Shown here: piece by piece, positions 1-64,000 of the stretch | How positions within the stretch are numbered: the first letter of the stretch is position 1 | Layout: every line of letters starts with the position of its first letter | From: Escherichia coli | Lineage (GTDB): Bacteria > Pseudomonadota > Gammaproteobacteria > Enterobacterales > Enterobacteriaceae | Length of the DNA stretch: 64,000 bases | NCBI RefSeq assembly: GCF_036507355.1 | Contig: NZ_AP027877.1 | Reading direction: 5' to 3' (one strand) | Translations under genes and position numbers: made by a program | The notes under the pieces: generated by a model | What the model was told of the DNA's origin: nothing | The model's database searches: none | The model's input: only the letters and a program-made list of their open reading frames with translations

Positions 1-1790
1 GGCAACAGCTCCTCGGTATTGGAGAACATTTTCTTCTCGATAACCGTGCGCAGTTTTTCATAGCTGGTCCAGTTCGGATTGCGTCCGCTGTTATTGGCTC
101 TGGCGCGCAGTACGAAGTTAACAATCTCGTTGCGGAAATCTTTTGGATTACTGATCCCCGCCGGTTTCTCGATTTTCTCCAGCTCGGCGTTAAGAGACTC
201 GCGGTCAAACAGCTGCCCGGTATCCGGATCGCGATACTCCTGATCCTGAATCCAGAAATCCGCGTAGGTAACATAACGGTCGAAAATGTTTTGCCCATAT
301 TCGGAATAGGATTCAAGGTAGGCCGTCTGGATCTCTTTGCCAATAAACTCGGCATATTTCGGGATCAGATAACCTTTCAGGAACTCCAGATAGCGTTCTG
401 CCTGCTCTTGTGGGAACTGCTCGCGCTCGATCTGCTGTTCCAGGACGTAGAACAGATGGACCGGGTTTGCCGCCACTTCTACATGATCGAAGTTGAACAC
501 GCGGGAGAGGATCTTAAACGCAAAACGCGTCGACAGACCGTTCATCCCTTCATCGACACCGGCGTAGTCACGATATTCCTGATACGACTTGGCTTTGGGA
601 TCGGTGTCTTTCAGACTTTCGCCATCATAAACCCGCATCTTTGAATAAATGCTGGAGTTTTCTGGCTCTTTCAGGCGCGAAAGAATGGAAAAACGTGACA
701 GTGTTTCGAGCGTGCCAGGGGCGCATGGGGCGTGAGTCAATTCACTGTGATTAAGCAATTTCTCGTAGATTTTGATCTCTTCGGAAATGCGCAAGCAATA
801 TGGCACCTTCACGATGTAAACACGGTCGAGGAAGGCTTCATTGTTTTTGTTATTACGGAAAGTGACCCATTCGGATTCGTTCGAGTGGGCGAGAATAATC
901 CCGTTGAACGGCAGGGCGGAGATACCTTCCGTCCCGTTGTAGTTACCTTCCTGAGTGGCGGTTAACAGCGGATGCAGCACTTTTATCGGTGCTTTAAACA
1001 TCTCGACAAATTCCATGATCCCTTGGTTGGCGCGGCACAGCGCACCGGAATAGCCGTAGGCGTCCGGGTCATTCTGCGCGTAGTGTTCGAGTTTACGAAT
1101 ATCGACTTTCCCAACCAGCGCGGAGATGTCCTGGTTGTTCTCATCGCCGGGTTCCGTTTTTGCGATGGCAATTTGTTGCAGAATTGACGGCCAGACCTTC
1201 ACTACCCGGAACTTAGTGATATCGCCACCAAATTCATGCAGGCGTTTTGCCGCCCACGGCGACATGATGGTGCCGAGATAACGGCGAGGAATGCCATACT
1301 CTTTTTCCAGAATCTGCGCATCTTCCTGCGGATTGAAAAGACAGAACGGATGATCGTTGACCGGGCTACGCTCACCGTTGGCGCTCAATACATAAATCGG
1401 TACAAGCTGCATTAATGATTTCAGTCGCTCAGCAAGCGATGATTTACCCCCACCCACAGGCCCCAGCAGATACAGGATTTGTTTCTTCTCTTCCAGCCCC
1501 TGAGCCGCGTGTTTCAGATAAGAGACAATCTGTTCAATCGCGTCTTCCATGCCGTAAAACTCTTCAAACGCCGGATAACGTGCAATGACCCGGTTAGAAA
1601 AGAGTCGAGAAAGTCTGGGTTCCTGGGCTGTATCGACCATGACAGGCTCACCGATAGCCATCAATAGCCGCTCAGCCGCGTTGGCATAAGCACTGCGATC
1701 TTGCCGACAAGTGGTAAGAAACTCCTGCAGTGTGAACTCTTCGTCCTTGGCAGCTTCATATCGCTGGCGATAGTGATCGAATATATTCAT
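1..1790 (-). CDS. yeaG: PrkA-family serine protein kinase YeaG, N-terminal part (3' end lies beyond window start)
   Basis: Minus-strand ATG at 1790 with AGGA Shine-Dalgarno upstream; translation begins MNIFDHYRQRYEAAKDEEF; frame taken as open to the window edge because it is absent from the complete-ORF track; plus-strand ORFs 291-1667 are antisense shadows. Confidence 0.9.
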   Translation of the reverse strand, partial: MNIFDHYRQRYEAAKDEEFTLQEFLTTCRQDRSAYANAAERLLMAIGEPVMVDTAQEPRLSRLFSNRVIARYPAFEEFYGMEDAIEQIVSYLKHAAQGLEEKKQILYLLGPVGGGKSSLAERLKSLMQLVPIYVLSANGERSPVNDHPFCLFNPQEDAQILEKEYGIPRRYLGTIMSPWAAKRLHEFGGDITKFRVVKVWPSILQQIAIAKTEPGDENNQDISALVGKVDIRKLEHYAQNDPDAYGYSGALCRANQGIMEFVEMFKAPIKVLHPLLTATQEGNYNGTEGISALPFNGIILAHSNESEWVTFRNNKNNEAFLDRVYIVKVPYCLRISEEIKIYEKLLNHSELTHAPCAPGTLETLSRFSILSRLKEPENSSIYSKMRVYDGESLKDTDPKAKSYQEYRDYAGVDEGMNGLSTRFAFKILSRVFNFDHVEVAANPVHLFYVLEQQIEREQFPQEQAERYLEFLKGYLIPKYAEFIGKEIQTAYLESYSEYGQNIFDRYVTYADFWIQDQEYRDPDTGQLFDRESLNAELEKIEKPAGISNPKDFRNEIVNFVLRARANNSGRNPNWTSYEKLRTVIEKKMFSNTEELL

Positions 1791-2225
1791 GGTATGCCGT
1801 CCTTTCGTTTTTTAGCACAGGTTAAGAGCCGTTCATATGAATAGTAGAGGCTCCCGGAAGAGGTAAACTGAACGACGTCTCTTGCTAAAACACAGCAACT
1901 CTCATGCCATTTTATCGACGATGAGAACAACGTGCCCGGTGATACACCTTCAAAATTAAGCGTAGATGGCAAATGGAAAACTTGCCTGCACGGCTTTCTT
2001 AATTTCAATGGCATATCAACAACTCATCCATAAATTTTGCATAATTAATGTAAAGACCAGGCTCGCCAGTAACGCTAAATTCATTTGGCTGTAAGCGCGG
2101 TGTCATCCGCGTCAGGAAAATTAAACAGTTACTTTAAAAAATGAAAACGTAAAAAGGTTGGGTTTCGATGTATTGACGGGTAAACTTTGTCGCCCGCTAA
2201 ACATTTGTTTAAGGAATGATTAATT

Positions 2226-2972
2226 GTGACCAAACTCAAACTTCTGGCACTTGGAGTGCTTATCGCAACGTCTGCAGGCGTAGCGCACGCTGAAGGTAAA
2301 TTTTCCCTGGGCGCAGGCGTAGGTGTCGTTGAACACCCATATAAAGATTACGATACCGATGTTTACCCAGTACCGGTAATCAACTATGAAGGCGATAACT
2401 TCTGGTTCCGTGGCTTAGGTGGTGGTTACTACCTGTGGAATGACGCAACGGATAAACTTTCAATTACCGCTTACTGGTCGCCGCTTTACTTCAAAGCTAA
2501 AGACAGTGGCGATCACCAAATGCGTCACCTGGATGACCGTAAGAGCACCATGATGGCTGGTCTGTCTTATGCTCACTTTACCCAGTACGGTTACCTGCGT
2601 ACCACCCTGGCTGGCGATACCCTGGATAACAGCAACGGCATTGTCTGGGATATGGCCTGGTTGTATCGTTACACCAACGGCGGCCTGACCGTGACCCCGG
2701 GTATCGGTGTGCAGTGGAACAGCGAAAACCAGAACGAATACTATTATGGCGTATCGCGCAAAGAGTCCGCTCGCAGCGGTCTGCGTGGCTATAATCCGAA
2801 CGACAGCTGGAGCCCTTACCTGGAGCTGAGCGCCAGCTACAACTTCCTCGGCGACTGGAGTGTTTACGGTACCGCGCGCTATACCCGTCTGTCTGATGAA
2901 GTTACTGACAGCCCGATGGTGGATAAATCCTGGACTGGCCTGATTTCTACCGGGATCACCTACAAATTCTGA
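2226..2972 (+). CDS. mipA: MltA-interacting outer membrane protein MipA
   Basis: 248 aa ORF with GTG start, signal peptide MTKLKLLALGVLIATSAGVAHA, recognised MipA/OmpV family sequence. Confidence 0.92.
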   Translation: MTKLKLLALGVLIATSAGVAHAEGKFSLGAGVGVVEHPYKDYDTDVYPVPVINYEGDNFWFRGLGGGYYLWNDATDKLSITAYWSPLYFKAKDSGDHQMRHLDDRKSTMMAGLSYAHFTQYGYLRTTLAGDTLDNSNGIVWDMAWLYRYTNGGLTVTPGIGVQWNSENQNEYYYGVSRKESARSGLRGYNPNDSWSPYLELSASYNFLGDWSVYGTARYTRLSDEVTDSPMVDKSWTGLISTGITYKF

Positions 2973-3004
2973 TAATGCATCTTTCCAGGGCATTTTGTGC
3001 ATAA

Positions 3005-3029
3005 AAACAGGGCGTCACGCCCTGTTTTG
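3005..3029 (+). terminator. Rho-independent terminator after mipA
   Basis: GC-rich hairpin ACAGGGCG-TCA-CGCCCTGT followed by TTTT, 35 bp after the mipA stop. Confidence 0.7.
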
Positions 3030-3061
3030 CATTACGGTGGTGCAATACCTGGGAGGAAACA

Positions 3062-3916
3062 ATGCAACAAAAAATGATTCAATTTAGTGGCGATGTCTCA
3101 CTGCCAGCCATAGGGCAGGGAACATGGTATATGGGCGAAGATGCCAGTAAGTGTAAAACAGAAGTTGCTGCACTACGCGCGGGCATTGAGCTCGGTTTAA
3201 CTCTCATTGATACCGCCGAAATGTATGCCGATGGTGGTGCCGAAAAGGTGGTTGGGGAAGCATTAACCGGTCTGCGTGATAACGTCTTTCTCGTCTCTAA
3301 AGTCTATCCGTGGAATGCTGGCGGGCAAAAAGCGATAAATGCATGCGAAGCCAGTTTACGCCGTCTCAATACTGATTATCTCGATCTCTACTTATTACAC
3401 TGGTCTGGCAGTTTCGCTTTTGAAGAGACTGTCGCAGCGATGGAAAAATTGATCGCCCAGGGAAAAATCCGCCGCTGGGGCGTTTCGAACCTTGATTATG
3501 CTGATATGCAGGAACTCTGGCAGCTGCCGGGGGGAAATCAGTGTGCCACTAATCAGGTGCTTTACCATCTCGGTTCACGAGGGATTGAGTACGATCTACT
3601 CCCCTGGTGCCAGCAACAGCAGATGCCGGTGATGGCTTACAGTCCGTTAGCCCAGGCCGGGCGGTTGCGCAATGGACTGTTAAAAAACGCGGTAGTCAAC
3701 GAAATTGCACATGCTCACAATATCAGCGCGGCACAAGTATTGTTGGCGTGGGTAATCAGCCATCAGGGTGTGATGGCGATTCCAAAAGCGGCCACGATTG
3801 CCCATGTCCAACAGAATGCGGCTGTGCTTGAGGTCGAACTTTCGTCAGCGGAATTAGCCATGCTGGACAAAGCGTATCCGGCACCAAAAGGAAAAACTGC
3901 GCTGGATATGGTGTGA
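3062..3916 (+). CDS. yeaE: NADPH-dependent aldo-keto reductase YeaE
   Basis: 284 aa ORF; aldo-keto reductase family sequence recognised. Confidence 0.9.
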   Translation: MQQKMIQFSGDVSLPAIGQGTWYMGEDASKCKTEVAALRAGIELGLTLIDTAEMYADGGAEKVVGEALTGLRDNVFLVSKVYPWNAGGQKAINACEASLRRLNTDYLDLYLLHWSGSFAFEETVAAMEKLIAQGKIRRWGVSNLDYADMQELWQLPGGNQCATNQVLYHLGSRGIEYDLLPWCQQQQMPVMAYSPLAQAGRLRNGLLKNAVVNEIAHAHNISAAQVLLAWVISHQGVMAIPKAATIAHVQQNAAVLEVELSSAELAMLDKAYPAPKGKTALDMV

Positions 3917-3966
3917 TGTTGATACGTGCCGGATGCATCGCACCCGGCACACAACATTGACGCAAA

Positions 3967-4851
3967 TTAACGTTTGGCAACGCGAATGGATTGCGCCAGA
4001 TGTGCAGGTTTTTCTTTGGTCACTTTTTGCATTTCTGAGGCGTAAGCTGTTTCTACACAAACAAAGGTCTTGTAGCCATCATCCGGCATATCGCCCATGC
4101 TAACTGAAAGCGCCGGTCCCGGGTTCCAGCCTACAACGTTCAGATGATGCTGGTGGCCTACGGCGATAATACGATTCAGCGCTTCATCATTAATCACGCT
4201 GCAATCTTGCGGATTCAGATACACGCGATCGGTACGGTCAGGGAAGGTCTGAATACCGTCGGTCAGTACATCTTCTTTCGCGTCATTTACTTTATCAATG
4301 AAGCGATCGCCCAGCCCACTGACGCTTACCTTAGCGATATCACCCACGTTAAAGTAGGTATGCAGGGCAGAGGTGGTTTCAAATTCGCCGTGTGCTTCAA
4401 GATCGATTTCACAGGTTTTACCCACGCGGAAATGCGCTAACAGCGTAAAGTCGTGCGGCCAGAATTTTTTCGTCTCTTCGCTTTGTGTCAATTCAAAAGT
4501 CAGCGCTACGCCATCAGCATCTTCACGATGTGATTTCAGCGTCCACGGCAGGTTGCGGGCAAAACCGTGCGCAGGCAGGCCTCGTTGTGCCGCCGGACCA
4601 AACCACGGCCAGCAAACCGGTACGCCACCGCGAATAGCGACGCCATTTTTGAACGGTGTGTTGTTGCTCAACCACAGAACTTCTTCTTCACCCGCAGGTT
4701 TCCACGAGAGAAGGTGTGCGCCCTGTAATGCAAAAGAGGCTTTTACCTGGGGATGATCGACCACAATGAGGTCCAGTTCATCCAGTTTACGACGGGAGAG
4801 GACAGGGGAGATTTGTTCGATGACCGGAAGGGCAAAAATTTTCTTAATCAT
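3967..4851 (-). CDS. yeaD: Putative glucose-6-phosphate 1-epimerase YeaD
   Basis: ORF track gives 301 aa; internal ATG at 4851 (MIKKIFALPV) has an AGGA Shine-Dalgarno and matches the known N-terminus; aldose 1-epimerase-like. Confidence 0.88.
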   Translation of the reverse strand: MIKKIFALPVIEQISPVLSRRKLDELDLIVVDHPQVKASFALQGAHLLSWKPAGEEEVLWLSNNTPFKNGVAIRGGVPVCWPWFGPAAQRGLPAHGFARNLPWTLKSHREDADGVALTFELTQSEETKKFWPHDFTLLAHFRVGKTCEIDLEAHGEFETTSALHTYFNVGDIAKVSVSGLGDRFIDKVNDAKEDVLTDGIQTFPDRTDRVYLNPQDCSVINDEALNRIIAVGHQHHLNVVGWNPGPALSVSMGDMPDDGYKTFVCVETAYASEMQKVTKEKPAHLAQSIRVAKR

Positions 4852-4882
4852 GACGCAGTCCTTTAACTTCATTTTATCAGGT

Positions 4883-4913
4883 AAAAAAAAGAGCGACCGA
4901 AGTCGCTCTTTTT
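4883..4913 (-). terminator. Bidirectional rho-independent terminator downstream of gapA
   Basis: Hairpin AGAGCGAC-CGAA-GTCGCTCT flanked by an A8 run on one side and T5 on the other, so it reads as stem plus U-run on either strand. Confidence 0.75.
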
Positions 4914-4934
4914 AGATCACAGTGTCATCTCAAC

Positions 4935-5942
<1,008 letters not shown>

Positions 5943-6271
5943 CTATTTGTTAGTGAATAAAAGGTTGCCTGTAAAATTACAAAAACCTTACGCAGCGTCA
6001 AGCGGAATCGTGTCAATCATTGCGACAAATCAATCCTGTGCCTAAGCATTACGCGACTGACTCGCCTCACTCTTCCTTTGGGCTTGAGACCACATGGGGT
6101 CGGCGCCCCGAATTTTAAAGGGCAATTACGATAAAAATGTGATTTTCATCACGATTTAGGTGCAGCCATTTCGTCGAGATCAAGTTTAGGACAAAATTTT
6201 GCCAGTTGGTGTTAATGTTTTGTTAGAATCAGTCACGTAATGTGAGCACGATTAAAGTGAGATGTGAGCAA

Positions 6272-6685
6272 ATGGCTAATAAACCTTCGGCAGAAGAACT
6301 GAAAAAAAATTTGTCCGAGATGCAGTTTTACGTGACGCAGAATCATGGGACAGAGCCGCCATTTACGGGTCGTTTACTGCATAACAAGCGTGACGGCGTA
6401 TATCACTGTTTGATCTGCGATGCCCCGCTGTTTCATTCCCAAACAAAGTATGATTCCGGCTGTGGCTGGCCCAGTTTCTACGAACCGGTAAGTGAAGAAT
6501 CCATTCGTTATATCAAAGACTTGTCACATGGAATGCAGCGCATAGAAATTCGTTGCGGTAACTGTGATGCCCATCTGGGGCATGTCTTCCCCGACGGGCC
6601 GCAGCCAACGGGCGAACGTTATTGTGTTAACTCTGCCTCTTTACGCTTTACCGATGGCGAAAACGGCGAAGAAATCAACGGTTGA
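6272..6685 (+). CDS. msrB: Peptide methionine sulfoxide reductase MsrB
   Basis: Translation [28 protein letters not shown] with the CxxC...CxxC zinc motifs of MsrB; ORF-track GTG start at 6242 trimmed to ATG 6272. Confidence 0.93.
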
Positions 6686-6726
6686 AAAAACGATTCAGCA
6701 ACTTATTCCACAGGAGCGGAAAAATT

Positions 6727-6999
6727 ATGGATCTTGATGACATTATCAACAGCATGACGCCTGAGGTATACCAGCGTTTGTCGACCGCCGTTGAACTGGG
6801 GAAATGGCCTGATGGCGTTGCGTTGACCGAGGAACAAAAAGAGAACTGCCTGCAACTGGTGATGCTGTGGCAAGCCCGCAATAATACCGAAGCACAGCAT
6901 ATGACAATTGACACAAATGGTCAGATGGTCATGAAGAGCAAACAGCAGTTAAAAGAAGATTTTGGTATCTCAGCAAAGCCGATTGCCATGTTTAAGTAA
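6727..6999 (+). CDS. yeaC: DUF1315 family protein YeaC
   Basis: 90 aa from ATG 6727 (MDLDDIINSMTPEVYQRL); the ORF-track upstream extension would overlap the msrB 3' end. Confidence 0.85.
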   Translation: MDLDDIINSMTPEVYQRLSTAVELGKWPDGVALTEEQKENCLQLVMLWQARNNTEAQHMTIDTNGQMVMKSKQQLKEDFGISAKPIAMFK

Positions 7000-7258
7000 G
7001 TGGTTCATCCCCTTTTTGCCGCGGCTATGAAGGGGATAGCCAACAATGACCCCACGACTCATCTCAATTATCTCGCCATGACCTGGCTAAGTCCCAGTCC
7101 GATCTCTTGCCGTCGCGTTCACACCTGAATGACTTCTCCTGAACTTAAGTCTCAGACCTATTTGGCCGGTAATCCCTCTCGAATTTGCTCTTTTTGCGCC
7201 CCGCCTTCCATCAACCTGTAACAGACCCAGCCATTTTCTGCGTAATTGTGATCTGAGT

Positions 7259-7290
7259 TGTAAAACGCAGATCATTATCTGTGTTTTACA
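7259..7290. repeat. 14 bp inverted repeat (hairpin or operator-like) upstream of ydjL
   Basis: TGTAAAACGCAGAT-CATT-ATCTGTGTTTTACA, one mismatch, about 80 bp upstream of the ydjL start. Confidence 0.5.
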
Positions 7291-7368
7291 GATTTAATGT
7301 TGATCTCAAAAATCATGTGGGTAAGTATGATGGCCATCTAAGCAAAACTAAACACAGAGGATGACGCA

Positions 7369-8445
7369 ATGAAAGCACTGGCTCGGTTTGGCAAGGCCTT
7401 TGGCGGCTACAAGATGATTGATGTCCCACAACCCATGTGTGGCCCGGAAGATGTAATGATTGAAATTAAAGCCGCGGCAATCTGCGGCGCAGACATGAAG
7501 CACTACAATGTCGATAGCGGTTCTGATGAGTTTAACTCTATCCGCGGCCATGAGTTCGCAGGTTGTATTGCGCAGGTTGGTGAAAAAGTCAAAGACTGGA
7601 AAGTGGGGCAACGCGTCGTATCGGATAACAGCGGTCACGTTTGCGGCGTTTGTCCGGCCTGTGAACAAGGTGATTTTCTGTGTTGTACAGAAAAAGTAAA
7701 CCTTGGTCTGGATAATAATACCTGGGGCGGTGGTTTTTCCAAATATTGTCTGGTTCCTGGTGAAATTCTCAAAATTCATCGTCATGCGTTGTGGGAAATC
7801 CCTGATGGTGTTGATTATGAGGACGCAGCCGTACTTGACCCTATCTGTAATGCCTACAAATCCATCGCGCAGCAATCGAAATTCCTCCCTGGTCAGGATG
7901 TAGTCGTCATCGGTACTGGCCCACTTGGGCTGTTCTCCGTACAAATGGCGCGGATTATGGGGGCGGTAAATATCGTCGTCGTTGGTCTACAAGAAGATGT
8001 GGCGGTCCGCTTCCCGGTTGCAAAAGAACTGGGTGCGACGGCAGTAGTAAATGGTTCTACCGAAGATGTGGTGGCGCGCTGCCAGCAAATTTGTGGCAAA
8101 GACAATCTGGGACTGGTGATTGAATGCTCCGGTGCCAATATCGCATTGAAACAAGCCATCGAAATGCTCCGCCCGAACGGGGAAGTGGTACGCGTTGGAA
8201 TGGGCTTCAAACCTCTTGATTTCTCGATTAATGACATTACCGCCTGGAACAAAAGCATCATTGGGCATATGGCCTATGACTCAACCTCATGGCGTAACGC
8301 TATCAGGCTATTAGCCAGCGGCGTTATCAAAGTCAAACCGATGATCACGCATCGTATCGGCCTGTCGCAATGGCGCGAAGGGTTTGATGCGATGGTCGAT
8401 AAAACCGCAATCAAAGTGATCATGACTTACGACTTTGATGAATAA
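7369..8445 (+). CDS. ydjL: Zn-dependent medium-chain dehydrogenase YdjL
   Basis: 358 aa; GHEFAG and Cys-rich structural-zinc motif (CGVCPACEQGDFLCC), Rossmann GTGPLG. Confidence 0.9.
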   Translation: MKALARFGKAFGGYKMIDVPQPMCGPEDVMIEIKAAAICGADMKHYNVDSGSDEFNSIRGHEFAGCIAQVGEKVKDWKVGQRVVSDNSGHVCGVCPACEQGDFLCCTEKVNLGLDNNTWGGGFSKYCLVPGEILKIHRHALWEIPDGVDYEDAAVLDPICNAYKSIAQQSKFLPGQDVVVIGTGPLGLFSVQMARIMGAVNIVVVGLQEDVAVRFPVAKELGATAVVNGSTEDVVARCQQICGKDNLGLVIECSGANIALKQAIEMLRPNGEVVRVGMGFKPLDFSINDITAWNKSIIGHMAYDSTSWRNAIRLLASGVIKVKPMITHRIGLSQWREGFDAMVDKTAIKVIMTYDFDE

Positions 8446-8471
8446 CAACTTTCCTGAAGGAACGTTATCGC

Positions 8472-9851
8472 ATGGAACAGATAACAAAACCGCATTGTGG
8501 TGCACGGCTGGATCGCTTACCGGATTGCCGCTGGCATTCGTCAATGTTTGCCATCGTCGCGTTTGGCTTGCTTGTCTGCTGGAGTAATGCCGTTGGTGGC
8601 TTGATCCTCGCGCAGCTGAAAGCGTTGGGCTGGACAGATAATTCCACCACAGCCACATTCTCAGCAATCACGACCGCCGGAATGTTTCTCGGTGCGCTGG
8701 TGGGCGGCATCATTGGCGACAAAACCGGTCGCAGAAATGCGTTCATCCTCTATGAGGCCATTCATATTGCCTCGATGGTTGTCGGTGCTTTCTCACCGAA
8801 TATGGATTTCCTTATTGCCTGCCGTTTTGTGATGGGAGTTGGGCTGGGAGCTTTACTGGTTACGCTGTTTGCTGGTTTCACCGAATATATGCCCGGTAGA
8901 AATCGTGGAACGTGGTCAAGTCGGGTTTCCTTTATTGGCAACTGGTCATATCCGCTCTGTTCATTGATAGCGATGGGACTCACGCCGCTGATTAGTGCAG
9001 AGTGGAACTGGCGGGTACAACTGCTTATCCCTGCAATATTGTCGCTTATCGCTACGGCGCTGGCCTGGCGCTACTTTCCTGAATCCCCGCGCTGGCTGGA
9101 ATCGCGCGGACGGTATCAGGAAGCCGAGAAAGTCATGCGGAGTATAGAAGAAGGCGTCATACACCAGACGGGTAAACCTTTGCCGCCCGTGGTTATTGCT
9201 GATGACGGTAAAACGCCACAAGCGGTGCCGTATTCAGCCTTACTGACAGGAGTATTACTGAAACGCGTGATATTAGGCTCTTGTGTGCTGATTGCCATGA
9301 ACGTTGTGCAGTACACACTAATTAACTGGTTGCCAACGATATTCATGACCCAGGGGATTAATTTAAAAGACTCGATTGTTTTAAATACCATGAGTATGTT
9401 TGGCGCGCCATTTGGCATTTTTATTGCCATGCTGGTGATGGATAAAATTCCGCGTAAAACAATGGGTGTGGGGCTATTAATCCTGATTGCGGTGCTCGGA
9501 TATATCTATTCACTGCAAACCAGTATGTTGCTCATAACGTTGATTGGTTTCTTCCTGATTACTTTTGTCTATATGTACGTTTGCTATGCCTCGGCAGTGT
9601 ATGTCCCTGAGATCTGGCCGACAGAGGCCAAACTCCGTGGCTCCGGTCTGGCGAATGCGGTAGGGCGAATCAGTGGTATTGCCGCACCTTATGCCGTTGC
9701 AGTGCTGCTCAGTAGTTATGGCGTTACGGGAGTCTTTATTCTTCTGGGGGCAGTTTCAATTATTGTCGCAATTGCTATCGCCACCATTGGAATCGAAACC
9801 AAAGGTGTCTCCGTTGAAAGTTTAAGTATTGATGCAGTAGCCAATAAATAA
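8472..9851 (+). CDS. ydjK: MFS sugar-type transporter YdjK
   Basis: 459 aa, multiple hydrophobic helices, MFS signature GDKTGRR. Confidence 0.9.
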   Translation: MEQITKPHCGARLDRLPDCRWHSSMFAIVAFGLLVCWSNAVGGLILAQLKALGWTDNSTTATFSAITTAGMFLGALVGGIIGDKTGRRNAFILYEAIHIASMVVGAFSPNMDFLIACRFVMGVGLGALLVTLFAGFTEYMPGRNRGTWSSRVSFIGNWSYPLCSLIAMGLTPLISAEWNWRVQLLIPAILSLIATALAWRYFPESPRWLESRGRYQEAEKVMRSIEEGVIHQTGKPLPPVVIADDGKTPQAVPYSALLTGVLLKRVILGSCVLIAMNVVQYTLINWLPTIFMTQGINLKDSIVLNTMSMFGAPFGIFIAMLVMDKIPRKTMGVGLLILIAVLGYIYSLQTSMLLITLIGFFLITFVYMYVCYASAVYVPEIWPTEAKLRGSGLANAVGRISGIAAPYAVAVLLSSYGVTGVFILLGAVSIIVAIAIATIGIETKGVSVESLSIDAVANK

Positions 9852-9867
9852 TACGGGTGGATTCAAA

Positions 9868-10911
9868 ATGAAAAATTCAAAAGCAATATTGCAGGTGCCG
9901 GGCACAATGAAAATTATTTCAGCAGAAATACCAGTGCCTAAAGAAGATGAAGTTTTGATTAAAGTAGAATATGTCGGTATTTGTGGTTCAGATGTACATG
10001 GTTTTGAATCAGGTCCGTTTATTCCGCCTAAAGACCCAAATCAAGAAATTGGCCTGGGTCATGAATGCGCCGGGACGGTTGTGGCTGTGGGAAGCCGCGT
10101 GCGCAAATTTAAACCGGGGGATCGGGTAAATATCGAACCTGGCGTTCCTTGCGGTCACTGTCGTTACTGTCTGGAAGGCAAATATAACATCTGCCCGGAC
10201 GTTGATTTTATGGCGACACAACCCAACTACCGCGGCGCATTAACGCACTATCTGTGTCATCCGGAGAGCTTTACTTACAAACTGCCCGACAATATGGACA
10301 CGATGGAAGGGGCGCTGGTGGAGCCTGCCGCAGTCGGGATGCATGCCGCGATGCTGGCAGATGTTAAACCGGGTAAGAAGATAATTATTCTGGGAGCAGG
10401 TTGTATTGGTTTGATGACGTTGCAAGCGTGCAAATGCCTGGGAGCAACGGAAATTGCCGTCGTTGATGTGCTGGAAAAACGTCTGGCAATGGCGGAACAG
10501 CTTGGTGCGACAGTGGTTATTAACGGCGCAAAAGAAGACACTATTGCACGCTGTCAGCAATTTACCGAAGACATGGGCGCAGATATTGTTTTCGAAACAG
10601 CGGGTTCTGCGGTCACCGTTAAACAGGCACCTTATCTGGTAATGCGCGGCGGTAAAATTATGATTGTTGGTACTGTACCCGGCGATTCGGCAATCAATTT
10701 CCTCAAAATAAATCGCGAAGTTACTATCCAGACGGTATTCCGCTACGCCAATCGTTATCCGGTCACGATTGAAGCTATTTCTTCAGGGCGATTCGATGTG
10801 AAATCGATGGTGACGCATATTTACGATTATCGGGATGTACAACAGGCATTTGAAGAGTCAGTTAACAATAAACGCGACATTATTAAAGGCGTTATTAAGA
10901 TTAGCGATTAA
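9868..10911 (+). CDS. ydjJ: Zn-dependent dehydrogenase YdjJ
   Basis: 347 aa; GHECAG zinc-ligand motif, CGHCRYC structural-zinc motif, GAGCIG Rossmann motif. Confidence 0.9.
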   Translation: MKNSKAILQVPGTMKIISAEIPVPKEDEVLIKVEYVGICGSDVHGFESGPFIPPKDPNQEIGLGHECAGTVVAVGSRVRKFKPGDRVNIEPGVPCGHCRYCLEGKYNICPDVDFMATQPNYRGALTHYLCHPESFTYKLPDNMDTMEGALVEPAAVGMHAAMLADVKPGKKIIILGAGCIGLMTLQACKCLGATEIAVVDVLEKRLAMAEQLGATVVINGAKEDTIARCQQFTEDMGADIVFETAGSAVTVKQAPYLVMRGGKIMIVGTVPGDSAINFLKINREVTIQTVFRYANRYPVTIEAISSGRFDVKSMVTHIYDYRDVQQAFEESVNNKRDIIKGVIKISD

Positions 10912-10931
10912 TTAATACGGGAGAACAGAAC

Positions 10932-11768
10932 ATGCTCGCAGATATCAGATATTGGGAAAACGATGCCACAAATAAACGTTATGCTATTGCCCATTTTAAT
11001 GTATGGAATGCAGAAATGTTGATGGGCGTTATCGACGCAGCCGAAGAAGCGAAATCACCGGTTATTATTTCTTTTGGCACAGGTTTTGTCGGCAACACCT
11101 CATTTGAAGATTTCTCTCACATGATGGTATCAATGGCACAAAAAGCAACGGTGCCGGTAATAACTCATTGGGATCATGGTCGGAGTATGGAGATTATTCA
11201 TAACGCCTGGACTCATGGTATGAATTCATTAATGCGTGATGCTTCCGCATTTGATTTCGAAGAAAATATTCGTTTAACCAAAGAGGCTGTTGATTTCTTC
11301 CATCCGCTGGGTATTCCGGTAGAGGCGGAATTAGGGCATGTCGGTAATGAAACCGTTTATGAGGAAGCTCTGGCGGGCTATCACTATACCGATCCTGACC
11401 AGGCGGCTGAATTTGTTGAACGTACGGGCTGTGACTCATTGGCTGTCGCCATCGGCAACCAGCATGGGGTTTATACGTCAGAGCCACAATTGAACTTTGA
11501 GGTCGTCAAACGCGTACGCGATGCCGTGTCTGTTCCGCTGGTTTTGCATGGCGCATCGGGGATCAGTGATGCCGACATTAAAACTGCAATTTCGTTGGGT
11601 ATCGCGAAAATCAACATCCATACGGAGCTCTGTCAGGCCGCAATGGTCGCAGTGAAAGAAAACCAGGATCAGCCTTTCCTGCATTTAGAACGTGAAGTAC
11701 GTAAAGCTGTAAAAGAACGGGCATTGGAAAAAATTAAACTGTTCGGTTCTGATGGCAAAGCGGAATAA
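10932..11768 (+). CDS. ydjI: Class II (metal-dependent) ketose-bisphosphate aldolase YdjI
   Basis: 278 aa; similarity to the tagatose/fructose-bisphosphate aldolase class II family recognised. Confidence 0.88.
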   Translation: MLADIRYWENDATNKRYAIAHFNVWNAEMLMGVIDAAEEAKSPVIISFGTGFVGNTSFEDFSHMMVSMAQKATVPVITHWDHGRSMEIIHNAWTHGMNSLMRDASAFDFEENIRLTKEAVDFFHPLGIPVEAELGHVGNETVYEEALAGYHYTDPDQAAEFVERTGCDSLAVAIGNQHGVYTSEPQLNFEVVKRVRDAVSVPLVLHGASGISDADIKTAISLGIAKINIHTELCQAAMVAVKENQDQPFLHLEREVRKAVKERALEKIKLFGSDGKAE

Positions 11769-11772
11769 TGAT

Positions 11773-12720
11773 ATGGATAATCTCGACGTTATTTGTATAG
11801 GTGCCGCTATTGTTGATATTCCATTGCAACCGGTCAGTAAAAATATCTTTGATGTGGATTCTTATCCTCTTGAAAGAATCGCAATGACCACCGGGGGTGA
11901 TGCAATAAATGAAGCAACAATTATTTCTCGTCTGGGCCATCGTACAGCATTAATGAGCCGTATTGGTAAAGATGCCGCAGGGCAGTTTATTCTCGACCAT
12001 TGCCGCAAAGAGAATATTGATATTCAAAGCCTGAAGCAGGACGTCAACATAGATACCTCTATTAATGTTGGACTGGTGACGGAGGATGGCGAGCGGACGT
12101 TTGTCACAAACCGTAACGGCAGTCTGTGGAAATTGAATATTGACGATGTTGATTTTGCGCGGTTTTCCCAGGCGAAATTATTATCACTGGCCAGTATTTT
12201 CAACAGTCCACTATTGGATGGTAAAGCGCTAACAGAAATTTTTACGCAAGCTAAAGCCCGGCAGATGATTATCTGTGCCGATATGATCAAACCGCGGTTG
12301 AATGAAACGCTGGATGATATTTGCGAAGCATTGAGTTATGTCGATTATCTGTTTCCTAATTATGCCGAGGCAAAATTACTCACCGGGAAAGAGACACTGG
12401 ATGAAATTGCTGACTGCTTTCTTGCGTGCGGCGTAAAAACGGTGGTGATTAAAACGGGTAAAGACGGCTGCTTTATCAAGCGTGGTGACATGACGATGAA
12501 GGTGCCGGCGGTCGCAGGAATAACCGCCATCGACACCATTGGCGCGGGCGATAACTTTGCTTCAGGTTTTATTGCGGCACTGTTAGAAGGCAAAAATCTG
12601 CGTGAATGCGCACGCTTTGCCAATGCAACGGCGGCTATCTCGGTTCTAAGCGTCGGTGCCACCACCGGCGTAAAAAACAGAAAGCTGGTCGAACAATTGC
12701 TGGAAGAATACGAAGGATAA
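11773..12720 (+). CDS. ydjH: PfkB-family sugar kinase YdjH
   Basis: 315 aa from ATG 11773 (MDNLDVICIG); ribokinase/PfkB family with GAGD motif near the C-terminus. Confidence 0.88.
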   Translation: MDNLDVICIGAAIVDIPLQPVSKNIFDVDSYPLERIAMTTGGDAINEATIISRLGHRTALMSRIGKDAAGQFILDHCRKENIDIQSLKQDVNIDTSINVGLVTEDGERTFVTNRNGSLWKLNIDDVDFARFSQAKLLSLASIFNSPLLDGKALTEIFTQAKARQMIICADMIKPRLNETLDDICEALSYVDYLFPNYAEAKLLTGKETLDEIADCFLACGVKTVVIKTGKDGCFIKRGDMTMKVPAVAGITAIDTIGAGDNFASGFIAALLEGKNLRECARFANATAAISVLSVGATTGVKNRKLVEQLLEEYEG

Positions 12721-12729
12721 TGAAGGCAA

Positions 12730-13710
12730 ATGAAAAAAATACCTTTAGGCACAACGGATATTACGCTTTCGCGAATGGGGTTGGGGACATGGGCCATTGG
12801 CGGCGGTCCTGCATGGAATGGCGATCTCGATCGGCAAATATGTATTGATACGATTCTTGAAGCCCATCGTTGCGGCATTAATCTGATTGATACTGCACCA
12901 GGATATAACTTTGGCAATAGTGAAGTTATCGTCGGTCAGGCGTTAAAAAAACTGCCCCGTGAACAGGTTGTAGTAGAAACCAAATGCGGCATTGTCTGGG
13001 AACGAAAAGGAAGTTTATTCAACAAAGTTGGCGATCGGCAGTTGTATAAAAACCTTTCCCCGGAATCTATCCGCGAAGAGGTAGAAGCCAGCTTGCAACG
13101 TCTGGGTATTGATTACATCGATATCTACATGACGCACTGGCAGTCGGTGCCGCCATTTTTTACGCCGATCGCTGAAACTGTCACAGTGCTTAATGAGTTA
13201 AAGGCTGAAGGGAAAATTCGCGCTATAGGCGCTGCTAACGTCGATGCTGACCATATCCGCGAGTATCTGCAATATGGTGAACTGGATATTATTCAGGCGA
13301 AATACAGTATCCTCGACCGGGCAATGGAAAACGAACTGCTGCCGCTATGTCGTGATAATGGCATTGTGGTTCAGGTTTATTCCCCGCTAGAGCAGGGATT
13401 GTTGACCGGCACCATCACTCGTGATTACGTTCCGGGCGGCGCTCGGGCAAATAAAGTCTGGTTCCAGCGTGAAAACATGCTGAAAGTGATTGATATGCTT
13501 GAACAGTGGCAGCCACTTTGTGCTCGTTATCAGTGCACAATTCCCACTCTGGCACTGGCGTGGATATTAAAACAGAGTGATTTAATCTCCATTCTTAGTG
13601 GGGCTACTGCACCGGAACAGGTACGCGAAAATGTCGCGGCACTGAATATCAACTTATCGGATGCAGACGCAACATTGATGAGGGAAATGGCAGAGGCCCT
13701 GGAGCGTTAA
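12730..13710 (+). CDS. ydjG: Aldo-keto reductase YdjG
   Basis: 326 aa; aldo-keto reductase family sequence recognised. Confidence 0.9.
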   Translation: MKKIPLGTTDITLSRMGLGTWAIGGGPAWNGDLDRQICIDTILEAHRCGINLIDTAPGYNFGNSEVIVGQALKKLPREQVVVETKCGIVWERKGSLFNKVGDRQLYKNLSPESIREEVEASLQRLGIDYIDIYMTHWQSVPPFFTPIAETVTVLNELKAEGKIRAIGAANVDADHIREYLQYGELDIIQAKYSILDRAMENELLPLCRDNGIVVQVYSPLEQGLLTGTITRDYVPGGARANKVWFQRENMLKVIDMLEQWQPLCARYQCTIPTLALAWILKQSDLISILSGATAPEQVRENVAALNINLSDADATLMREMAEALER

Positions 13711-13846
13711 ATACTCAACACGATTCACCTCTGTTTCTGTGAAAACTGTGATGAAAATCTGTGATTCAAACAGGTTATTTTGAAAGTAAACATCGGTTAT
13801 GCGATAATCGCGCTAATGTGATGTAAAAAGATACAGGGGTGTAATC

Positions 13847-14605
13847 GTGGCGGCAAAAGACAGGATTCAGGCAATTAAGCAAATGGTTGCCAACGATAAA
13901 AAGGTGACAGTCTCAAATTTGAGTGGGATTTTTCAGGTAACCGAAGAAACCATTCGCCGCGATCTTGAGAAGCTGGAAGATGAAGGCTTTTTGACCAGAA
14001 CCTATGGTGGTGCTGTTTTAAATACAGCGATGTTGACGGAGAATATCCATTTTTATAAGCGCGCTTCATCGTTTTATGAAGAGAAGCAGCTTATTGCACG
14101 CAAGGCACTACCCTTTATCGACAATAAAACCACCATGGCAGCCGATTCCAGTAGTACCGTAATGGAATTGCTCAAATTGTTACAGGACCGTAGTGACCTG
14201 ACGTTGCTAACCAACTCGGCGGAAGCGATTCATGTTCTGGCTCAGTCAGAAATTAAAGTCGTTTCAACGGGTGGGGAACTAAACAAAAATACACTTTCAC
14301 TGCAAGGAAGAATTACTAAAGAGATCATCAGCCGCTACCATGTCGATATCATGGTAATGAGTTGTAAAGGTCTTGATATTAACAGCGGCGCGCTGGACTC
14401 TAATGAAGCGGAAGCTGAAATCAAAAAGACAATGATCCGTCAGGCGACAGAAGTTGCGTTATTGGTTGATCACTCTAAGTTTGATCGCAAAGCTTTTGTC
14501 CAGTTAGCTGACTTTAGTCATATTAATTACATAATAACTGATAAATCACCGGGTGCAGAGTGGATAGCATTTTGCAAAGACAATAATATCCAGCTGGTGT
14601 GGTAA
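13847..14605 (+). CDS. ydjF: DeoR-family transcriptional regulator YdjF
   Basis: 252 aa; N-terminal helix-turn-helix (VSNLSGIFQVTEETIRRDLEKLE) and DeoR C-terminal sugar-phosphate sensor domain. Confidence 0.9.
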   Translation: MAAKDRIQAIKQMVANDKKVTVSNLSGIFQVTEETIRRDLEKLEDEGFLTRTYGGAVLNTAMLTENIHFYKRASSFYEEKQLIARKALPFIDNKTTMAADSSSTVMELLKLLQDRSDLTLLTNSAEAIHVLAQSEIKVVSTGGELNKNTLSLQGRITKEIISRYHVDIMVMSCKGLDINSGALDSNEAEAEIKKTMIRQATEVALLVDHSKFDRKAFVQLADFSHINYIITDKSPGAEWIAFCKDNNIQLVW

Positions 14606-14722
14606 TTTAAGCACACGTTGTCAATATTATTTGTTCCTGCGCCTGGAAATAAAATGATGATAAAGATGCGGCAAGTGAATTTGCCGCAATTGCTACCTTT
14701 TTTAGCAAATCCGAGGCACCCA

Positions 14723-16081
14723 ATGGAACAATATGATCAAATTGGCGCAAGACTGGACCGCTTGCCTTTGGCCCGGTTTCATTATCGTATATTTGGTATT
14801 ATAAGCTTTAGTCTGTTATTAACAGGGTTTTTGAGTTACTCCGGTAATGTCGTCTTAGCAAAGCTGGTAAGCAATGGATGGTCAAATAATTTCCTCAATG
14901 CCGCCTTTACCTCGGCATTAATGTTTAGTTATTTCATCGGCTCTCTTACCGGTGGGTTCATCGGTGATTACTTTGGGCGGCGCAGGGCGTTTCGCATAAA
15001 TCTTCTCATCGTCGGTATTGCTGCAACAGGGGCCGCTTTTGTCCCTGATATGTACTGGCTCATCTTCTTTCGCTTCCTGATGGGAACAGGAATGGGGACG
15101 CTGATTATGGTTGGCTATGCCTCATTTACGGAGTTTACCCCCGCGACGGTGCGTGGAAAATGGTCCGCGCGGCTCTCATTTGTTGGTAACTGGTCGCCCA
15201 TGCTGTCTGCGGCGATAGGCGTGGTGGTTATCGCTTTTTTTAGTTGGCGGATAATGTTTCTGCTGGGTGGTATTGGCATACTGTTAGCCTGGTTTCTCTC
15301 AGGTAAATACTTTATCGAGTCGCCACGATGGCTGGCAGGGAAAGGGCAAATCGCAGGTGCAGAATGCCAACTTCGTGAAGTAGAGCAGCAAATTGAAAGA
15401 GAGAAGAGTATTCGTTTACCCCCGCTTACTTCGTATCAGAGCAACAGCAAAGTTAAAGTAATCAAGGGTACTTTCTGGCTCCTGTTTAAAGGTGAAATGT
15501 TACGACGTACATTAGTCGCGATTACTGTTTTAATTGCAATGAACATTTCGCTTTATACCATCACCGTATGGATACCGACCATATTTGTTAACTCCGGCAT
15601 TGATGTCGATAAATCAATATTAATGACCGCTGTTATTATGATTGGCGCTCCGGTAGGAATATTTATTGCGGCATTAATTATTGATCATTTTCCTCGTCGG
15701 TTATTTGGCTCCACCTTACTTATTATTATTGCCGTGTTAGGCTATATCTATTCAATTCAGACTACAGAGTGGGCGATTTTAATCTATGGCCTGGTGATGA
15801 TCTTCTTTTTATACATGTATGTTTGCTTCGCGTCGGCGGTTTATATCCCGGAGCTTTGGCCAACGCATTTACGCCTGCGCGGTTCGGGTTTCGTTAATGC
15901 CGTCGGACGGATCGTCGCAGTCTTCACGCCCTATGGCGTTGCGGCATTATTAACACATTATGGGTCGATCACGGTGTTTATGGTGCTTGGTGTCATGTTA
16001 GTGCTCTGTGCGCTGGTTCTCTCTATTTTTGGCATCGAAACGCGGAAGGTGTCGCTGGAAGAGATTTCTGAGGTGAACTAA
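14723..16081 (+). CDS. ydjE: MFS transporter YdjE
   Basis: 452 aa from ATG 14723 (MEQYDQIGARLDRL), paralogous to ydjK; the ORF-track upstream extension has no support. Confidence 0.88.
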   Translation: MEQYDQIGARLDRLPLARFHYRIFGIISFSLLLTGFLSYSGNVVLAKLVSNGWSNNFLNAAFTSALMFSYFIGSLTGGFIGDYFGRRRAFRINLLIVGIAATGAAFVPDMYWLIFFRFLMGTGMGTLIMVGYASFTEFTPATVRGKWSARLSFVGNWSPMLSAAIGVVVIAFFSWRIMFLLGGIGILLAWFLSGKYFIESPRWLAGKGQIAGAECQLREVEQQIEREKSIRLPPLTSYQSNSKVKVIKGTFWLLFKGEMLRRTLVAITVLIAMNISLYTITVWIPTIFVNSGIDVDKSILMTAVIMIGAPVGIFIAALIIDHFPRRLFGSTLLIIIAVLGYIYSIQTTEWAILIYGLVMIFFLYMYVCFASAVYIPELWPTHLRLRGSGFVNAVGRIVAVFTPYGVAALLTHYGSITVFMVLGVMLVLCALVLSIFGIETRKVSLEEISEVN

Positions 16082-16132
16082 ATCTTTCGTTGATGGCGTC
16101 CATTACCAGATGTACTACCGACGTGTTTTATC

Positions 16133-16165
16133 TGGCCTACAATGCCAGTACAGAATTGTAGGCCA
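16133..16165. repeat. Perfect 11 bp inverted repeat between convergent ydjE and pncA (probable bidirectional terminator or REP-like unit)
   Basis: TGGCCTACAAT-N11-ATTGTAGGCCA; the GGCCTAC motif is typical of REP ends. Confidence 0.55.
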
Positions 16166-16173
16166 GCGTAAAA

Positions 16174-16815
16174 TTACCCCTGCGTCTCTTCCCAGTCTGC
16201 CAGCGTATATAGCGTTGCCCCAGCTGCTGACATTTCCATAAACGCGTGCGCACTGTCCTGTGGCTGGATATTCACCCCACGACAGCCATCGGTAATCACG
16301 TTTACCTTATAACCTAACTGTAACGCGTCCAGCACGGTAAACTTCACGCAATAGTCAGTAGCCAGGCCCATAACGATCAATTCATCGATTTCATGATCGC
16401 GTAACCAGTCATCAAGCGAGGTTTTCTGCCGACGGCCGTTATCAAAAAAGGCACTGTAACTGTCAACTAAAGGATTTTCGCCTTTATGGAACACCGCTGC
16501 GATCGCTTTTTGGTTCAGTAACGGATGTAATTGTGCGCCTTCACTGTTCTGCACACAGTGATCTGGCCAGAAGGTTTGTGGCAAACCGTCGAGTTGACCT
16601 GGCGTATAAGGCTCTACACAGTGCTGACTGGCAAAACTGCCGTGATTCGCTGGGTGCCAGTCCTGACTGGCGATAACCGCTTCACCGCGCGACAGGCACC
16701 AGTCAATCAGGCGGTTAGCGACATCCACCGTACTGTCACCCTCCGGCACGGCGAGCGCGCCACCAGCACAGAAATCATTTTGTAAATCGACCAGTAACAG
16801 GGCGCGAGGGGGCAT
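16174..16815 (-). CDS. pncA: Nicotinamidase/pyrazinamidase PncA
   Basis: 213 aa from ATG 16815 (MPPRALLLVDLQNDFCAGG), isochorismatase-fold nicotinamidase. Confidence 0.93.
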   Translation of the reverse strand: MPPRALLLVDLQNDFCAGGALAVPEGDSTVDVANRLIDWCLSRGEAVIASQDWHPANHGSFASQHCVEPYTPGQLDGLPQTFWPDHCVQNSEGAQLHPLLNQKAIAAVFHKGENPLVDSYSAFFDNGRRQKTSLDDWLRDHEIDELIVMGLATDYCVKFTVLDALQLGYKVNVITDGCRGVNIQPQDSAHAFMEMSAAGATLYTLADWEETQG

Positions 16816-16825
16816 TGCAGTCTCC

Positions 16826-17842
16826 TTAATCATCCGGCGTCAGTTCGCCGCGCAGGTTTTGGCTCATGGCCTTGCGAATGGTTTCAGTATCCAGTTCCTG
16901 GCTAAGCAGGTAATGCAGTTTGGTTAGCGTGGCTTCTACAGTCATATCTGCACCGCCAATAACGCCAGCATGGGCGAGGGCGTTACCGGTGGCATAACCA
17001 CCCATATTCACTTTACCGGACATACATTGTGTCAGGTTGACCACCACAATACCGCGATCGCTGGCTTCTTGTAATTCCTGCAGGAAGGCTTTGTTTTGTG
17101 GCGCATTACCCACGCCATAGGAGCGCAGAATCAATGCTTTCACCGGTTGGCGCAGAAAATTGCGCACGACGCCAGCAGAAATCCCTGGATAAATCGTCAC
17201 TACGCCAATTGGTTGTGGGGTGATTGGATGAACGATCAATTCCCCTTCACCGTGCGGGGCGGGTGGCGTATTCAAACGACGAATATGGATACCTGCTTCC
17301 AGTAACGGAGGAAGGTTTGGAGAGGCAAACGCATCAAAACCATCGGCATGGGCTTTGGTAGTGCGGTTGCCGCGATACAATCGGTTATTGAAAAAGAGCG
17401 TTACTTCGTTGATCGGATAATTCGCCGCAACGTACAACGCATTCAGCAGATTAATTTGTCCGTCAGAGCGTAACTCAGCTAGCGGGATTTGTGACCCTGT
17501 CACAATGACTGGTTTACCGAGATTCTCGAGCATGAACGACAGCGCAGAGGCGGTATATGCCATCGTATCGGTGCCGTGCAGAATGACAAAACCATCATAG
17601 TCGTCATAGTGCGCTTTAATATCTTCAGCAATATGCTGCCAGTCTTCCGGCGTCATATCTGAAGAATCCATCAGCGGCGTATATTCATGAATGGTGAAAT
17701 CTGGCATCTCCGGGCGATGGAATTCCGGCATCAGCGCCAGTTGGCGTTGTAGATGACCTGACACCGGTATATAACCCTGCTCGGAACGCTGCATCCCGAT
17801 GGTCCCGCCCGTGTAGGCGACGTAAATTGATTTCTTTTGCAT
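16826..17842 (-). CDS. ansA: Cytoplasmic L-asparaginase I
   Basis: 338 aa from ATG 17842 (MQKKSIYVAYTGGTIGM, the asparaginase threonine motif); ansA stop lies 11 bp upstream of the pncA start. Confidence 0.93.
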   Translation of the reverse strand: MQKKSIYVAYTGGTIGMQRSEQGYIPVSGHLQRQLALMPEFHRPEMPDFTIHEYTPLMDSSDMTPEDWQHIAEDIKAHYDDYDGFVILHGTDTMAYTASALSFMLENLGKPVIVTGSQIPLAELRSDGQINLLNALYVAANYPINEVTLFFNNRLYRGNRTTKAHADGFDAFASPNLPPLLEAGIHIRRLNTPPAPHGEGELIVHPITPQPIGVVTIYPGISAGVVRNFLRQPVKALILRSYGVGNAPQNKAFLQELQEASDRGIVVVNLTQCMSGKVNMGGYATGNALAHAGVIGGADMTVEATLTKLHYLLSQELDTETIRKAMSQNLRGELTPDD

Positions 17843-17995
17843 GATATTGATATGAATGATATCGAAAGAGCAAAAGTATATACGTGAGGCAGGGGGAGCG
17901 CACCTGATACTATGCGGATAAGGAAATATGGGGCGAGACAGCGGGAAGAGGATTAAAAATATGGCCGACGATCTGTCGGCCACTCAGTACAAGAC

Positions 17996-19852
17996 TTAAC
18001 GCACGTTGGCGCAGGTCAGGCAAAACGCATAACGGTTTTGTGGGTCGTTAAACGCGGCCAGCTTGTCACTTTCACTTTTAACGGTAGAGGCTACCGAGGC
18101 AAGCGGTGCAGGTAACATGGCCTGGAACGCATCTGGCAATATTGCCCGGACAGAACCAGACATGTTGTCCATCACTTTGTCGAAGAAGGTCGGTTCATCA
18201 ACGTAGTATTCCAGATGCCACTGTTTCACTTTTGCCAGCTCTGCTGCTTTGGCGACCGCATCATCGAAATCCCCGAGACTATCGACCAGCCCGTTAGCTT
18301 TTGCGTCCTGACCGGTCCAGACGTGGCCCTGGGCGATTTTATCAATCTGCTCCGGCGTCGAATGACGCGCATCAGCAACCAGCGTGATAAAGCGTTTATA
18401 GCCATTCTCAATGCTTAACTGCATCATCTGCTGCGCTTCCGGCGGCAGTGCCTTGGTGATAGAAACATCCGCCAGCGGTGAAGTTGAGACACCATCAGTA
18501 TGAACACCAATCGAATCCAGACTATTTTCTACAGTGGTGATCACGCCGAAGATACCGATAGAACCGGTCAGGGTGCTGGGGTTAGCCACAATGTAATTAG
18601 CTGGCGTGGAAATCCAGTAACCACCAGATGCCGCCATGCCGCCCATCGATACAACCACAGGCTTACCCGCAGCCCGGGCTGCTGCCAGTTCAGCGCGAAT
18701 CACTTCAGACGCGGTAACGCTGCCGCCTGGGCTATTAACACGCAGAACAATCGCTTTCACTTTCGGGTCAAGGCGAGCGTCGCGGATTTGTGCCGCAGTG
18801 GTATCACCGCCAACATTCCCCTGAGTTTCCTCGCCATCCATAATTGCGCCATTAGCGAAGACGACACCGATGCTGTCACCGGTATCTGCCGGCGTTTTCA
18901 ATGCGTAATCGTAATAACTGATGGCGCGATAATTTTTATCAGTCTTACTCCAGCCGAACTCTTTGGTCAGAGCTTTTTCGATTTCGGCACTCGATGCCAG
19001 TGCATCGACCAGCTTGTTTTCCAGTGCATATTTCGCGGTATCGCCACCGGTTTTGGTTAAACCCTCAAGCAACCCTTGCGCGCCAGGGAATACCTGCTGA
19101 GCAGGGATCTGTCGGTTAGCGGCAACAGTATTCAGATAGTTTTGCCACAGCTCACCAATCCAGCGGCTGTCAGCTTCGCGGGCTGCCGGTGACATGTCAT
19201 CACGAATAAACGGTTCAACGGCAGATTTATACGTACCCACGCGGAACACATGGGTGGAAACTTTCAGCTTATCCAGCAACGATTTGTAGTACAGACCGTT
19301 GGTAGCAAAACCGTGCAAATCCACCACGCCTTGCGGTGACAGCCAAATTTTATTGGCGAAACTGGCGAGATAATATTGCCCCTGGCTGTAGTTCTCGCCG
19401 ACGGCATAAACCGGTTTCCCGCTGTCACGAAACTCTTTCAGGGCTTTGCCAATGTACTGCATAGACGGTTGGTCGCCGCCTGCGAAGTTTTTCAGATCCA
19501 TCACGATACCGGTGATATTGCGGTCGTCCTTCGCCTGGCGAATGGTGTTGACGATATCAAACAGTGAGTTTTCCTGCAGACGATCGGAACTGGCACCAAG
19601 TAGTTGGCGGCTTAATTTACTAAACCGCTGAGAACTGTCGGGTTTATCGACGATCACACCAGAAATGTCCAGCAGCAGTGCACCACGACTGGCCGTTTCT
19701 TTCGAATCACCACCACTGACCTGCATCCAGATCCCCACACCAACCAGTACGAGAAAAATAAAGAACAGGTTAAGTACCATTTCACGGACGAAATTCAGCA
19801 GACGCCACGTCCATTTAAAAAATCCGGCAATAAATCGCCAAAGGGTTCGCAT
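17996..19852 (-). CDS. sppA: Signal peptide peptidase A (protease IV)
   Basis: 618 aa from ATG 19852 ([19 protein letters not shown]), tandem S49 peptidase domains. Confidence 0.93.
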
Positions 19853-20012
19853 GTATTCTCCCAACTTAAGGTCACACCTGTCACAGGCGCAATAGATGTG
19901 GTTATCGTAATGACCCAACCGGCACTTGTCAGCAGGAATTGCGGACTGTGCTGTAACAAAATCCACTCTCGTGTTAATTTTGTGAATAAATATCACGACA
20001 GGAGTTAATCAA

Positions 20013-20564
20013 ATGGATGCACTCGAACTATTGATCAATCGCCGTAGCGCCTCCCGCCTGGCTGAACCCGCGCCAACGGGTGAACAACTGCAAAACATCC
20101 TGCGTGCGGGTATGCGTGCGCCGGACCATAAGTCCATGCAACCGTGGCATTTTTTTGTGATTGAAGGGGAAGGGCGTGAGCGTTTCAGCGCCGTACTGGA
20201 ACAGGGGGCGATTGCTGCCGGTAGTGATGACAAAGCTATCGACAAAGCCCGTAATGCGCCGTTCCGCGCACCGCTCATCATCACGGTGGTGGCGAAATGC
20301 GAAGAAAATCATAAAGTCCCGCGATGGGAACAGGAAATGTCTGCCGGATGCGCGGTCATGGCGATGCAAATGGCAGCCGTTGCCCAGGGGTTTGGCGGCA
20401 TCTGGCGCAGTGGCGCATTAACTGAAAGTCCGGTAGTGCGTGAAGCATTCGGTTGCCGTGAGCAGGATAAAATTGTCGGTTTTCTCTACCTCGGTACGCC
20501 GCAGCTGAAAGCATCTACGTCGATAAACGTCCCGGACCCGACGCCGTTTGTGACTTATTTCTGA
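20013..20564 (+). CDS. ydjA: Nitroreductase-family protein YdjA
   Basis: 183 aa; small NAD(P)H nitroreductase fold sequence recognised. Confidence 0.9.
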
Positions 20565-20680
20565 TAATTGTCGCGAAACTGTCTGGATTGTGAGCAAAGG
20601 CGCAGGAATTCAGACACTCTCACTTATCACTTCACGGAATGAGGGTTACCATACCCGGATTGCATTGACAGGAGATGTCC

Positions 20681-21724
20681 ATGAGCGAGAACTCGATTCG
20701 TTTGACCCAATACAGCCACGGAGCTGGTTGCGGCTGTAAAATTTCCCCAAAAGTGTTGGAAACCATCCTGCACAGTGAGCAGGCGAAGTTTGTTGATCCG
20801 AATTTGCTTGTGGGTAATGAAACCCGCGACGATGCGGCGGTGTACGATCTGGGCAATGGCACCAGCGTTATCAGTACCACCGACTTCTTTATGCCGATCG
20901 TTGATAACCCTTTCGATTTTGGCCGCATTGCGGCGACTAACGCCATCAGCGATATCTTCGCGATGGGGGGCAAACCGATTATGGCGATTGCGATCCTCGG
21001 CTGGCCGATTAACAAACTTTCCCCAGAAATTGCCCGCGAAGTAACCGAAGGTGGACGCTATGCATGTCGTCAGGCGGGTATTGCGCTGGCTGGCGGTCAC
21101 TCCATCGATGCGCCGGAGCCGATTTTTGGTTTGGCGGTGACGGGGATCGTACCGACCGAGCGGGTGAAGAAAAACAGTACCGCACAAGCCGGATGTAAAC
21201 TGTTCCTGACGAAACCGCTGGGGATCGGCGTTCTTACCACGGCTGAGAAAAAATCACTGCTGAAACCAGAACATCAGGGACTGGCGACGGAAGTGATGTG
21301 CCGGATGAACATCGCAGGCGCGTCCTTTGCCAACATTGAAGGCGTAAAAGCGATGACCGACGTAACGGGCTTTGGCCTGCTGGGCCATTTGAGCGAAATG
21401 TGTCAGGGCGCAGGTGTGCAGGCGCGCGTTGACTATGACGCGATCCCGAAATTGCCGGGGGTTGAAGAGTACATTAAGTTGGGTGCAGTGCCTGGCGGCA
21501 CCGAACGTAACTTTGCCAGCTACGGTCATCTGATGGGTGAAATGCCGCGTGAAGTGCGCGATTTGCTGTGCGATCCGCAAACTTCTGGCGGTTTGCTGCT
21601 GGCGGTCATGCCGGAAGCAGAAAATGAGGTTAAAGCTACAGCCGCCGAGTTTGGCATTGAACTGAGGGCGATTGGCGAACTGGTGCCAGCGCGCGGCGGT
21701 CGTGCCATGGTTGAGATCCGTTAA
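20681..21724 (+). CDS. selD: Selenide, water dikinase (selenophosphate synthetase)
   Basis: 347 aa from ATG 20681 ([23 protein letters not shown], with the catalytic Cys in the glycine-rich loop). Confidence 0.95.
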
Positions 21725-21728
21725 TTCA

Positions 21729-23690
21729 ATGCGGTTGTTTATTGCCGAAAAACCGAGTCTGGCGCGCGCCATTGCTGATGTCCTGCCCAAACCGCACCGT
21801 AAAGGCGATGGCTTTATCGAGTGCGGTAATGGTCAGGTGGTGACCTGGTGTATCGGTCACCTGCTTGAGCAGGCGCAGCCAGACGCCTACGACAGCCGCT
21901 ATGCGCGCTGGAATCTTGCGGATTTGCCGATTGTCCCGGAAAAGTGGCAATTACAGCCCCGACCCTCCGTGACCAAACAACTTAACGTCATCAAACGGTA
22001 CCTGCATGAAGCCAGCGAAATCGTTCACGCCGGGGACCCGGATCGCGAAGGGCAACTGCTGGTGGATGAAGTGCTGGACTATCTACAACTGGCACCGGAA
22101 AAGCGCCAGCAGGTGCAGCGTTGCTTGATAAACGACCTGAACCCGCAGGCGGTTGAGCGGGCGATCGACCGTCTTCGTTCCAACAGTGAGTTTGTACCGC
22201 TGTGCGTTTCTGCGCTGGCGCGAGCGCGTGCCGACTGGCTGTACGGCATCAATATGACCCGTGCGTATACCATTCTCGGTCGCAATGCCGGTTATCAGGG
22301 CGTGCTTTCCGTGGGACGCGTGCAGACGCCCGTGCTTGGGCTGGTGGTGCGCCGCGATGAAGAGATTGAAAACTTCGTGGCGAAAGACTTCTTTGAAGTC
22401 AAAGCACATATCGTGACACCTGCCGATGAGCGGTTTACCGCTATCTGGCAACCGAGCGAAGCGTGTGAACCGTACCAGGATGAAGAAGGGCGCTTGTTAC
22501 ATCGTCCACTGGCGGAGCATGTGGTTAACCGCATTAGTGGTCAACCGGCTATTGTCACCAGCTATAACGATAAACGGGAATCAGAATCCGCGCCGCTGCC
22601 GTTTTCGCTTTCGGCGTTGCAGATTGAAGCGGCAAAACGCTTTGGTCTGAGCGCGCAGAACGTGCTTGATATCTGCCAGAAGCTGTACGAAACGCACAAG
22701 CTAATCACTTATCCGCGTTCCGATTGTCGCTATTTGCCAGAAGAACATTTTGCCGGACGCCACGCGGTGATGAATGCCATCAGCGTTCATGCACCAGATC
22801 TGTTGCCGCAGCCAGTGGTAGATCCAGATATACGCAACCGCTGTTGGGATGACAAAAAGGTCGATGCGCACCACGCCATCATTCCGACCGCACGGAGTTC
22901 TGCGATCAACCTGACGGAGAACGAAGCGAAGGTCTATAACCTGATTGCTCGTCAGTACTTGATGCAGTTCTGCCCGGATGCGGTGTTCCGCAAGTGTGTT
23001 ATCGAACTGGACATTGCCAAAGGCAAATTTGTCGCTAAAGCGCGTTTTCTTGCTGAAGCAGGTTGGCGCGCGCTGTTAGGCAGCAAAGAGCGCGATGAAG
23101 AAAACGACGGCACGCCATTGCCTGTGGTGGCGAAAGGCGATGAGTTGCTGTGTGAAAAAGGTGAAGTGGTAGAGCGGCAAACCCAGCCGCCGCGCCATTT
23201 TACCGATGCAACACTGCTTTCGGCGATGACCGGGATCGCGCGCTTTGTGCAGGACAAAGATCTGAAAAAGATCCTTCGTGCGACCGATGGTCTGGGGACA
23301 GAAGCAACGCGTGCCGGGATTATTGAACTGTTGTTCAAGCGTGGTTTCCTCACCAAAAAAGGGCGCTATATCCACTCCACCGACGCCGGAAAAGCGTTAT
23401 TCCATTCGCTGCCAGAAATGGCTACGCGACCGGACATGACCGCGCACTGGGAATCGGTGCTGACGCAAATCAGCGAAAAGCAGTGTCGCTATCAGGACTT
23501 TATGCAGCCGCTGGTGGGGACGCTATATCAGCTTATTGATCAAGCCAAACGTACTCCGGTGCGGCAGTTTCGCGGCATTGTGGCTCCGGGCAGTGGTGGC
23601 AGTGCTGATAAGAAAAAGGCTGCACCGCGTAAACGTAGTGCGAAAAAAAGTCCGCCAGCAGATGAAGCCGGAAGCGGGGCGATAGCGTAA
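21729..23690 (+). CDS. topB: DNA topoisomerase III
   Basis: 653 aa from ATG 21729 ([19 protein letters not shown]), 4 bp after the selD stop; type IA topoisomerase TOPRIM domain. Confidence 0.95.
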
Positions 23691-23817
23691 GCGAGCGAAT
23701 CTTTCGTGCTATTCGAGTCATATTCTGAAATATCCAGCGGATCAAGAAAATTCGTTGGATATTTTTTTTGCATGGATAAAATTATCGCCTCTAAAGTATG
23801 TAATAACAGGGAATGTG

Positions 23818-24858
23818 ATGAAAAAAGTTTTATTACAAAACCATCCTGGGAGCGAGAAGTATTCTTTTAATGGCTGGGAAATATTTAATAGTAATTTTGA
23901 ACGGATGATTAAAGAAAATAAGGCCATGCTGCTTTGTAAGTGGGGGGGGTATTTAACATGTGTTGTCGCTGTAATGTTTGTATTCGCAGCGATAACATCC
24001 AACGGTTTGAATGAAAGAGGCCTGATTACCGCGGGATGCTCTTTTCTTTATCTATTAATTATGATGGGGCTTATTGTTCGGGCCGGTTTTAAAGCAAAAA
24101 AAGAACAACTGCATTATTATCAGGCTAAAGGTATTGAGCCGCTCAGTATCGAGAAGTTACAGGCGCTACAATTGATCGCACCTTATCGATTCTATCATAA
24201 GCAATGGTCTGAAACGCTGGAGTTCTGGCCGCGAAAGCCTGAACCTGGCAAAGATACCTTCCAATATCATGTGCTTCCTTTTGACTCGATCGATATCATA
24301 AGTAAAAGACGCGAGTCTTTAGAGGATCAATGGGGTATCGAAGATAGCGAAAGTTATTGTGCCTTAATGGAGCATTTTCTTTCTGGCGACCATGGAGCCA
24401 ATACCTTTAAAGCAAACATGGAGGAAGCCCCAGAGCAGGTTATCGCCTTGTTGAATAAATTTGCTGTTTTTCCCTCAGACTATATCTCTGATTGCGCTAA
24501 TCATAGCTCCGGTAAATCCTCGGCGAAGCTAATATGGGCGGCGGAATTATCATGGATGATCTCGATATCAAGCACAGCTTTTCAAAACGGGACAATTGAA
24601 GAAGAACTGGCCTGGCATTATATAATGCTTGCCTCTCGAAAGGCGCACGAGTTGTTCGAAAGCGAAGAAGATTATCAAAAAAATAGTCTAATGGGATTTC
24701 TTTACTGGCATATCTGCTGCTATCGCAGAAAGTTAACGGATGCTGAACTTGAAGCGTGTTATCGTTACGATAAGCAGTTTTGGGAGCACTATAGTAAGAA
24801 ATGCCGTTGGCCCATAAGAAATGTTCCCTGGGGAGCATCATCCGTTAAATACTCATAA
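23818..24858 (+). CDS. ynjI: Inner-membrane DUF1266 protein YnjI
   Basis: 346 aa from ATG 23818 (MKKVLLQNHPGSEKY); AT-rich by eye; two hydrophobic segments. Confidence 0.8.
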   Translation: MKKVLLQNHPGSEKYSFNGWEIFNSNFERMIKENKAMLLCKWGGYLTCVVAVMFVFAAITSNGLNERGLITAGCSFLYLLIMMGLIVRAGFKAKKEQLHYYQAKGIEPLSIEKLQALQLIAPYRFYHKQWSETLEFWPRKPEPGKDTFQYHVLPFDSIDIISKRRESLEDQWGIEDSESYCALMEHFLSGDHGANTFKANMEEAPEQVIALLNKFAVFPSDYISDCANHSSGKSSAKLIWAAELSWMISISSTAFQNGTIEEELAWHYIMLASRKAHELFESEEDYQKNSLMGFLYWHICCYRRKLTDAELEACYRYDKQFWEHYSKKCRWPIRNVPWGASSVKYS

Positions 24859-24870
24859 ACGCCTGAAATT

Positions 24871-24965
24871 TTGCCGGGGGCGCTGCGCTTGCCCGGCCTA
24901 CATTAGAGCGTAACTGCAATGAATTGTGCCCATTTGTAGGCCTGATAAGCGTAGCGCCATCAGGC
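24871..24965. repeat. REP/BIME repetitive extragenic palindromic element
   Basis: TTGCCGGGGGCGCTGCGCTTGCCCGGCCTAC ... GTAGGCCTGATAAGCGTAGCGCCATCAGGC, canonical REP motifs between convergent ynjI and gdhA. Confidence 0.85.
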
Positions 24966-24974
24966 ATTTACAAC

Positions 24975-26318
24975 TTAAATCACACCCTGCGCCAGCATCG
25001 CATCGGCAACCTTCACAAAACCGGCAATGTTCGCGCCCTGCACGTAGTTGGTTTGCTCACCTTCACCACCATGCTCAACACAGGCATGGTGGATATCCAG
25101 CATGATGTGATGCAAACGTGCGTCAACTTTCTCGGCTTTCCAGCCCAGGCGCGCAGCGTTTTGCGCCATTTCAAGGCCTGACGTTGCTACACCGCCAGCA
25201 TTAGCCGCTTTACCCGGTGCAAACAGTACGCCTGCCTGCTGGAACAGTTCAGTCGCTTCGATGGTGGTTGGCATATTTGCCCCTTCAGCGACGGCTTTAA
25301 CGCCATTGGCGATAAGCTGATGCGCGGCGTCAACATCCAGTTCATTCTGGGTGGCGCAAGGCAGGGCGATATCAACCGGTACAGACCACGGCTGTTGGCC
25401 TTCGAGATAGACCAGACCAAATTCTTTGGCGTAATCTGCCACTCGACCATCGCGGCTGGCTTTGATTTCGATAAGACGTGCCAGTTTCTCTTTCGTGAAT
25501 CCGCTTTCATCAACTACAGTGCCGCTGGAGTCTGACGCAGTGATCACACGAGCACCAAATTCCATCGCTTTTTCGATAGCGTACTGGGCGACGTTGCCGG
25601 AGCCAGAAACGGAAACGCGCATTCCTTCAAAACCCATACCGTGGCGTTTTAGCATTGCTTCTGTGAAATAAACCAGACCGTAGCCGGTAGCTTCCGGGCG
25701 AATAAGACTGCCGCCAAATGAAAGGCCCTTACCGGTGAAGACGCAGGCGGTATTGTTGGAGAGCTTTTTCATCATCCCCGCCATAAAGCCGACTTCACGA
25801 CCACCAACCCCGATATCACCTGCCGGAACGTCGGTATCCGCGCCCAGGTGGCGATACAGTTCAGTCATCAGCGCCTGGCAAAAACGCATCACTTCACCTT
25901 CGCTTTTTCCTTTCGGATCGAAATCGCTGCCGCCTTTACCACCGCCCATCGGCAGAGTAGTCAGGGCATTTTTGAAGGTTTGTTCGAAGCCGAGGAATTT
26001 GAGAATGGAGAGGTTAACTGACGGATGGAAGCGCATACCGCCTTTGTACGGGCCGATGGCAGAGCTGAACTGCACACGCCATGCACGGTTGACCTGTACC
26101 TGATTGCGATCATCAACCCATACCACGCGAAACTGGATCACGCGCTCCGGTTCAACCAGACGCTCCAGTAATGACATCTGGCGATATTTTGGATTTTGTT
26201 CAAGAAAAGGCCAGAGTGTGGTCATTACTTCACGAACGGCTTGCGCGAACTCGGTTTGATTCGGGTCGCGCTTTTGGACATGGTTGAGGAATGACTCCAG
26301 AGAATATGTCTGATCCAT
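24975..26318 (-). CDS. gdhA: NADP-specific glutamate dehydrogenase
   Basis: 447 aa, MDQTYSLESFLNHVQKRDP..., Glu/Leu/Phe/Val dehydrogenase motif GGGKGG. Confidence 0.97.
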   Translation of the reverse strand: MDQTYSLESFLNHVQKRDPNQTEFAQAVREVMTTLWPFLEQNPKYRQMSLLERLVEPERVIQFRVVWVDDRNQVQVNRAWRVQFSSAIGPYKGGMRFHPSVNLSILKFLGFEQTFKNALTTLPMGGGKGGSDFDPKGKSEGEVMRFCQALMTELYRHLGADTDVPAGDIGVGGREVGFMAGMMKKLSNNTACVFTGKGLSFGGSLIRPEATGYGLVYFTEAMLKRHGMGFEGMRVSVSGSGNVAQYAIEKAMEFGARVITASDSSGTVVDESGFTKEKLARLIEIKASRDGRVADYAKEFGLVYLEGQQPWSVPVDIALPCATQNELDVDAAHQLIANGVKAVAEGANMPTTIEATELFQQAGVLFAPGKAANAGGVATSGLEMAQNAARLGWKAEKVDARLHHIMLDIHHACVEHGGEGEQTNYVQGANIAGFVKVADAMLAQGVI

Positions 26319-26553
26319 AGATATAAAACCCTTATATATTAATACGATTGTGCTTATGTTGTTTATGTCATGTGCTTTTGCAGTTTTCGACTATACCATC
26401 AAGAATGTGACGGTAAGCAAGAAAAAAATGACCCAGGAAAGCAAATTAATAACGAGAGTAATCTCATAACCAAATGCGATAACTCAGACGCTAAAGTTTT
26501 GCCGCCCGGCTACCGTTATCAGTAGCAGAGACAATAACGTTAAGGAGTTCCCT

Positions 26554-26826
26554 GTGAGTCGAGCATTGTTCGCCGTAGTATTAGCATTTCCATTAATTGC
26601 ACTGGCTAACCCGCATTATCGTCCGGACGTGGAGGTTAACGTACCGCCAGAAGTGTTCAGTTCAGGCGGGCAGTCAGCGCAGCCCTGTACTCAGTGCTGC
26701 GTTTATCAGGATAAAAATTATTCTGAAGGGGCGGTAATTAAAGCCGAAGGAATACTGCTGCAATGCCAGCGGGATGACAAAACCCTTAGCACTAATCCGC
26801 TGGTCTGGCGGCGCGTAAAGCCATAA
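26554..26826 (+). CDS. ynjH: DUF1496 secreted protein YnjH
   Basis: 90 aa with signal peptide and Cys-rich mature part; GTG start. Confidence 0.8.
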   Translation: MSRALFAVVLAFPLIALANPHYRPDVEVNVPPEVFSSGGQSAQPCTQCCVYQDKNYSEGAVIKAEGILLQCQRDDKTLSTNPLVWRRVKP

Positions 26827-27199
26827 ACGCCTCTAATAATGGAATGTCAGCAGGGGCCAGCGGATATTGCAGCGCCTCTTCAGGTGAGCACCAGACCAGC
26901 GCCTGATGTTCATGTGCCTGTAACGTCCCGTGGAAGTCGGGTACGTGCCAGGCATGAAGATGGATAATCCGCCCCGAAACTTCTCGCTGATGGCTGGCTA
27001 CATACTCACCCACAGTTGCTTCGATGCCCAATTCTTCGTTTAACTCACGCACCAGCGCCTGCTGCTGGCTTTCATCCAGCTCGACTTTACCACCGGCAAA
27101 CTCCCATAATCCCGCCTGATCGCTCTGGGCGGGGCGTTGCGCGAGTAAAATTTTGCCATCACGTTCAATGATGGCGGCAACAACTTCAATCATTTTCAT
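26792..27199 (-). CDS. nudG: Nudix hydrolase NudG (CTP/5-methyl-dCTP pyrophosphohydrolase)
   Basis: 135 aa; Nudix box GGKVELDESQQQALVRELNEELGI; its 3' end overlaps the ynjH 3' end. Confidence 0.92.
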   Translation of the reverse strand: MKMIEVVAAIIERDGKILLAQRPAQSDQAGLWEFAGGKVELDESQQQALVRELNEELGIEATVGEYVASHQREVSGRIIHLHAWHVPDFHGTLQAHEHQALVWCSPEEALQYPLAPADIPLLEAFMALRAARPAD

Positions 27200-27285
27200 A
27201 AATTACACACGGGCAGATAAGCGAAAAATGCCATAATATCCGCACTGTTGCTCAATCAGAAAGGCTTTATATTTAAGGAGTGCCT

Positions 27286-27906
27286 GTGCTAGACCGCCAT
27301 CTTCATCCCCGGATTAAACCGTTGTTGCATCAGTGCGTGCGGGTTCTTGATAAACCGGGCATTACGCCAGATGGTTTAACATTAGTGGGATTTGCCATCG
27401 GCGTGCTGGCTCTGCCGTTTCTGGCGCTGGGCTGGTATCTGGCGGCGCTAGTCGTCATTTTGTTGAACAGGCTGCTTGATGGTCTGGACGGTGCGCTGGC
27501 GCGGCGCAGAGGGCTTACTGACGCGGGCGGCTTTCTTGATATTTCTCTCGATTTTCTTTTTTACGCGCTGGTGCCTTTTGGGTTTATCCTCGCCGCACCG
27601 CAGCAAAACGCCCTGGCAGGCGGCTGGCTGCTGTTTGCGTTTATCGGCACGGGTAGCAGTTTTCTAGCTTTTGCTGCGCTGGCGGCGAAACATCAGATTG
27701 ATAATCCCGGTTATGCGCATAAATCGTTTTATTATCTGGGGGGATTAACCGAAGGCACAGAAACGATCTTACTGTTTGTGCTGGGATGTTTATTCCCTGC
27801 ATGGTTTGCGTGGTTTGCGTGGATCTTCGGTGCGTTGTGCTGGATGACGACCTTTACGCGGGTGTGGAGTGGGTATCTGACGCTGAAGTCGCTCCAGCGT
27901 CAGTAA
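27286..27906 (+). CDS. ynjF: CDP-alcohol phosphatidyltransferase-family membrane protein YnjF
   Basis: Motif DGLDGALAR of CDP-alcohol phosphotransferases; start set to the second GTG (27286), well spaced from the AAGGAG Shine-Dalgarno; 27280 is possible. Confidence 0.82.
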   Translation: MLDRHLHPRIKPLLHQCVRVLDKPGITPDGLTLVGFAIGVLALPFLALGWYLAALVVILLNRLLDGLDGALARRRGLTDAGGFLDISLDFLFYALVPFGFILAAPQQNALAGGWLLFAFIGTGSSFLAFAALAAKHQIDNPGYAHKSFYYLGGLTEGTETILLFVLGCLFPAWFAWFAWIFGALCWMTTFTRVWSGYLTLKSLQRQ

Positions 27907-27914
27907 TTGCAATG

Positions 27915-29222
27915 TTATTTGCTGCTGTCCGGGCCGCGTTCACCGGTTGCTACCGGATTTTTTGGATCGCTGCTCCATTCGTACCAGCCGCCGTCGTAAA
28001 CGGAGACGTTATTCCAGCCCATTGCTCGTGCGTACATAAAGGTTTCGGACGCGCGCCAGCCGGTGCCGCAGTAGAATGAAACTTGCTGATCTGGTTTGAT
28101 ATTCCATGCTTTCCACATAGCGGTAATATCATCGGCGCTACGCATGGTGCCATCCGGGTTATGGAAATCTTCCATATGCGTCGAGTCGCTACCAGCGTGT
28201 CCCCAACGTGCTCCGGCTATTTCACCTTTTGGTTTAATATAGCTGTAACCGCTGGTCGTACCGATAAATTCTGGCCACGAACGAATGCTCACCAGCGATG
28301 CATCCTGGCGATGCAGCAGTCCACGGGCCTGTTCCATATCGAGCATCAGTTGCGGTTGTGCCGGGATCTTCACGCCGAAATCCGGTTCCGCTTTCACTTT
28401 CGGTGGCGTTCCTCGCTCAACAGGCAGTCTCGCGTCGGACCAGGTTTGCCAGCCGCCATCCAGCAGGCGCACATCTTTCACGCCTGCATACAGCATAATC
28501 TGCGCCACACGCGCTGCAGCGTATACGTCACGCCCGTACAGAATGACCGTGGTGTCATGGCGAATGCCGTGTTTTGCCAGCATCGCTTTTAGTTGTTCAT
28601 CAGAAACTTTGTTCCACAGCGGTTCGCTTTCCACTTCGTTGGTATCGATGTAGTCAGCACCGGGAATATGGCTGATAAGGTAAAGCTTAGGAGCGCCCCA
28701 GGCCGCTTCAATGACTTTCCAGTCTCCGGCAGGTTTCGCCGTAACCTCTTTACCTTGTTGCAGGTCGTGCAGCCATTGCGGATAAACCAGCTGCTCAAAG
28801 TGCGGCAGTTTTTGTAGACGGGAAGGTTCGCTTAGCGCGTCACTCAGAATGGAGATATGCGTAAAACCTGCTTTTTGCAGTCGCGTTTTGACGGCGTCGA
28901 CATCTTTGCCATTACCGTATAGCGCCACCGGGGCATCGGCTTTCAGGTTATGTTGCTTGATCCACGCGTTTAGCTGTTCGGTGCTCATTTTGTCAAGCCA
29001 GCTAGCAGAGAGGTTTAAGGCGGCAGGTTCATGACCAGAAGGGCCATTTAAGGTTTGTGGCCAGCCGTTATAAAACGCGCTGGGGCGAGTATCTATCGCT
29101 TTGCCATTTTGTTGTTGAAGCTGGTCAAGTGTAAGAGGCTTCGCCAGTTCAGCGGCCCACGAAGAAGCGCAAGCCAGCCCTAAAGCCATTGCGAGCGCGG
29201 TCATTTGAGAAACACGTTTCAT
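27915..29222 (-). CDS. ynjE: Periplasmic thiosulfate sulfurtransferase (three-domain rhodanese) YnjE
   Basis: 435 aa from ATG 29222 (MKRVSQMTALAMALGLACASSWA signal peptide); rhodanese active-site CGTGWR near the C-terminus. Confidence 0.9.
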   Translation of the reverse strand: MKRVSQMTALAMALGLACASSWAAELAKPLTLDQLQQQNGKAIDTRPSAFYNGWPQTLNGPSGHEPAALNLSASWLDKMSTEQLNAWIKQHNLKADAPVALYGNGKDVDAVKTRLQKAGFTHISILSDALSEPSRLQKLPHFEQLVYPQWLHDLQQGKEVTAKPAGDWKVIEAAWGAPKLYLISHIPGADYIDTNEVESEPLWNKVSDEQLKAMLAKHGIRHDTTVILYGRDVYAAARVAQIMLYAGVKDVRLLDGGWQTWSDARLPVERGTPPKVKAEPDFGVKIPAQPQLMLDMEQARGLLHRQDASLVSIRSWPEFIGTTSGYSYIKPKGEIAGARWGHAGSDSTHMEDFHNPDGTMRSADDITAMWKAWNIKPDQQVSFYCGTGWRASETFMYARAMGWNNVSVYDGGWYEWSSDPKNPVATGERGPDSSK

Positions 29223-29288
29223 CGAAAATCCCGACATTGTAGTTTTGAGTGCGCCATTCTGAACTGACGCATTGGGAAAAACTTTGCG

Positions 29289-29942
29289 TTATCGCAGTTT
29301 GTTGTAATTTTCTGACCACTGAGCCATATCCAGAACAGAACTATCAGCAGGAACATCCTGGAGATCGTGCGTTACCTGAACGACGGGGATCGCCAGTTCG
29401 CGAACTTCGCTGAACACCCACTGGCGAAAATTATCGCGCAGAGCCACATCAAGACGGCTGAATGGCTCATCCAGTAGCAACGCTTTTGGCTGAGCGAGAA
29501 GGGCGCGAAGCAGAGCAACGCGCGCTCGCTGACCGCCAGACAAAGTGGCAGGATCCTGATGGAAAGCTCCGTCAAGGCCTGAACGCTCAAGTGCATCATT
29601 CACGGCATTACGTCGGGCATTCCCCTTAAGTGTCGCCGGTAGCGCCAGCAGTAAATTTTGCCCGACACTGAACTGGTCAAATAACAGTGCATCCTGGAAA
29701 AGAATGCCAATATGACGCTGTGCGGTGGGTAGCATGTCAATCCGTTGCTCATTGAGCCATAGCTCACCTGTACAAGAAAACTGTCCAGCCAGTGCACCAA
29801 TCATCCATGAAAACAGAGTGGATTTTCCACAGCCAGACGGACCCATTAACGTGACAATGTCACCTTTATCCACCGTAAAGTTAACGTTTGTCAGCAAGCG
29901 GCTTTCTGGTAAACGTAGCGAAACATTTTTCACGCAGAGCAT
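29289..29942 (-). CDS. ynjD: ABC transporter ATP-binding protein YnjD
   Basis: Walker A GPSGCGKST, ABC signature LSGGQ, Walker B LLLDEPFS; start ATG 29942 shares one base with the ynjC stop (TAATG). Confidence 0.9.
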   Translation of the reverse strand: MLCVKNVSLRLPESRLLTNVNFTVDKGDIVTLMGPSGCGKSTLFSWMIGALAGQFSCTGELWLNEQRIDMLPTAQRHIGILFQDALLFDQFSVGQNLLLALPATLKGNARRNAVNDALERSGLDGAFHQDPATLSGGQRARVALLRALLAQPKALLLDEPFSRLDVALRDNFRQWVFSEVRELAIPVVQVTHDLQDVPADSSVLDMAQWSENYNKLR

Positions 29943-31477
29943 TAGCGGAGTCCTTGTCTGACATAACCTACCCATTTTGCGACTAACGCGGTCAGGGCAA
30001 AAATAGTAAGCGGTAATAGCAGTTGCCATAAAGCCTGGGCGGCGAGAATACCGTTGCTGCCGCCGCTGCTTAATGCCACCGCCTCAGTGGTGAGCGTCGG
30101 AAAACGCCCCGCGCCCAGCCACAGCGTCGGCATATACTGCGCAATACTGACTGAAAATCCCACCGCGAAGGCAATCAGCGTAGGGCGTAGCATAAGCGGA
30201 CATTTCACGTAAAAGAAGATTTTGGCCCGCGACCAGCCCAGTGTTTGTGCAATCAAAATTAACCGTGAATCAATGCGCTGCCAGGCGGGTTGCAGGATAA
30301 ACAGCATCCACGGCATTACCCACAGCAGATGCCCCCAGACCACCGCCGTCCAGCTTCCATCCATGTTCAGCCATAGCGCCAGCGTGTACTGGCCCGCCAC
30401 CAGCTGCAGTGCCGGTAATAAAATGGGCAACCATAGCCACAACTGGCGACGCTGTGGCCCCCATTCCAGCCACAGCAGTAACAGGAGCCAAGCGATGAAT
30501 GTCGCCACCAGCCCCATTGTCAGGCTGTTGATGAGCGCTTCACTATTGATCGTCGACTGATCCGCGAGGATCGCCAGCAGAACCACACACAGCACACCGG
30601 TCAAGGGTAAAAAACTCGCCAGCGTAATGCCTGGCAATAAAGGCGTGGCAGGCTTACGAACGCCATCTACGCGGGGAATAGTACGCCGCCAGGTACACCA
30701 TAGCAGATAGCCCAGCAAAACGTAGGCGGCGAGTAACAACATCAGCAGCAGGCTGGCGAGTGCGCCTTTCGTTTGTTGATCGGCGTCGCCCTGAGTTAAC
30801 CACTGCCAGCTAATTACTGCCAGCGTCGGTGGATTACCTGGCCCAAGAATAATCGCCACATCCACGACCGACAGCGACCAGGCAACAATCGCCAGCATCG
30901 CCATTGCCAGCGCAGGCGCGACGGAGGGCAACAGCAGCCAGTTCAGGCATTGCCAGCGGCTGTAGCCCAGCGAATCCAGCACGATGACTTGCTGTAAAAG
31001 CCGTTTTTCACTCAATACCGCTGCTAAGATCCACAGCAGAAATGCGCTTTCTTTCACCGCCAGCATGAAGCCCAGCCCAATACCCAATTTGTCCATTGGC
31101 GGAGTGAAATACGGGAAATAGTCATAAAGCAGCCCTCCGTCAGCAAAGAGCAGAAGGGCGCTGGTGGCAAAAGCCACATGGGGAATGGCGAGCAGCCACG
31201 GCAGACGGGTGCACATACGCTGCCATTTCGGCCCAGGCCACAGCGCCACAATCACCAGCAGGGCAATCAACAACGCCCCGACCGCCGCGATGGTTGTCGA
31301 CACCAGCGTTGCCAGTAATGCCTGCGGTAACTGTGGATCGGCAAATAACGCCTGCCAGTGTGTCAACGACAAAGCAGGCGATATCAGCGTGAGAGCTGCC
31401 GGGATCAGCGGTGCATAAATCACCGCCACCATCGCCCACAGCAAAAAGATTAATGCGTACCGTAACGGTGTAGCCAT
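29942..31477 (-). CDS. ynjC: ABC transporter permease YnjC (fused double permease domain)
   Basis: About 511 aa polytopic membrane protein; start at 31477 or 31501, either overlapping the ynjB 3' end. Confidence 0.85.
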   Translation of the reverse strand: MATPLRYALIFLLWAMVAVIYAPLIPAALTLISPALSLTHWQALFADPQLPQALLATLVSTTIAAVGALLIALLVIVALWPGPKWQRMCTRLPWLLAIPHVAFATSALLLFADGGLLYDYFPYFTPPMDKLGIGLGFMLAVKESAFLLWILAAVLSEKRLLQQVIVLDSLGYSRWQCLNWLLLPSVAPALAMAMLAIVAWSLSVVDVAIILGPGNPPTLAVISWQWLTQGDADQQTKGALASLLLMLLLAAYVLLGYLLWCTWRRTIPRVDGVRKPATPLLPGITLASFLPLTGVLCVVLLAILADQSTINSEALINSLTMGLVATFIAWLLLLLWLEWGPQRRQLWLWLPILLPALQLVAGQYTLALWLNMDGSWTAVVWGHLLWVMPWMLFILQPAWQRIDSRLILIAQTLGWSRAKIFFYVKCPLMLRPTLIAFAVGFSVSIAQYMPTLWLGAGRFPTLTTEAVALSSGGSNGILAAQALWQLLLPLTIFALTALVAKWVGYVRQGLR

Positions 31478-32619
31478 TCTTGTTCCAGCGCATTTACCCA
31501 ACCTGCGTGCGGTTCAGCCAGTACCGGCGGCAGATCTTGCGGCATTCTTGATTGCAATGTTTCGCGCTGCCCATCAGGCAGTTTTTGCGGATCGAGAACA
31601 GAAGGATCGCCCCAGACAGCGGGATCTGCTTTACGCAATTGCGCATCGGGTGAGAGCAAGAAATTGGCAACTACCTTCGCCGCAGCACTGGCATTCGCGT
31701 TGGCAGGAATGGTGACGAAATGCACATTGCCAATCATCCCCTCGCGAAAGCCAAAACTGTAACTGCTTGCAGGCAAATCGCCGCTGGCGATTTTTTGCTG
31801 CGCATGCGCGGGGTTAAAGGTCAGCGACAGGCGCAATGTGCCGGCTTTCAGCAGAGCATCCATCCGCGCGGGCGAAGGCGGGAAATCCTTTCCTTCGCGC
31901 CACAAATACGGATGCAGCGCATCAAGATATTGCCACAAGGGAGCAGTGACACGGGCGAAAGTTGCATCGTCCGGCGCTTCTTTTAATGCGGCGGGATCGG
32001 GCGTCAGCATAATCAGCAACTGTTCAAGAAACGCCGTGCCGGTAAAGTCCGGTGGGCGCGGATAGGTAACCGTGCCGGGATTGGCTTTAGCAAACTCCAG
32101 TAAGGCTTGCGGCGTTTGTGGTGGCTGTGGCGTAACATCGCGGCGGGCGATAAATGTCAGTTGTGCGCCCCCCCAGGGCGATTCAGCCCCTTCTGTAGGC
32201 ACTGAAAAATCTTCCCGCACCGGCAGCTGTGTGTCGACATAGCGCCAGTTGGGCAGAGTCTCTGCCCAGTCGGTTTGCAGTAAATTGGCCTCTTTTAAGG
32301 TGTGGAAGTTTTCGCCGTTCACCCAGAGCAGATCCACCGAGCCGCCCGTTTTACGTCCGGCTGCGGCTTCGGTCTGAATGCGCTTCACCGCGTCTGCGGC
32401 ATCCGCCAGACGAACAATCTTCAGGTTTATAGCGTAATGGGTTTTCATCTCGCCGCTCACCCAGTCGAGATAGCGGTTAATTGCGGTATCGCCGCCCCAG
32501 GCGTTAAACCAGACGGTTTGCCCTTTGGCCTCATTTTTAATTTCTTGCCAGTCACTGGCATGTGTTGCCAGAGAAAACAGCGATAACAATCCCAGCAACC
32601 ACCCACAATGGCGCATCAT
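31450..32619 (-). CDS. ynjB: ABC transporter periplasmic substrate-binding protein YnjB
   Basis: 389 aa with signal peptide MMRHCGWLLGLLSLFSLATHA; thiamine/iron-type solute-binding protein family recognised. Confidence 0.88.
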   Translation of the reverse strand: MMRHCGWLLGLLSLFSLATHASDWQEIKNEAKGQTVWFNAWGGDTAINRYLDWVSGEMKTHYAINLKIVRLADAADAVKRIQTEAAAGRKTGGSVDLLWVNGENFHTLKEANLLQTDWAETLPNWRYVDTQLPVREDFSVPTEGAESPWGGAQLTFIARRDVTPQPPQTPQALLEFAKANPGTVTYPRPPDFTGTAFLEQLLIMLTPDPAALKEAPDDATFARVTAPLWQYLDALHPYLWREGKDFPPSPARMDALLKAGTLRLSLTFNPAHAQQKIASGDLPASSYSFGFREGMIGNVHFVTIPANANASAAAKVVANFLLSPDAQLRKADPAVWGDPSVLDPQKLPDGQRETLQSRMPQDLPPVLAEPHAGWVNALEQEWLHRYGTH

Positions 32620-32625
32620 CTCTCC

Positions 32626-33174
32626 TTAAGAACGTTTTTCCGGAATACGGCACAGCCCCTGAGCGGGAATGTCCATGGCAGAATTAAAACGGGCTGACAG
32701 ATTTTGCAGGCCGATCAATGCCGTCAGTTCGGTGAGCGCCTGAGCGTCAAAATGCGCAGCCAGTCGGGTGCGCAGGGCATCATCGACCGTTGGCGGTGTG
32801 ACGCTTGCGGCTTCGGCGTACTCCAGCGCCAGCCGTTCTTCATCGCTGAAGAGCGGGCTTTGCCGCCAGTCAGCCACTGCCAGCAGTTTATCGCTGCTGC
32901 CGGTACGCTCGGCGACTTTCATACTGGTGATATCCACACAAAACTCACACAGGCACATTTGCGCAATGCGCGCGCTGACAAGCGATCGTACTACCGGATC
33001 GAGCGGTGAGCGTTTGCGCTCCAGCCAGCCAACAAACATCGACACCAGATAAAAGATAAACGGGATCCGCCCCCACCAGCGAATGGGGCTTAGCACCTCG
33101 CCGTAATGGCGACGATGCAGCCACGCCTGCGGACGTAAAATGAAAGGAATTTTGCTAAGCGGTGGTAAACCCAT
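32626..33174 (-). CDS. ynjA: AhpD-like (carboxymuconolactone decarboxylase family) protein YnjA
   Basis: 182 aa; CxxC-containing AhpD-like core; start shares one base with the ydjZ stop (TGATG). Confidence 0.85.
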   Translation of the reverse strand: MGLPPLSKIPFILRPQAWLHRRHYGEVLSPIRWWGRIPFIFYLVSMFVGWLERKRSPLDPVVRSLVSARIAQMCLCEFCVDITSMKVAERTGSSDKLLAVADWRQSPLFSDEERLALEYAEAASVTPPTVDDALRTRLAAHFDAQALTELTALIGLQNLSARFNSAMDIPAQGLCRIPEKRS

Positions 33175-33881
33175 CAGGCATTCCTCTTCTGGCGCTCAAG
33201 CCATATTTTCTTCGCCATAAAAATCACCACGGTCAGGGCAAACAGAATAAACAGTCCGGTGACAAACCAAAAGGTACCGCCTGTTAACATGCTGCCCGCC
33301 CAGGAATAAACAATAGTCGCCGGTAACTGACCAAGCCCGGTGGCGATAAAAAACGAGCGAAAACGGATTGAAGTCAGACCGGCAGCATAGCTGATTGGAT
33401 CGAAAGGGACAAAAGGCAATAACCGACAGACCAGGATGGTGTGTTTGCCGTAGCGAGTGAAAAAGCCGTCCATACTGTCAAGTACTGTTTTGCCGGTTAA
33501 TTTTTCCACCACTTCGCGGCCCATCACTCTGGCGATAAAAAAGCACAGCGCCGCGCCGGCCATCGAACTGGTCCACGACAGCAAGCCGCCCCAGAGCGCG
33601 CCAAACAGCGACGCATTGGCAAAGGTGATCAAAAACGCAGGTAGCGGTGCAGCAATGGCCTGTAAAATCATCAACAAGAACGAGACAACTGCCGCCAGTG
33701 CGCCGTAAGACTGAATAAAGCGTTCTATACCCTGTTGGTCCACGGCGGCAAACGCCGCAACGCTGCGATTGATAAACTCATGGACGCCGGGAAGTAGCGC
33801 CCATGCCAGCAGCATAGCGAACAACAGGATGATGAGGGTTATACGGTAGTACCAGATTTTTCGCGATTGCATCTTCATCAT
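33174..33881 (-). CDS. ydjZ: DedA/TVP38-family inner-membrane protein YdjZ
   Basis: 235 aa polytopic membrane protein of the DedA/SNARE-associated family. Confidence 0.88.
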   Translation of the reverse strand: MMKMQSRKIWYYRITLIILLFAMLLAWALLPGVHEFINRSVAAFAAVDQQGIERFIQSYGALAAVVSFLLMILQAIAAPLPAFLITFANASLFGALWGGLLSWTSSMAGAALCFFIARVMGREVVEKLTGKTVLDSMDGFFTRYGKHTILVCRLLPFVPFDPISYAAGLTSIRFRSFFIATGLGQLPATIVYSWAGSMLTGGTFWFVTGLFILFALTVVIFMAKKIWLERQKRNA

Positions 33882-33895
33882 CCTTTATCCTGGCT

Positions 33896-34573
33896 TTATT
33901 CGGTGATTTTAAAGGTAACCGTTGCCAGCGTGTTATCCGCCGGGAGAACCGAGGCATTGCCTTTGAATTTAACTTCACCTCGTTTTTCAACCGCACCATA
34001 AGTGTATGTTGCATTGCTGACGATGCCGACCGGGCAGCTATCCAGACACACCAGGCAGCCCGTTTTCTTCTCTTCTGCTGCCGTTAAATTACCGCCAAAG
34101 CGCATGTCCAGTTTCTTGCCATTACTGTCAACAATCACTTCATCGAAGGAATACGCTTTTGCCGCCCCTTGCCAGTTGACCGAAATATCCAGTTTGCTGC
34201 CTGTGACATGAGTCGTTTCTTTATTATCCATCGTCATGTTTTCGCCCGGTGTACCACCTGCCTCTTTCAGGGCTTCATAAAATGCTTTCGGGGTCGCATA
34301 ACCCATAAACAGCGATTTATGTCCGTTGGAGCCATCTTTAAACACAATACCGTGACGAGTGTCGTCGGTGAGGAAACGACCATTAATTTGCACCAGCATG
34401 GTTACCGTATGGTTATTGGCATCGACGCGCAGCGGTTGGCTGTTCGAAAGTCCGTCGTATTCCACTTTTGCCGCCGCATTCTCTTTTTGATCGCAGCCGC
34501 TAAGCCCAGCAACAGCCAGTAAGCAGAGTGCAGTCAGTCCTTTTTTCCATGACACTGAATAATGTTGCAACAT
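33896..34573 (-). CDS. ydjY: Lipoprotein YdjY
   Basis: 225 aa from ATG 34573 with AAGGA Shine-Dalgarno; lipobox LSGC after the signal peptide; the ORF-track upstream extension is rejected because it overlaps ydjX. Confidence 0.85.
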   Translation of the reverse strand: MLQHYSVSWKKGLTALCLLAVAGLSGCDQKENAAAKVEYDGLSNSQPLRVDANNHTVTMLVQINGRFLTDDTRHGIVFKDGSNGHKSLFMGYATPKAFYEALKEAGGTPGENMTMDNKETTHVTGSKLDISVNWQGAAKAYSFDEVIVDSNGKKLDMRFGGNLTAAEEKKTGCLVCLDSCPVGIVSNATYTYGAVEKRGEVKFKGNASVLPADNTLATVTFKITE

Positions 34574-34577
34574 CGTT

Positions 34578-35288
34578 CTATCCTTCATTTTTTGGGTGAG
34601 TAAGTGGGTTGCGGCGCGAAGCAGACAGATCCACATGTTTGTGTCGGGCGTAGAGTTTTGCGAGCTGGACGAGAATAAACAGCGCCAGGCCCGCCAGACA
34701 GAGTTGTAAAATAAAGCGCAGCGTAATGCCTTCATTGGCGAGATCGCTTGCCATCACGGTATAAATAACAATACCGGGCAGGGTCGTGAGTGCCGAAATA
34801 AGGGTATAAGGCCAGAAGGCGATTGTGGTTAATCCGTAAGCGTAATTTTGAATATTGTAAGGAAACAACGGGATTAAGCGGGTCAGAATAAGAAAATCAA
34901 TACCGTTACGCGCAATGCCTTTTTCAATGGCCTGAAAGGTATGGCTATGGCCAACGTATTTCAGCAGTAAATCACGTCCCAGCCAGCGCGCCAGCAGGAA
35001 TGAGCACGAGGAGGCCAGCGTTGCGGCAATTAATGAGAGTAGTGTCCCTAAGAGCAGGCCAAAAACTATTCCTCCCGCGATCACCAGTATGCTTCCTGGT
35101 AACAGAAAGAGGGTGGCAATGATGAATAACAGAATATAGAGGCTATAACCGAACAATCCGCTCTGGCGGATGAGTGTCTGTAAGTGGGGTAAATCGGTGA
35201 GCAGATCGAATAAACCGAAAGCGTGGATAGCGTAAATGACCAGCGCAAAAATAAGACAGGCAAACAGAAATTTACGCTCAGCGTTCAT
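34578..35288 (-). CDS. ydjX: DedA/TVP38-family inner-membrane protein YdjX
   Basis: 236 aa from ATG 35288 (MNAERKFLFACLIFALVIYA); paralogue of ydjZ. Confidence 0.88.
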   Translation of the reverse strand: MNAERKFLFACLIFALVIYAIHAFGLFDLLTDLPHLQTLIRQSGLFGYSLYILLFIIATLFLLPGSILVIAGGIVFGLLLGTLLSLIAATLASSCSFLLARWLGRDLLLKYVGHSHTFQAIEKGIARNGIDFLILTRLIPLFPYNIQNYAYGLTTIAFWPYTLISALTTLPGIVIYTVMASDLANEGITLRFILQLCLAGLALFILVQLAKLYARHKHVDLSASRRNPLTHPKNEG

Positions 35289-35454
35289 CGTGGAGTTTCC
35301 TATATCAAACTTGATAATAGAGAAGTGGTCAGACAACTAAAAACGCAGTGACGGTATAACAAAGGACGGCAGGCAACAAATCATTACTGACAGTTTGTTG
35401 ATTTTTCTCAAGGTTAATTCTCCTGGCCCAGTTTGAGCCAGGAGAGCTGCTAAA

Positions 35455-36261
35455 TTAGCGGCGGAAGGTCGCCCAGACGGGGGCGTGATCGGACGGTTTT
35501 TCCATGCTGCGAATTTCATAGTCGATGCCGGTTTCTACGCAACATTCTGCCAGCGGTTGGCTGGCGAGCAGCAGGTCGATGCGCAGACCGCGGTTATCGT
35601 CAAAACCTTTTGAGCGGTAATCAAACCATGAGAAACGATCTGCTGTTTGCGGATTCGCATGGCGGAAGGTATCGACCAATCCCCAGCTCATCAGTCTCTC
35701 CATCCATTCGCGTTCCTCCGGAAGGAAAGAACATTTTCCGGTACGCAGCCAGCGCTTACGGTTCTCTTCGCCAATGCCAATATCCAGGTCGCCAGGACTG
35801 ATATTCATATCGCCCATAATCAGCACCGGATTTTCACGCTTGAGTTCGGTTTCCAAATAATTTTGCAGGTTCTGATAAAACTGCGCCTTCGCCGGGAATT
35901 TTATCGGATGGTCGCGGCTTTCACCCTGCGGAAAGTAACCGTTGATCACGGTGACATTGCCCAGCGGCGAGGGGATTTCCGCCATAATAATCCGCCGTTG
36001 CGCCTCTTCGTCGTCACCGGGAAAGCCGCGACGCACGGCAATCGGCGTCTCTTTGGTCAGCAGTGCCACGCCATAATGGCCTTTCTGCCCGTGATAAAAC
36101 ACGTTGTAGCCGAGCTTCGCCACCTCTTCGAGCGGAAACATATCGTCATGAACTTTTGTCTCCTGCAGGCCAATCACATCCGGTTGGTGCTTTTCGACGA
36201 TGGCTTCAAGCTGGTGGGGCCTGGCGCGCAGGCCGTTGATATTAAAAGAGACAAATTTCAT
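35455..36261 (-). CDS. xthA: Exodeoxyribonuclease III
   Basis: 268 aa from ATG 36261 ([36 protein letters not shown]). Confidence 0.96.
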
Positions 36262-36618
36262 AGTCGCTGCCATTTATTCAGATAAAGAGTGCGTGGATGG
36301 TAGCAGAATTTCGCTTTGCTTACCGCCTGTTGTTAAGTGATTTGATCGATGGTTGTTAATGATGTCAACGATGGCGCAAAAAATGCCCGCTTTTGGTGCG
36401 AGCTGCGTCAGAATGGCGCAGTAATTTCCAGTAAATTTCGTCAATGATCACAATTCCAGAATTATATTTTACTTCTGCATAACATTGCGTTTTTTATTCT
36501 TTTTATTCACCCACATCGCAAACGTATTCACTTAATATGCACTTTAAATGCATATGGTTTGGTTATAACTCCTTGATTTCCAGTTAGCCTCCGCGGTTTA
36601 TGCACTTTTATCACTGGC

Positions 36619-36634
36619 TGGCACGAACCCTGCA
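36619..36634 (+). promoter_or_regulatory. Sigma54 (-24/-12) promoter of the ast operon
   Basis: TGGCAC-GAACC-CTGCA matches the sigma54 consensus TGGCAC-N5-TTGCW; lies about 75 bp upstream of the astC ATG. Confidence 0.8.
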
Positions 36635-36670
36635 ATCTACATTTACAGCGCAAACATTACTTATTATTAA

Positions 36671-42734
<6,064 letters not shown>

Positions 42735-42978
42735 TACTTACCCGCAGAAATCATTCTGCGGGTATTAAGTTGCTTTCTTATAAATTAATACAGATTAATC
42801 CTGGTTATTTGCTTTATTTATCACCAGTCATCCGGTATAGTTCTTCATAATCTCTGCAAAATCATCGTGTTGTAATATTCTCTCATCACTTTCCATCAAA
42901 TTTTCTTTTTTTCTCCATAATTGGCGCAAAAGTGTTTTTTACACTTTCATTGTTTTACCGTTGCTCTGATTAATTGAC

Positions 42979-42994
42979 GCTAAAGTCAGTAAAG
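42979..42994 (+). promoter_or_regulatory. Possible CpxR-type direct repeat upstream of spy
   Basis: GCTAAAGTCAGTAAAG resembles the GTAAA-N5-GTAAA repeat but the spacing is off by one; about 70-85 bp upstream of the spy ATG. Confidence 0.35.
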
Positions 42995-43063
42995 TTAATC
43001 TCGTCAACACGGCACGCTACTTAAGAAAGCCGTAATAAATAACTGAAAGGAAGGATATAGAAT

Positions 43064-43549
43064 ATGCGTAAATTAACTGCACTGTTTGTTGCCTCTACCC
43101 TGGCTCTTGGCGCGGCTAACCTGGCCCATGCCGCAGACACCACTACCGCAGCACCGGCTGACGCGAAGCCGATGATGCACCACAAAGGCAAGTTCGGTCC
43201 GCATCAGGACATGATGTTCAAAGACCTGAACCTGACCGACGCGCAGAAACAGCAGATCCGCGAAATCATGAAAGGCCAGCGTGACCAGATGAAACGTCCG
43301 CCGCTGGAAGAACGCCGCGCAATGCATGACATCATTGCCAGCGATACTTTCGATAAAGCAAAAGCTGAAGCGCAGATCGAAAAAATGGAAGAGCAGCGCA
43401 AAGCTAACATGCTGGCGCACATGGAAACCCAGAACAAAATTTACAACATCCTGACGCCGGAACAGAAAAAGCAATTTAATGCTAATTTTGAGAAGCGTCT
43501 GACAGAACGTCCAGCGGCAAAAGGTAAAATGCCTGCAACTGCTGAATAA
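43064..43549 (+). CDS. spy: Periplasmic ATP-independent chaperone Spy
   Basis: 161 aa; signal peptide MRKLTALFVASTLALGAANLAHA; helical, charged mature protein. Confidence 0.95.
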   Translation: MRKLTALFVASTLALGAANLAHAADTTTAAPADAKPMMHHKGKFGPHQDMMFKDLNLTDAQKQQIREIMKGQRDQMKRPPLEERRAMHDIIASDTFDKAKAEAQIEKMEEQRKANMLAHMETQNKIYNILTPEQKKQFNANFEKRLTERPAAKGKMPATAE

Positions 43550-43571
43550 TCTTTCAGCCAAAAAACTTAAG

Positions 43572-43635
43572 ACCGCCGGTCTTGTCCACTACCTTGCAGT
43601 AATGCGGTGGACAGGATCGGCGGTTTTCTTTTCTC
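43572..43635 (+). terminator. Probable spy terminator (long imperfect hairpin plus T-rich tract)
   Basis: ACCGCCGGTCTTGTCCAC ... GTGGACAGGATCGGCGGT 18 bp imperfect inverted repeat followed by TTTTCTTTTCTCTTC. Confidence 0.65.
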
Positions 43636-43673
43636 TTCTCAAACAGTTGTAAAAAAAGCCTGATCACCACTAA

Positions 43674-45174
<1,501 letters not shown>

Positions 45175-45187
45175 TGTTAACTCCGAA

Positions 45188-45207
45188 TGCTGGTTATCTA
45201 TCCAGTG
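45188..45207 (-). promoter_or_regulatory. LexA (SOS) box upstream of cho
   Basis: Minus-strand CACTGGATAGATAACCAGCA shows CTG-N10-CAG with an AT-rich centre; 15-30 bp upstream of the cho start. Confidence 0.7.
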
Positions 45208-45269
45208 TAACAGGCGGGAAGCGATTAAAAAAGAGGCGGGTCGATGACAAAGGTTACACCGTCTGACGT

Positions 45270-45366
45270 GCTACGCTTGTCAGGCCTATTCGACTCCTGC
45301 AATGTATTGAATTTGCATAGTTTTGTAGGTCGAATAAGGCGTTCACGCCGCATCCGGCGTGAACAA
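45270..45366. repeat. REP/BIME element between cho and nadE
   Basis: GTAGGTCGAATAAGGCGTTCACGCCGCATCCGGC is a canonical REP unit, with a second partial unit upstream. Confidence 0.85.
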
Positions 45367-45403
45367 ATTACTCTTTTTCGCACAATCCAATATGTGCAAA
45401 TTA

Positions 45404-46231
45404 TTACTTTTTCCAGAAATCATCGAAAACGGTAATTGGCGGACGGCGTTTATGTTCGGTTTTCAGATACCAGTTCTCTATTGTTCTGGCGACCTGTTCA
45501 GGTACGTTTTTCCCTTCCAGATAGTCGTCGATATTGTCATAGGTCACGCCGAGTGCCACTTCATCTGGCAGAGAAGGGCGATCATCTTCCAGATCGGCCG
45601 TTGGCGCTTTCTTATAAAGGTGTTCCGGGCAACCTAATGCCGCCAGTAACTGTTTACCCTGACGTTTGTTGAGACGATACAGCGGATTAATGTCCGTACC
45701 GCCGTCACCATATTTAGTGAAGAATCCGGTAATGGCTTCTGCTGCATGATCGGTGCCCACCACGACACCGCTGGTCATACCCGCAATGCTATATTGTGCT
45801 TTCATCCGCTCACGCGCTTTTTCATTGCCACGGACAAAATCGCTCAGTTCAATGCCTGCTTCCCGCAATGCCTGCTCGCTAGCCAATACCGCGCCCTTGA
45901 TATTAACGGTTAATACGCGATCCGGTTGAATAAAGGCAATGGCATCCTGGCAATCTTGTTCGTCGGCCTGAACACCATAGGGCAGGCGTACGGCAATAAA
46001 TTGCAGTGATTCGTTGCCGGTTTCCTGGCGCAGCTCATTAATCGCCATCTGGCACAGCTTTCCGGCAAGCGTGGAGTCCTGACCGCCGCTGATCCCGAGC
46101 ACCAGTGATTTAATGAACGGATAAGTTCGCAGGTAGCTTTTCAGAAAATCGATACTACGACGAATTTCCTCTTCAGCATTAATCTGCGGTTTTGCGCCCA
46201 GCGCCTTTATTATTTGTTGTTGCAATGTCAT
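45404..46231 (-). CDS. nadE: NH3-dependent NAD+ synthetase
   Basis: 275 aa, [33 protein letters not shown]-loop SGGQDS. Confidence 0.96.
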
Positions 46232-46432
46232 TGAACCCCTCCAGACAGAAAAGACAAAACTTCCTTAAAGCTAACCCGTTGCCACTGAAACGACAAGCGA
46301 CAGCGGGCTGAATGGTGGTTAAAACGTCATACAGGAATCCTCTGAAAGCGGAGCCGTTTCGTTCATGGGCTTGAAAAAGCGCCCAATGTATTCCAGGCTT
46401 ATCTAACACGCTGATAAACAAGAGGACGGAAT

Positions 46433-46771
46433 ATGAACAAGAATATGGCAGGAATTCTGAGTGCAGCGGCGGTATTAACCATGCTGGCGGGTTGTACGGC
46501 TTATGATCGTACCAAAGACCAGTTTGTACAGCCTGTGGTGAAAGACGTCAAAAAAGGCATGAGCCGGGCGCAGGTTGCACAAATTGCGGGTAAACCTTCG
46601 TCTGAAGTGAGCATGATCCATGCTCGTGGTACTTGCCAGACCTACATCCTGGGTCAACGTGATGGTAAAGCAGAAACCTACTTTGTCGCGTTAGATGATA
46701 CTGGACATGTCATCAACTCCGGTTATCAGACCTGTGCTGAATACGACACTGATCCACAGGCTGCGAAGTAA
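46433..46771 (+). CDS. osmE: Osmotically inducible lipoprotein OsmE
   Basis: 112 aa; lipobox LAGC after the signal peptide. Confidence 0.92.
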
Positions 46772-46802
46772 TCACTTCGTCTGAAAGCTTGAGTAACAAC
46801 GG

Positions 46803-46829
46803 AAACCGGCCATTGCGCCGGTTTTTTTT
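46803..46829 (+). terminator. Rho-independent terminator of osmE
   Basis: AAACCGGC-CATTGC-GCCGGTTT stem-loop followed by a T8 run. Confidence 0.85.
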
Positions 46830-47069
46830 GGTCTGAGTTCTTAATTATCTTCGCGAATTATTTGCCCGAAATGTGAAGAGGGTCATAACCGCAGGTCAAG
46901 GAGAGACAATTTATAAGGTCAAAGAAATACTATTGCTCAGGTCTATACCGTATACTCCTTTCAGCCACAAAAAAAGTCATGTTGGTTTCGCAAGTTACCC
47001 AGAGCATGGAAGCAGGTTAAGGCTTGCGGAGTGTCTGGCTGACAGATAATCGTCGATGAGGGCAGTTTT

Positions 47070-47390
47070 ATGGAAAAGAAACACATTTATCTGTTTTGTT
47101 CTGCGGGCATGTCTACCTCTTTACTGGTATCAAAAATGCGCGCACAGGCAGAAAAATATGAAGTTCCGGTCATTATTGAAGCATTTCCGGAAACACTGGC
47201 TGGTGAAAAAGGTCAGAATGCCGATGTCGTGTTATTAGGGCCGCAGATTGCTTATATGTTGCCCGAAATCCAGCGTTTGTTACCCAACAAACCGGTTGAA
47301 GTAATTGACTCGCTGCTTTATGGCAAAGTCGATGGTTTAGGCGTGCTTAAGGCTGCGGTTGCAGCGATTAAAAAAGCCGCAGCAAATTAA
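47070..47390 (+). CDS. chbB: PTS N,N'-diacetylchitobiose-specific EIIB component
   Basis: 106 aa, [29 protein letters not shown] with the phospho-acceptor Cys in CSAGMSTS. Confidence 0.95.
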
Positions 47391-47475
47391 TTTATTTTAA
47401 ATTTTCCCGTCAAAGAGTTATTTCATAAATCAATACCGCAATATTTAAATTGCGGTTTTTAAGGGTATTTTTCTA

Positions 47476-47631
47476 TGAGTAATGTTATTGCATCGCTTGA
47501 AAAGGTACTCCTCCCTTTTGCAGTTAAAATAGGAAAGCAGCCACACGTTAATGCAATCAAAAATGGCTTTATTCGCTTAATGCCGTTAACCCTTGCGGGG
47601 GCCATGTTTGTATTAATTAACAACGTTTTTC
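47476..47631 (+). pseudogene. chbC: chbC 5' fragment (PTS chitobiose EIIC), truncated after about codon 52 by IS1
   Basis: ATG at 47476 translates [52 protein letters not shown], then runs straight into the IS1 left inverted repeat at 47632. Confidence 0.9.
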
Positions 47632-47686
47632 GGTGATGCTGCCAACTTACTGATTTAGTGTATGATGGTGTTTTTGAGGTGCTCCA

Positions 47687-47962
47687 GTGGCTTCTGTTTC
47701 TATCAGCTGTCCCTCCTGTTCAGCTACTGACGGGGTGGTGCGTAACGGCAAAAGCACCGCCGGACATCAGCGCTATCTCTGCTCTCACTGTCGTAAAACA
47801 TGGCAACTGCAGTTCACTTACACCGCTTCTCAACCCGGTACGCACCAGAAAATCATTGATATGGCCATGAATGGCGTTGGATGCCGGGCAACAGCCCGCA
47901 TTATGGGCGTTGGCCTCAACACGATTTTACGTCACTTAAAAAACTCAGGCCGCAGTCGGTAA
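47687..47962 (+). CDS. insA: IS1 InsA (transposition inhibitor; N-terminal part of the InsAB' transposase)
   Basis: 91 aa, [39 protein letters not shown], zinc finger plus helix-turn-helix. Confidence 0.97.
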
Positions 47963-48384
47963 CCTCGCGCATACAGCCGGGCAGTGACGTCATCGTCTGC
48001 GCGGAAATGGACGAACAGTGGGGCTATGTCGGGGCTAAATCGCGCCAGCGCTGGCTGTTTTACGCGTATGACAGGCTCCGGAAGACGGTTGTTGCGCACG
48101 TATTCGGTGAACGCACGATGGCGACGCTGGGGCGTCTTATGAGCCTGCTGTCACCCTTTGACGTGGTGATATGGATGACGGATGGCTGGCCGCTGTATGA
48201 ATCCCGCCTGAAGGGAAAGCTGCACGTAATCAGCAAGCGATATACGCAGCGAATTGAGCGGCATAACCTGAATCTGAGGCAGCACCTGGCACGGCTGGGA
48301 CGGAAGTCGCTGTCGTTCTCAAAATCGGTGGAGCTGCATGACAAAGTCATCGGGCATTATCTGAACATAAAACACTATCAATAA
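47881..48384 (+). CDS. insB: IS1 InsB frame (expressed as the InsAB' transposase by -1 frameshift at TTAAAAAACTC)
   Basis: 167 aa frame [16 protein letters not shown]...HYLNIKHYQ; slippery A6C site lies near the end of insA. Confidence 0.95.
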
Positions 48385-48399
48385 GTTGGAGTCATTACC

Positions 48400-48894
48400 C
48401 AGAAAGTCGAGAAACAACTTTTTGAGCTGTATAAAAACCCGGAGTTGAAAGTTAAGCCGAAAGAACTGGAACAGCGCGGTGGGGCTTATTACTCTGATGC
48501 AGCGTGCGAAGTGATCAACGCTATCTACAACGATAAGCAAGCAGAACATTACGTTAATATCCCGCATCATGGGCATATTGATAATATTCCGGCAGACTGG
48601 GCGGTAGAAATGACCTGTACGCTGGGGCGCGATGGCGCGACGCCACATCCGCGCATTACGCATTTCGATGATAAAGTGATGGGGCTGATTCACACCATTA
48701 AAGGCTTCGAGATTGCTGCCAGCAACGCCGCACTTAGCGGAGAATTTAACGATGTGTTACTGGCGCTAAACCTTAGTCCGTTGGTGCATTCCGATCGCGA
48801 TGCTGAGCTGCTGGCACGCGAGATGGTTCTGGCGCACGAGAAATGGCTGCCAAATTTTGCCGACTGCATCGCAGAGCTTAAAAAAGCACATTAA
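48400..48894 (+). pseudogene. chbF: chbF 3' fragment (family-4 6-phospho-beta-glucosidase), last ~165 codons only
   Basis: In-frame translation KVEKQLFELYKNPELKVKPKELEQRGGAYYSDAACEVINAIYNDKQAEHYVNIPHHGHID...AELKKAH starts directly at the IS1 right end; no start codon, promoter or N-terminal Rossmann domain is present. Confidence 0.88.
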
Positions 48895-49665
<771 letters not shown>

Positions 49666-49711
49666 GTAAGGTGGTAAGGTCACTCCCCAGGGGACGTGAC
49701 CTTATCCATAT

Positions 49712-64000: not shown

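Follow-up and report, generated by a model that had tools for sequence, protein, structure and literature searches.

The features of the glp, deo, gut (srl), aga, and CytR systems are well established, and they provide the closest described counterparts of the control region considered here. GlpR, a DeoR-family protein, acts alongside CRP at sugar-catabolic promoters, where it recognizes partly palindromic units that repeat every ~20-21 bp. DeoR binds 16-bp palindromes at deo and forms loops between multiple operators. At gut (srl) and aga, a specific DeoR-type repressor (SrlR, also called GutR, and AgaR, respectively) is combined with activation by CRP. Finally, CytR, positioned upstream of the -35, interferes with CRP and in this way silences a CRP-dependent promoter.

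The ydjLKJIHG operon of Escherichia coli can be set beside these systems. Two "healthy-gut" sensor triggers have been validated, and its promoter is one of them; the authors of that work describe the function and regulation of the operon as largely uncharacterised (PMC6561318). Similarly, YdjF is among the E. coli K-12 transcription factors that are still listed as uncharacterised (PMC4797297), and we found no published YdjF operator, binding, footprint, ChIP, or SELEX data in the searchable literature. In the stretch of E. coli DNA analysed here (64 kb in all, hereafter the window), an inverted repeat precedes ydjL. With a probability of roughly 55%, we read this repeat as the junction of two predicted YdjF operators upstream of the ydjL -35, from which YdjF would repress a CRP-dependent promoter by exclusion. 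An arrangement of this type, in which CRP and a dedicated repressor jointly control a sugar operon, would be textbook, but for YdjF the searchable literature describes none.

The inverted repeat and the ydjL control region

The locus is arranged as gapA (minus strand), msrB, yeaC (ending at 6999), a 369-bp gap, ydjL, ydjK/J/I/H/G, ydjF, and ydjE. The yeaC-ydjL gap is 99.7% identical to that of E. coli strain C and 99.2% identical to those of K-12-like strains. A preliminary description of this DNA had reported a near-perfect 14-bp inverted repeat at 7259-7290, about 80 bp upstream of ydjL. The repeat finder confirms it: 13 of the 14 positions are complementary (93%) around a 4-nt loop, and the measured distance from the end of the repeat to the ydjL ATG is 78 nt. 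The sole mismatch between the arms, G7267 against T7282, would be a G-U wobble in plus-strand RNA. The left arm is invariant in 10 diverse E. coli strains; in the right arm there are two single-strain variants, 7282 T>C, which perfects the repeat, and 7286 T>C.

Under the criteria of arms of 14 nt or more, no more than one mismatch, and a loop of 3-8 nt, the window holds two repeats, starting at 7259 and 16132. In 200 dinucleotide-preserving shuffles of the window the mean was 0.135 per 64 kb, and 10.5% of the shuffles held at least one. Scaled to the 369-bp gap by simple arithmetic, the chance is roughly 1e-3. By itself, then, the repeat is improbable by chance, though not overwhelmingly so, and the main reason for considering it nonrandom is the conservation of the surrounding block across genera, which is stronger than the shuffle statistics. 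The other repeat (16132-16166, CTGGCCTACAATGCCAGTACAGAATTGTAGGCCAG) lies between the convergent genes ydjE (ending at 16081) and pncA (ending at 16174), and is probably a bidirectional terminator. A short palindrome at 7216-7224, CTGTAACAG, had been singled out as one of several CTGT/ACAG-containing neighbours of the repeat. It is present, but it falls in a part of the gap that is not conserved. Since its counterpart in the nearest Escherichia species is CTGTAACCC, in which the palindrome is lost, and since it also varies within E. coli, it is probably due to chance.

The layout in Table 1 was obtained by aligning all upstream regions on the -35 hexamer. Each arm of the repeat falls within a putative 17-bp operator unit, of which the reported 14 bp are the inner 14 nt. 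The unit centres are 21 bp apart, a spacing of two helical turns that would place both units on the same face of the DNA, and the distal unit, compared with the proximal unit in reverse complement, agrees at 14 of 17 positions.

Table 1. Features of the ydjL and ydjF control regions (positions in the window; distances from the predicted ydjL transcription start)
Feature	Position	Strand	Sequence and remarks
Left arm of repeat	7259-7272		TGTAAAACGCAGAT; equals the right 14 nt of the distal unit
Right arm of repeat	7277-7290		ATCTGTGTTTTACA; equals the left 14 nt of the proximal unit
Distal putative YdjF operator unit	7256-7272		17 bp, AGTTGTAAAACGCAGAT; centre 7264, ~-71
Proximal putative YdjF operator unit	7277-7293		17 bp, ATCTGTGTTTTACAGAT; arms ATCTGT/ACAGAT; centre 7285, ~-50
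CRP-like site	7244-7265		AATTGTGATCTGAGTTGTAAAA; core 7247-7262; centre 7254.5, ~-80.5; overlaps the distal unit
Predicted ydjL -35	7300-7305	+	TTGATC here; TTGACC in other E. coli strains and most genera
Predicted weak ydjL -10	7323-7328	+	AAGTAT; 17-nt spacer
Candidate downstream half-site	7350-7359	-	Reverse complement CTCTGTGTTT; before and overlapping the Shine-Dalgarno AGAGGA (7356-7361)
ydjL	7369-8445	+	First gene of ydjLKJIHG; ATG at 7369
Matching pair of units upstream of ydjF	13735-13744 and 13757-13773	+	TTCTGTGAAA and ATCTGTGATTCAAACAG; starts 22 bp apart
ydjF promoter	13780-13808	+	TTGAAA-17-GATAAT
ydjF	13847-14605	+	DeoR-family regulator; candidate binding protein

The TTGA of the predicted -35 does not change across 25 Enterobacterales, and the -10 is AAGTAT, AATTAT, AATGAT, or GATAAT. 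A consensus promoter scan passes over this weak -10 and calls TTTACA-17-AAAAAT at 7285-7313 instead. As a candidate for the main ydjL promoter we rejected the latter: it is the better consensus match in E. coli, but its -10 is not conserved. It is a possible ydjL promoter, and we prefer TTGAC-17-AAGTAT because it is conserved and also fits the layout in Firmicutes. The transcription start is predicted near 7335, and the positions of about -71 and -50 for the units and -80.5 for the CRP-like site are computed from that prediction.

Farther downstream, the repeat finder pairs 7272-7286 with 7350-7364 (87% complementary). The E. coli half-site here is weak, with a matrix score below threshold; at the equivalent place Symbiopectobacterium has ATCTGTAAAT, which scores 11.7 bits.

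The region also contains two Dam GATC sites 20 bp apart, one in the CRP-like box (7250-7253) and one at the inner end of the distal unit (7270-7273). Methylation of these sites could reveal occupancy in vivo. The predicted -35 differs at 7304 between this strain (TTGATC) and K-12 and eight other E. coli strains (TTGACC), and the change adds a third GATC.

With YdjL as the query and one genome per species, orthologous clusters were found in 25 Enterobacterales; the same scan returned clusters in many gut Firmicutes and in one Atopobiaceae genome. About 130 bp directly before ydjL are conserved across the 25 Enterobacterales, with the consensus TATTTGTGATCTgAGTTGTGAAATGCAGATCaatATCTGTGTTTTAAAGATTTaatGTTGACC, 17 nt, and then AAGTAT. 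In Citrobacter, Klebsiella, Raoultella, and Yokenella the gene 5' of ydjL is a different and divergent one, and because the block is kept even there, it goes with ydjL and not with yeaC.

The preliminary description had named conservation of the palindrome in Enterobacteria as a check on its function. The block and the arm sequences are indeed kept, but the 14-bp symmetry about 7274.5 is not: its value is 13/14 in both E. coli and E. whittamii, is 12/14 in a third Escherichia, ranges over 8-12/14 across Citrobacter, Klebsiella, and relatives, and drops to 5/14 in Enterobacillus. From this comparison the symmetry is incidental, and it is the sequences that are conserved. The best-conserved part of the block is the proximal unit, which in Enterobacillus and Serratia is a perfect palindrome with 7-bp arms, ATCTGTGTTTCACAGAT. 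The distal unit is conserved as AGTTGTGAAATGCAGAT in Citrobacter and Klebsiella. In Serratia sp. H1w it is replaced by ATCTGCGAAAC in direct orientation, 21 bp upstream, and Symbiopectobacterium, with the 21-bp spacing unchanged, has another palindrome in its place, TCTTCAATGTGAAGA. In more distant Enterobacterales it is poorly kept, which counts against our preferred reading. The original suggestion of a dimeric regulator binding site divides accordingly into two parts. A role as a regulator site is well supported by the comparisons, but a single dimer palindrome is not; since each arm is conserved as part of its own 17-bp site, two neighbouring operator units are indicated.

Within E. coli, 10 columns of 7240-7300 vary among 10 strains, and the block is no less variable than the rest of the gap, a further point against our reading. 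In O157:H7 EC4115 the right half of the proximal unit reads ACATGT instead of ACAGAT owing to the change GA>TG at 7291-7292, and control of the operon in this lineage could differ as a result.

The element is present in 4333 of 5426 E. coli genomes, at a single place in each of the 4333 carriers, and we therefore reject a repetitive extragenic palindrome (REP/BIME and similar). The yeaC-ydjL gap (6990-7380) finds no match in 1093 of the 5426 complete E. coli genomes (~20%), so that the ydj cluster may be missing or rearranged in some lineages; E. coli H30 matches only the yeaC-proximal third of the gap. The records filed as plasmids give no evidence that the promoter block is carried on plasmids. 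The Klebsiella pneumoniae "plasmid" NZ_CP076548.1 is a 221-kb linear record that bears the chromosomal housekeeping genes gapA, msrB, and yeaC as well as the ydj cluster, and is probably a misassigned piece of chromosome, whereas two of the E. coli "plasmid" records are 4.9 Mb long.

A matching motif at ydjF and in other phyla

The motif recurs at the promoter of the regulator itself, as ATCTGTGATTC at 13757 and TTCTGTGAAA at 13735, and the ydjG-ydjF gap reads TTCTGTGAAAACTGTGATGAAAATCTGTGATTCAAACAGGTTATT-TTGAAA-17-GATAAT. The geometry is shared by the two promoters: ATCTGTG starts 23 nt before the -35 at both ydjL (7277/7300) and ydjF (13757/13780), and a TGT(A/G)AAAAC element stands 18-19 nt farther upstream at each. 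The ydjF promoter has been listed as a constitutive RpoD promoter (PMC3946193).

In the ydjL-type clusters of Firmicutes and Atopobiaceae, ATCTKTG(A/T)3 is followed at 23-25 nt by a near-consensus -35/-10, the -35 hexamers outside Enterobacterales being TTGAAA, TTGACT, or TTGACA (Firmicutes). Raw 8-mer enrichment in the Firmicutes upstream regions was drowned by the A/T-rich background, and it was anchoring on the -35 that brought out the motif. At loci L024, L027, L037, and L038 it forms direct repeats of 20-21 bp. In the Atopobiaceae locus, L037, the unit is TTCTGTGAAACACAGAA; the E. coli proximal unit, once reverse-complemented, matches it at 15 of 18 positions.

For scoring, we picked the matrix sites by eye, which counts against our reading; circularity was avoided by building each matrix from one group and testing it on the other. 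The matrix from Firmicutes and Atopobiaceae sites has its best match in the whole window (~128,000 positions) at 7283 on the minus strand (AATCTGTAAAAC, 17.1 bits), which is the proximal unit, and its third-best match at the ydjF promoter. In the opposite direction, the enterobacterial-only matrix was run on 14 nonenterobacterial loci (5.5-9 kb each), and in 7 of them its best match of the whole locus fell no more than 220 nt ahead of the ydjL orthologue, where position alone would lead one to expect ~2% per locus. In L037, which is GC-rich, its top five matches all fall within -129 to -88. A pooled matrix, which included two window sites and excluded the left arm, returned the left arm on the minus strand (ATCTGCGTTTT) as its third-best match in the window.

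The matrix scan found the motif degenerate or absent in the clusters of Megamonas, Anaerococcus, and some Ruminococcus and Eubacterium, which likewise weighs against our reading. The top match in Megamonas (-1932) is inside an ABC-permease ORF and was set aside as chance.

The last gene of the cluster, in E. coli as in each of the four nonenterobacterial clusters that were followed to their end, encodes a DeoR-family protein of 251-253 aa (HTH_DeoR plus DeoRC). This gene is present in the Megamonas and Eubacterium clusters that were followed in this way, despite their poor motif. Its product is 43-56% identical to YdjF, and no other regulator accompanies the cluster. Four of the five proteins share the helix-turn-helix segment VTEETIRRDL, and the fifth has VTPETIRRDL; being almost identical in all, the segment does not discriminate between motif-bearing and motif-poor clusters. 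The ~0.8-kb space between ydjL and ydjK in Firmicutes was examined as a possible home of the regulator and rejected, as it encodes a ribulose-phosphate-3-epimerase-like protein. Many nonenterobacterial clusters have an additional gene of the ribulose-phosphate-3-epimerase family, located between ydjL and ydjK or, in Megamonas, at the cluster end (L059 11086-11769; L037 5002-5781; L024 5016-5822), and E. coli is without one. Its presence may be relevant to the question of the pathway's true substrate.

At the protein level, YdjL and most of the ydj cluster (window 7369-13710) are 76-84% identical between E. coli and the gut bacteria sampled (loci L023-L046, for example L038 4001-5071 and L037 4001-5074). 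The gut Firmicutes with the cluster comprise Lachnospiraceae, Eubacteriaceae, Enterococcus, Anaerococcus, and Megamonas, and the Atopobiaceae genome is to be added to them. Identity at this level is far above what vertical descent would lead one to expect, and argues for recent horizontal transfer among gut bacteria.

We tentatively suggest, at a little short of even odds, that a ydj-type sugar-acid cluster has moved among Enterobacterales, gut Firmicutes, and Atopobiaceae as a self-contained regulatory cassette that kept its DeoR regulator, its operator, and its exact geometry (a distance of 23-25 nt from ATCTKTG to the -35 downstream), and that Enterobacterales then added the CRP half-site. 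If true, the transcription machinery of three phyla accepts one and the same regulator-operator pair, which also supplies the missing control logic of a validated gut-responsive biosensor trigger. The conservation of both motif and spacing across phyla should also make this locus a useful example for the inference of regulons in horizontally transferred clusters.

YdjF as candidate regulator and the competing readings

From its co-occurrence with the motif-bearing clusters, YdjF is the most plausible binding protein. Its best NCBIfam matches are the models for GlpR (top), AgaR, SrlR, and FucR, all under their curated cut-offs. We propose that YdjF would bind the two 17-bp units, probably as two dimers or a tetramer, and perhaps the weak half-site at 7350-7359 as well. 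With no inducer present, it would cover about -80 to -42 and block the docking of both CRP and the alpha C-terminal domain of RNA polymerase, so that the operon would stay silent in laboratory media. By analogy with other DeoR-family regulators, the inducer may be an intermediate of the pathway, a sugar phosphate made by the kinase YdjH, which would release YdjF from the DNA. The ydjL promoter, with its good -35 and weak -10, would then depend on CRP, and the same arrangement at the ydjF promoter would provide autoregulation. A fragment carrying the ydjL promoter is inactive in vitro and becomes active in the mouse gut (PMC6561318), which fits inducible control in which a specific regulator keeps the promoter off.

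The same sites might be used for activation. FucR is a DeoR-family member and an activator, and YdjF could resemble it: bound to its inducer at about -71/-50, it would join CRP in bringing polymerase to the weak -10, in the manner of FucR at the fuc promoters. This role seems unlikely to us. In its favour, the sites are wholly upstream of the -35, an arrangement more typical of activators that counts against repression, and the centre of the repeat, at about -60.5/-61.5 from the predicted start, occupies a classical class I position. Furthermore, the -10 is weak enough to be missed by the promoter scan, the ydjL promoter is silent in vitro, and the FucR model (E = 4e-40) is among the top YdjF matches. 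Most characterised members of the DeoR family are repressors, however, and the NCBIfam names of the YdjF matches agree with this. Repression is also favoured because the motif in Firmicutes precedes near-consensus promoters (TTGACT-17-TAAAAT and TTGAAA-17-TACAAT) that should need no activator, because a third repeat in L037 overlaps the -35, and because the motif at ydjF precedes a constitutive promoter, one that is recognised by RNA polymerase alone (PMC3946193).

CRP has a claim of its own on this region. A TGTGATC box at 7247-7253, absent from the preliminary description, is a perfect CRP left half within AATTGTGATCT, followed by a poor right half (7/10 core matches). Its TGTGA-C is invariant in the 25 Enterobacterales and always lies 30 nt upstream of ATCTGTG. 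In Table 1 of PMC8085971, ydjLKJIHG is entered as activated by Crp, with the "novel and validated" operons of the Crp regulon, and the text gives EMSA binding by Crp for 13 polycistronic promoters; ydjF is listed as a CRP target by genomic SELEX (PMC3105977). These data, together with TGTGA/TGTAA pentamers that recur across both promoters, would suit a block bound mainly by CRP or another global factor, in which the repeat is a set of tandem or degenerate TGTGA-type half-sites. We consider such a block improbable. Judged as a CRP site (TGTGA-N6-TCACA), the repeat itself has fewer than 7 of 10 core matches, and about 6 of 10 by eye for TGTAA-N6-GATCA. In addition, Firmicutes and Atopobiaceae have ATCTKTG at its spacing to the -35 but not the TGTGATC box. 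To our knowledge, these groups lack CRP, and the persistence there of ATCTKTG alone marks the two as separate elements. The CRP site thus probably abuts and overlaps the repeat instead of being the repeat.

Readings at the level of RNA fare worse. The repeat had been judged a poor intrinsic terminator for yeaC, since no T-run follows it, and this assessment is borne out: 4 of the 15 pairs are G-C, the tail is ATTTAATGTT, and the 3' end of yeaC is elsewhere. Term-seq puts that end at K-12 1861655 (window ~7046), after a hairpin at 7007-7037 and 213 nt upstream of the repeat. Among the Term-seq rows listed, two of three conditions have no 3' end in 1854008-1861655, and none is at the repeat. We reject intrinsic termination because of the composition of the stem, the tail, and these data. 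The companion idea of an RNA structure in the ydjL leader is not supported, as the conserved -35/-10 is downstream of the repeat, which would leave the repeat out of any transcript from the predicted promoter.

A hairpin might still act in read-through RNA from msrB-yeaC, or in a long ydjL leader, as a weak terminator, insulator, processing site, or stability element; we hold this to be very unlikely. The predicted plus-strand hairpin is stable (-19.3 kcal/mol, z = -4.4), its one mismatch is the G-U wobble, and a terminator scan flags the repeat with 15 pairs and the tail given above. Transcription also crosses the region. Rho-dependent termination has been assigned to about window 7513 (score 20.7, at the coarse resolution of 800-nt windows), and a ydjL fusion was up more than 2-fold in a rho mutant (Adams et al. 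preprint). The published "ydjL 5' UTR + ORF" fusion begins at ~6892, inside yeaC, and so reports read-through from upstream. Against these points stand the low G-C content of the stem and the missing U-run, the conserved promoter downstream, and the Term-seq rows already mentioned. A scan of 6500-7900 against Rfam (E <= 1) gave no match. Covariation in the 14-pair helix across the 25 Enterobacterales is no better than in shuffles: 85% of cells pair, yet the column shuffles do so too (433/500), and the sole double change is an apparent compensatory change in Raoultella. Moreover, in the genera where the upstream gene is divergent and the block is kept, there is no read-through on which the repeat could act.

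As a separate observation, an AATAAT box at ~6880-6885 lies upstream of the fusion start, and the Term-seq 3' end at ~7046 is abundant and follows its hairpin with no U-run. The interval 6892-7046 could be a ~155-nt RNA derived from the 3' end of yeaC.

Least credible is that the 14-bp symmetry is chance or a lineage-specific by-product with no function of its own: it is near-perfect in Escherichia only, and about 10% of shuffled windows hold such a repeat somewhere, but both arms belong to a block conserved across genera and match the motif of other phyla.

Repression by YdjF at two operator units remains the reading that we prefer. Operators predicted at two promoters, in combination with a CRP site, make the regulation directly testable, and they open a way toward the natural inducer; the physiological substrate of the pathway is uncertain.

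Comparison with known operator systems

The arrangement proposed at ydjL is most easily placed beside glp. Both would join a DeoR-family regulator, partly palindromic units repeated at ~20-21 bp, and CRP at a sugar-catabolic promoter, and a sugar-phosphate inducer is expected for YdjF as it is for GlpR. The recognition sequences are different, with a GlpR consensus of WATGTTCGWT-AWCGAACATW against ATCTGTG-N3-CACAGAT at ydjL, and GlpR sites lie over the promoter, whereas the predicted YdjF sites lie upstream of the -35.

With deo, the ydjL region shares palindromic units of similar size (16-17 bp at ydjL) and the presence of more than one per promoter. The candidate half-site at 7350-7359 would allow looping of the deo type, although it is a weak site. 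The deo system is characterised by an octameric regulator and looping, neither of which is seen at ydjL.

SrlR at gut and AgaR at aga embody the same logic as that proposed for ydjL, a specific DeoR-type repressor with activation by CRP. The gut promoter and ydjL also have in common a GATC inside the regulatory block (7250-7253 and 7270-7273 at ydjL), and the one at gut is nonmethylated. The SrlR and AgaR motifs, in contrast, are unrelated to that of ydjL.

CytR offers an analogy of mechanism only. There, too, a repressor bound upstream of the -35 silences a promoter that depends on CRP, but CytR is a LacI-family protein whose binding is cooperative with that of CRP, whereas what we propose for YdjF at ydjL is simple competition.

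Follow-up and report, generated by a model that had tools for sequence, protein, structure and literature searches.

The optional ydjLKJIHGFE island of Escherichia coli and its gene order, promoter and predicted operator in distant gut bacteria

The ydjLKJIHGFE genes of Escherichia coli raise the question of what pathway they encode, how they are controlled, and which of the eight really belong together. They form an already catalogued, optional cluster of about 9 kb; what is new here is that the cluster, including its promoter and a predicted operator, is common to distant gut bacteria. We analysed it in a window of 64,000 nucleotides, the whole stretch of DNA under study, which matches MG1655 at 98.9%. 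Taking our best model as a whole, we consider it probable that the island is an optional catabolic module, acquired horizontally and induced in the gut, for an acidic sugar or polyol.

Gene content, island boundaries and distribution

Eight intact open reading frames on the plus strand span exactly 7369-16081, and RefSeq matches them to ydjL, K, J, I, H, G, F and E, as a sequence-only reading of this DNA had proposed. The Pfam families are also those it had named: two ADH_N/ADH_zinc_N dehydrogenases, two MFS transporters, an F_bP_aldolase, a PfkB kinase, an aldo-keto reductase and an HTH_DeoR+DeoRC regulator. YdjK and YdjE are paralogues as it had claimed (43% identity, E 9e-128), and YdjL and YdjJ are distant ones (28% identity). 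Its account of the spacing, with gaps of 10-27 bp except for 136 bp before ydjF, has to be revised, since the annotated starts give 26, 16, 20, 4, 9, 136 and 117 bp in order from L-K to F-E. The longest open reading frame for ydjE starts at TTG 14618, 12 bp after ydjF; this start was rejected for ATG 14723, which follows a GAGG Shine-Dalgarno sequence and is kept in the 21 Enterobacterales loci examined, as is the GTG start of ydjF. Comparison between species likewise shows conserved starts for ydjL, ydjF and ydjE. Across Enterobacterales, the length of the ydjF-ydjE spacer ranges between 118 and 457 bp, with differences not divisible by three, and a search for a coding-type alignment in the spacer found none. 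Because ydjE begins at the conserved ATG, its gap is 117 bp, not about 12, and the cluster therefore has two large gaps rather than one, which bears on the division into transcription units.

The genes lie in a clean presence/absence island at 6998-16116 (plus strand, 9,119 bp), flanked by yeaC on one side and the pncA terminator region on the other, which is gained or lost as a block among E. coli genomes. In genomes without ydj genes, homology to the window ends at 6997 and restarts at 16117, with 94 unrelated bp between. The full island is present in 4260 of 5426 complete E. coli genomes (78.5%), and the empty yeaC-94 bp-pncA arrangement in 1089 (20.1%). The G+C content of the island is 46.4% as against 50.1% in the rest of the window.

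When gene neighbourhoods were compared, as the sequence-only reading had suggested, the seven-gene order ydjLKJIHGF was found to recur in about 80 species of at least four phyla, being kept in Firmicutes, Actinobacteria and Synergistaceae. Cross-phylum identity reaches 82-87% for YdjL and YdjI (82-86% for YdjL against Firmicute orthologues), and this similarity together with the conserved order points to horizontal spread. Because the order recurs across phyla and E. coli loses or keeps the genes as one block, we regard them as a functional unit.

Promoters, predicted operators and spacer RNA

The genes ydjLKJIHG have been treated as one operon (PMC6561318, PMC8085971) and appear in a list of Crp-activated genes (PMC8085971); a ydjL promoter fragment was silent in culture and became active in the mouse gut (PMC6561318). 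The predicted ydjL promoter lies at 7300-7328 (plus strand), with a -35 box TTGATC (7300-7305), a 17-bp spacer and a -10 box AAGTAT (7323-7328); another match to the promoter consensus occurs nearby at 7285-7313. Different phyla share the -35 sequence TTGAC(C/A/T), which in Firmicutes is followed at identical spacing by good -10 boxes. The weak E. coli -10 fits dependence on an activator. A candidate CRP half-site, TGTGA at 7247-7251 (plus strand), lies upstream in the region of TTTGTGATCT, nearly invariant in 22 Enterobacterales; we assign it tentatively because the right half-site is poor. The sequence scan also gave an inverted repeat at 7258-7291 with 15-bp arms, TTGTAAAACGCAGAT and ATCTGTGTTTTACAG, around a CATT loop, whose core CAGAT-N4-ATCTG is conserved across Enterobacterales.

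Just upstream of the promoter, ending 7 bp before the -35 box, is a predicted YdjF operator, O-L1 (7278-7292, TCTGTGTTTTACAGA). Its pattern, TCTKT-N5-AMAGA, has two matches in the 64 kb against 0.16 expected, both at ydjL, and stands 4-7 bp upstream of the ydjL TTGAC (-35) in both Enterobacterales and Lachnospiraceae. Of 79 loci, 40 have an exact box in the 250 bp before ydjL (0.02 expected; about 25-fold enrichment). The second match, O-L2 (7677-7691, TCTGTGTTGTACAGA), a predicted auxiliary operator 399 bp from O-L1, falls within ydjL codons 103-108 (FLCCTE). The synonymous-codon entropy of codons 102-108, 0.095, is the minimum both for the 346 windows in the gene (mean 0.62-0.63, z = -4.7) and for the about 2,570 windows over all eight ydj genes; the O-L2 box was looked for in Firmicute ydjL and is absent there.

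The regulator gene ydjF (13847-14605) encodes a DeoR/GlpR-family protein of 252 aa from a GTG start, and surveys of uncharacterised regulators still include YdjF. The YdjF recognition helix, VTEETIRRDL(E/D)KLE, hardly varies from phylum to phylum (unchanged in 17 of the 19 sequences, the exceptions being I-to-V in Anaerococcus and E-to-G in Megamonas), while whole-protein identity to E. coli YdjF outside Enterobacterales is only 40-62%. The TIRRDL helix is a generic DeoR-family signature, a point against our model.

Upstream of ydjF, the best promoter-like site in the region (13780-13808, plus strand; TTGAAA, 17 bp, GATAAT, with an upstream TG; 10/12) has the sequence that RNA-polymerase genomic SELEX assigned to ydjF as a constitutive RpoD (sigma-70) promoter (PMC3946193). 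A predicted autoregulatory operator, O-F (13757-13793), overlaps its -35 box; it is a degenerate palindrome, ATCTGTGATTCAAA and TTTGAAAGTAAACAT separated by an 8-nt spacer, and Herbinix has the same two-arm layout with an 8-nt spacer. Among intergenic sites, 13758-13772 alone matches the box pattern with one mismatch, a weight matrix built from Firmicutes only ranked 13757-13770 sixth of about 128,000 window positions, and AAATCTGTGATTC in this region is nearly invariant in Enterobacterales. Each of the clearest palindromes ahead of ydjF in Firmicutes has a T-run behind it and may therefore be no more than a terminator of the upstream operon. An operator-like box apparently common to the ydjL and ydjF promoters makes it less likely that YdjF regulates an unrelated locus, the outcome that the sequence-only reading had named as contradicting it.

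The ydjG-ydjF spacer may also act as RNA. Its E. coli fold has z = -4.0, and RNAalifold on 16 Enterobacterales gives a 12-bp helix between a 5' arm at 13727-13738 (plus strand, ACCTCTGTTTCT), complementary to the ydjF ribosome-binding site, and a 3' arm at 13829-13840 (plus strand, AGATACAGGGGT) containing the ydjF Shine-Dalgarno sequence. Because the 3' arm is downstream of the ydjF promoter, only transcripts reading through from ydjG would carry both arms. It is possible, if on the whole doubtful, that these 100%-conserved arms work in RNA, the anti-Shine-Dalgarno arm blocking YdjF translation on ydjG read-through; the ydjF promoter being inside the loop, transcripts that start there would have no 5' arm and be translated, and repressor synthesis would therefore be insulated from operon induction. 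The helix is paired in 96.9% of cells as against 45-61% with the partner slid, its ten one-sided changes from U-A to U-G are neutral in plus-strand RNA only, the SELEX promoter is positioned between the arms, and a scan for a terminator-like site after ydjG found none. However, both-sided changes occur at only two pairs, hence the covariation is weak, and three pairs are invariant; the 5' arm is also similar to the operator box (its reverse complement is CACAGAAACAGAGG, compared with GAAACACAGAA in Lachnospiraceae), the 3' arm has to be kept in any case for ribosome binding, and equivalent pairing was not seen in Firmicute spacers.

As to what the box does, its centre lies about 50 bp upstream of the predicted transcription start, a position equally usual for activators and for repressors. 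YdjF is related to the DeoR-family activator FucR (3.8e-40), so that YdjF might activate the operon, or another protein might read a real box. The box just upstream of the -35, the weak E. coli -10 and the identical layout in two phyla are in line with activation, and a constitutive ydjF beside an operon silent in culture would equally fit an activator awaiting its ligand. We nevertheless consider this unlikely. Characterised DeoR-family members are mostly repressors, no second regulator travels with the cluster across phyla, and a distant auxiliary box inside ydjL is the classic layout of loop-forming repressors. Moreover, Lachnospiraceae have a further half-box, GAAACAAAGA, within the -35/-10 spacer, where Klebsiella has TCAAAGAT or TTAAAGAT and Citrobacter, like E. 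coli, TCAAAAAT; a half-box at this place suggests that RNA polymerase is blocked there, which counts against an activator.

The place of ydjE

The second MFS gene, ydjE (14723-16081, 452 aa), is an Enterobacterales-specific addition. As regards its membership in the module, which the sequence-only reading had assumed, ydjE does lie within the island, but it is outside the conserved core and follows ydjF in Enterobacterales only. The 117-bp spacer before it contains a conserved stem-loop at 14667-14688 (plus strand; TGCGGCAA gtgaat TTGCCGCA), paired in 83.6% of cells in 17 Enterobacterales against 28-54% when slid, with both-sided changes in four of the eight pairs; it has no U-run directly after it and no Rfam match. 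The same reading had suggested two transcription units. The SELEX promoter upholds its division at the ydjG-ydjF gap, but it had missed the ydjF-ydjE spacer, and with this spacer and its stem-loop two and three units are both possible.

Could ydjE then be a chance neighbour between ydjF and pncA, functionally outside the system? Its absence from the core in other phyla and its separation from ydjF by a stem-loop spacer, in which a search for the operator box found none, would fit, as would a minor-sigma SELEX peak within ydjF suggesting a separate ydjE promoter (PMC5493296) and knockout phenotypes in rich medium, a condition where the operon is off (PMC9405208). We think this improbable, since ydjE is gained and lost together with the island, stands directly after ydjF in every Enterobacterales locus recovered, including the distant Budvicia and Enterobacillus, and encodes a paralogue of YdjK; YdjE-like MFS genes also border the cluster in the sister Firmicute lineages, and Clostridium puniceum and Veillonella have such neighbours. 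Outside Enterobacterales, a different transporter fills the slot, an SDF-family gene (29 loci) or a Liv-type ABC system, and because three unrelated families occupy this position, a second transport step appears to be needed.

A proposed pathway and its predicted control by YdjF

Structural matches are close for several of the enzymes. YdjJ (9868-10911, 347 aa), a Zn-dependent dehydrogenase of the sorbitol-dehydrogenase/ketose-reductase type, matches PDB 5VM2 over its full length (E 6e-235) and is in practice the same protein, followed by ketose reductase 1E3J (8e-75) and sorbitol dehydrogenase 1PL6. YdjI (10932-11768, 278 aa), a class II (Zn) DHAP-dependent aldolase, matches PDB 6OFU, 'YdjI aldolase' (E 6e-187), and scores 324 bits against TIGR00167 (cut-off 216). 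The PfkB-family sugar kinase YdjH (11773-12720, 315 aa; start from RefSeq and the PDB construct, the longest open reading frame beginning at 11752) matches PDB 3H49/3IN1 (E 2e-205), and its best NCBIfam match, IolC (5-dehydro-2-deoxygluconokinase), is below the cut-off (143 against 300 bits). The medium-chain Zn-dependent dehydrogenase YdjL (7369-8445, 358 aa) has no solved relative nearer than L-threonine 3-dehydrogenase 2DQ4 (1e-42) and reaches no NCBIfam equivalog cut-off. YdjK (8472-9851, 459 aa), the conserved MFS transporter of the core module, is found in most cross-phylum loci at 50-75% identity. YdjG (12730-13710, 326 aa), an NADH-dependent aldo-keto reductase whose nearest structures are the AKR11 members YhdN and IolS, passes the NCBIfam equivalog for NADH-dependent methylglyoxal reductase (NF049922 MethglyxlRedYdjG, 628 bits, cut-off 550); aldo-keto reductases commonly reduce methylglyoxal as a side activity, which lessens the weight of this match for a role in detoxification.

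These families and PDB matches agree with the oxidise-phosphorylate-cleave logic of the sequence-only reading, which had also correctly named unusual higher-carbon ketose acid phosphates as substrates: according to PMC9602453 and PMC11194214, citing Huddleston & Raushel 2019, YdjH and YdjI favour long-chain monosaccharides with a carboxylate terminus, their in vitro substrates being C7-C9 2-ketoses with a carboxylate end, and YdjI makes or cleaves octuluronate-1-phosphate with DHAP and L-arabinuronate as partners. The best in vitro substrate is described as having 'no natural abundance' (PMC9602453), which counts against our model. We propose that the substrate would be imported via YdjK and its secondary alcohol oxidised by YdjJ and/or YdjL to a 2-ketose with a distal carboxylate. 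On the in vitro work of others, YdjH would then phosphorylate C1, and the Zn-dependent YdjI would cleave the ketose-1-phosphate to DHAP and an aldehyde-acid. The latter may be reduced or oxidised by the NADH-dependent YdjG and/or YdjL, and the second transporter (YdjE in Enterobacterales, the SDF-family or ABC system in other phyla) may serve for product export or basal uptake. For YdjL, YdjJ, YdjG, YdjK and YdjE, the proposed roles follow from family membership only.

That the cluster is mainly a stress or detoxification module (methylglyoxal, other reactive aldehydes, acid or osmotic stress) rather than a carbon-source pathway is very improbable, even with the YdjG match, the over-representation of ydj genes in lactic-acid-resistant E. 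coli (PMC9602453), the better high-salt growth reported on ydjK overexpression and the suggestion of methylglyoxal as gut trigger (both PMC6561318), because it gives no role to the kinase and DHAP-dependent aldolase, the sugar-type transporter and the DeoR regulator, the acid-resistance link is confounded by phylogroup (ydj prevalence 97% in group A, 30% in B1; PMC9602453), and the seven genes keep their order from phylum to phylum as one pathway unit.

For the catabolic module, we favour control by repression. YdjF, produced from its own constitutive sigma-70 promoter, would bind the 15-bp TCTKT-N5-AMAGA palindromes just upstream of the ydjL -35 and 399 bp downstream within ydjL, and also a site over its own -35 box; bound YdjF would keep the CRP-dependent ydjLKJIHG off, probably via a loop. 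DeoR-family effectors are typically phosphorylated pathway intermediates, and repression may be lifted once such an intermediate accumulates. With a box at the promoter and a distant intragenic copy, the predicted ydj arrangement is like those of the loop-forming LacI, GalR and DeoR.

Locus identity, gene starts and the variable block

Eight plus-strand ORFs at 7369-16081 bear the RefSeq names ydjL, ydjK, ydjJ, ydjI, ydjH, ydjG, ydjF and ydjE, with yeaC upstream and the convergent pncA downstream. The 9.5 kb of the window around the cluster was matched in 5425 of the 5426 complete E. coli genomes, and its identity was 98.9% to MG1655 DNA and 99.4% to the best match, at 100% coverage. By its order between yeaC and pncA and its near-identity to the reference, the cluster is the ydj cluster of E. 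coli K-12 (b1769-b1776): the same locus, with eight genes in the same order and no difference in gene content. The eight same-strand genes described in the sequence-only reading are thus borne out by ORFs and annotation, and Pfam confirmed all of the gene families proposed there. YdjK and YdjE are paralogues (43% identity), and YdjL and YdjJ share 28% identity.

That reading, largely right in its interpretation, contained one error, concerning spacing. It gave gaps of 10-27 bp except for one of 136 bp before ydjF; the 136-bp gap stands, and the RefSeq gaps are 26, 16, 20, 4, 9, 136 and 117 bp, the last separating ydjF from ydjE. The small ydjF-ydjE gap had been obtained because ydjE was begun at the TTG of the longest ORF (14618), a start that is ruled out by ATG 14723, which is kept together with a GAGG ribosome-binding site in 21 other Enterobacterales loci. 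The ydjF-ydjE spacer ranges from 118 to 457 bp across Enterobacterales loci and does not align as coding sequence. ATG 11752 was rejected as the start of ydjH on the basis of the RefSeq annotation and the PDB construct, and antisense ORFs in the region were dismissed as by-products of the coding strand.

The cluster is already catalogued and partly characterised, and hence is not a discovery as such. New as predictions are the exact island boundaries and allele frequencies, the transfer across phyla together with promoter and operator-like box, a lineage-specific second transporter, and a synonymously constrained box within ydjL; the literature consulted gave no account of the island boundaries, the cross-phylum spread, the restriction of ydjE to one lineage, or the operator boxes including the intragenic copy.

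Most of the segment is present in 4260 of the 5426 complete genomes (78.5%), and in 1089 (20.1%) a stretch of 94 unrelated bp separates yeaC from pncA. Because homology of the window to these ydj-less genomes stops at 6997 and restarts at 16117, the variable block can be delimited as 6998-16116 (9,119 bp). The 94-bp filler that replaces the whole island (6844-6937 in L082, one ydj-less locus) gave no match when compared with the window and the related loci. The G+C content of the island is 46.4%, against 50.1% in the remainder of the window. The pattern agrees with an earlier study, in which ydj is reported to be present in 97% of phylogroup A and 30% of phylogroup B1 (PMC9602453). Since Citrobacter, Klebsiella, Raoultella and Yokenella keep the cluster in the same msrB ... 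pncA-ansA-sppA context, its absence from some E. coli is most simply explained by secondary loss. A single clean 9.1-kb indel separates natural isolates with ydj from those without, and the two kinds can therefore be used for growth comparisons.

Decay of the cluster is seen in some E. coli lineages, through an IS3 insertion in ydjE or IS1-mediated loss of ydjK to ydjG. In cattle strain 111 (L084, 7909-10580) an IS3-family element interrupts ydjE, and in a human stool isolate from Mali (L085, 1973-7343) IS1 copies accompany both the ydjK-to-ydjG deletion and a disruption of ydjE. Between the convergent ydjE and pncA lies an inverted repeat with a 12-bp stem, CTGGCCTACAAT ... ATTGTAGGCCAG (16123-16166), with no T-run after it on either strand; it belongs to the pncA side, because it is outside the island and kept in ydj-less genomes.

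Promoters, candidate YdjF operators and spacer elements

The best promoter-like site of the region, TTGAAA-17-GATAAT at 13780-13808, is the sequence that RNA-polymerase genomic SELEX identified as a constitutive sigma-70 promoter for ydjF (PMC3946193). The cluster is not a single eight-gene operon in the sense of one promoter and no internal promoter or terminator, because it contains this constitutive promoter, spacers of 136 and 117 bp, and a conserved stem-loop before ydjE; in the literature ydjLKJIHG is treated as the operon (PMC6561318, PMC8085971). About 110 bp upstream of ydjL is conserved across Enterobacterales, and within this block we predict the ydjL promoter at 7300-7328 (TTGA(C/T)C, 17-bp spacer, AAGTAT), with a conserved TGTGA upstream of it at 7247-7251. 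The operon has been placed in the Crp-activated set (PMC8085971), and a ydjL promoter fragment was silent in culture but active in the mouse gut (PMC6561318). A search for a full CRP site at the ydjL and ydjF promoters found only TGTGA half-sites. Three TGTGA motifs, which form no full CRP palindrome and overlap box-like sequences, are present at 13738-13764 in the ydjG-ydjF spacer; they may explain why ydjF appears as a predicted target in the CRP genomic SELEX list (PMC3105977).

Between TGTGA 7247-7251 and the ydjL promoter is the palindrome TCTGTGTTTTACAGA (7278-7292), inside an inverted repeat with 15-bp arms (7258-7291). When ydjL promoters are aligned on the -35 element, a box of this type is found 4-7 bp upstream of TTGAC both in Enterobacterales (ATCTGTGTTTTAMAGAT) and in Lachnospiraceae and Blautia (TCTTTGAAACAAAGA), and the Firmicutes promoters have an extra half-box within the -35/-10 spacer. 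The consensus TCTKT-N5-AMAGA has exactly two matches in the 64-kb window (0.16 expected), and in 40 of 79 loci the 250 bp preceding ydjL contain an exact box (0.02 expected from the remainder of these loci).

The second match, TCTGTGTTGTACAGA at 7677-7691, lies inside ydjL codons 103-108, 399 bp downstream of the first. Among 22 Enterobacterales, the synonymous-codon entropy of the seven box codons is 0.095 (mean about 0.62), the lowest of 346 windows in ydjL; the same seven codons rank lowest of about 2,570 windows across the eight genes (z = -4.7), below even the gene starts. Firmicute ydjL genes encode nearly the same peptide with different codons and no box. The sole intergenic match with one mismatch, 13758-13772, provides the left half of a degenerate palindrome, and the -35 box of the ydjF promoter falls within the right half. 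A two-arm arrangement of this kind, with 8 nt between the arms, is also seen in Herbinix.

No regulator other than YdjF accompanies the cluster. The recognition helix of YdjF hardly varies between phyla, although the helix motif is generic to the DeoR family. Candidate operators for YdjF, as a putative repressor of the adjacent operon, are predicted at the ydjL promoter, at the ydjF promoter and inside ydjL, and from the boxes at these places, the co-travel of the regulator and the conservation of its helix we infer that YdjF recognises the boxes, regulates its own gene and controls ydjLKJIHG. The perfect inverted repeats that precede ydjF in Firmicutes, from which a weight matrix was built, were discarded as operators, as each is followed by a T-run; because they may be terminators, the operator case rests on the ydjL-promoter alignment and the intragenic copy. 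A box just upstream of the -35 element would suit an activator too. The predicted operator sequences provide a handle for YdjF binding and effector screens.

Control of ydjLKJIHG by YdjF is probably exerted through a loop between the promoter box and the intragenic box. As in the looping systems of lac, gal and deo, near-identical palindromes are placed at the promoter and, 399 bp downstream, in the first structural gene; the distance between lac O1 and O2 is 401 bp. The ydj system differs from them in that its loop is predicted from sequence, its regulator belongs to the DeoR and not the LacI family, and its intragenic copy is found only in Enterobacterales, where it is conserved at synonymous sites.

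The ydjG-ydjF spacer contains a second type of conserved element, in which ACCTCTGTTTCT (13727-13738) and the ydjF ribosome-binding region (13829-13840) are complementary to each other. Pairing is retained in 96.9% of cells (45-61% in slid controls), one-sided changes are of the type U-A to U-G, and the E. coli fold has z = -4.0. Because the ydjF promoter lies between the arms, both are present only on read-through transcripts. The arms could be a pair of DNA operators. The other reading, that they form an anti-Shine-Dalgarno device shielding YdjF translation from operon induction, would account for the retention of the helix, but covariation is weak and the upstream arm is itself operator-like, and we regard it as rather unlikely.

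In the ydjF-ydjE spacer, a stem-loop at 14667-14688 is conserved in Enterobacterales, with a few compensatory changes on both sides of pairs; it matches no Rfam family, and as no U-run adjoins it, it is excluded as a canonical terminator. The fold of the whole spacer is not unusual (z = -1.5), and only the local stem-loop is conserved. A consensus scan of this spacer found no sigma-70-like site, and a minor-sigma SELEX peak has been reported within ydjF, pointing at ydjE (PMC5493296). A search of 6800-16400 against Rfam at E <= 1 returned only a chance miRNA match and no known riboswitch or leader.

Spread across phyla and the variable periphery

A YdjI search with one genome per species gave 80 loci. 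The order L-K-J-I-H-G-F is found in Enterobacterales, Lachnospiraceae, Clostridium, Veillonella, Megamonas, Anaerococcus, Erysipelotrichaceae, Synergistaceae, and Atopobiaceae and other Actinobacteria, and the cluster is present in a rearranged form in Gilliamella. The conserved core consists of L, J, I, H and G (present in nearly all loci), F (in most of them) and K (in roughly two thirds); ydjE is outside this core, occurring after ydjF in 21-22 of the 80 loci, all of them Enterobacterales. The identities between Lachnospiraceae and E. coli proteins (YdjI 85-87%, YdjL 82-86%, YdjJ 63-80%, YdjH 66-70%, YdjG 58-67%, YdjK 52-55% and YdjF 51-54%) are unusually high for organisms so far apart.

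In the neighbour-joining tree constructed from concatenated L+J+I+H+G, the Enterobacterales form one clade nested among Firmicutes, with Clostridium puniceum, Herbinix, Lachnotalea, Megamonas and Veillonella as its sister; Gilliamella is placed far off, and the Actinobacteria group with Erysipelotrichaceae. On this topology, the module has been transferred horizontally several times. Contamination is not the explanation, because several hosts are isolates with megabase-scale contigs. The ydj genes of Budvicia aquatica (L019) fall inside Enterobacteriaceae, beside Citrobacter, Klebsiella and Yokenella, where its family would predict a position outside, and this placement suggests a further transfer within Enterobacterales.

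The slot after ydjF is occupied by different transporters. All Enterobacterales loci recovered, and no others, have ydjE there; a gene of the sodium:dicarboxylate symporter family (PF00375, DctA/GltP-like) adjoins ydjF in 29 further loci, and in still others a Liv-type ABC system follows it. In C. puniceum and Veillonella the cluster is flanked by YdjE-like MFS genes (46-52% identity). The use of three unrelated transporter families in one slot argues for a second transport step in the pathway, and families of the carboxylate type would suit a substrate or product that is acidic.

Additional enzymes are also found in this periphery. A gene for an AlsE-like ketose-phosphate 3-epimerase is present in 26 loci, mostly between ydjL and ydjK, and missing in E. 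coli; it scores 252 bits, against a cut-off of 271 for D-allulose-6-phosphate epimerase, and may widen the range of sugar stereoisomers usable by its hosts. One example is 6634-7329 of the Firmicute locus L033, with 25 others in Firmicutes; in Megamonas the gene comes after ydjG. Where ydjK is missing, the variants often encode three extra proteins, namely an FGGY kinase, a class II aldolase of the fuculose-phosphate type and a TIM-barrel protein resembling xylose isomerase, which hints at a second round of isomerisation, phosphorylation and cleavage that would act on the first aldehyde product. In four such loci (L055, L058, L059 and L050), a Liv-type ABC system, an FGGY kinase, an aldolase and a TIM-barrel protein are all found downstream of the ydjF homologue. 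Such accessory genes of other hosts (AlsE-like epimerase, carboxylate-type transporters, and a second kinase/aldolase pair) constrain the possible substrate.

A tentative view, to which we give somewhat less than an even chance, would combine these features: the module would have passed between Firmicutes and Enterobacterales and taken its cis-regulatory logic along, in the form of one palindromic box, at a constant distance from the -35 element, that is read by a regulator with a nearly invariant recognition helix; the Enterobacterales would later have evolved, in synonymous sites of ydjL 399 bp downstream, an auxiliary operator for a lac-like loop; and the ydjK-less Firmicutes variants would suggest two phosphorylate-and-cleave rounds, such as a C7-C9 acidic sugar would require. 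If this is true, the two successive rounds would be genomic evidence, independent of the in vitro work, for its unusual long-chain substrates.

The cluster is among the few multi-enzyme catabolic clusters of E. coli K-12 without a known substrate, although structures have been solved for three of its proteins and in vitro work has been done on two. It is switched on specifically in the gut, and many of its hosts are gut organisms. Because its carriers include about four fifths of E. coli as well as many Lachnospiraceae, Veillonella and other gut anaerobes, the nutrient is probably a common gut compound. The present predictions give concrete experiments and do not in themselves solve the substrate problem.

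Enzyme families, a possible pathway and related systems

YdjI belongs to the class II ketose-bisphosphate aldolase family (PF01116, 298 bits, cut-off 25.5; TIGR00167, 324 bits, cut-off 215.6) and matches PDB 6OFU, 'YdjI aldolase', over its full length (E 6e-187). Against the FbaA/GatY/KbaY-type equivalogs it stayed below the cut-offs (TIGR01859, 247 vs 343; TIGR01858, 226 vs 444; NF009375 for KbaY, 186 vs 542), and since those for fructose- and tagatose-1,6-bisphosphate aldolases are missed, it represents a distinct subfamily. YdjH is a PfkB-family carbohydrate kinase (PF00294, 248 bits, cut-off 25.8) with a full-length match to PDB 3H49/3IN1 (E 2e-205), and scores below the equivalogs for IolC (143 vs 300), ribokinase (134 vs 300) and PfkB, 1-phosphofructokinase (72 vs 292). 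YdjL and YdjJ each contain ADH_N and ADH_zinc_N domains and are thus Zn-dependent medium-chain dehydrogenases. YdjJ matches PDB 5VM2 over its full length (E 6e-235), and the characterised enzymes closest to it are ketose reductase and sorbitol dehydrogenases, which interconvert polyol and 2-ketose; the solved relative of YdjL is only a distant one, threonine dehydrogenase (1e-42). The best equivalog scores of the two dehydrogenases are all below cut-off (Tdh 218 vs 380, IolM 197 vs 450, IdnD 176 vs 469 and GatD 168 vs 550).

YdjG exceeds the cut-off of NF049922, the equivalog for AKR11-type NADH-dependent methylglyoxal reductase (628 bits vs 550), but because that model was built on YdjG, it names the protein without establishing a physiological role; the nearest structures are those of the AKR11 proteins YhdN and IolS. 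YdjF is a regulator of the DeoR/GlpR family (HTH_DeoR PF08220, 62.6 bits; DeoRC PF00455, 167.8 bits), below the cut-off of every named equivalog tested (GlpR, AgaR, SrlR, FucR and DeoR).

For YdjL, YdjJ, YdjH, YdjI, YdjK, YdjE and YdjF, no cut-off of a named-function NCBIfam equivalog was reached, so that substrates are not assignable by homology. Below threshold, the best relatives are IolC in the case of the kinase and IolS in that of the reductase, and for each of the two dehydrogenases IolM comes next after threonine dehydrogenase. This pattern points to a keto-acid-sugar chemistry like that of the lower inositol pathway. Huddleston & Raushel (2019), as cited in PMC9602453 and PMC11194214, reported that YdjH and YdjI favour long-chain monosaccharides ending in a carboxylate, the compounds concerned being C7-C9 non-deoxy sugars, 2-ketouronates of the octuluronate type, and the best in vitro substrate is there described as having no known natural source (PMC9602453).

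A possible pathway can be outlined as follows. The substrate would be imported by YdjK, and a 2-ketose would be made from a polyol-type precursor by YdjJ and/or YdjL, as their families and gene context suggest. For the central steps, the two sources describe in vitro phosphorylation by YdjH at C1 of carboxylate-ended 2-ketoses and cleavage of the product by YdjI to DHAP and an aldehyde-acid (PMC9602453, PMC11194214). The aldehyde would then be converted by YdjG and/or YdjL, again judging from family and context, and a second transport step might be performed by YdjE or by its analogues in other phyla. YdjF would free the operon once a phosphorylated intermediate accumulates, and full expression would need CRP.

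Judged by equivalog scores, the cluster belongs to no named pathway. The tagatose-bisphosphate pathways of galactitol and N-acetylgalactosamine (gat/aga) likewise have a Zn medium-chain dehydrogenase (GatD), class II aldolases of the same Pfam family (GatY, KbaY) and DeoR-family repressors (GatR, AgaR); AgaR is among the best YdjF matches, and KbaY/AgaY structures are among those of YdjI. They use PTS uptake and cleave a hexose 1,6-bisphosphate, whereas ydj would use MFS uptake and a carboxylate-ended ketose-1-phosphate, and YdjI misses the tagatose-bisphosphate aldolase equivalog (226 vs 444).

The chemistry nearest to that reported for YdjH and YdjI is found in the lower myo-inositol pathway, that is, in IolC and IolJ, with IolS and IolM. 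There, a PfkB kinase acts on the hydroxymethyl group beside the keto group of a keto-acid sugar, and a class II aldolase gives DHAP and an aldehyde-acid. The ydj proteins score far below these equivalogs (IolC 143 vs 300; IolM 182-197 vs 450), the cluster has no homologues of IolB, IolD, IolE or IolG, and the reported preference of YdjH and YdjI is for C7-C9 non-deoxy sugars (PMC9602453).

The yih cluster for sulfoquinovose (sulfo-EMP) has the same logic as ydj, with a PfkB kinase, an aldolase, a reductase, two transporters and a DeoR regulator. Its kinase and aldolase give DHAP and an acidic aldehyde, and the product of its NADH-dependent reductase is exported; a role of YdjE as exporter would follow by analogy with yih only. 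The yih aldolase is of class I and that of ydj of class II, the proteins are not orthologous, and entry is by an isomerase in yih and by dehydrogenases in ydj. yihUTS belongs to the same newly Crp-activated set as ydjLKJIHG (PMC8085971). In logic, the closest analogues of ydj are this yih cluster and, from inositol catabolism, the IolC/IolJ steps.

Follow-up and report, generated by a model that had tools for sequence, protein, structure and literature searches.

The spacer between ydjG and ydjF in Escherichia coli probably acts as the control region of an internal σ70 promoter for ydjF, in which three copies of the hexamer CTGTGA belong to different, overlapping signals of different evolutionary age. 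Both this promoter and a CRP box in the spacer are already published in SELEX tables, and the CTGTGA repeat is in itself ordinary. What would be new is solely an RNA fold predicted to mask the RBS of ydjF. Computationally this helix is well supported; what it does in the cell we infer from the arrangement of its arms relative to the promoter.

We analysed a 64-kb stretch of E. coli DNA, referred to here as the window, on whose + strand the ydj cluster is arranged in the order ydjL, ydjK, ydjJ, ydjI, ydjH, ydjG, ydjF, ydjE. The ydjG-ydjF spacer measures 136 bp, and BLAST finds the 701 bases around it at 99-100% identity in thousands of RefSeq E. coli chromosomes, with ydjG and ydjF annotated there. 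The ydjF product contains the HTH_DeoR and DeoRC domains (PF08220 and PF00455) according to Pfam, in agreement with the RefSeq annotation. The genes and repeats needed for what follows are:

7369-8445, + strand: ydjL (ORF list).
12730-13710, + strand: ydjG, an aldo-keto reductase gene, with its stop codon TAA at 13708-13710 (ORF list; RefSeq annotation under the BLAST match).
13737-13742, + strand: CTGTGA copy 1 (sequence), CTGTGT in most orthologues.
13746-13751, + strand: CTGTGA copy 2 (sequence), present in E. coli proper only; its TGTGA is the well-matching half of the CRP box.
13759-13764, + strand: CTGTGA copy 3 (sequence), conserved from Escherichia to Agarivorans.
13847-14605, + strand: ydjF, a DeoR/GlpR-family regulator gene with a GTG start (ORF list; RefSeq annotation; Pfam).

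The region 13400-14100 is carried by 4329 of the 5426 complete E. coli genomes; in one strain, CUPF09, an IS1A is inserted in it, and in strain S-P-C-029.01 both ydjG and ydjF are frameshifted. Outside E. coli, the ydj cluster of Pectobacterium sp. B1J-3 has an extra gene of the ribulose-phosphate 3-epimerase family between ydjL and ydjK (L050:1397-2089).

An earlier note on this DNA had placed CTGTGA at 13737, 13746 and 13759, preceded by TTCACC, and a check of the sequence confirmed the three copies as well as TTCACC at 13724-13729, all on the + strand. The note had also called the spacer the only sizeable gap in the ydj cluster, which is wrong: the end of ydjF at 14605 and the ATG of the 452-aa ydjE at 14723 are separated by 117 nt. 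This second spacer (14606-14722) holds a GC-rich hairpin, TGCGGCAAGTGAATTTGCCGCA, at 14667-14688, which is conserved in Citrobacter, Klebsiella and Yokenella and was scored as terminator-like on the minus strand only. Counted over the whole 64-kb window and both strands, CTGTGA occurs 17 times against 24.6 expected in shuffles; the hexamer shows no overall enrichment and is clustered only at the spacer. Same-strand triples of any non-trivial hexamer within ≤30 bp were found twice in the 64-kb window, compared with 0.47 ± 0.87 in dinucleotide shuffles. With all hexamers allowed for, the cluster is unusual, and neither overwhelming nor compelling by itself. The other triple in the window consists of TGATAT at 17842, 17848 and 17857 (17842-17862) and lies in or near a minus-strand ORF. 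We also noted a 10-codon ORF, ATGAAAATCTGTGATTCAAACAGGTTATTTTGA, at 13752-13784, which spans copies 2 and 3 and the −35 hexamer; it has no SD, its ATG is missing in orthologues, and it is probably meaningless.

A promoter scan of the spacer revealed a σ70 promoter for ydjF, TTGAAA-17-GATAAT with an upstream TG, which matches at 10 of 12 positions:

13780-13785, + strand: −35 hexamer TTGAAA of the ydjF promoter (scan; PMC3946193), conserved in all orthologues.
13800-13808, + strand: extended −10 TGcGATAAT of the ydjF promoter (scan; PMC3946193).
13815-13816, + strand: predicted start of transcription at A13815 or A13816, 7-8 nt downstream of the −10.

The site is identical to the one listed by Shimada et al. 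in 2014, who used RNAP genomic SELEX and reported TTGAAA-17-GATAAT as a constitutive σ70 ydjF promoter in the ydjG/ydjF spacer (PMC3946193). In alignments, the −35 and the extended −10 are conserved in 27 orthologues. The earlier proposal of an internal ydjF promoter with CRP involvement was thus largely right, and its elements were already in the SELEX tables (PMC3946193, PMC3105977), the CRP evidence being in vitro. The predicted start corresponds to approximately 1,852,909-1,852,910 in NC_000913.2. The TSS table of Kim et al. (2012), a single data set covering limited conditions, has no start near 1,852,910; its sole ydjF start is at 1,853,405, inside ydjG and 527 nt upstream, with 2 reads. 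A terminator scan found no terminator-like site between ydjG and ydjF.

Several other signals have been placed in or near this promoter. Many orthologues contain a further CTGTGA at about −52 from the ydjF start codon, within TGTGAGATACT, where E. coli has TGCGATAAT. We considered this copy as a further operator and rejected it, as it is explained instead by an extended −10 (TGTGnGATACT). A degenerate LexA site, CCCTGTATCTTTTTACATCA (13819-13838; 1852887-1852906), overlaps predicted positions +1 to +24 of the ydjF mRNA, and a re-analysis of LexA ChIP-chip data lists this sequence with ydjF as an 'unconventional' target (PMC3542263). Furthermore, a SELEX peak of RNAP with a minor sigma factor lies inside ydjF, upstream of ydjE, at about window position 14355 (K-12 1852370) (PMC5493296), and ydjF was 1.9-fold up in a study of Cpx-pathway induction (PMC2731931).

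To judge the age of the three copies, we aligned 22 loci that share the gene order ydjJIHG-F-E and four distant ones, from Agarivorans, Pectobacterium, Enterobacillus and Phytobacter. Across these 26 orthologues YdjF is 69-98% identical, with 71-80% identity in the four distant ones. In the E. coli lineages sampled, O157:H7 and strain 536 among them, none of the three copies varies, while neighbouring positions do. Outside E. coli, copy 3 alone is conserved: it sits in a block, AAATCTGTGATTCA(G/A)ACA, which hardly changes from one orthologue to the next. Copy 1 reads CTGTGT in the Escherichia/Citrobacter/Klebsiella group and is replaced by unrelated sequence in more distant orthologues, Intestinirhabdus being the sole orthologue with CTGTGA at this position. 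At the position of copy 2 the sister clades have TATGA or GATGA, and CTGTGA appears there nowhere outside E. coli proper. Since the orthologues generally lack CTGTGA at the positions of copies 1 and 2, the triple is, on the evidence of these alignments, a recent coincidence of three elements that differ in age rather than an ancestral repeat or operator array.

Copy 2 forms part of a CRP box that has been reported before:

13747-13762, no strand assigned: CRP box TGTGATGAAAATCTGT, published as ACAGATTTTCATCACA (PMC3105977 Table S3); PWM score 8.4 bits; centre 13754.5.

Using SELEX-chip, Shimada et al. (2011) detected a cAMP-CRP peak in the ydjF/ydjG spacer and assigned it to the box ACAGATTTTCATCACA at 1.85297 Mb (PMC3105977 Table S3), indicating that cAMP-CRP binds the spacer in vitro (PMC3105977). 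The published sequence is the reverse complement of window positions 13747-13762 (TGTGATGAAAATCTGT) and spans copy 2 together with TCTGT of copy 3. The coordinates agree as well: 1852887-1852906 equals window 13819-13838, which puts the box centre at 1,852,970.5 compared with the published 1.85297 Mb. Of the two halves, the left one, TGTGA, matches at 5/5 positions, whereas the right one, TCTGT, matches TCACA at only 2/5; the earlier note was therefore correct in stating that no properly spaced TCACA partner is present, TCTGT being the best partner available. We scored the window with a symmetrised CRP PWM built from the 149 published boxes of the PMC3105977 table with the ydjF box left out. 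At 13747 the score was 8.4 bits, rank 24 of approximately 64,000 window positions (top 0.04%), a value above the 10th percentile of the 149 training boxes (5.0) and below their median (11.1). Copy 1 scored 2.7 and copy 3 less than 2. The strongest matches in the window were TGTGATTTTCATCACG at 6138-6153 (17.2 bits) and TGTGACCAAACTCAAA at 2225-2240 (13.7 bits), and the matrix in this way recovered the published gapA/msrB box (6138) and mipA/yeaG box (2225).

With the start as predicted from the −10, the centre of the ydjF box at 13754.5 lies at −60.5 or −61.5 from A13815 or A13816, respectively, a class I position; sites of this class are centred near −61.5, −72.5, −82.5 or −92.5. Copy 2, apparently having arisen in E. 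coli proper, would thus combine with TCTGT of copy 3 into a weak class I CRP box at about −61. In the orthologous promoters, no CRP-like site of comparable score was present at the position of the box (5.1 in E. whittamii and 2.6 in E. sp. E1V33), and this lack is compatible with a lineage-specific site. Two other candidate CRP sites were discarded. Copy 3, considered as a conserved site, has a PWM score below 2 and a right half matching at 0/5 positions, and its centre would fall at about −47.5, a non-canonical position for CRP; TGTGATCT upstream of ydjL likewise scores below 2, and ydjL is absent from the CRP SELEX list.

For copy 3, the comparison with the ydjL promoter points to another kind of signal:

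13755-13776, no strand assigned: conserved block AAATCTGTGATTCAAACAGGTT, about 22 bp, abutting the −35; candidate YdjF operator (alignments; −35-anchored comparison).
7277-7305, + strand: ydjL counterpart ATCTGTGTTTTACAGAT, followed by the −35 TTGATC at 7300-7305 (−35-anchored comparison).

At both promoters, ATCTGTG begins exactly 23 nt before the −35 (7277 to 7300 for ydjL, 13757 to 13780 for ydjF), as part of a common element ATCTGTG.TT. When the E. coli sequences upstream of ydjL and ydjF were anchored at their −35 hexamers, 31 of 70 positions were shared (p = 0.002), including a 7-nt run (p = 0.003), and offsets of ±1 to 3 from this anchor gave no signal. Another 5 species keep this register, sharing runs of 5-10 nt, and inspection by eye extends it to Phytobacter, Enterobacillus and Agarivorans. 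Because an unanchored comparison of the two upstream regions was not significant (best 11/14 matches, p ~0.67), we regard the shared element as suggestive, the argument for it being one of register. Cra, for which the minus strand of copy 3 offers TGAATC, and KdgR were also considered as possible factors.

We also compared the upstream regions of ydjL, at first from seven orthologous species and then from four distant ones. They show a conserved TTTGTGATCT, followed by a palindrome, AAATGCAGAT-N4-ATCTGTGTTTTAAAGAT, and the −35 TTGACC. In the window, the ydjL promoter region (7230-7340) consists correspondingly of TTTGTGATCT, the palindrome AAACGCAGAT-CATT-ATCTGTGTTTTACAGAT and the −35 TTGATC. 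The terminator scan flagged this palindrome as a hairpin at 7258-7291; as it is located upstream of the promoter, it is more likely an operator than a terminator. A common factor acting at the ydjL and ydjF promoters is the most economical reading of these sequence data, which are suggestive, and YdjF is the obvious candidate. We found no YdjF binding study in the literature on ydjF, the other ydj genes or the ydj cluster. The ancient block around copy 3 (13755-13776) would most likely be bound by YdjF, resulting in autoregulation of ydjF and co-regulation of ydjL. As CRP and the copy-3 factor would share DNA, they could also compete for it.

These data bear directly on the proposal, made in the earlier note, that the repeats are a direct-repeat operator of the DeoR type. 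In its full form, with all three copies serving as an operator array for YdjF and CRP binding being incidental, we consider it quite unlikely. Some DeoR-family proteins do bind repeated short sites, the gene immediately downstream encodes a protein with HTH_DeoR and DeoRC, the three same-strand copies within 28 bp are fixed in the sampled E. coli lineages, and a distance of 22 bp, approximately two helical turns, separates copy 1 from copy 3. However, the spacings between successive copies are irregular (9 and 13 bp), and almost all of the 26 orthologues keep a 69-98% identical YdjF while lacking copy 2 and having CTGTGT or unrelated sequence in place of copy 1. The ydjL promoter lacks the triple CTGTGA as well; what is conserved there is TGTGATCT and an ATCTG/CAGAT palindrome. 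What survives of the proposal is copy 3 at most, owing to its conserved block and the register with ydjL, where ATCTGTG occurs at the matching distance from the −35.

If copies 1 and 2 are not part of an array, they could be neutral, lineage-specific substitutions, leaving only the promoter and the copy-3 block functional, and the CRP SELEX signal could be weak binding in vitro that has no role in vivo. This is possible, if doubtful in our judgement. Each of the two copies is indeed only 1-2 substitutions away from the sister-clade sequence, chance alone would produce 0.47 hexamer triples per window, the PWM score of the CRP box is modest, and the ydjF peak, one of 277 SELEX peaks at the low cut-off of 4, is not shown among the strong ones. 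On the other hand, the CRP box is centred at a class I position with a PWM rank in the top 0.04% of the window, and even divergent E. coli lineages have identical repeats though neighbouring positions vary. We retain the reading of the three copies as parts of overlapping signals, with copy 3 in the candidate YdjF operator and copy 2 in the CRP box. The signal overlapping copy 1 would act at the level of RNA.

The stretch just before the repeats, TTCACC/TCTGTTTC, is complementary to the RBS of ydjF, which the earlier note had missed. The two arms of the resulting helix are:

13719-13738, + strand: 5′ arm CACGATTCACCTCTGT.TCT (CACGATTCACCTCTGTTTCT) (MFE fold; RNAalifold; duplex test).
13829-13849, + strand: 3′ arm AGA.ACAGGGGTG.AATCGTG (AGATACAGGGGTGTAATCGTG) (fold; duplex), containing the SD at about 13836-13840 and the GTG at 13847-13849.

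The 20-nt 5′ arm is complementary to the SD and GTG of ydjF and overlaps copy 1 by two bases, the last two of the arm being the first two of the copy; copy 1 would thereby mark the 3′ end of the segment pairing with the SD and start codon at the RNA level. In E. coli the helix comprises 19 bp, with a 12-bp core that is almost invariant across species. It is contained in the MFE structure of the E. coli spacer, which has an energy of −45 kcal/mol and a z-score of −4.1, and none of 200 shuffles folded as well. The helix is also the RNAalifold consensus and is present in the MFE structures of all 23 + 4 species (27/27). For the duplex of the RBS with the upstream 65 nt, the computed energy was better than in dinucleotide shuffles in 25 of 27 species (p ≤ 0.004); the exceptions were Pectobacterium (p = 0.022) and Enterobacillus (p = 0.585, not significant). 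Masking would be costly to undo: opening the E. coli RBS requires 7.4 kcal/mol on an mRNA that begins at 13815 versus 18.1-19.6 kcal/mol on read-through RNAs. Over the 27 species the median extra cost on read-through is 10.4 kcal/mol, and it is small in Pectobacterium and Enterobacillus. A search of 13400-14900 against Rfam gave no family match even at E ≤ 1.

Phytobacter, Pectobacterium, Serratia and Symbiopectobacterium have arms of different sequence that remain, in each case, complementary to the species' own RBS, as exemplified by ACGGTGTGTCTTTGTT with AAGCAGAGGCATACCGT in Phytobacter and GTTTACCTCTG with CAGGGGTAAAC in Serratia. Column covariation is thin because the 12-bp core is almost invariant: 98.2% of cells are paired, with only 2 compensatory pairs, and 18 of 500 shuffles score at least as high. 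Beyond the core, species-specific extensions reach the start codon, such as CACGATT/AATCGTG in E. coli and ACGGTGTG/CATACCGT in Phytobacter. Taken alone, this outer extension reached p < 0.05 in no species other than E. coli, Symbiopectobacterium and K. grimontii, and it is thus not universal.

Complementary arms on either side of a promoter could also be a feature of the DNA, and the inverted repeat ACCTCTGTTTC ... GAAACAGAGGT could represent two operators flanking the ydjF promoter, looped by an oligomeric DeoR-type repressor. E. coli DeoR itself represses by looping between distant operators, both arms are almost invariant within the Escherichia/Citrobacter/Klebsiella group, and by eye they resemble the ATCTGTGTTT half-sites of ydjL at 8 of 12 positions. 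Nevertheless, we consider looping unlikely. Each helix contains 1-5 G-U pairs, which make the sense strand the more stable of the two in 25 of 27 species; such a bias would be unexpected for a dyad at the DNA level and argues for RNA. The arms of distant orthologues, which change and stay complementary to their own RBS, and the extensions that reach the start codon in E. coli and Phytobacter also speak against two DNA operators.

If the helix acts as RNA, the position of its arms suggests when it would form. The 5′ arm is located upstream of the −35 (13780) and of the predicted ydjF start, and there is no terminator-like site before ydjF, so only read-through transcripts should carry it. Comparative data and structure prediction together suggest that the RBS of ydjF would be masked on read-through ydjG-ydjF transcripts only. 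On a finely balanced judgement, we consider that the helix would mask the SD and GTG of ydjF on ydjLKJIHG read-through RNA, while transcripts from ydjF's own promoter, which lack the 5′ arm, would be translated. Synthesis of the repressor would in this way be insulated from induction of the operon, in a chromosomal counterpart of the IS10/IS50 arrangement that extends from Escherichia to Agarivorans.

The ydj genes are a poorly understood locus for sugar-acid catabolism. In the mouse gut the ydjL promoter is turned on, and regulation of the locus has been described as uncharacterised (PMC6561318). Our analysis provides a map of the ydjF control region with a SELEX-listed promoter and CRP box, a candidate YdjF operator shared with ydjL and an RNA helix. 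The RNA mechanism, if true, would uncouple repressor synthesis from operon read-through.

The elements of this map have counterparts in known systems. As in the case of sugar catabolic operons with autoregulated repressors of the DeoR/GlpR family (DeoR, GlpR, AgaR, UlaR, SrlR), the regulator gene lies in a catabolic cluster and has its own promoter, and a conserved element appears to be common to this promoter and that of the catabolic operon. The shared ydj element differs in lying upstream of the −35, not over the −10/+1, and the role of YdjF as the protein that binds it is putative. Class I CRP promoters of the lac type, with CRP at −61.5, resemble the ydjF promoter in having TGTGA-N6-TCnnn at about −61 of a σ70 promoter in a sugar-catabolism cluster; the ydjF box, by comparison, has a poor right half-site (TCTGT), is found in E. 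coli proper only, is positioned relative to a predicted start and has been seen bound in vitro. The RNA helix is most reminiscent of the fold-back inhibition of read-through transcripts of the IS10 and IS50 transposase genes, reportedly the work of Davis, Simons and Kleckner in 1985 and of Schulz and Reznikoff in 1991. There, as predicted for ydjF, the 5′ arm precedes the point at which the gene's own transcription begins, and the SD and start codon lie within the 3′ arm, such that only transcripts entering from outside would be masked. In contrast to the insertion sequences, ydjF is a chromosomal regulator gene at the end of a catabolic operon, its predicted helix joins arms approximately 90 nt apart, and its promoter lies within the loop.

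Follow-up and report, generated by a model that had tools for sequence, protein, structure and literature searches.

Binding and cleavage by TnpA(REP) need a GTAG tetranucleotide and a mismatch in the stem. The conserved GTAG 5′ of the palindrome foot marks REPs (Ton-Hoang et al., PMC3333891), and REP units of the types Y, Z1 and Z2 occur in E. coli in BIMEs such as BIME-2 and BIME-1 (RIP/RIB). At the RNA level, two described systems are close to the locus analyzed here. The first are the overlapping bidirectional terminators detected by SEnd-seq (Ju et al. 2019). The second are protective 3′ stem-loops (Dar and Sorek 2018; REP model of Peters et al. 2012), where Rho-dependent transcripts end just 3′ of stable, U-less and exonuclease-blocking stem-loops, with rut sites adjoining downstream (PMC6061677).

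In this study, we analyzed the 92-nt gap between the convergent genes ydjE and pncA (site 1) in a window, i.e. a stretch of E. coli DNA of 64,000 nt, and compared it with two further intergenic sites of the window, ynjI/gdhA (site 2) and nadE/cho (site 3). The element at site 1 is ordinary and already known: it is a catalogued E. coli repeat remnant, namely REP132 plus a stray tail, and its hairpin is listed as a mapped bidirectional terminator of MG1655. We consider it quite probable that site 1 is a degenerate BIME whose tail-tail hairpin sets both mRNA 3′ ends, with Rho acting downstream and exonucleases trimming back. Gene names follow RefSeq, as annotated on E. coli chromosomes nearly identical to the window. 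MG1655 coordinates, which run in reverse of the window, were converted by alignment. The 3′-end and Rho data are those of MG1655; the SEnd-seq table and the Rho-binding screen were used as reproduced in the preprint supplement of Harris et al. 2026 (10.64898/2026.03.23.713779). The features of site 1 are the following:

14618–16081, + strand: ydjE, MFS transporter (limits of the open reading frame; the annotated start lies further inside)
15989–16120, − strand: C-rich stretch 3′ of the hairpin in pncA sense, corresponding to the Rho-binding peak given in the preprint supplement, C/G ratio 1.42
16104–16139, − strand: decayed REP of the Z2 type, ortholog of REP132, reading GTAG-first as GTAGGCCAGATAAAACACGTCGGTAGTACATCTGGTA
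16129–16169: overlapping 3′-end region, palindrome ± 3 nt, SEnd-seq entry 151 of the preprint supplement (10.64898/2026.03.23.713779)
16132–16166: palindrome hairpin, arms 16132–16143 and 16155–16166, loop 16144–16154
16141–16157: linker of 17 nt joining the CTAC tail to the GTAG tail, AATGCCAGTACAGAATT
16158–16166, + strand: orphan REP tail GTAGGCCAG, lacking an adjoining REP body and ending 7 nt short of the pncA stop codon
16167–16300, + strand: C-rich, G-poor stretch 3′ of the hairpin in ydjE sense (antisense to the pncA 3′ end), C/G ratio 1.6–1.9
16174–16815, − strand: pncA, nicotinamidase/pyrazinamidase

The gap is bounded by the stop codons of ydjE (ORF end at 16081, + strand) and pncA (16174, − strand). 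A preliminary description of this DNA had reported a perfect palindrome between the two convergent genes, and the coordinates bear this out: a perfect inverted repeat of 12 bp with an 11-nt spacer is present, the left arm CTGGCCTACAAT (16132–16143) being 100% complementary to the right arm ATTGTAGGCCAG (16155–16166). Each arm consists of a REP tail (CTGGCCTAC on the left, GTAGGCCAG on the right) plus 3 nt of the linker. The palindrome is the pairing of two REP tails, and the hairpin of the REP unit is another structure. A chance palindrome was ruled out by two counts. The window contains the pair GGCCTAC-N5-35-GTAGGCC two times, at sites 1 and 2, where 0.02 occurrences are expected, and at least two were obtained in 0 of 100 shuffles; moreover, perfect inverted repeats of at least 12 bp with short loops are found three times in the whole 64 kb. 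The hairpin folds with −19.3 kcal/mol in the + strand RNA and −20.9 kcal/mol in the − strand RNA (z −4.5 and −5.6), and none of 200 shuffles folded as stably. The stem of REP132 itself is far weaker (−9.0 and −9.6 kcal/mol; z −2.2 and −1.5), and when the entire gap is folded, the tail-tail hairpin prevails over it. Rfam contains no family for site 1 and returned just far-sub-threshold matches to miRNA models, as for a generic hairpin. Two open reading frames running across the palindrome were rejected: one of 43 aa (16110–16241, + strand) is interrupted by a stop in MG1655 at its fourth codon, and one of 38 aa on the − strand overlaps pncA.

The REP-type nature of site 1, which had also been proposed, is supported by a curated ortholog, but it does not extend to the palindrome itself, which is no REP unit. 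According to the preprint supplement (10.64898/2026.03.23.713779), the curated REP132 of MG1655 (1852563–1852598, ‘Convergent ydjE pncA’) corresponds to 16104–16139 of the window. Site 1 agrees with this REP of the Z2 type in locus, coordinates, the GTAG 5′ of a CCAGAT/ATCTGG foot, the length of 36–37 nt and the extragenic position between a convergent pair. The segment 16104–16139 folds, though weakly, as a stem-loop with the foot CCAGAU/AUCUGG within the 30–40 nt of a REP palindrome, and GTAGGCC lies at 16134–16140 (− strand) immediately 5′ of the foot stem. REPs are extragenic and typically lie 3′ of genes, in convergent or tandem pairs. All three sites are extragenic, site 2 between the convergent genes ynjI and gdhA and site 3 between nadE and cho, which are in tandem.

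For consensus searches, Y, Z1 and Z2 consensus sequences were used, of which Y and Z1 have identical copies and Z2 has a copy one base off in 200 kb of MG1655; REP profiles were built from Y and Z units of unrelated MG1655 regions, 16 of each type. The best Z2-consensus match in the window is 16104–16140 with 25 of 37 positions, CTAC-ending on the + strand and including a compensated T-A to A-T change in a foot-stem pair. Among 200 simulated windows, 2 had this score as their maximum (p ~0.01 per window). The Z profile matched the window copy at positions 14–37 only and non-significantly (E 0.37), whereas it covered MG1655 REP132 (E 0.069) and the ortholog of Escherichia sp. E1V33 (E 7.9e-6) at full length. 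A formal search against the REP consensus, by which the preliminary description could be refuted, yielded a partial match that comes near to refuting the claim for the window alone. Judged from these scores, the orthologs form a clear decay series starting from a recognizable Z2 REP. Compared with a Z2 REP, the unit of site 1 is strongly decayed: the upper stem is gone, its own hairpin is worth only −9 kcal/mol and it has no significant match to the profile. For the window, REP membership rests on orthology and on curated annotation, which exists for site 1 (REP132) and site 2 (REP131, 1843725–1843817). The feature tables of NC_000913.3 contain no features in the three gaps, known REPs included; since the table is empty even at REP131, absence of annotation there is uninformative.

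A REP, a short linker and a truncated second REP make site 1 a partial BIME. Its second REP amounts to the 9-nt tail GTAGGCCAG, so that site 1 falls short of a BIME, while sites 2 and 3 are BIMEs. Genuine tail-to-tail linkers in MG1655 have 13–18 nt or 32–36 nt, and the 17 nt found here belong to the short (S-type) class. The arrangement CCTAC, 17 nt, GTAGG is tail-to-tail as in BIME-2, and the BIME-2 linkers of REP325 also have 17 nt. In contrast to BIME-2, the second REP is cut to its 9-nt tail, the element is present as a single copy with no tandem array, and the tails, instead of forming a Y/Z2 pair, both belong to one unusual type, CTGG. Also, the ends of the linker at site 1 are complementary, by which the tail pairing reaches 12 bp, whereas it is extended by 0–2 bp in the sampled genuine BIMEs.

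The elements at the other two sites are closer to BIME-1:

24872–24964: REP131 in the ynjI/gdhA gap, with a left unit at 24872–24901 (+ strand), a 34-nt L-like linker at 24902–24935 and a right Z1 unit at about 24936–24965 (− strand)
45260–45359: element of the BIME-1 type in the nadE/cho gap, with a Z1-like unit at 45260–45289 (+ strand), an L linker at 45290–45324 and a Y unit at 45325–45359 (− strand)

Both contain inverted repeats. The sequence of site 2 is identical to MG1655 and GTAGGCC is present on both units; the right unit matches the Z profile with E 0.0028, and the left unit TGCCGGGGGCGCTGCGCTTGCCCGGCCTAC is neither Y nor Z and resembles the REP type of Enterobacter and Lelliottia. 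At site 3, the Y unit agrees with the consensus at 32 of 35 positions (profile E 1.4e-10 over 45325–45358) and the Z1-like unit at 24 of 30, including a compensated stem change. The cores of site 3 are GGCCTAT and GTAGGTC, its GTAG motifs reading GTAGGTC and ATAGGCC. Therefore, the GGCCTAC/GTAGGCC core that had been ascribed to all three sites is present at sites 1 and 2, but carries one mismatch per half at site 3. Of the REP units previously placed at 24871–24965 and 45270–45366, the former agrees with REP131, exactly at 24872–24964, whereas at site 3 a strong Y unit exists but the span is shifted to 45260–45359.

Sites 2 and 3 share with BIME-1 the Z1- or Y-type units around an L linker of 34–35 nt. 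An IHF-like sequence, ATTCAATACATTG at 45300–45312, one mismatch from the IHF consensus, is found in the 35-nt linker of site 3, which is also the sole Rfam match above the gathering score in the window (ES036, RF02751). No WATCAANNNNTTR within one mismatch occurs in the 17-nt linker of site 1 and no IHF match in the 34-nt linker of site 2, so the suggestion of IHF sites holds for site 3 and not for sites 1 and 2. The combination typical of BIME-1/RIP, an L linker of about 35 nt with an IHF consensus, is present at site 3 only. Unlike BIME-1, site 2 has a linker lacking an IHF match and a left unit that is neither Y nor Z, and site 1 has none of the BIME-1 features. By numbering, site 3 is probably REP130. 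Given REP132, REP131 and the strong Y-type REP of site 3, the view of all three sites as normal REP-type features of E. coli was essentially right.

In the published SEnd-seq data of MG1655, as reproduced in the preprint supplement, the 3′ ends of ydjE and of pncA-ansA overlap at 1852533–1852573, which corresponds to 16129–16169 and places the ends 3 nt beyond the stem on both strands. The site 1 hairpin is entry 151 of that table, an overlapping bidirectional terminator in the sense of Ju et al. 2019 (ydjE:pncA:ansA) recorded in both growth phases, log and stationary; its 3′ flank contains 1 U, and it shares 10 nt with REP132. The ortholog of site 1 in MG1655 thereby belongs to this class according to the reproduced table. 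That REP-type elements mark the ends of transcription units, as had been predicted along with 3′-end mapping as the appropriate check, is supported by these data, since the listed ends of both MG1655 transcripts coincide with the palindrome ± 3 nt. The base mean expression is 57 for ydjE and 1083 for pncA; as ydjE is poorly expressed, few reads underlie its 3′ end. The hairpin of the window differs from that of MG1655 at 1 of 35 positions, and to judge by sequence the 3′-end and Rho data of MG1655 should apply to the strain of the window.

Neither strand provides the hairpin with a U-tract (CGTAAAAT on +, ATAAAACA on −), and a scan with a terminator consensus gave no site at 16132–16166; on these two grounds it was discarded as an intrinsic terminator. 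In this respect, site 1 differs from classic bidirectional intrinsic terminators, which are flanked by an A-tract and a U-tract and of which two are found in the window (3004–3028 and 4886–4913). Data on Rho are available for the pncA-sense strand. An in-vitro Rho-binding peak of MG1655 (1852582–1852713, ± NusG), listed in the preprint supplement, starts 12 nt beyond the stem, and Adams et al. (PMC7815308) reported a Rho termination region defined with bicyclomycin at 1852976 (+), antisense to ydjE, with a Rho score of 4.05. In the accessible supplementary text of Adams et al., Term-seq tables included, pncA does not appear, which is weak evidence. On the other strand, 16167–16300 (+) is a candidate rut region of ydjE transcripts by its base composition. 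With the protective 3′ stem-loops, site 1 shares the U-less stem-loop, the excess of C over G, the Rho peak and the bicyclomycin-sensitive read-through. It differs from them in that exonuclease trimming is a predicted step here and in that direct Rho evidence comes from one strand only, that of pncA.

The mechanism most likely at work at site 1 would, by analogy, be that of Dar and Sorek (PMC6061677). In pncA sense, the pncA stop codon is followed by 7 nt, the 9-nt tail left over from a lost REP (CTGGCCTAC), the 17-nt short linker and the Z2 unit REP132, decayed but of full length; the two tails and 3 complementary linker bases per side form the 12-bp hairpin. Transcribed in either direction, this hairpin would become the steady-state 3′ end of the ydjE and ansA-pncA mRNAs. 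As it lacks a U-tract, RNA polymerase presumably reads through it in most cases. Rho would then load on the C-rich RNA just downstream and terminate transcription within the antisense of the neighboring gene, and 3′-to-5′ exonucleases would trim the RNA back until the hairpin blocks them and stabilizes the mRNA. The trimming step, as well as Rho action on the ydjE strand, is thus a predicted part of the process.

To place site 1 in a broader context, pncA loci were collected from 80 Enterobacterales species. Right after the pncA stop codon come a complete REP, a short linker and then a GTAG­G-first REP in several genera, among them Lelliottia, several Enterobacter, Escherichia sp. ESNIH1 and a Citrobacter, so that a full-length REP occupies in other genera the pncA-proximal position where the window has the orphan tail. 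The pattern CCTAC-N5-40-GTAGG lies at most 160 nt from the pncA stop codon in 7 of 78 loci, compared with 0.002 per 160 nt elsewhere in those loci. Citrobacter sp. On2M has a tails-only palindrome of 13 bp, as in E. coli, and in E. albertii the palindrome is replaced by a hairpin with a T-run 3′ of it. Across ten Escherichia haplotypes, TGGCCTAC and GTAGGCCA are invariant, and invariant columns make up 20 of 24 in the arms but 12 of 38 in loop and REP body (Fisher p 8e-5). Among these haplotypes, 9 of the 12 hairpin pairs are constant and none changes on both sides, so that compensatory changes are absent, and a search for covariation in both helices (tail-tail and REP132) found none. Since no pair changes on both sides, covariation provides evidence neither for nor against an RNA structure, and conservation could reflect the sequence of the REP tails (RAYT recognition, gene conversion) instead of RNA structure.

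The locus also varies in gene content. Among 5,419 complete E. coli genomes, about 1,100 align with the window only from 16169 onward. In three such genomes that were inspected, ydjL-ydjE is wholly missing and yeaC lies beside pncA, while the palindrome is retained along with the greater part of the REP-like sequence. The break in homology coincides with the REP132 head, which places the element at the border of a 9.1-kb segment, the ydj cluster, that is present or absent among strains. At the far end of the cluster, the search for a second REP or a direct repeat gave just an 11-nt match (10 of 11), probably by chance.

The main rival to Rho termination with trimming is a bidirectional terminator driven by collision, where the hairpin would pause opposing polymerases, and head-on and then rear-end collisions would release the transcripts with no need of Rho or trimming. 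Such a model includes a stem-loop as the element needed to fix the collision position (10.1101/2022.10.23.513370), and in the reproduced SEnd-seq table the locus is found among the overlapping bidirectional terminators between convergent genes. However, collision works best for highly expressed pairs (10.1101/2022.10.23.513370) and ydjE is weakly expressed, and bicyclomycin-sensitive read-through antisense to ydjE together with Rho binding beyond the hairpin indicates that polymerases coming from pncA pass it. Because low ydjE expression and the documented read-through weaken this model, we regard it as unlikely. The same read-through speaks against a canonical intrinsic bidirectional terminator, for which a stable, GC-containing hairpin between convergent genes and the listed 3′ ends 3 nt beyond the stem on both strands could be cited. 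With no U-tract on either strand, no match in the consensus scan and a single U counted in the 3′ flank of the SEnd-seq entry, this explanation is very improbable. Rho termination downstream followed by trimming back to the tail-tail hairpin remains the reading that we prefer.

Other alternatives concern the question of whether the element has a function in RNA at all. Site 1 could be a neutral relic, a decaying BIME once inserted by a REP-associated transposase, where 3′ ends map because, like any stable hairpin, it stops exonucleases, and whose tails are kept by homogenization with other REPs or by RAYT recognition of GTAG and not by selection for a local function. The lack of covariation in the helices, the decaying REP body and the gain and loss of BIMEs at other loci of the window (REP129 is missing here) all fit this idea, and because conservation is limited to precisely the columns of the family-wide GGCCTAC/GTAGGCC tails, it retains some probability. 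Nevertheless, among haplotypes that diverge strongly in other respects, strains without the ydj cluster included, conservation is far higher in the arms than in loop and body, and related species carry a BIME or a hairpin with T-run at the same place, which suggests that a 3′-end hairpin is required there; a purely neutral origin therefore appears improbable to us. A role at the DNA level, as a site of protein binding or recombination (gyrase, IHF, Pol I, cruciform, or junction for gain and loss of the 9.1-kb ydjL-ydjE cluster), would account for the homology break between cluster-positive and cluster-negative strains at the REP132 head, and strain-specific loops tied to BIMEs as well as REP-REP recombination have been reported (PMC1525189). 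It is very unlikely, though, as site 1 has no IHF consensus within one mismatch and is no complete BIME-2, the known gyrase target, as the far cluster end has no second REP copy, and as one junction is too few to establish a mechanism. Finally, the tail-to-tail hairpin may itself be the conserved functional unit, a BIME decayed to two GGCCTAC tails which is kept across Escherichia haplotypes, those of the roughly 20% of E. coli without the ydj cluster included, as a minimal U-less bidirectional 3′-end element and also marks the recombination junction of cluster gain or loss. We put this forward as a tentative and rather doubtful possibility; if true, the tails-only palindrome of Citrobacter sp. 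On2M would hint at a recurring end-state.

For site 1 as a degenerate BIME with a 3′-end hairpin, the import beyond correct annotation is little and no new question is opened. The refinements are that the palindrome is formed by two paired REP tails with a REP body decayed below detection by profile search, that the element lies exactly at the edge of the common ydj-cluster polymorphism, and that IS1 is unrelated to the REPs. This fits current views of REPs as context-dependent 3′-UTR elements and of BIMEs as borders of variable segments.

Regarding insertion elements, IS1 activity had been thought relevant to the REPs of the window, which is not supported: its single IS1 copy (47632–48399) lies inside chbC and away from the REPs. 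The elements known to target REPs in E. coli are IS1397 and IS621, and in S. flexneri only 6 of 101 copies of IS1 were associated with REPs (PMC1525189). A Z2-like match at 48113–48149 falls within this IS1 and was rejected as an intragenic REP. As for further REP loci of MG1655, the BIME REP129 (chbG/katE) is absent in this strain, with a different hairpin in its place, and a hairpin equivalent to REP133 is located at about 3918–3962.

In about 1,100 of the 5,419 complete E. coli genomes, the match to the window begins only at position 16169, beside the perfect 12-bp palindrome hairpin between the convergent ydjE and pncA genes (site 1, 16132-16166). The loci compared with this part of the window were as follows.

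Window ~7010-16110: ydjLKJIHGFE cluster, 9.1 kb, from ydjL to ydjE
Comparison loci: L004 (5846-6005), L094 and L008

The whole cluster was absent from all three genomes inspected among these partial matchers, and in each of them yeaC directly adjoins pncA. On the pncA side, the homology between cluster-bearing and cluster-less genomes breaks at the head of REP132, the decayed Z2-type REP reaching into the left arm of the hairpin. The palindrome is kept in the cluster-less haplotype with a 10-bp stem and another loop; REP-like sequence also survives there, over about 31 nt. The ydjE transporter gene adjoining the element is decaying in certain lineages: it is an annotated pseudogene in O157:H7 strain 2159 and in ETEC4077, the N-terminus missing in one strain and an internal stop present in the other.

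Across the Enterobacteriaceae (pncA loci L005-L084), BIMEs recur in the roughly 160 nt that follow the pncA stop codon, with a REP type that differs by genus, while in E. albertii and many others a hairpin followed by a T-run takes their place. This pattern is consistent with a 3′ hairpin of one kind or another being needed at this position. In Lelliottia and Enterobacter, pncA is followed by a REP type (GCCGGGTGGCGCTGCGCTTACCCGGCCTAC) with almost the same sequence as the left unit of REP131 in the ynjI/gdhA gap (site 2; TGCCGGGGGCGCTGCGCTTGCCCGGCCTAC, 24872-24901), a unit undetected by the Y and Z profiles built from E. coli.

At site 3, the BIME-1-type element in the nadE/cho gap, the L linker is hit by the Rfam 'sRNA' family ES036/CssrF (RF02751); the match covers 45282-45324 (minus strand) and scores 42.9 bits, above the gathering score, and therefore this family appears to describe the BIME-1 linker. 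A weak match to the same family lies at 24905-24943 (plus strand). At 45325, site 3 reads GTAGGTCG in the window versus ATAGGTCG in MG1655; the GTAG motif, which is required by the REP transposase, is intact in the window strain and mutated in K-12.

The REP129 locus is a BIME presence/absence polymorphism. In MG1655, the chbG/katE gap comprises 257 nt and contains REP129, made up of one REP and a BIME-1; in the window strain it comprises only 46 nt (49666-49711), occupied by an unrelated hairpin (TAAGGTCACTCCCC/GGGACGTGACCTTA). The 3′ end of katE also differs between the two strains. Further elements in the window are listed here.

47632-48399: complete IS1, 768 bp, single copy, inserted in chbC, both terminal repeats exact
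3004-3028: perfect 12-bp short-loop palindrome, AAAACAGGGCGT/ACGCCCTGTTTT
4886-4913: perfect 12-bp short-loop palindrome, AAAAAGAGCGAC/GTCGCTCTTTTT
~3918-3962: hairpin GTGCCGGATGCATCGCACCCGGCAC in the yeaE/yeaD gap, equivalent of MG1655 REP133 and of SEnd-seq bidirectional terminator entry 152

The ORF sizes on both flanks of IS1 point to a deletion beside it that spans most of chbC and extends into chbF. Within insB of this IS1, GCGACGCTGGGGCGTCTTAT (48113-48149) shares 19 of 20 positions with the Z2 REP core (E-value 0.0025 against the Z profile); its location in IS1 coding sequence rules it out as an intragenic REP.

Besides site 1, the window holds only the two perfect 12-bp short-loop palindromes listed, both with the A-runs and T-runs typical of classic bidirectional intrinsic terminators, whereas the site 1 hairpin is U-less. 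The REP-annotated REP133 equivalent, missing from the sites named in the preliminary description, carries no GGCCTAC tail, and its outer arm is unlike that of MG1655.

Follow-up and report, generated by a model that had tools for sequence, protein, structure and literature searches.

In Escherichia coli K-12, the gene ynjI (b1762, 1041 nt) belongs to a set of ten loci by which a previous work enlarged the BglJ-RcsB regulon (PMC3950696). There, BglJ-RcsB strongly activated a ynjI promoter-lacZ fusion, activation was lost upon mutation of the site, and mutational mapping put the centre of this site 65-68 nt ahead of the TSS (PMC3950696). The same authors found that ynjI expression was low and partly repressed by H-NS/StpA, with a moderate rise in an hns stpA mutant, and in their list YnjI figures as an 'inner membrane protein', with their reference 34 given as the source (PMC3950696). 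In databases, the K-12 protein bears the names 'hypothetical protein' (PRK11380) and 'DUF1266 domain-containing protein YnjI'. The Pfam family DUF1266 also matches YbeR and YbeU, whose genes in K-12 each overlap a J-protein gene by 4 nt (ybeR-djlB and ybeU-djlC) beside hscC, that is, within the HscC-DjlB/DjlC 'third Hsp70 system'. Our search of the literature on DUF1266/PF06889, ybeU and ybeR found nothing functional.

The gene studied here lies in a 64,000-nucleotide stretch of E. coli DNA (the window) and is the already known ynjI (b1762), so that as a finding it is ordinary. This identity was confirmed by the match to the curated equivalog model NCBIfam NF008480 / PRK11380 (667.6 bits, cutoff 386), in which YnjI residues 1-346 cover positions 1-350 of the 353-position model, and the syntenic position between topB and gdhA places the gene in the YnjI orthologue group. 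It is also confirmed by the correspondence with b1762, which occupies the same locus with an identical spacing of 127 bp after topB. The window gene differs from that of K-12 at 9 nt and 2 aa (G44 vs F44 and L291 vs Q291) and the 127-bp upstream region by a single nucleotide; there is no substantive difference, the window carrying the G8 variant of codons 42-44. The original prediction had thus correctly recognised an already annotated y-gene, whose label is present in K-12 and thousands of RefSeq genomes, and here little changes. Its start, in contrast, has to be corrected. Position 23755 (TTG) is only the start of the longest ORF (23755-24858, + strand), is 63 nt too far upstream and falls within a terminator-like hairpin, whereas the true, annotated start is the ATG at 23818, with AGGGAA upstream at 23808-23813 (Table 1).

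Table 1. Coordinates in the window of ynjI and of the features in and around it.
Feature	Position	Strand	Details
topB 3' end, haplotype-specific TopB C-terminal tail	23500..23690	+	Left edge of variable segment
Candidate BglJ-RcsB core TATTCTGA	23721..23728	+	Fits wwTTCykA; sole match in 127-bp spacer
Hairpin and T8 run	23727..23769	+	16-bp stem, 23727-23765, then T8 at 23762-23769; probable topB intrinsic terminator
TAAAAT, putative -10 of ynjI promoter	23777..23782	+	Read from sequence
ynjI CDS	23818..24858	+	346 aa plus stop; PRK11380 equivalog, 667.6 bits
LLQNHPG, conserved N-terminal cytoplasmic motif of YnjI family	23830..23850	+	Codons 5-11
G8 run	23942..23949	+	Codons 42-44; codon 44 GGG here, TTT in K-12
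TM helical hairpin (predicted)	23944..24081	+	TM1 ~aa 43-62, loop NGLNERG, TM2 ~aa 69-88
Cytoplasmic all-alpha domain with DUF1266 (predicted)	24091..24840	+	aa 92-341; Pfam, AF2
REP pair, inverted, BIME-like	24879..24958	.	24879-24902 forward, 24935-24958 reverse; 32 nt apart

We believe that the best overall explanation, with a probability of about 0.55, is that ynjI is an old accessory gene with an activator-dependent promoter and that YnjI is a membrane-tethered DUF1266 binding module possibly linked to Hsp70/J-proteins. In this explanation, ynjI is a stand-alone gene that has the topB terminator on one side and, on the other, a REP pair and the convergent gdhA. BglJ-RcsB, reported to bind some 65 nt ahead of the TSS, strongly activates the gene, and H-NS/StpA partly repress it (PMC3950696). 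A helical hairpin (aa ~43-88) would anchor YnjI, with LLQNHPG and the all-alpha domain of ~250 residues facing the cytoplasm, and the protein would then be a membrane-tethered cytoplasmic protein-binding module. DUF1266 modules, finally, would act with the HscC-type Hsp70 / DjlB-DjlC machinery as client, adaptor or regulator.

Concerning the first of these steps, ynjI is a unit apart from topB and gdhA, a terminator following the former and the latter being convergent, in keeping with the original prediction of no obvious tie to either neighbour. The RNA of the hairpin after topB folded at -18 kcal/mol (z = -4.5), none of 200 shuffled sequences being as stable, and Pseudocitrobacter displayed pair-preserving changes in it. 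Together with the T8 run, it is probably the intrinsic terminator of topB, placed inside the ynjI promoter region. An AT-rich tract had been predicted upstream of ynjI: this tract (TTTTTTTTGCATGGATAAAATTATCGCC, 23762-23789) exists and lies upstream of the true start, within the ORF as first drawn, but it seems to combine the T-tail of the topB terminator with the core promoter and not to mark an island boundary. We infer a TSS near 23789-23790, with the candidate BglJ-RcsB core ~65 nt upstream. This TATTCTGA fits as a candidate for the published site and is kept in Escherichia sp. and Pseudocitrobacter; across the window, the wwTTCykA core occurred at chance frequency (32 matches vs 33 expected). 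The putative -10 region, GATAAAATT, is conserved across genera, and box, hairpin, T8 and -10 are all conserved in Pseudocitrobacter although the sequence just upstream has diverged. A generic sigma-70 scan called no + strand promoter upstream of ynjI, the -35 being poor, which fits an activator-dependent promoter. With the BglJ-RcsB regulon, ynjI shares the AT-rich DNA and the published site, 65-68 nt ahead of the TSS (PMC3950696). It differs in that the topB terminator hairpin fills the stretch from the activator box to the -10, an arrangement of which we found no description. An Rfam search (E<=1) over positions 23500-25100 yielded no match.

The two N-terminal hydrophobic segments of the original prediction were recovered: in a Kyte-Doolittle scan with a window of 19, aa 46-64 peaked at 2.01 and aa 69-87 at 2.32, and two TM segments are present in nearly all YnjI family members. 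Because the K/R residues follow a positive-inside distribution (7 in the N-tail, 1 in the loop and 4 in the flank after TM2), YnjI is predicted to be an inner-membrane hairpin with N-in/C-in topology. The DUF1266-type domain was likewise confirmed by a match to the complete PF06889 model (1-175/175) at aa 167-338 (nt 24316-24831), with 93.6 bits against a gathering threshold of 27 and an E value of 2.1e-26. AF2 modelled full-length YnjI with a pLDDT of 89.6 and helices at 35-60 and 66-104, and the domain with 13 helices (pLDDT 91.1, pTM 0.89). In the N-terminal motif, Q7 and N8 hardly vary among 55 family members, some as low as ~20% in identity, and Q7, N8 and P10 are invariant in a 12-sequence subset. 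Further conserved residues include W130, E132, L134, E135, P138, W172, G190, H192 and W240, as well as E262, A265, W266, F280, N289, G293, W297 and W338, and both the architecture and ~30 residues are kept across phyla down to ~20% identity. The YnjI clade is small, with 83 representatives at E<=1e-3 among 1.84 billion proteins, and ~50 clusters of the family retain the TM segments and the motifs beside them. The YnjI profile compared with PDB sequences gave a best E value of 0.17, and since the domain displayed neither a match to a solved fold nor an enzyme-like signature, we read YnjI as a putative binding module. That a membrane protein could instead be a small-molecule exporter, or a transport accessory, of the inner membrane has been touched upon experimentally, as a ynjI overexpression clone got through round one of a screen for alanine exporters based on Ala-Ala toxicity (PMC10299036). 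Such a role is highly improbable, however: the clone was lost at the second screening round (PMC10299036), and YnjI has just two TM helices plus a large cytoplasmic domain and matches no transporter family.

The AT-richness of ynjI, first noted by eye, was confirmed by windowed GC computation. The gene has 41.4% GC vs 49.6% for the window and ~53% for the flanking genes, with only 4.3% of the stretches of equal length being as low, and its GC3 (41%) is the third lowest among 51 long ORFs. This base composition (GC 41.4%, GC3 rank 3/51) is atypical in the sense used for genomic islands, and a similar difference (~42% in ynjI vs 53-56% in the flanks) was found in every enterobacterial host examined. 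Among 100,044 species representatives, ynjI was sporadic, being found in one other Escherichia sp., Pseudocitrobacter, Photorhabdus, a few Bacteroidota and Ignatzschineria, in a pattern-based survey built on a 12-sequence alignment, in which absence from a representative is not proof. Typical GC together with broad conservation, the combination that would have spoken against the predicted acquisition, was therefore not what we found.

These traits raise the question of whether ynjI is a recently acquired islet, horizontally inserted between topB and gdhA in some E. coli lineages and not yet ameliorated. The low GC and GC3, the presence in 65% of complete E. coli genomes, the sporadic distribution among species, the GC unlike that of the flanks in most hosts and the H-NS/StpA-sensitive expression (PMC3950696) would all agree with it. 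On the other side, we found near ynjI no tRNA gene, flanking direct repeat, integrase or transposase, and no ynjI copies on phages or plasmids (the sole match in a plasmid collection was a mislabelled 4.8-Mb chromosome and was rejected). Moreover, Pseudocitrobacter carries ynjI in the identical selD-topB-X-gdhA slot, where the TopB tail is of the same type and the promoter is conserved, and the dS of ynjI against this genus (1.18) was like that of its flanks (topB, 1.22; gdhA, 1.31). The dS in Escherichia sp. MOD1-EC7003 was also in step with the flanks, and the breakpoints seen in E. coli were those of homologous recombination, inside topB, ynjI and the REP. A recent islet is thus quite unlikely. 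Since slot, dS, promoter and hairpin all agree in Pseudocitrobacter, any acquisition of ynjI would predate the Escherichia-Pseudocitrobacter split. With a dN/dS of 0.04-0.14, the comparisons show what appears to be an old AT-rich accessory gene under purifying selection and not a recent island. The original view of ynjI as a candidate acquired gene therefore stands in that the gene is accessory and compositionally foreign, but not as regards a recent arrival. Low GC and patchy distribution need not mean recent acquisition: ynjI stayed at ~42% GC beside flanks of 53-56% GC over a synonymous divergence >1.

In complete E. coli genomes, the topB-gdhA slot was found in four states: ynjI (3505 of 5426 genomes), a rare mosaic allele of it, empty (1496 genomes) and a cassette encoding an HscC-like Hsp70 and J-domain/Sel1 proteins (~445 genomes, ~8% of E. 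coli). Over the last ~190 nt of topB, identity to the empty-site haplotype fell from 96-100% to 82, 74 and 58%, and three TopB tail types track three slot states, the ynjI-linked one being common to Pseudocitrobacter; in the empty haplotype, the topB and gdhA ends have diverged. The mosaic allele showed sharp breakpoints near 23950 and 24900 (the right one in the REP), and its dS was saturated vs 0.04-0.09 for the flanking core genes, grossly out of step, so that it was in all likelihood imported through recombination. Divergent ynjI alleles all use the topB-gdhA slot, as do those of Escherichia sp. and Pseudocitrobacter. These comparisons show that homologous recombination of whole haplotypes, which run from the tail of topB as far as the stop of gdhA, has retained, exchanged or removed ynjI. 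The patchiness of ynjI in E. coli is the result of the exchange of haplotypes of ~1.5-6 kb by homologous recombination, with breakpoints inside topB, ynjI and the REP, together with gene loss.

The G8 run adjoins both the left breakpoint of the mosaic allele and the W42* nonsense site. At codons 42-44, 450 genomes carried the exact G8 variant, 537 differed from it by 1-2 nt and ~2490 had TTT. A 264-aa truncated YnjI was considered to result from a frameshift in the G-run, but this was rejected, the cause being the W42* nonsense mutation. The W42* allele forms a large cluster, IS1, IS10 and IS110-family insertions were found within or beside ynjI, and the loss (35% of genomes, W42*, IS insertions) shows that many backgrounds can do without the gene. 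The same observations could be taken to mean that ynjI is a decaying, functionless ORF kept by drift. We give hardly any credence to this, considering the purifying selection over dS >1, the conservation across phyla and confidently predicted fold described above, and the dedicated, activator-dependent promoter (PMC3950696), which our comparisons found to be conserved.

The proposed link to Hsp70 comes from other DUF1266 proteins. In three genera, translational coupling joins genes of soluble DUF1266 proteins to those of tail-anchored DjlB-type J-proteins: besides the K-12 pairs, Salmonella has two DUF1266-J-protein pairs and one Hsp70, and Leminorella a pair in another context. The cassette found in the slot of other strains (it is not in this window) resembles the same system, its Hsp70 being 43% identical to HscC and the J domain of its J/Sel1 proteins matching DjlC (E 9e-8). 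It is paralogous to HscC-DjlB/DjlC, with J domains of the DjlC kind and Sel1 repeats resembling those of YbeQ/YbeT, and differs in fusing the J domain and Sel1 in one protein and in having no detectable DUF1266; a DUF1266 hidden in the cassette J/Sel1 proteins was rejected (hhalign probability 0.08%). YnjI shares with YbeR/YbeU the Pfam match and a place at the cytoplasmic face of the inner membrane, which YnjI would reach via its own TM hairpin and YbeR/YbeU presumptively via their tail-anchored J partners. In contrast with them, YnjI has its own N-terminal peptide, the TM hairpin and an extra conserved region (aa 92-166), has no downstream J-domain gene and belongs to a clade that is a separate small family; pairwise BLAST with YbeR and YbeU gave insignificant E values (0.04-0.06). 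No J-domain gene overlaps the 3' end of ynjI, where REPs and the convergent gdhA follow. In the loci examined, the family members of Photorhabdus, Bacteroidota and Ignatzschineria stand alone with no J/Hsp70 neighbour, and we found no conserved partner gene in the neighbourhoods of distant YnjI relatives.

YnjI is thus possibly linked to Hsp70/J-proteins, through guilt by association, and because the cassette J/Sel1 proteins have no detectable DUF1266, its sharing of the slot with the Hsp70 cassette may merely mark a recombination hotspot. The more specific proposal that DUF1266 is the client, adaptor or regulator domain of HscC-type Hsp70, with YnjI as its self-anchored version and the slot swapping modules, is tentative and more likely wrong than right. 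If true, the topB-gdhA slot would swap modules of one H-NS-silenced membrane-proteostasis or conflict system, and the third Hsp70 system of E. coli, long orphaned, would gain a testable partner. In any event, the coupling of DUF1266 and J-protein genes, taken with the slot cassette, provides a cheaply testable hypothesis for the orphans DUF1266/YnjI and HscC/DjlB/DjlC.

A role in conflict or defence, in which YnjI would act as a single-gene, membrane-anchored system of abortive infection, exclusion or immunity and the slot would be a small defence hotspot for the exchange of alternative systems (YnjI alleles, the Hsp70/J/Sel1 cassette), could also account for a silenced, AT-rich and sporadic gene that, at one fixed slot, is present or absent and varies in its alleles. 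In addition, a gene of the SUKH-1 (SMI1/KNR4) immunity family follows one Bacteroidota homologue, and the cassette gave PADLOC matches (PDC-M61B, E 1.5e-4; a PtuA-model on the Sel1 region), although these were weak and on repeat regions. YnjI itself, compared with PADLOC-DB v2 and PHROGs, matched 0 families at E<=1, its gene-wide dN/dS gave no sign of an arms race, and there was no toxin or partner gene and no defence neighbour in E. coli or Photorhabdus. We consider this role unlikely, and retain the membrane-tethered binding module as the preferred reading.

Downstream, between the convergent ynjI and gdhA, a REP element had been predicted to close the unit. REP sequence is present 3' of ynjI, but as two inverted REPs and not as one element. 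The full REP consensus (36-mer, <=3 mismatches) was not found, whereas a search with the shorter 3' core and for inverted repeats recovered them. The inverted repeat comprises 24 nt with 83% complementarity, one copy matches the 3' core perfectly and the other with 2 mismatches, and this core occurred 5 times in the window vs 0.37 expected; folding of the pair gave about -49 kcal/mol for each of the two strands (z -3.6 to -3.95). Like the REP/BIME of enterobacteria, both are imperfect palindromes ending in ...CTTATCAGGCCTAC, repeated, extragenic and of alternating orientation, in the 3' spacer, and they differ from these in that the first unit is degenerate (CTTGCCCGGCCTAC). In some strains, IS621 and ISEc20, of the IS110 family, were found between ynjI and gdhA at the REP location.

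The gene order of the window (ydjA, selD, topB and ynjI on the strand shown, gdhA on the opposite one, ynjH, nudG) is that of an E. coli-type chromosome, and the gene lying between topB and the convergent gdhA is the known ynjI (K-12 b1762). The open reading frame originally predicted, 23755-24858, exists as the maximal one with a TTG start, but the annotated start is ATG 23818. We place it there because K-12 MG1655 ynjI is annotated with 1041 nt after a 127-bp gap downstream of topB, as in the window, because both genes differ by only 9 nucleotides and 2 amino acids, and because NCBIfam PRK11380 aligned end to end with the 346-aa product (667.6 bits, cutoff 386); moreover, TTG 23755 falls within a hairpin. 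The finding itself is ordinary and already known; the polymorphism of the topB-gdhA interval (the slot) and a possible link between DUF1266 proteins and HscC are modestly interesting leads.

Features of the ynjI locus (window positions) and of its product (residues)
Feature	Position	Strand	Remarks
Candidate BglJ-RcsB core TATTCTGA	23721-23728	+	Sole wwTTCykA match in the topB-ynjI spacer
Hairpin, 16-bp stem	23727-23765	+	Followed by T8; folding -18 kcal/mol, z = -4.5
Putative -10, TAAAAT	23777-23782	+	Inferred TSS at about 23790
ynjI CDS	23818-24858	+	ATG to TAA, 346 aa; AGGGAA five nt upstream of start
First REP	24879-24902		3' of ynjI
Second REP	24935-24958		3' of ynjI, inverted with respect to the first
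LLQNHPG motif	N-terminus		Q7 and N8 nearly invariant in family alignment
Two TM helices	46-64, 69-87		Conserved in family alignment
EQxxYY motif	Directly after TM2		Conserved in family alignment
Soluble-domain conserved aromatic/polar positions	W130, E132, E135, P138, W172, G190, H192, W240		Part of a longer set
Further soluble-domain conserved positions	E262, W266, F280, N289, G293, W297, W338		

The AT-richness noticed by eye was confirmed by windowed computation. ynjI has 41.4% GC versus 49.6% for the window and about 53% for the flanking genes, a level reached by only 4.3% of windows of that length, and its GC3 (41%) is the third lowest among 51 long ORFs. The two lowest GC3 values correspond to ORFs 52696-53511 (0.32) and 60850-62748 (0.37); stretches 51691-53900, 59951-63800, 13321-15300 and 46381-47990 are lower than or similar to ynjI in GC, with the window minimum (32.9%) near 52451. 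Of 5426 complete E. coli genomes, 5425 have the flanks but only 3505 contain ynjI DNA, which makes the gene accessory. The idea of an acquired gene holds in that ynjI is compositionally foreign, accessory and H-NS-controlled, but not in the sense of a recent arrival, as it is an old resident of the slot with no mobility signature. No tRNA gene lies within 12 kb on either side, a search for flanking direct repeats found none, no integrase occurs nearby in the gene content of the window, and the phage and plasmid collections searched contained no credible homologue. Their only matches were a 4.8-Mb plasmid-collection record that is evidently a mislabelled E. coli chromosome (NZ_OL790696.1) and a 1.9-kb unannotated phage record ending in a ynjI fragment, probably host DNA (OR844794.1, 'Escherichia phage ECO111 5-P').

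When 100,044 species representatives were scanned by pattern, close relatives were confined to Escherichia sp. MOD1-EC7003 (91%) and Pseudocitrobacter vendiensis (82%), in both of which the gene occupies the selD-topB-X-gdhA slot. Two Bacillales assemblies, Bacillus coahuilensis m4-4 (926-nt contig) and Alkalicoccobacillus porphyridii (266-nt contig), also encode YnjI fragments with 100% identity to the E. coli protein, almost certainly owing to contamination with E. coli DNA. Against Pseudocitrobacter, the dS of ynjI was 1.18 (topB, 1.22; gdhA, 1.31) with a dN/dS of 0.085, and against MOD1-EC7003 it was 0.30 (flanks, 0.36 and 0.71). These similar dS values and the low dN/dS show that ynjI has diverged in step with its neighbours under purifying selection; any acquisition is older than the E. 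coli-Pseudocitrobacter split. Since all enterobacterial alleles still have about 42% GC within surroundings of 53-56%, the low GC is a persistent feature and no sign of youth.

The slot exists in four states, and virtually every genome is covered by the 3505 with ynjI, the 1496 with an 'empty' haplotype and the approximately 445 with an Hsp70 cassette. Most genomes have the K-12-type ynjI, and 13 complete genomes carry a rare allele whose protein is 66-68% identical. The empty haplotype, which includes O25b:H4-ST131, consists of a 76-bp spacer with a single REP. A clean deletion was rejected as its origin: topB is down to 58-82% identity over its final ~190 nt, and gdhA differs over its final ~30 nt. 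The fourth state (~445/5426) comprises an Hsp70-family gene (566 aa) plus one or two genes for proteins of about 650 aa in which a DjlC-like J domain is fused to Sel1 repeats, both being present in 61 genomes. This cassette has 42.9% GC and contains no ynjI remnant (NZ_CP019455.1, 4445500-4457500, is an example, counterpart of window 23691-24974). Each state has its own TopB C-terminal tail, and Pseudocitrobacter has the ynjI-linked one. Homologous recombination that swaps old haplotypes, each spanning the topB tail up to the stop codon of gdhA, best accounts for the polymorphism.

The rare allele is itself a mosaic. It matches the window at 94-100% across the promoter and the first ~130 nt, at ~65% between about 23950 (start of TM1) and about 24900 (within the first REP), and at 100% thereafter. 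Given its saturated dS, near-identical flanks (dS 0.04-0.09) and dN/dS of ~0.04, it is an imported, functional allele; further alleles with 60% and 58% identity were found in public reads. There is also a W42* allele (TGG to TAG, window-equivalent 23941-23943; GCA_054596495.1), for which gene callers start a 264-aa product at M83. The cluster of such calls has 752 member sequences, so a considerable number of strains carry ynjI as a pseudogene, and IS1, IS10 and IS110-family insertions in or beside the gene are an additional route of loss. At codons 42-44 (23942-23949) the window has a G8 run (TGG GGG GGG), whereas these codons read TGG GGG TTT in K-12 and every other allele, so that three adjacent T-to-G changes produce F44G at the start of TM1. 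The G8 form occurs in 450 genomes, 537 differ by 1-2 nt and ~2490 carry TTT, a pattern that looks like stepwise homopolymer extension; both the mosaic breakpoint and the W42* mutation coincide with this site.

Upstream of ynjI, the AT-rich tract of the original prediction (23762-23789) turned out to be no island boundary. It overlaps a terminator-like hairpin/T8 region (23727-23769), which is most simply the intrinsic terminator of topB. About 95 nt upstream of ynjI are conserved in MOD1-EC7003 and Pseudocitrobacter, comprising GAGTCAaATTCTGAAAT, the hairpin with pair-preserving substitutions, T8 and GATAAAATT, whereas the sequence directly after the topB stop has completely diverged in the same comparisons. 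Salscheider et al. (PMC3950696) showed that the heterodimer BglJ-RcsB activates the ynjI promoter and that mutation of a predicted box, centred 65-68 nt upstream of the TSS, abolishes this activation; they also found a moderate increase of ynjI expression when hns and stpA were mutated together. The candidate core lies ~65 nt from the inferred TSS, which is consistent with the published spacing but no proof that this is the published box; the wwTTCykA core has chance frequency across the window.

Hydropathy analysis and Pfam bore out the proposed architecture of two N-terminal hydrophobic segments and a DUF1266-type domain (aa 167-338, entire model covered, E 2e-26). On the basis of these segments, which are separated by a 7-residue loop (NGLNERG), and of the K/R distribution (7 before TM1, 1 in the loop, 4 just after TM2), YnjI is predicted to be N-in/C-in with its large C-terminal domain in the cytoplasm. 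The AlphaFold2 models are confident and all-helical, with pLDDT 89.6 and pTM 0.87 for the full-length protein and pLDDT 91.1 and pTM 0.89 for the soluble domain. Among 1.84 billion representatives, an exhaustive phmmer search yielded just 83 hits at E<=1e-3, about 50 of them full-length (340-400 aa, same architecture, 20-35% identity); the distant hosts are Photorhabdus (about 16 species), several Bacteroidota and Ignatzschineria. The neighbourhoods of the distant members examined revealed no conserved partner gene: in Photorhabdus the gene stands alone between zur and lldD, and at one Sinomicrobium locus a SUKH-1 gene follows it. These genes are AT-richer than their surroundings in enterobacteria and Photorhabdus and GC-richer in Bacteroidota (Chitinophaga, 56 vs 51%; Sinomicrobium, 53.5 vs 44%; Sphingobacterium, 48 vs 42%), so that in most hosts examined the family departs from the local base composition.

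The other DUF1266 genes of K-12, ybeR and ybeU, each overlap a downstream J-domain gene (djlB and djlC, respectively) by 4 nt, and lie beside hscC, which encodes an Hsp70, and the Sel1-repeat genes ybeQ and ybeT (K-12 674000-686000). Because such pairs recur in Salmonella (two, plus an Hsp70) and, in an unrelated context and without Hsp70, in Leminorella, DUF1266/DjlB-type genes form a conserved two-gene module. YnjI is itself a DUF1266 domain predicted to be held at the cytoplasmic face by an anchor of its own. The alternative slot occupant is a paralogous system: the cassette Hsp70 is 43% identical to HscC over its full length and the cassette J domain, also accompanied by Sel1 repeats, resembles that of DjlC (E 9e-8). 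From this coupling, the anchor and the paralogous cassette we propose, by association only, that YnjI may be a membrane-tethered protein-binding module connected to HscC-type Hsp70/J machinery. However, YbeR and YbeU are only very distantly similar to YnjI, which has no J partner in cis, no DUF1266 is detectable in the cassette J proteins, and the sharing of the slot could reflect a mere recombination hotspot. A further point against the proposal is that the ybeQ-ybeR-djlB-ybeT-ybeU-djlC-hscC cluster is itself variable (ybeR-djlC complete in 3689/5426 genomes, partial in ~730, absent in ~1010). Compared as totals, the complete copies come close to the number of ynjI-positive genomes (3505).

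At the 3' end, the predicted REP element was found as two inverted REPs, whose 3' core occurs 5 times in the window versus 0.37 expected and which together fold with about -49 kcal/mol on either strand. In a genomic SELEX study (PMC5493296), the RpoS holoenzyme gave a binding peak (intensity 79.5) between the convergent genes gdhA and ynjI. This spacer (24859-24974) contains the REPs and would not be expected to hold a promoter. In some strains, E. coli S3 among them, IS110-family elements (IS621, ISEc20) occupy the REP location between ynjI and gdhA, and in others ynjI is interrupted or flanked by IS1. IS621 is known to target REP sequences.

Follow-up and report, generated by a model that had tools for sequence, protein, structure and literature searches.

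The ynjH/nudG junction

The window examined here is a stretch of 64,000 nucleotides from the Escherichia coli chromosome (contig NZ_AP027877.1, assembly GCF_036507355.1), in which the genes ynjH and nudG converge and share the ends of their coding sequences:

26554..26826, plus strand: ynjH coding sequence, 90 amino acids, GTG start and TAA stop (open reading frame list)
26792..27199, minus strand: nudG coding sequence, 135 amino acids, ATG start and TAG stop (open reading frame list)
26792..26826, both strands: tail-to-tail coding overlap of ynjH and nudG, 35 bp

Read in the ynjH frame, the shared stretch extends from the last two bases of Thr80 to Pro90 and the stop codon; read in the nudG frame, it extends from the last two bases of Phe125 to Asp135 and the stop codon. 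The ynjH stop (26824-26826) falls within nudG codons 125-126, and the nudG stop (26792-26794) within ynjH codons 80-81. An AAGGAG Shine-Dalgarno sequence precedes the GTG start of ynjH. The same 35-bp overlap is present in the RefSeq annotations of strains W3110 and MG1655 (nudG 1841490..1841897, ynjH 1841863..1842135), and these annotations together with the open reading frame coordinates show that the convergent overlap of the original prediction is exact to the base. Positions 26300-27300 share 99.9% identity with strain NT1F31 and 98.8% with K-12, and the locus is found in 5423 of 5426 complete E. coli genomes at an identity of at least 95%. The overlap is already known, having been both annotated and published, and is an ordinary convergent overlap; for example, the 2018 update of GWIPS-viz illustrates strand-specific ribosome profiling with the 'overlapping genes nudG and ynjH' (PMC5753223).

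Both genes and both stop codons are supported by domains and orthologues

YnjH is a small DUF1496 protein with an apparent N-terminal signal peptide, as judged from its sequence. Its Pfam match (DUF1496, E=1.7e-24) covers residues 33-89 of 90 and reaches the last position of the profile. NudG is annotated as a MutT-type Nudix hydrolase (CTP / 5-hydroxy-CTP pyrophosphohydrolase), with a Pfam NUDIX match over residues 4-125 of 135 (E=4.7e-22) and a full-length match to PDB entry 2RRK ('CTP pyrophosphohydrolase'; E=9.5e-85). Compared to the K-12 protein in 2RRK, NudG of the window has Leu41 for Pro, Gln46 for Arg and Asn54 for Arg, none of them in the overlap. The end of the NUDIX domain at residue 125 coincides with the ynjH stop codon; since this stop spans NudG codons 125-126, the overlap corresponds to the part of NudG that lies past the Pfam domain.

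One of the two stop codons had been suspected of being mis-called, a suspicion that does not hold: both frames are validated by domains and orthologues, and the stops are fixed by the reading frames. An earlier conserved stop was sought in the orthologue alignments of both genes and none was found. The ynjH stop lies at the same place in all aligned loci, with the YnjH C-terminus kept even in genera in which the genes do not overlap, while the nudG stop takes several positions, always inside ynjH in the Enterobacteriaceae loci. A frameshift, a sequencing error or a spurious open reading frame could in principle create the appearance of an overlap between genes that do not truly share sequence, and the sole point in favour of such an artefact is that long convergent overlaps are generally rare. 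Against it stand the identical reading frames and overlap in K-12 and in the 5423 E. coli genomes, the domain matches of both proteins, which extend into or up to the overlap, the solved structure of the full-length 135-residue NudG, and the invariant ynjH stop paired with a nudG stop inside ynjH in 61 Enterobacteriaceae loci. An artefact thus has a negligible chance of being the explanation and is already refuted by the orthologue comparison.

Geometry of the junction across Enterobacterales

The orthologue scan drew on one genome per species and yielded 80 loci with a NudG relative, of which 77 carry a YnjH homologue directly downstream on the opposite strand. The coding sequences overlap by 23-44 bp in all 61 Enterobacteriaceae loci, most often by 35 or 41 bp, in genera including Escherichia, Salmonella, Citrobacter, Kluyvera, Kosakonia, Buttiauxella and Mangrovibacter. 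Among the Serratia, Yersinia and Erwinia loci, gaps of up to 100 bp are seen, and the largest overlap is 12 bp.

The geometry can be expressed as a spacer between the ynjH stop and the point at which the conserved NudG core ends, taken as the residue equivalent to Met126. Of the Enterobacteriaceae loci, 60 have a spacer of -5 nt and one has a spacer of -2, in an assembly whose YnjH is without its last residue; for Erwinia, Yersinia and Serratia, the values lie between +7 and +169 nt. Because the ynjH stop of Enterobacteriaceae lies 5 nt inside the NudG core, their NudG is read from the antisense strand of ynjH from residue 127 onward. The YnjH C-terminus, GTNPL(V/I)W.R(V/L)K., is kept to the last one or two residues whether or not the genes overlap, and the form TNPLVWRRVKP is nearly invariant across about 60 Enterobacteriaceae species. 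The NudG tails past residue 126 are unrelated in sequence between the overlapping and non-overlapping groups, and are mostly 4-7 residues long in the non-overlapping genera. In the E. coli isolate F829 (NZ_OY754443.1, 1071-2543), an IS5-like ISKpn26 element splits ynjH at about codon 78; the segment of ynjH that overlaps nudG is intact in this isolate and is annotated as a 'hypothetical protein'.

Selection within the shared stretch

Column entropies were calculated from the 61 loci that pass a filter for the Enterobacteriaceae type of junction, namely 60 Enterobacteriaceae and one Yersinia that passed by accident. The values by nudG codon position are:

Last 24 nudG-only codons: 0.63, 0.36 and 1.52 at positions 1, 2 and 3
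Inside the overlap: 0.31, 1.08 and 0.14 at positions 1, 2 and 3
Next 24 ynjH-only codons: 0.56, 1.37 and 0.48 at positions 1, 2 and 3

The usual pattern of a coding frame is seen in nudG upstream of the overlap and is flipped within it. In this antisense phase, the third positions of ynjH codons pair with the second positions of nudG codons; the variation within the overlap therefore tracks the wobble positions of ynjH and changes the amino acids of NudG. The pattern indicates that selection within the shared stretch is acting on YnjH. Substitutions in NudG include Arg/Pro/His at residue 129, Asp/Ala/Val at 130, Arg/Thr/Lys/Ile at 132 and Pro/Leu/Ser at 133. Ala131 is invariant because it is forced by Trp85 and Arg86 of YnjH on the other strand.

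A single spot is clearly constrained from both sides:

26822..26827, both strands: dual-constrained spot, with the ynjH TAA (26824-26826) lying across nudG Phe125/Met126

Six bases at this spot (26823-26828, with 26828 as the first base of the Phe125 codon) are invariant or nearly so, while 26822 varies. They comprise the TTT-AT of NudG Phe125-Met126 (26824-26828) and the wobble base of YnjH Pro90 (26823), and neither frame shows appreciable variation at them. At nudG offsets 372-376, the column entropies are 0-0.12, and the four-fold wobble base of Pro90 has an entropy of 0.17. Moving away from the NudG core, the entropy of the ynjH wobble sites rises (0.12, 0.78, 0.88, 1.12, 1.45), with reduced variation at those of Pro90, Lys89 and Val88 relative to those further in. 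This gradient is consistent with weak selection that reaches the end of the NudG helix but not past it; NudG residues 126-130 may be under some selection, in which case the tail is not entirely neutral. An additional constraint imposed by the NudG tail on synonymous sites of ynjH was considered and rejected, as the Pro90 wobble alone is clearly frozen and the mean four-fold wobble entropy of ynjH is 1.16 inside and 1.24 outside the overlap, a comparison of few sites.

A model of NudG built with AlphaFold2 on 71 orthologues has a mean pLDDT of 92.4 and places the last helix at residues 118-130, followed by a coil at residues 131-135 (pLDDT ~65). According to this model, the shared 35 bp are thus predicted to encode the last turn of the C-terminal helix of NudG and about five disordered residues.

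These data bear on whether the 35 bp are truly dual coding, with a functional NudG tail and purifying selection on both frames. The tail is fairly conserved across Enterobacteriaceae (ALRAARPAD-like), Ala131 does not vary, wobble variation at ynjH codons 88-90 is below average, and every NudG examined has at least four residues after 126, all of which would agree with a functional tail. However, suppressed wobble variation in both frames was found only around the ynjH stop, at 26823-26828. Variation instead peaks at the second positions of nudG, where it produces radical changes (129, 130 and 132), the constancy of Ala131 is imposed by YnjH, wobble entropy at the few four-fold sites is similar on both sides of the overlap boundary, and residues 131-135 form a low-confidence coil in the model. 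In addition, the tail varies from 6 to 12 residues, its length being toggled by a synonymous change in ynjH, as described below. Taken together, dual coding is quite unlikely.

A wandering nudG stop codon

NudG is 132, 135, 136, 137 or 138 amino acids long in Enterobacteriaceae, and its length depends on a site near the far end of the overlap:

26791..26794: stop toggle, with ynjH Thr80 ACT at 26791-26793 and the nudG TAG at 26792-26794

The nudG TAG at 26792-26794 is present only when ynjH Thr80 is encoded by ACT, and consequently a synonymous site in ynjH sets the length of NudG. All 21 loci with ACT have a NudG of 135 residues. Where Thr80 is encoded by ACA, ACC or ACG, the stop comes one to three codons later and NudG has 136-138 residues, unless an earlier TAA intervenes; the 132-residue forms end at this earlier TAA and are accompanied by Val84Ile in YnjH in three of four cases. 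A functional NudG tail is hard to reconcile with a length set in this way.

The overlap is a plain property of the sequence rather than a statistical signal, and the extent of the read-in is unremarkable. In the same antisense phase, the long open reading frames of the window contain approximately one stop per 21 codons, and a read-in starting at the stop codon of a convergent gene would have a median length of 22 codons, with 72% of cases reaching at least 10 codons. The observed read-in of 6-12 codons (9 in the window) matches chance expectation and needs no special explanation.

FliA control of ynjH and the strand of its promoter

ynjH belongs to the FliA (sigma-28) regulon in both E. coli and Salmonella (STM1300), with FliA binding at the gene and FliA dependence of its expression both reported, and its deletion leaves motility unaffected (PMC4183435; bioRxiv 10.1101/2020.09.09.289983). 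Two sequence elements upstream of the gene are relevant to this control:

26492..26519, plus strand: candidate sigma-28 promoter of ynjH, TAAAGTTT, 12-nt spacer, ACCGTTAT
26513..26540, minus strand: published ynjH FliA motif TAACGTTATTGTCTCTGCTACTGATAAC (PMC4183435 Table 2), on the opposite strand to ynjH and directed towards gdhA

The candidate promoter is a sense-strand sequence match to a TAAAGTTT-N11/12-GCCGATAA-like pattern. It agrees with the consensus in 13 of 16 positions, and 34 nt separate its end from the GTG start. Loci of Escherichia, Citrobacter and Salmonella have this sense-strand sigma-28 match equally far from the start codon. The plus strand of the window carries the reverse complement of the published motif TAACGTTATTGTCTCTGCTACTGATAAC, and outside Escherichia this motif is matched no better than background (8-10 of 16). 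The published strand assignment may be an artefact of the motif finder, helped by the palindrome TAACGTTA.

Terminators, RNA structure and the overlap of the transcripts

Since each mRNA must reach its own stop codon, the ynjH and nudG transcripts are complementary over at least 35 nt. That they overlap antisense, as the original prediction proposed, hence follows logically, and the published RNA-seq listing agrees: ExcludonFinder (2025) includes nudG-ynjH, cho-ves and ynjE-ynjF in its list of 165 convergent pairs whose transcripts overlap in at least 50% of 58 MG1655 RNA-seq sets (PMC12288877). The further claim that the junction leaves no space for terminators is consistent with a scan of 26200..27400, which revealed no site resembling an intrinsic terminator on either strand. 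Likewise, no G+C-rich hairpin flanked by an A-tract and a U-tract, as expected of a bidirectional terminator, occurs in 26200-27400, no hairpin with a U-tract appears in the folds of the two 3' regions, and positions 26000-27600 have no Rfam match at E-values up to 1. The folds of the 3' regions are not exceptional (z-score -1.2 on the plus strand and -2.8 on the minus strand).

One repeat flanks the overlap:

26798-26808 and 26891-26901: 11-bp perfect inverted repeat, arms CGCTGGTCTGG and CCAGACCAGCG, with 82 nt between the arms

The repeat exists because YnjH (PLVW) and NudG (ALVW) encode Leu-Val-Trp with the same codons on opposite strands. In other genera, 5-10 of the 11 positions are complementary, and the changes are not compensated; the repeat was thus rejected as a conserved RNA stem, being neither conserved nor covarying and explained by the Leu-Val-Trp codons. 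A structured RNA or hidden bidirectional terminator, of which this repeat would be an example, might nonetheless define both 3' ends, and the perfect complementarity of the arms and the minus-strand z-score are in line with such an element. The lack of a G+C-rich hairpin with a U-tract on either strand, the lack of an Rfam match, the plus-strand z-score of just -1.2, and the origin and uncompensated decay of the repeat all oppose it, making a hidden terminator highly improbable.

Base composition points to a different route of termination. Rho terminates untranslated antisense RNA in E. coli, and a candidate loading region lies beyond the ynjH stop:

26957..27125, plus strand: candidate Rho loading region, in C-rich, G-poor RNA continuing from ynjH into antisense nudG

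Windows of 78 nt across this region contain 32-42% C and 15-19% G, a C/G ratio of 1.7-2.5, and the RNA continuing past nudG has a milder bias of C over G just after the stop. On this basis, both transcripts are probably terminated in a Rho-dependent manner. The supplements of Adams et al. (PMC7815308) contain no entry for nudG or ynjH. Between 24975 and 27906, the strands interleave, with ynjH (plus) between nudG and gdhA (both minus) and nudG (minus) between ynjH and ynjF (both plus). Given that 26200-27400 is without a terminator-like site, nudG RNA left unterminated would continue through ynjH as antisense RNA in the direction of gdhA, and ynjH RNA would do the same through nudG in the direction of ynjF.

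Possible regulatory roles of the overlap

Excludons are overlapping transcripts of neighbouring genes on opposite strands and were first described in Listeria. If ynjH/nudG were a selected excludon, FliA-induced transcription of ynjH in motile cells would lower nudG expression through colliding polymerases and cleavage of the duplex RNA by RNase III, and the reverse would also apply. In keeping with this, nudG-ynjH is listed in the E. coli 'excludome' (PMC12288877), ynjH depends on FliA in both E. coli and Salmonella, the candidate sense-strand sigma-28 promoter is conserved, the -5 nt geometry is fixed across the family, and cho-ves likewise pairs a FliA-dependent gene with a gene for the avoidance of DNA damage. 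However, overlapping coding sequences automatically score as overlapping transcripts, so that the listing is not evidence of regulation, and the fixed spacer is more simply explained by indels at the junction being lethal to either reading frame. An effect of FliA on nudG expression was sought in the supplements of the FliA study, in which nothing on nudG is reported (PMC4183435). Furthermore, Erwinia, Yersinia and Serratia retain the gene pair with little or no overlap. A selected excludon is accordingly unlikely.

The cho/ves pair is the second convergent overlap in the window, as the original prediction had also stated, and the same 41 bp are shared in MG1655:

44287..44327: cho/ves overlap, 41 bp, with the ves-frame open reading frame ending at 44327 (plus strand) and the cho open reading frame ending at 44287 (minus strand)

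Closely spaced convergent genes are frequent in this part of the chromosome. Ten convergent junctions are present in the MG1655 equivalent of the window, two of which overlap, namely cho/ves (41 bp) and nudG/ynjH (35 bp). Two others are very tight, with 3 bp between the stops of tcyP and ydjO (MG1655 1812325/1812329; window ~56360) and 8 bp between those of ynjE and ynjF (MG1655 1840774/1840783; window ~27910). Four of the ten junctions are hence without room for an intergenic terminator. ves is also FliA-dependent (PMC4183435), and in both overlapping pairs a FliA-dependent gene (ynjH, ves) faces a partner associated with avoidance of DNA damage (nudG, cho).

Because two FliA-driven genes in the window overlap such partners, it can be speculated that FliA uses convergent genes without terminators as antisense switches, whereby the ynjH and ves transcripts of motile cells lower nudG and cho. 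The basis for this proposal is that both pairs lie in the window, have overlaps of 35-41 bp and appear in the excludon list. If true, motility would be linked to altered mutation avoidance via nudG (nucleotide-pool sanitation) and cho (a UvrC-like nuclease). Such a general switch is a long shot.

Proposed origin of the overlap

The reading favoured here, with a probability of roughly 0.85, is that the ynjH/nudG overlap is real and ancient, joins two true genes tail to tail and is essentially neutral. Overlaps of this kind arise by loss or displacement of a stop codon. In the ancestor of Enterobacterales, nudG and ynjH would have converged with almost no spacer. The ancestor of Enterobacteriaceae then probably lost some 10-50 nt, a deletion that would have removed the original NudG tail, its stop codon and the remaining spacer, and would have shifted the end of ynjH to a point 5 nt within the conserved end of the NudG core. 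In Erwinia, Yersinia and Serratia, a spacer of a few tens of nucleotides is still present between the genes. After the deletion, the nudG frame would have run along the antisense strand of the C-terminal ynjH codons until a chance stop, 6-12 codons further on (9 in the window), leaving the NudG tail as a passenger with its sequence and length set by ynjH. A deletion in Enterobacteriaceae is the direction of change that we infer; insertions in the other families also fit, because the spacers of the outgroups vary.

With neither intergenic DNA nor an intrinsic terminator at the junction, each mRNA necessarily extends into the other gene, and the sigma-28-driven ynjH transcript and the nudG transcript are partly complementary. 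Both are most likely ended by Rho acting on untranslated antisense RNA.

Practical implications

The value of the ynjH/nudG overlap is mostly practical, and it opens no long-standing question. Annotation pipelines should leave the overlap unrepaired, since it is real. Deletion or tagging of the 3' end of either gene alters its partner. The design of the Keio deletions is said to keep approximately 21 nt at the 3' end, and so would cut into the overlapping partner. The ynjH deletion primer of the FliA study retains codons shared with nudG (PMC4183435 supplements). Expression of the two genes is confounded in data that are not strand-specific. The locus also serves as a teaching example, in which the C-terminus of one gene is a passenger of the other strand and its stop codon is toggled by a synonymous site of the partner.

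Comparison with known systems

Several known arrangements resemble ynjH/nudG to different degrees. Bidirectional intrinsic terminators are similar in that they also serve convergent genes with a common 3' zone; however, ynjH/nudG has neither a hairpin flanked by A/U tracts nor intergenic DNA. The likeness to excludons is that the ynjH and nudG transcripts necessarily overlap and that the pair is included in the E. coli list (PMC12288877), whereas reciprocal expression has been demonstrated for the classic excludon, which also has a long antisense UTR, compared to a geometric overlap only at ynjH/nudG. Within the window, cho-ves is alike in having a convergent coding overlap (41 bp), a FliA-dependent partner (ves) and a place in the same excludon table (PMC12288877), but encodes other protein families. 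The closest correspondence is to convergent overlapping gene pairs of bacteria in general, which share 3' ends over tens of bases and in which a C-terminal extension is encoded antisense to the partner. ynjH/nudG has the three features of such a pair, in that both genes are real, each stop lies inside the other gene and the arrangement is retained in orthologues. Its overlap is older and more stable than many, extending across the family, and it is clear which partner is under selection; in no essential respect does it differ from other convergent overlapping pairs.

Follow-up and report, generated by a model that had tools for sequence, protein, structure and literature searches.

What does the ydjXYZ-ynjABCD operon of Escherichia coli do? 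In the window (the whole stretch of 64,000 nucleotides analysed), positions 29289–35288 of an O157-like E. coli carry ydjX, ydjY, ydjZ, ynjA, ynjB, ynjC and ynjD on the minus strand. The locus is this already annotated operon, which is anaerobically induced. An earlier note proposed the uptake or processing of a sulfur-containing or redox-sensitive compound and called the substrate unassigned. Likewise, no substrate assignment was found in the literature searchable here.

Gene content and regulation of the operon

Gene coordinates were taken from the longest minus-strand ORFs and from the annotation of an O157:H7 RefSeq record with 99.8% identity. Together with the family matches, they confirmed the seven gene identities and the gene order given previously. 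The first gene, ydjX (34578–35288), encodes a TVP38/TMEM64-type DedA membrane protein of 236 aa (RefSeq; Pfam VTT/DedA domain, VTT_dom, E 4.5e-26). After a gap of 4 bases follows ydjY (33896–34573), encoding a lipoprotein of 225 aa with 146 bits to the YdjY domain (cut-off 50), and after a gap of 14 bases ydjZ (33174–33881), encoding a second TVP38-type DedA protein of 235 aa (VTT_dom, E 1.6e-24). The stop codon of ydjZ and the start codon of ynjA (32626–33174) share one base (TGATG). YnjA is a soluble AhpD-like protein of the CMD family (182 aa; Pfam CMD, 36.5 bits), and a search for a hydrophobic segment in it found none. Nine bases further on, ynjB (31450–32616) encodes a periplasmic solute-binding protein (388 aa, signal peptide; NF008633, 561.9 bits; also SBP_bac_8). 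The gene of the fused two-domain ABC permease, ynjC (29942–31477; 511 aa), starts inside the 3' end of ynjB with an overlap of 28 bases, and its stop codon shares one base (TAATG) with the start of ynjD (29289–29942), encoding an ABC ATPase of 217 aa (Pfam ABC_tran, E 1.7e-29) without a C-terminal regulatory domain. Tight coupling of the genes is thus borne out by the junctions as read. The description of the junctions as 4–14 bp gaps or overlaps holds for most of them, including TGATG and TAATG, but not for ynjB/ynjC. The block was matched in 5424 of 5426 complete E. coli genomes, with at least 80% of the query covered in 5312; hence, it is conserved and no chance arrangement.

On the same strand, ynjE (27915–29222) starts 66 bases downstream of ynjD, as stated before. 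It encodes a rhodanese of three domains and 435 aa, which is exported and has a signal peptide, three stretches matching Pfam Rhodanese (E 3.6e-34) and C385 as the sole cysteine of the mature protein. It is its own FNR-activated transcription unit with its own FNR-dependent promoter (PMC3688515), so it is co-regulated but lies outside the seven-gene transcript. The gap contains TTCAGA-16-TACAAT (29236–29263, minus strand), which resembles a sigma-70 promoter by pattern match alone (consensus scan). Two further genes had been left out of the earlier note. The first, ynjF (27286–27906, plus strand), is convergent with ynjE, co-occurs with the operon across phyla and encodes a membrane protein of the CDP-alcohol phosphatidyltransferase family (Pfam CDP-OH_P_transf, E 9e-11). 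The second, selD (selenide, water dikinase; 20681–21724, plus strand), is annotated upstream of topB in the matching RefSeq record and lies 5.6 kb from ynjF, which is context outside the operon.

FNR directly activates ydjXYZ-ynjABCD (PMC3688515). This agrees with an FNR-box-like site, TTGAGAAAAATCAA, at 35398–35411 (minus strand), which has one mismatch to TTGAT-N4-ATCAA, lies with its centre 116 bases before the ATG of ydjX and is the sole match with at most one mismatch in a pattern scan of 27000–36500. In an independent component analysis of the E. coli transcriptome, ydjXYZ-ynjABCD, ynjE, yedEF and yjiLM formed one anaerobic module, which its authors tentatively relate to molybdenum and selenium usage (PMC7888660).

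Recurrence of the genes across phyla

The YdjY loci sampled outside the enterics numbered 74 and came from Bacillota, Desulfobacterota, Campylobacterota and Spirochaetia. A DedA gene adjoins YdjY in 66 of them, while a YnjB-like protein accompanies it in only 10, so the importer loses the central place it had been given. Judged by gene neighbourhood, the widely conserved unit is YdjY with TVP38-type DedA proteins, not the ABC importer; this is new here. Across these phyla, YdjY and YdjZ are each 50–60% identical to their counterparts (for YdjZ, the partners of YdjY), and one protein is a DedA-YdjY fusion (P0190). Moreover, a small membrane protein with a WLEMR motif accompanies YdjY in 61 of the 74 loci; it is absent from E. 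coli.

The YdjY domain has five invariant residues: C173, C176, C180, R73 and H74. The lipobox is L-S-G-C with Asp at +2, from which the E. coli sorting rule predicts a lipoprotein kept in the inner membrane. The VTT-domain cysteines of YdjZ are near-invariant (C113 in 53 and C152 in 50 of 57 homologues), and the cysteines of YdjX showed no conservation among 27 YdjX-type homologues.

Rhodanese genes adjoin YdjY in 16 of the 74 loci. Furthermore, rhodanese-YdjY fusions were found with either domain first, and they carry signal peptides and catalytic cysteines (P0149, P0152, P0158 and P0229). With FNR activating both units, the functional tie to YnjE suggested earlier is now much stronger.

YnjA fared differently. 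Its AhpD-like identity stands: the motif is C74-x-C76-x-x-C79, and C76-E-F-C79 aligns with the CAYC of PA0269-type proteins of solved structure (E 3e-9). Apart from a few metagenomic matches, its homologues occur only in Enterobacterales. Elsewhere a Fer4+CCG protein stands in its place and is fused to DedA in two loci (L014 and L044).

YnjF homologues adjoin YnjBCD-like importers and YdjY in six loci (L021, L032, L043, L050, L062 and L087). In four of these, from unrelated Bacillota (L043, L050, L062 and L087), DedA, YdjY, rhodanese, YnjF and YnjBCD are together again. It is thus shown that ynjE and ynjF, the neighbours of the operon, recur with it across phyla. We propose that ynjF is part of the same system. 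YnjBCD and YnjF form a recurrent accessory sub-module, which may import a related solute and make a lipid that the DedA proteins require.

Selenium markers also recurred. In about 10 non-enteric loci the YdjY/DedA module lies beside selD, yedF, DUF3343 or selB. Within 10 kb of YdjY, SelD was found in five loci (L019, L073, L075, L079 and L080), YedF in 10 (including the duplicate pair L087/L088), and the DUF3343 'Se_S_carrier', SelB and a probable SelA also occurred. By a crude binomial estimate, the chance of at least five selD matches in 74 loci is about 2e-4. One locus (L087) holds YedF and DUF3343 in addition to the full E. coli set of genes, and the translation of selD in the window is 42% identical to the SelD adjoining YdjY in Facklamia. 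Most YdjY loci, i.e. those of Gemella, Finegoldia and most of Peptostreptococcus, had no selenium gene within 10 kb, which counts against a selenium function.

A thiol relay and the competing explanations

The best reading, which we hold tentatively and at somewhat less than even chances, is a thiol relay by which selenium, or with lower probability sulfur, crosses the inner membrane. It is suggested by the genomic neighbours of the genes, by fusion proteins, by conserved residues and by joint expression. YnjE would hold the element as perselenide or persulfide on C385 and pass it on to YdjY, anchored in the inner membrane, at its three invariant cysteines. The YdjZ/YdjX DedA pair would carry it over the membrane by a path that includes C113 and C152 of YdjZ, and the cytoplasmic CxxC protein YnjA would release or reduce it. 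In other phyla, the disulfide-reductase-like Fer4+CCG protein, sometimes DedA-fused, would take the role of YnjA. Overall, a thiol-reactive chalcogen would be captured in the periplasm and brought to the cytoplasm; the likeliest cargo would be selenium for SelD, and the main alternative sulfane sulfur. The selenoproteins of E. coli are formate dehydrogenases, which are produced mainly anaerobically. Ogasawara et al. are said to have found in 2001 that a rhodanese perselenide can donate selenium to SelD in vitro, and in 2005 Ledgham et al. reportedly implicated a DedA protein in selenite uptake by Cupriavidus metallidurans. To our knowledge, the DedA proteins of assigned function are lipid or polyprenyl-phosphate transporters, and none is an element carrier, which counts against the relay. 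The relay also leaves YnjF and the ABC importer unexplained.

An unlikely alternative, close to the view of the earlier note, is a system of the anaerobic envelope that handles thiosulfate or sulfane sulfur, e.g. by persulfide delivery towards molybdopterin or Fe-S assembly, with YnjE as the sulfurtransferase. YnjE is a rhodanese annotated as thiosulfate sulfurtransferase, and YedF and DUF3343 belong to TusA/DsrE-like 'Se/S' carrier families that could equally serve sulfur. Papers that cite the finding place YnjE in molybdopterin synthesis (PMC3688515, where it is cited as molybdopterin synthase sulfurtransferase, and PMC3930520), which, as far as these citations go, also counts against the relay. 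A genetic-interaction screen put ynjABCDEFI with sufCDS (PMC3930520). However, molybdopterin synthesis is cytoplasmic and YnjE is exported. This periplasmic protein acts poorly on thiosulfate and 3-mercaptopyruvate and adds little to cellular sulfane sulfur (PMC10215317); therefore, its real substrate may differ. YnjC and YnjD are weakly like CysT and CysA, yet cysteine-synthesis, Sox and Dsr genes were not recurrent in the ORF clustering of the loci, and selenium-specific SelD, SelB and probable SelA were. The previously suggested direction of thiol or chalcogen chemistry is retained, with selenium markers instead of sulfur-assimilation genes as the recurrent neighbours.

Somewhat less probable still is a lipid pathway, in which YnjBCD imports a solute that YnjF uses to build an unusual phospholipid or a lipid-linked head group. 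Acting as scramblases or as transporters of carrier lipids, the TVP38-type DedA proteins would flip this product, on which YdjY and YnjE would work in the periplasm; thiol chemistry would be secondary. YdjX and YdjZ were placed in the TMEM41/TVP38 branch (bioRxiv 10.1101/2020.12.18.423352), and DedA relatives are polyprenyl-phosphate transporters according to bioRxiv 10.1101/2022.02.03.479048, but at 27.6 and 37.4 bits YdjX and YdjZ stay far under the UptA equivalog cut-off of 250 bits. The six loci with YnjF-like transferases fit this pathway, as do neighbours such as LPG_synthase_TM flippase-like proteins, a GT2 glycosyltransferase, a CofC-like nucleotidyltransferase-kinase fusion and a nucleoside hydrolase; the sugar-activation genes, however, are all absent in E. 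coli. The pathway would not account for the rhodanese fusions, the SelD/YedF neighbours or the invariant cysteines in YdjY and YdjZ.

It is improbable that the operon has no single function, i.e. that an ordinary nutrient importer (for phosphonate, a thiamin-like compound, polyamine or iron-chelate) shares its transcript by chance with DedA genes for membrane homeostasis, and that the neighbourhoods seen across phyla reflect mobile gene islands. BaeR overexpression gave a weak ynjABCD response independent of ydjXYZ (PMC2731931), and most YdjY loci have no importer. Nevertheless, stop/start overlaps join ydjZ with ynjA and the remaining operon genes, and the full set is repeated in the four unrelated Bacillota loci. 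A sequence search for a solved structural relative of YnjB found none. Its model (pLDDT 85) resembles the cluster-D binding proteins PhnS, FbpA, PotD, AfuA and TbpA at a TM of about 0.6 and 12–19% identity; as these bind phosphonate, iron, polyamine, sugar phosphate or thiamin, the thiamine-like or sulfonate ligand proposed before finds no specific support. YnjC has about 12 hydrophobic segments, a CysT-like match over residues 20–215 and a weak BPD_transp_1 match in its second half, and its two permease halves are two separate genes in Firmicutes. YnjC and YnjD are closest to PhnU2, PhnT2 and ThiQ, but the equivalog cut-offs of known importers were all missed by wide margins, as with the best NCBIfam matches of YnjD (PhnT2, sulfate, ThiQ, PotA and ModC).

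Least likely, and very much so, is a system for arsenic or another thiophilic metalloid, with the three YdjY cysteines as a binding site for As(III) or Sb(III) and the module as a supply or export route for arsenicals: the module does sit inside operons that NCBI names arsenosugar biosynthesis (ArsS in 10 and TIGR04283 in 15 of the 74 loci), but ArsS, ArsM and the TIGR04282/TIGR04283 transferases are absent near the E. coli operon and within the window, ArsM, ArsR, ArsB and Acr3 families were not recurrent in the YdjY loci, and FNR control and yedEF co-expression fit selenium better. In Campylobacter concisus (L064), ArsS (TIGR04167, 451 bits) is on the same strand as YdjY, DedA, TIGR04282 and TIGR04283 in a run of 12 genes, and Facklamia (L075) has the same ArsS set plus a nucleoside hydrolase. 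Three-cysteine sites are typical As(III) ligands; the 'arsenosugar' names of TIGR04282 and TIGR04283 were presumably based on gene context and not on experiment. The occurrence within ArsS-type radical-SAM operons also counts against the relay, in favour of arsenic or a small-molecule or lipid pathway.

Comparison with related gene sets

Related enterics keep different parts of the set. Klebsiella pneumoniae has ydjX, ydjZ, ynjABCD, ynjE and ynjF but lacks ydjY. Edwardsiella has just YnjA, YnjF, YnjE and one DedA protein of the E. coli set, and its YnjF homologue gene overlaps the end of the ynjA homologue, a translational coupling that also suits the lipid pathway. Judged by these two gene sets, YdjY is dispensable in some versions; its absence there, like that of the WLEMR-motif protein from E. 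coli, counts against the thiol relay. A more central place than the relay allows may belong to the YnjA-YnjF pair. Compared with what was known of the operon, the YdjY-rhodanese fusions, the membrane cysteines of YdjZ, the selenium-gene neighbours and the recurring YnjF-like transferases and YnjBCD-like importers are new here.

Layout and regulation of the operon

Genes were placed from the ORF listing, the RefSeq annotation of a matching record and our own translation. On the minus strand of the window, the operon comprises ydjX (34578-35288), ydjY (33896-34573), ydjZ (33174-33881), ynjA (32626-33174), ynjB (31450-32616), ynjC (29942-31477) and ynjD (29289-29942), and ynjE (27915-29222) lies 66 bases downstream of ynjD. 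From ydjX to ynjD, the junctions are, in order, +4, +14, -1 (TGATG), +9, -28 and -1 (TAATG). The junctions described in the earlier note were thus reproduced, except for ynjB/ynjC, which is an overlap of 28 bases. Its gene labels were borne out by the family searches: YdjX and YdjZ are VTT/DedA proteins, YdjY is a lipoprotein with the YdjY domain, YnjA is a CMD/AhpD-like CxxC protein, YnjB, YnjC and YnjD are the binding protein, fused permease and ATPase, and YnjE is a rhodanese with three domains.

The window is chromosomal E. coli DNA. Its 6-kb operon stretch was 99.8% identical to an O157:H7 record. It was matched in 5424 of 5426 complete E. coli genomes, and at least 80% of its length was covered in 5312. 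In the closest annotated record (NZ_CP033605.1, 2358522-2361048), ydjE is annotated as a partial pseudogene beside an IS3-family transposase; by coordinate transfer, this region would correspond to about 12750-15280 of the window.

From ChIP and RNA-seq data, ydjXYZ-ynjABCD has been listed as one operon, directly activated by FNR from a site at -60.5, and ynjE as a separate FNR-activated unit (PMC3688515). The operon is real, already annotated and of known regulation, and it is not new as a discovery. Our pattern scan placed an FNR box (TTGAGAAAAATCAA, one mismatch) upstream of ydjX at 35398-35411. Upstream of ynjE, no FNR box was found at up to two mismatches, nor at the place to which the published K-12 coordinate extrapolates; the 66-base gap between ynjD and ynjE held only a promoter-like hexamer pair. 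At the ynjD stop codon (29284-29297, minus strand), a short inverted repeat (TGCG..CGCA) is followed by AGTTTTT and might act as a weak terminator before the promoter-like site of ynjE. Terminator-like hairpins within the operon were numerous but were weak pattern matches. No riboswitch or other Rfam RNA was found in the operon leader. The sole Rfam match of the window above the gathering score was the ES036 (CssrF) sRNA (45282-45324, minus strand, 42.9 bits), which is unrelated to the operon.

In E. coli transcriptomes, independent component analysis has grouped ydjXYZ-ynjABCD with ynjE, yedEF and yjiLM in an uncharacterised module, which is more active anaerobically and for which the authors propose a role in molybdenum and selenium usage (PMC7888660). 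This was the only publication found that ties the ydj/ynj genes to selenium, and none was found that assigns a substrate or mechanism to ydjXYZ-ynjABCD. A comparative-genomics study of selenium genes from 2015 mentions neither DedA nor YdjY. [quoted passage not shown] As to other responses, ynjA is weakly induced by BaeR overexpression (PMC2731931), and ynjABCDEFI were grouped with Suf components in a genetic-interaction screen (PMC3930520).

Protein families and conserved residues

YdjY matched its family models (NF040466/PF27149) with 146 bits (cut-off 50) and carries a GCxxCxDSC motif. C173, C176, C180, D178 and S179 were invariant in 18 sequences, and R73 and H74 were also invariant among homologues. 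The family is rare, accounting for 391 of 1.84 billion cluster representatives, and E. coli YdjY is 50-60% identical to its homologues in Bacillota, Desulfobacterota and Campylobacterota. The N-terminus reads ...LAVAGLSGC-D-QK. Inner-membrane lipoproteins were recognised by the lipobox [LVI][ASTVI][GAS]C plus Asp at position +2; YdjY has LSGC followed by Asp, and C-D-Q is common to four enteric-like homologues. The established sorting rule of E. coli predicts that YdjY is retained in the inner membrane. The older name, a 4Fe-4S ferredoxin, was rejected on three counts: YdjY has three cysteines (CxxCxxxC) where CxxCxxCxxxCP is required; its Sec/lipoprotein signal lacks the twin-arginine motif, while Tat export would be expected of a periplasmic ferredoxin; and it gave no Fer4 match in Pfam, with ferredoxin-type solved chains at E 0.29 or worse.

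Among the family representatives, three were fusions of a rhodanese followed by YdjY (P0149, P0158, P0229) and one had the reverse order (P0152). Each of the four has a signal peptide or lipobox and a catalytic cysteine in its rhodanese part. In P0190, the C-terminal part of a DedA protein is joined to YdjY. An apparent YdjX-YdjY fusion (P0122) was E. coli sequence read through the 4-base gap and was left out of the natural fusions.

YdjX and YdjZ scored 92.2 and 87.2 bits against the VTT domain (PF09335, cut-off 33.9), and both have several hydrophobic segments. Within the superfamily, they have been placed in the TMEM41/TVP38 branch (bioRxiv 10.1101/2020.12.18.423352). In YdjZ-type proteins, C113 is kept in 53 of 57 homologues and C152, within a C-R-L-x-P motif, in 50 of 57; no conserved cysteine was found among 27 YdjX-type proteins. 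Identity with the undecaprenyl-phosphate transporter UptA was rejected, as YdjX reached 27.6 and YdjZ 37.4 bits against the equivalog NF052604 (cut-off 250). In Desulfobacterota, the DedA domain is also found fused to a Fer4+CCG domain (loci L014 and L044).

YnjA belongs to the CMD/AhpD-like family (PF02627, 36.5 bits, cut-off 23); at the conserved helix, its CxxC (C76-E-F-C79) is aligned with CAYC in 2ijc and 2o4d. C74-x-C76-x-x-C79 is present, a hydrophobic segment is absent, and a redox role is predicted. YnjE has three rhodanese stretches (117.7 bits), with C385 within YCGTGWRA. It has been described as periplasmic, and its activity with thiosulfate is poor (PMC10215317).

YnjBCD is a type I binding-protein-dependent ABC importer, with an exported binding protein (YnjB, NF008633, 561.9 bits, cut-off 203), a permease and an ATPase (YnjD, ABC_tran, 103.6 bits, cut-off 25) in one operon. 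YnjC is weak in Pfam (19.5 bits, cut-off 26.4), yet it aligns with two-gene permeases bearing PF00528. No solved relative of YnjB was found by sequence search. Its structural model is similar to cluster-D binding proteins for phosphonate, iron, polyamine, sugar phosphate and thiamin, and a ligand could not be assigned from the fold because the top matches span many specificities at 12-19% identity. The thiamine importer ThiBPQ was rejected: YnjD reached 133.6 bits against thiQ (cut-off 245), and YnjB had no sequence match to TbpA and only a fold match to 2qry (TM 0.58, 14% identity). The sulfate/thiosulfate importer CysPTWA was also rejected, with 21-22 bits for YnjC against CysT (cut-offs 246-415) and 111.8 bits for YnjD against CysA (cut-off 502).

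Gene neighbourhoods of YdjY homologues

We fetched 80 genomic loci around YdjY homologues (L-numbers), mapped the E. coli proteins onto them, clustered the neighbouring ORFs and annotated the recurrent clusters. Neighbour counts cover the 74 non-enteric loci. A DedA gene stood beside YdjY in 66 (56 separate, 10 fused to a Fer4+CCG domain), and a small membrane protein with an invariant WLEMR motif in 61 (27 separate, 34 fused to a YdjZ-like N-terminus). A rhodanese was found in 16 of 74, a YnjB-like binding protein accompanied by an ATPase and split permeases in 10, and a YnjF-like CDP-alcohol phosphatidyltransferase in five, with a sixth case (L087) from a separate look-up. The AhpD-like YnjA was found in none. 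At the non-enteric importer loci L043, L050, L062 and L087, a Fer4+CCG (heterodisulfide-reductase-like) protein fills the YnjA position, just upstream of YnjF and YnjB, and we infer that YnjA is its functional substitute. At most loci of Gemella, Finegoldia and Peptostreptococcus, only YdjY and a fused DedA protein were present, with no informative neighbours. Klebsiella pneumoniae (L092) has kept ydjX-ydjZ-ynjABCD-ynjE-ynjF and is missing ydjY.

The WLEMR family (~130 aa, invariant W-L-E-M-R; for example L042:2881-3270 and L044:10567-10998) had no Pfam or NCBIfam match. In Bacillota, about 34 YdjZ-like proteins carry it as their N-terminal part. In E. coli, no homologue was found in the window (six frames), nor in YnjA, YdjX or YdjZ; a "WLER" resemblance in YnjA and the YdjZ C-terminus was superficial and received no support from the profile.

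Selenium genes recurred among the neighbours. SelD (TIGR00476, E 2e-105) lay within a few kb of YdjY at L019, L079, L080, L073 and L075; at L019, it starts 63 bases past YdjY on the same strand. A crude binomial estimate for five selD matches among 74 loci is about 2e-4, a figure weakened by the relatedness of the loci. YedF (TIGR03527, 202 bits, cut-off 110) was found at L020, L044, L076, L079, L080 and L087/L088, with a weaker YedF-like match at L073/L075. DUF3343 ('Se_S_carrier') was found at L079 and L087/L088, and SelB with a probable SelA at L073 and L075. Taken together, links to SelD, YedF, DUF3343 or SelB were seen at about 10 of about 78 non-enteric loci. The closest parallel to the E. 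coli gene set is L087, with a DedA gene, a rhodanese-YdjY fusion, a small membrane protein, a second DedA gene, YedF and DUF3343 on one strand, and CCG, genes like ynjF and ynjB, a pair of permeases and an ATPase on the other.

In the window, selD (20681-21724) is 5.6 kb from ynjF, a proximity that matches the SelD-YdjY adjacency in Desulfobacterota and Facklamia. It forms a pair with topB (20681-23690, plus strand), and nudG, ynjH, gdhA and ynjI lie between this pair and ynjF.

The E. coli selenoproteins are formate dehydrogenases, made mainly without oxygen. The selenium neighbours agree with these anaerobic enzymes, with the co-expression of yedEF and with FNR control. Two older reports would fit as well: a rhodanese perselenide is said to donate selenium in vitro, and a DedA protein is reportedly needed for selenite uptake in Cupriavidus.

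Arsenic, or another small molecule or lipid, is a live alternative. The YdjY/DedA module is also found in operons whose genes share one strand and include an ArsS-type radical-SAM enzyme (TIGR04167, 451 bits) and TIGR04282 and TIGR04283 transferases, named 'arsenosugar biosynthesis' families by NCBI. Further genes of these operons encode a nucleoside hydrolase, a kinase and proteins of the thiol-redox type (C_GCAxxG_C_C, DsbD_TM, ResA-like). The operons of Campylobacter concisus (L064:245-10143, 12 genes) and Facklamia lactis (L075:1026-11610) share YdjY, a WLEMR protein, two DedA genes, ArsS, TIGR04282 fused to a kinase, TIGR04283 and a rhodanese. The former also has Fer4+CCG and C_GCAxxG_C_C proteins, and the latter the nucleoside hydrolase and DsbD_TM/ResA-like proteins. 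In Facklamia, selD, selB and a probable selA directly follow the operon. At the loci studied, ArsS is not itself a selenoprotein that would explain the selenium genes, as all ten ArsS homologues end in cysteine motifs and ordinary stops. Overall, the neighbours point to selenium more than to any other element.

At L089:14096-15852, HGD-D and BcrAD_BadFG genes lie 5 kb from a rhodanese-YdjY fusion gene. These are presumably the Pfam families of E. coli YjiM and YjiL. The same is suggested by PMC9068703. Their proximity, set beside the co-expression of yjiLM in E. coli (PMC7888660), may be a coincidence.

A possible cysteine relay and its known counterparts

The earlier note had placed the importer and a sulfur compound at the centre. 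Thiol/chalcogen chemistry tied to a rhodanese stood up, but the evidence puts YdjY, the rhodanese and the DedA proteins in that place and leans to selenium. Conserved cysteines occur at four places: an exported rhodanese, a membrane-anchored periplasmic protein, the interior of a membrane protein and a cytoplasmic redox protein. A thiol relay that handles a thiophilic element would be expected to have such an arrangement. From gene neighbourhoods, fusions, residue conservation and published co-expression, we tentatively suggest, at somewhat less than even confidence, that such a cysteine relay may bring selenium (or sulfur) to the cytoplasm.

A wider proposal, which we regard as speculative and rather unlikely as a whole, is that YdjXYZ, YnjE, YnjA and YnjF could be the missing dedicated route by which E. 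coli and numerous anaerobes acquire trace selenium, and would represent a novel type of transport. The exported rhodanese and the tri-cysteine lipoprotein would load selenium onto the DedA-based membrane relay, and a cytoplasmic CxxC or CCG reductase would unload it for SelD. The relay might use a thiol-bearing carrier lipid made by YnjF and flipped back and forth by the DedA proteins. Elsewhere among anaerobes, this module would supply ArsS-type radical-SAM pathways towards a selenium- or arsenic-containing sugar or lipid. The main support for a lipid-based reading of the system comes from Edwardsiella hoshinae (L093), whose reduced version consists of ynjA and ynjF, overlapping at their ends, a single DedA gene and a YnjE-like rhodanese. 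This reduced set implies that the YnjA-type redox protein and the CDP-alcohol phosphatidyltransferase may be more central than the relay model allows.

If true, the selenium relay would explain the selenium supply to the anaerobic formate dehydrogenases of E. coli, the role of two of its eight DedA proteins and of the exported YnjE, and the spread of close YdjY/YdjZ homologues across gut and oral anaerobes. The present evidence turns a vague co-expression hint into specific experiments, naming residues, partners and the element to try first. The long-standing question of how bacteria acquire trace selenium (PMC9312934) is now directly testable with named genes and residues.

With regard to known systems, YnjBCD shares its three-part architecture and its best sequence and fold resemblances with PhnSTUV, ThiBPQ, FbpABC, PotABCD and CysPTWA/ModABC. 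It differs in that YnjC and YnjD fall short of all equivalog cut-offs, that the two permease domains are fused in one protein, and that YnjB is 12-19% identical to solved binding proteins, with about 60 extra residues. YnjA has the CMD fold signature and aligned CxxC of AhpD and PA0269-type proteins, and its best NCBIfam match is the YciW-related (seleno)protein family, but it reaches only 101 bits there (cut-off 310). It differs from the AhpD, PA0269 and YciW types in that it has one cysteine more (CxCxxC), its N-terminus is extended by 55 residues, and the gene of a peroxidase partner (AhpC) is absent near ynjA. YdjX and YdjZ carry the VTT/DedA domain of lipid and carrier-lipid transporters (UptA; TMEM41B/VMP1/Tvp38). 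In contrast, both score far under the UptA equivalog cut-offs, and the YdjZ type stands apart from characterised DedA transporters by two near-invariant cysteines and its pairing with YdjY.

The proposed logic resembles that of MerP-MerT-MerA, the textbook mercury relay, in which a periplasmic cysteine protein passes the element to cysteines of a small inner-membrane protein and on to a cytoplasmic CxxC redox protein. The element is different, however, no homology was detected between the two, and the ydj/ynj transfer steps are drawn by analogy only. As in the sulfur/selenium transporter pairs YedE/YedF and YeeE/YeeD (TsuA/TsuB), of which YeeE serves thiosulfate uptake, a membrane protein bearing conserved cysteines is combined with a small thiol carrier protein. 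In E. coli, yedEF are co-expressed with the operon (PMC7888660), and YedF homologues stand beside YdjY in other phyla. The membrane component of the ydj/ynj system belongs to the DedA/VTT proteins and is unrelated in sequence to YedE and YeeE, and the system further includes a rhodanese that is exported and a lipoprotein of unsolved fold.
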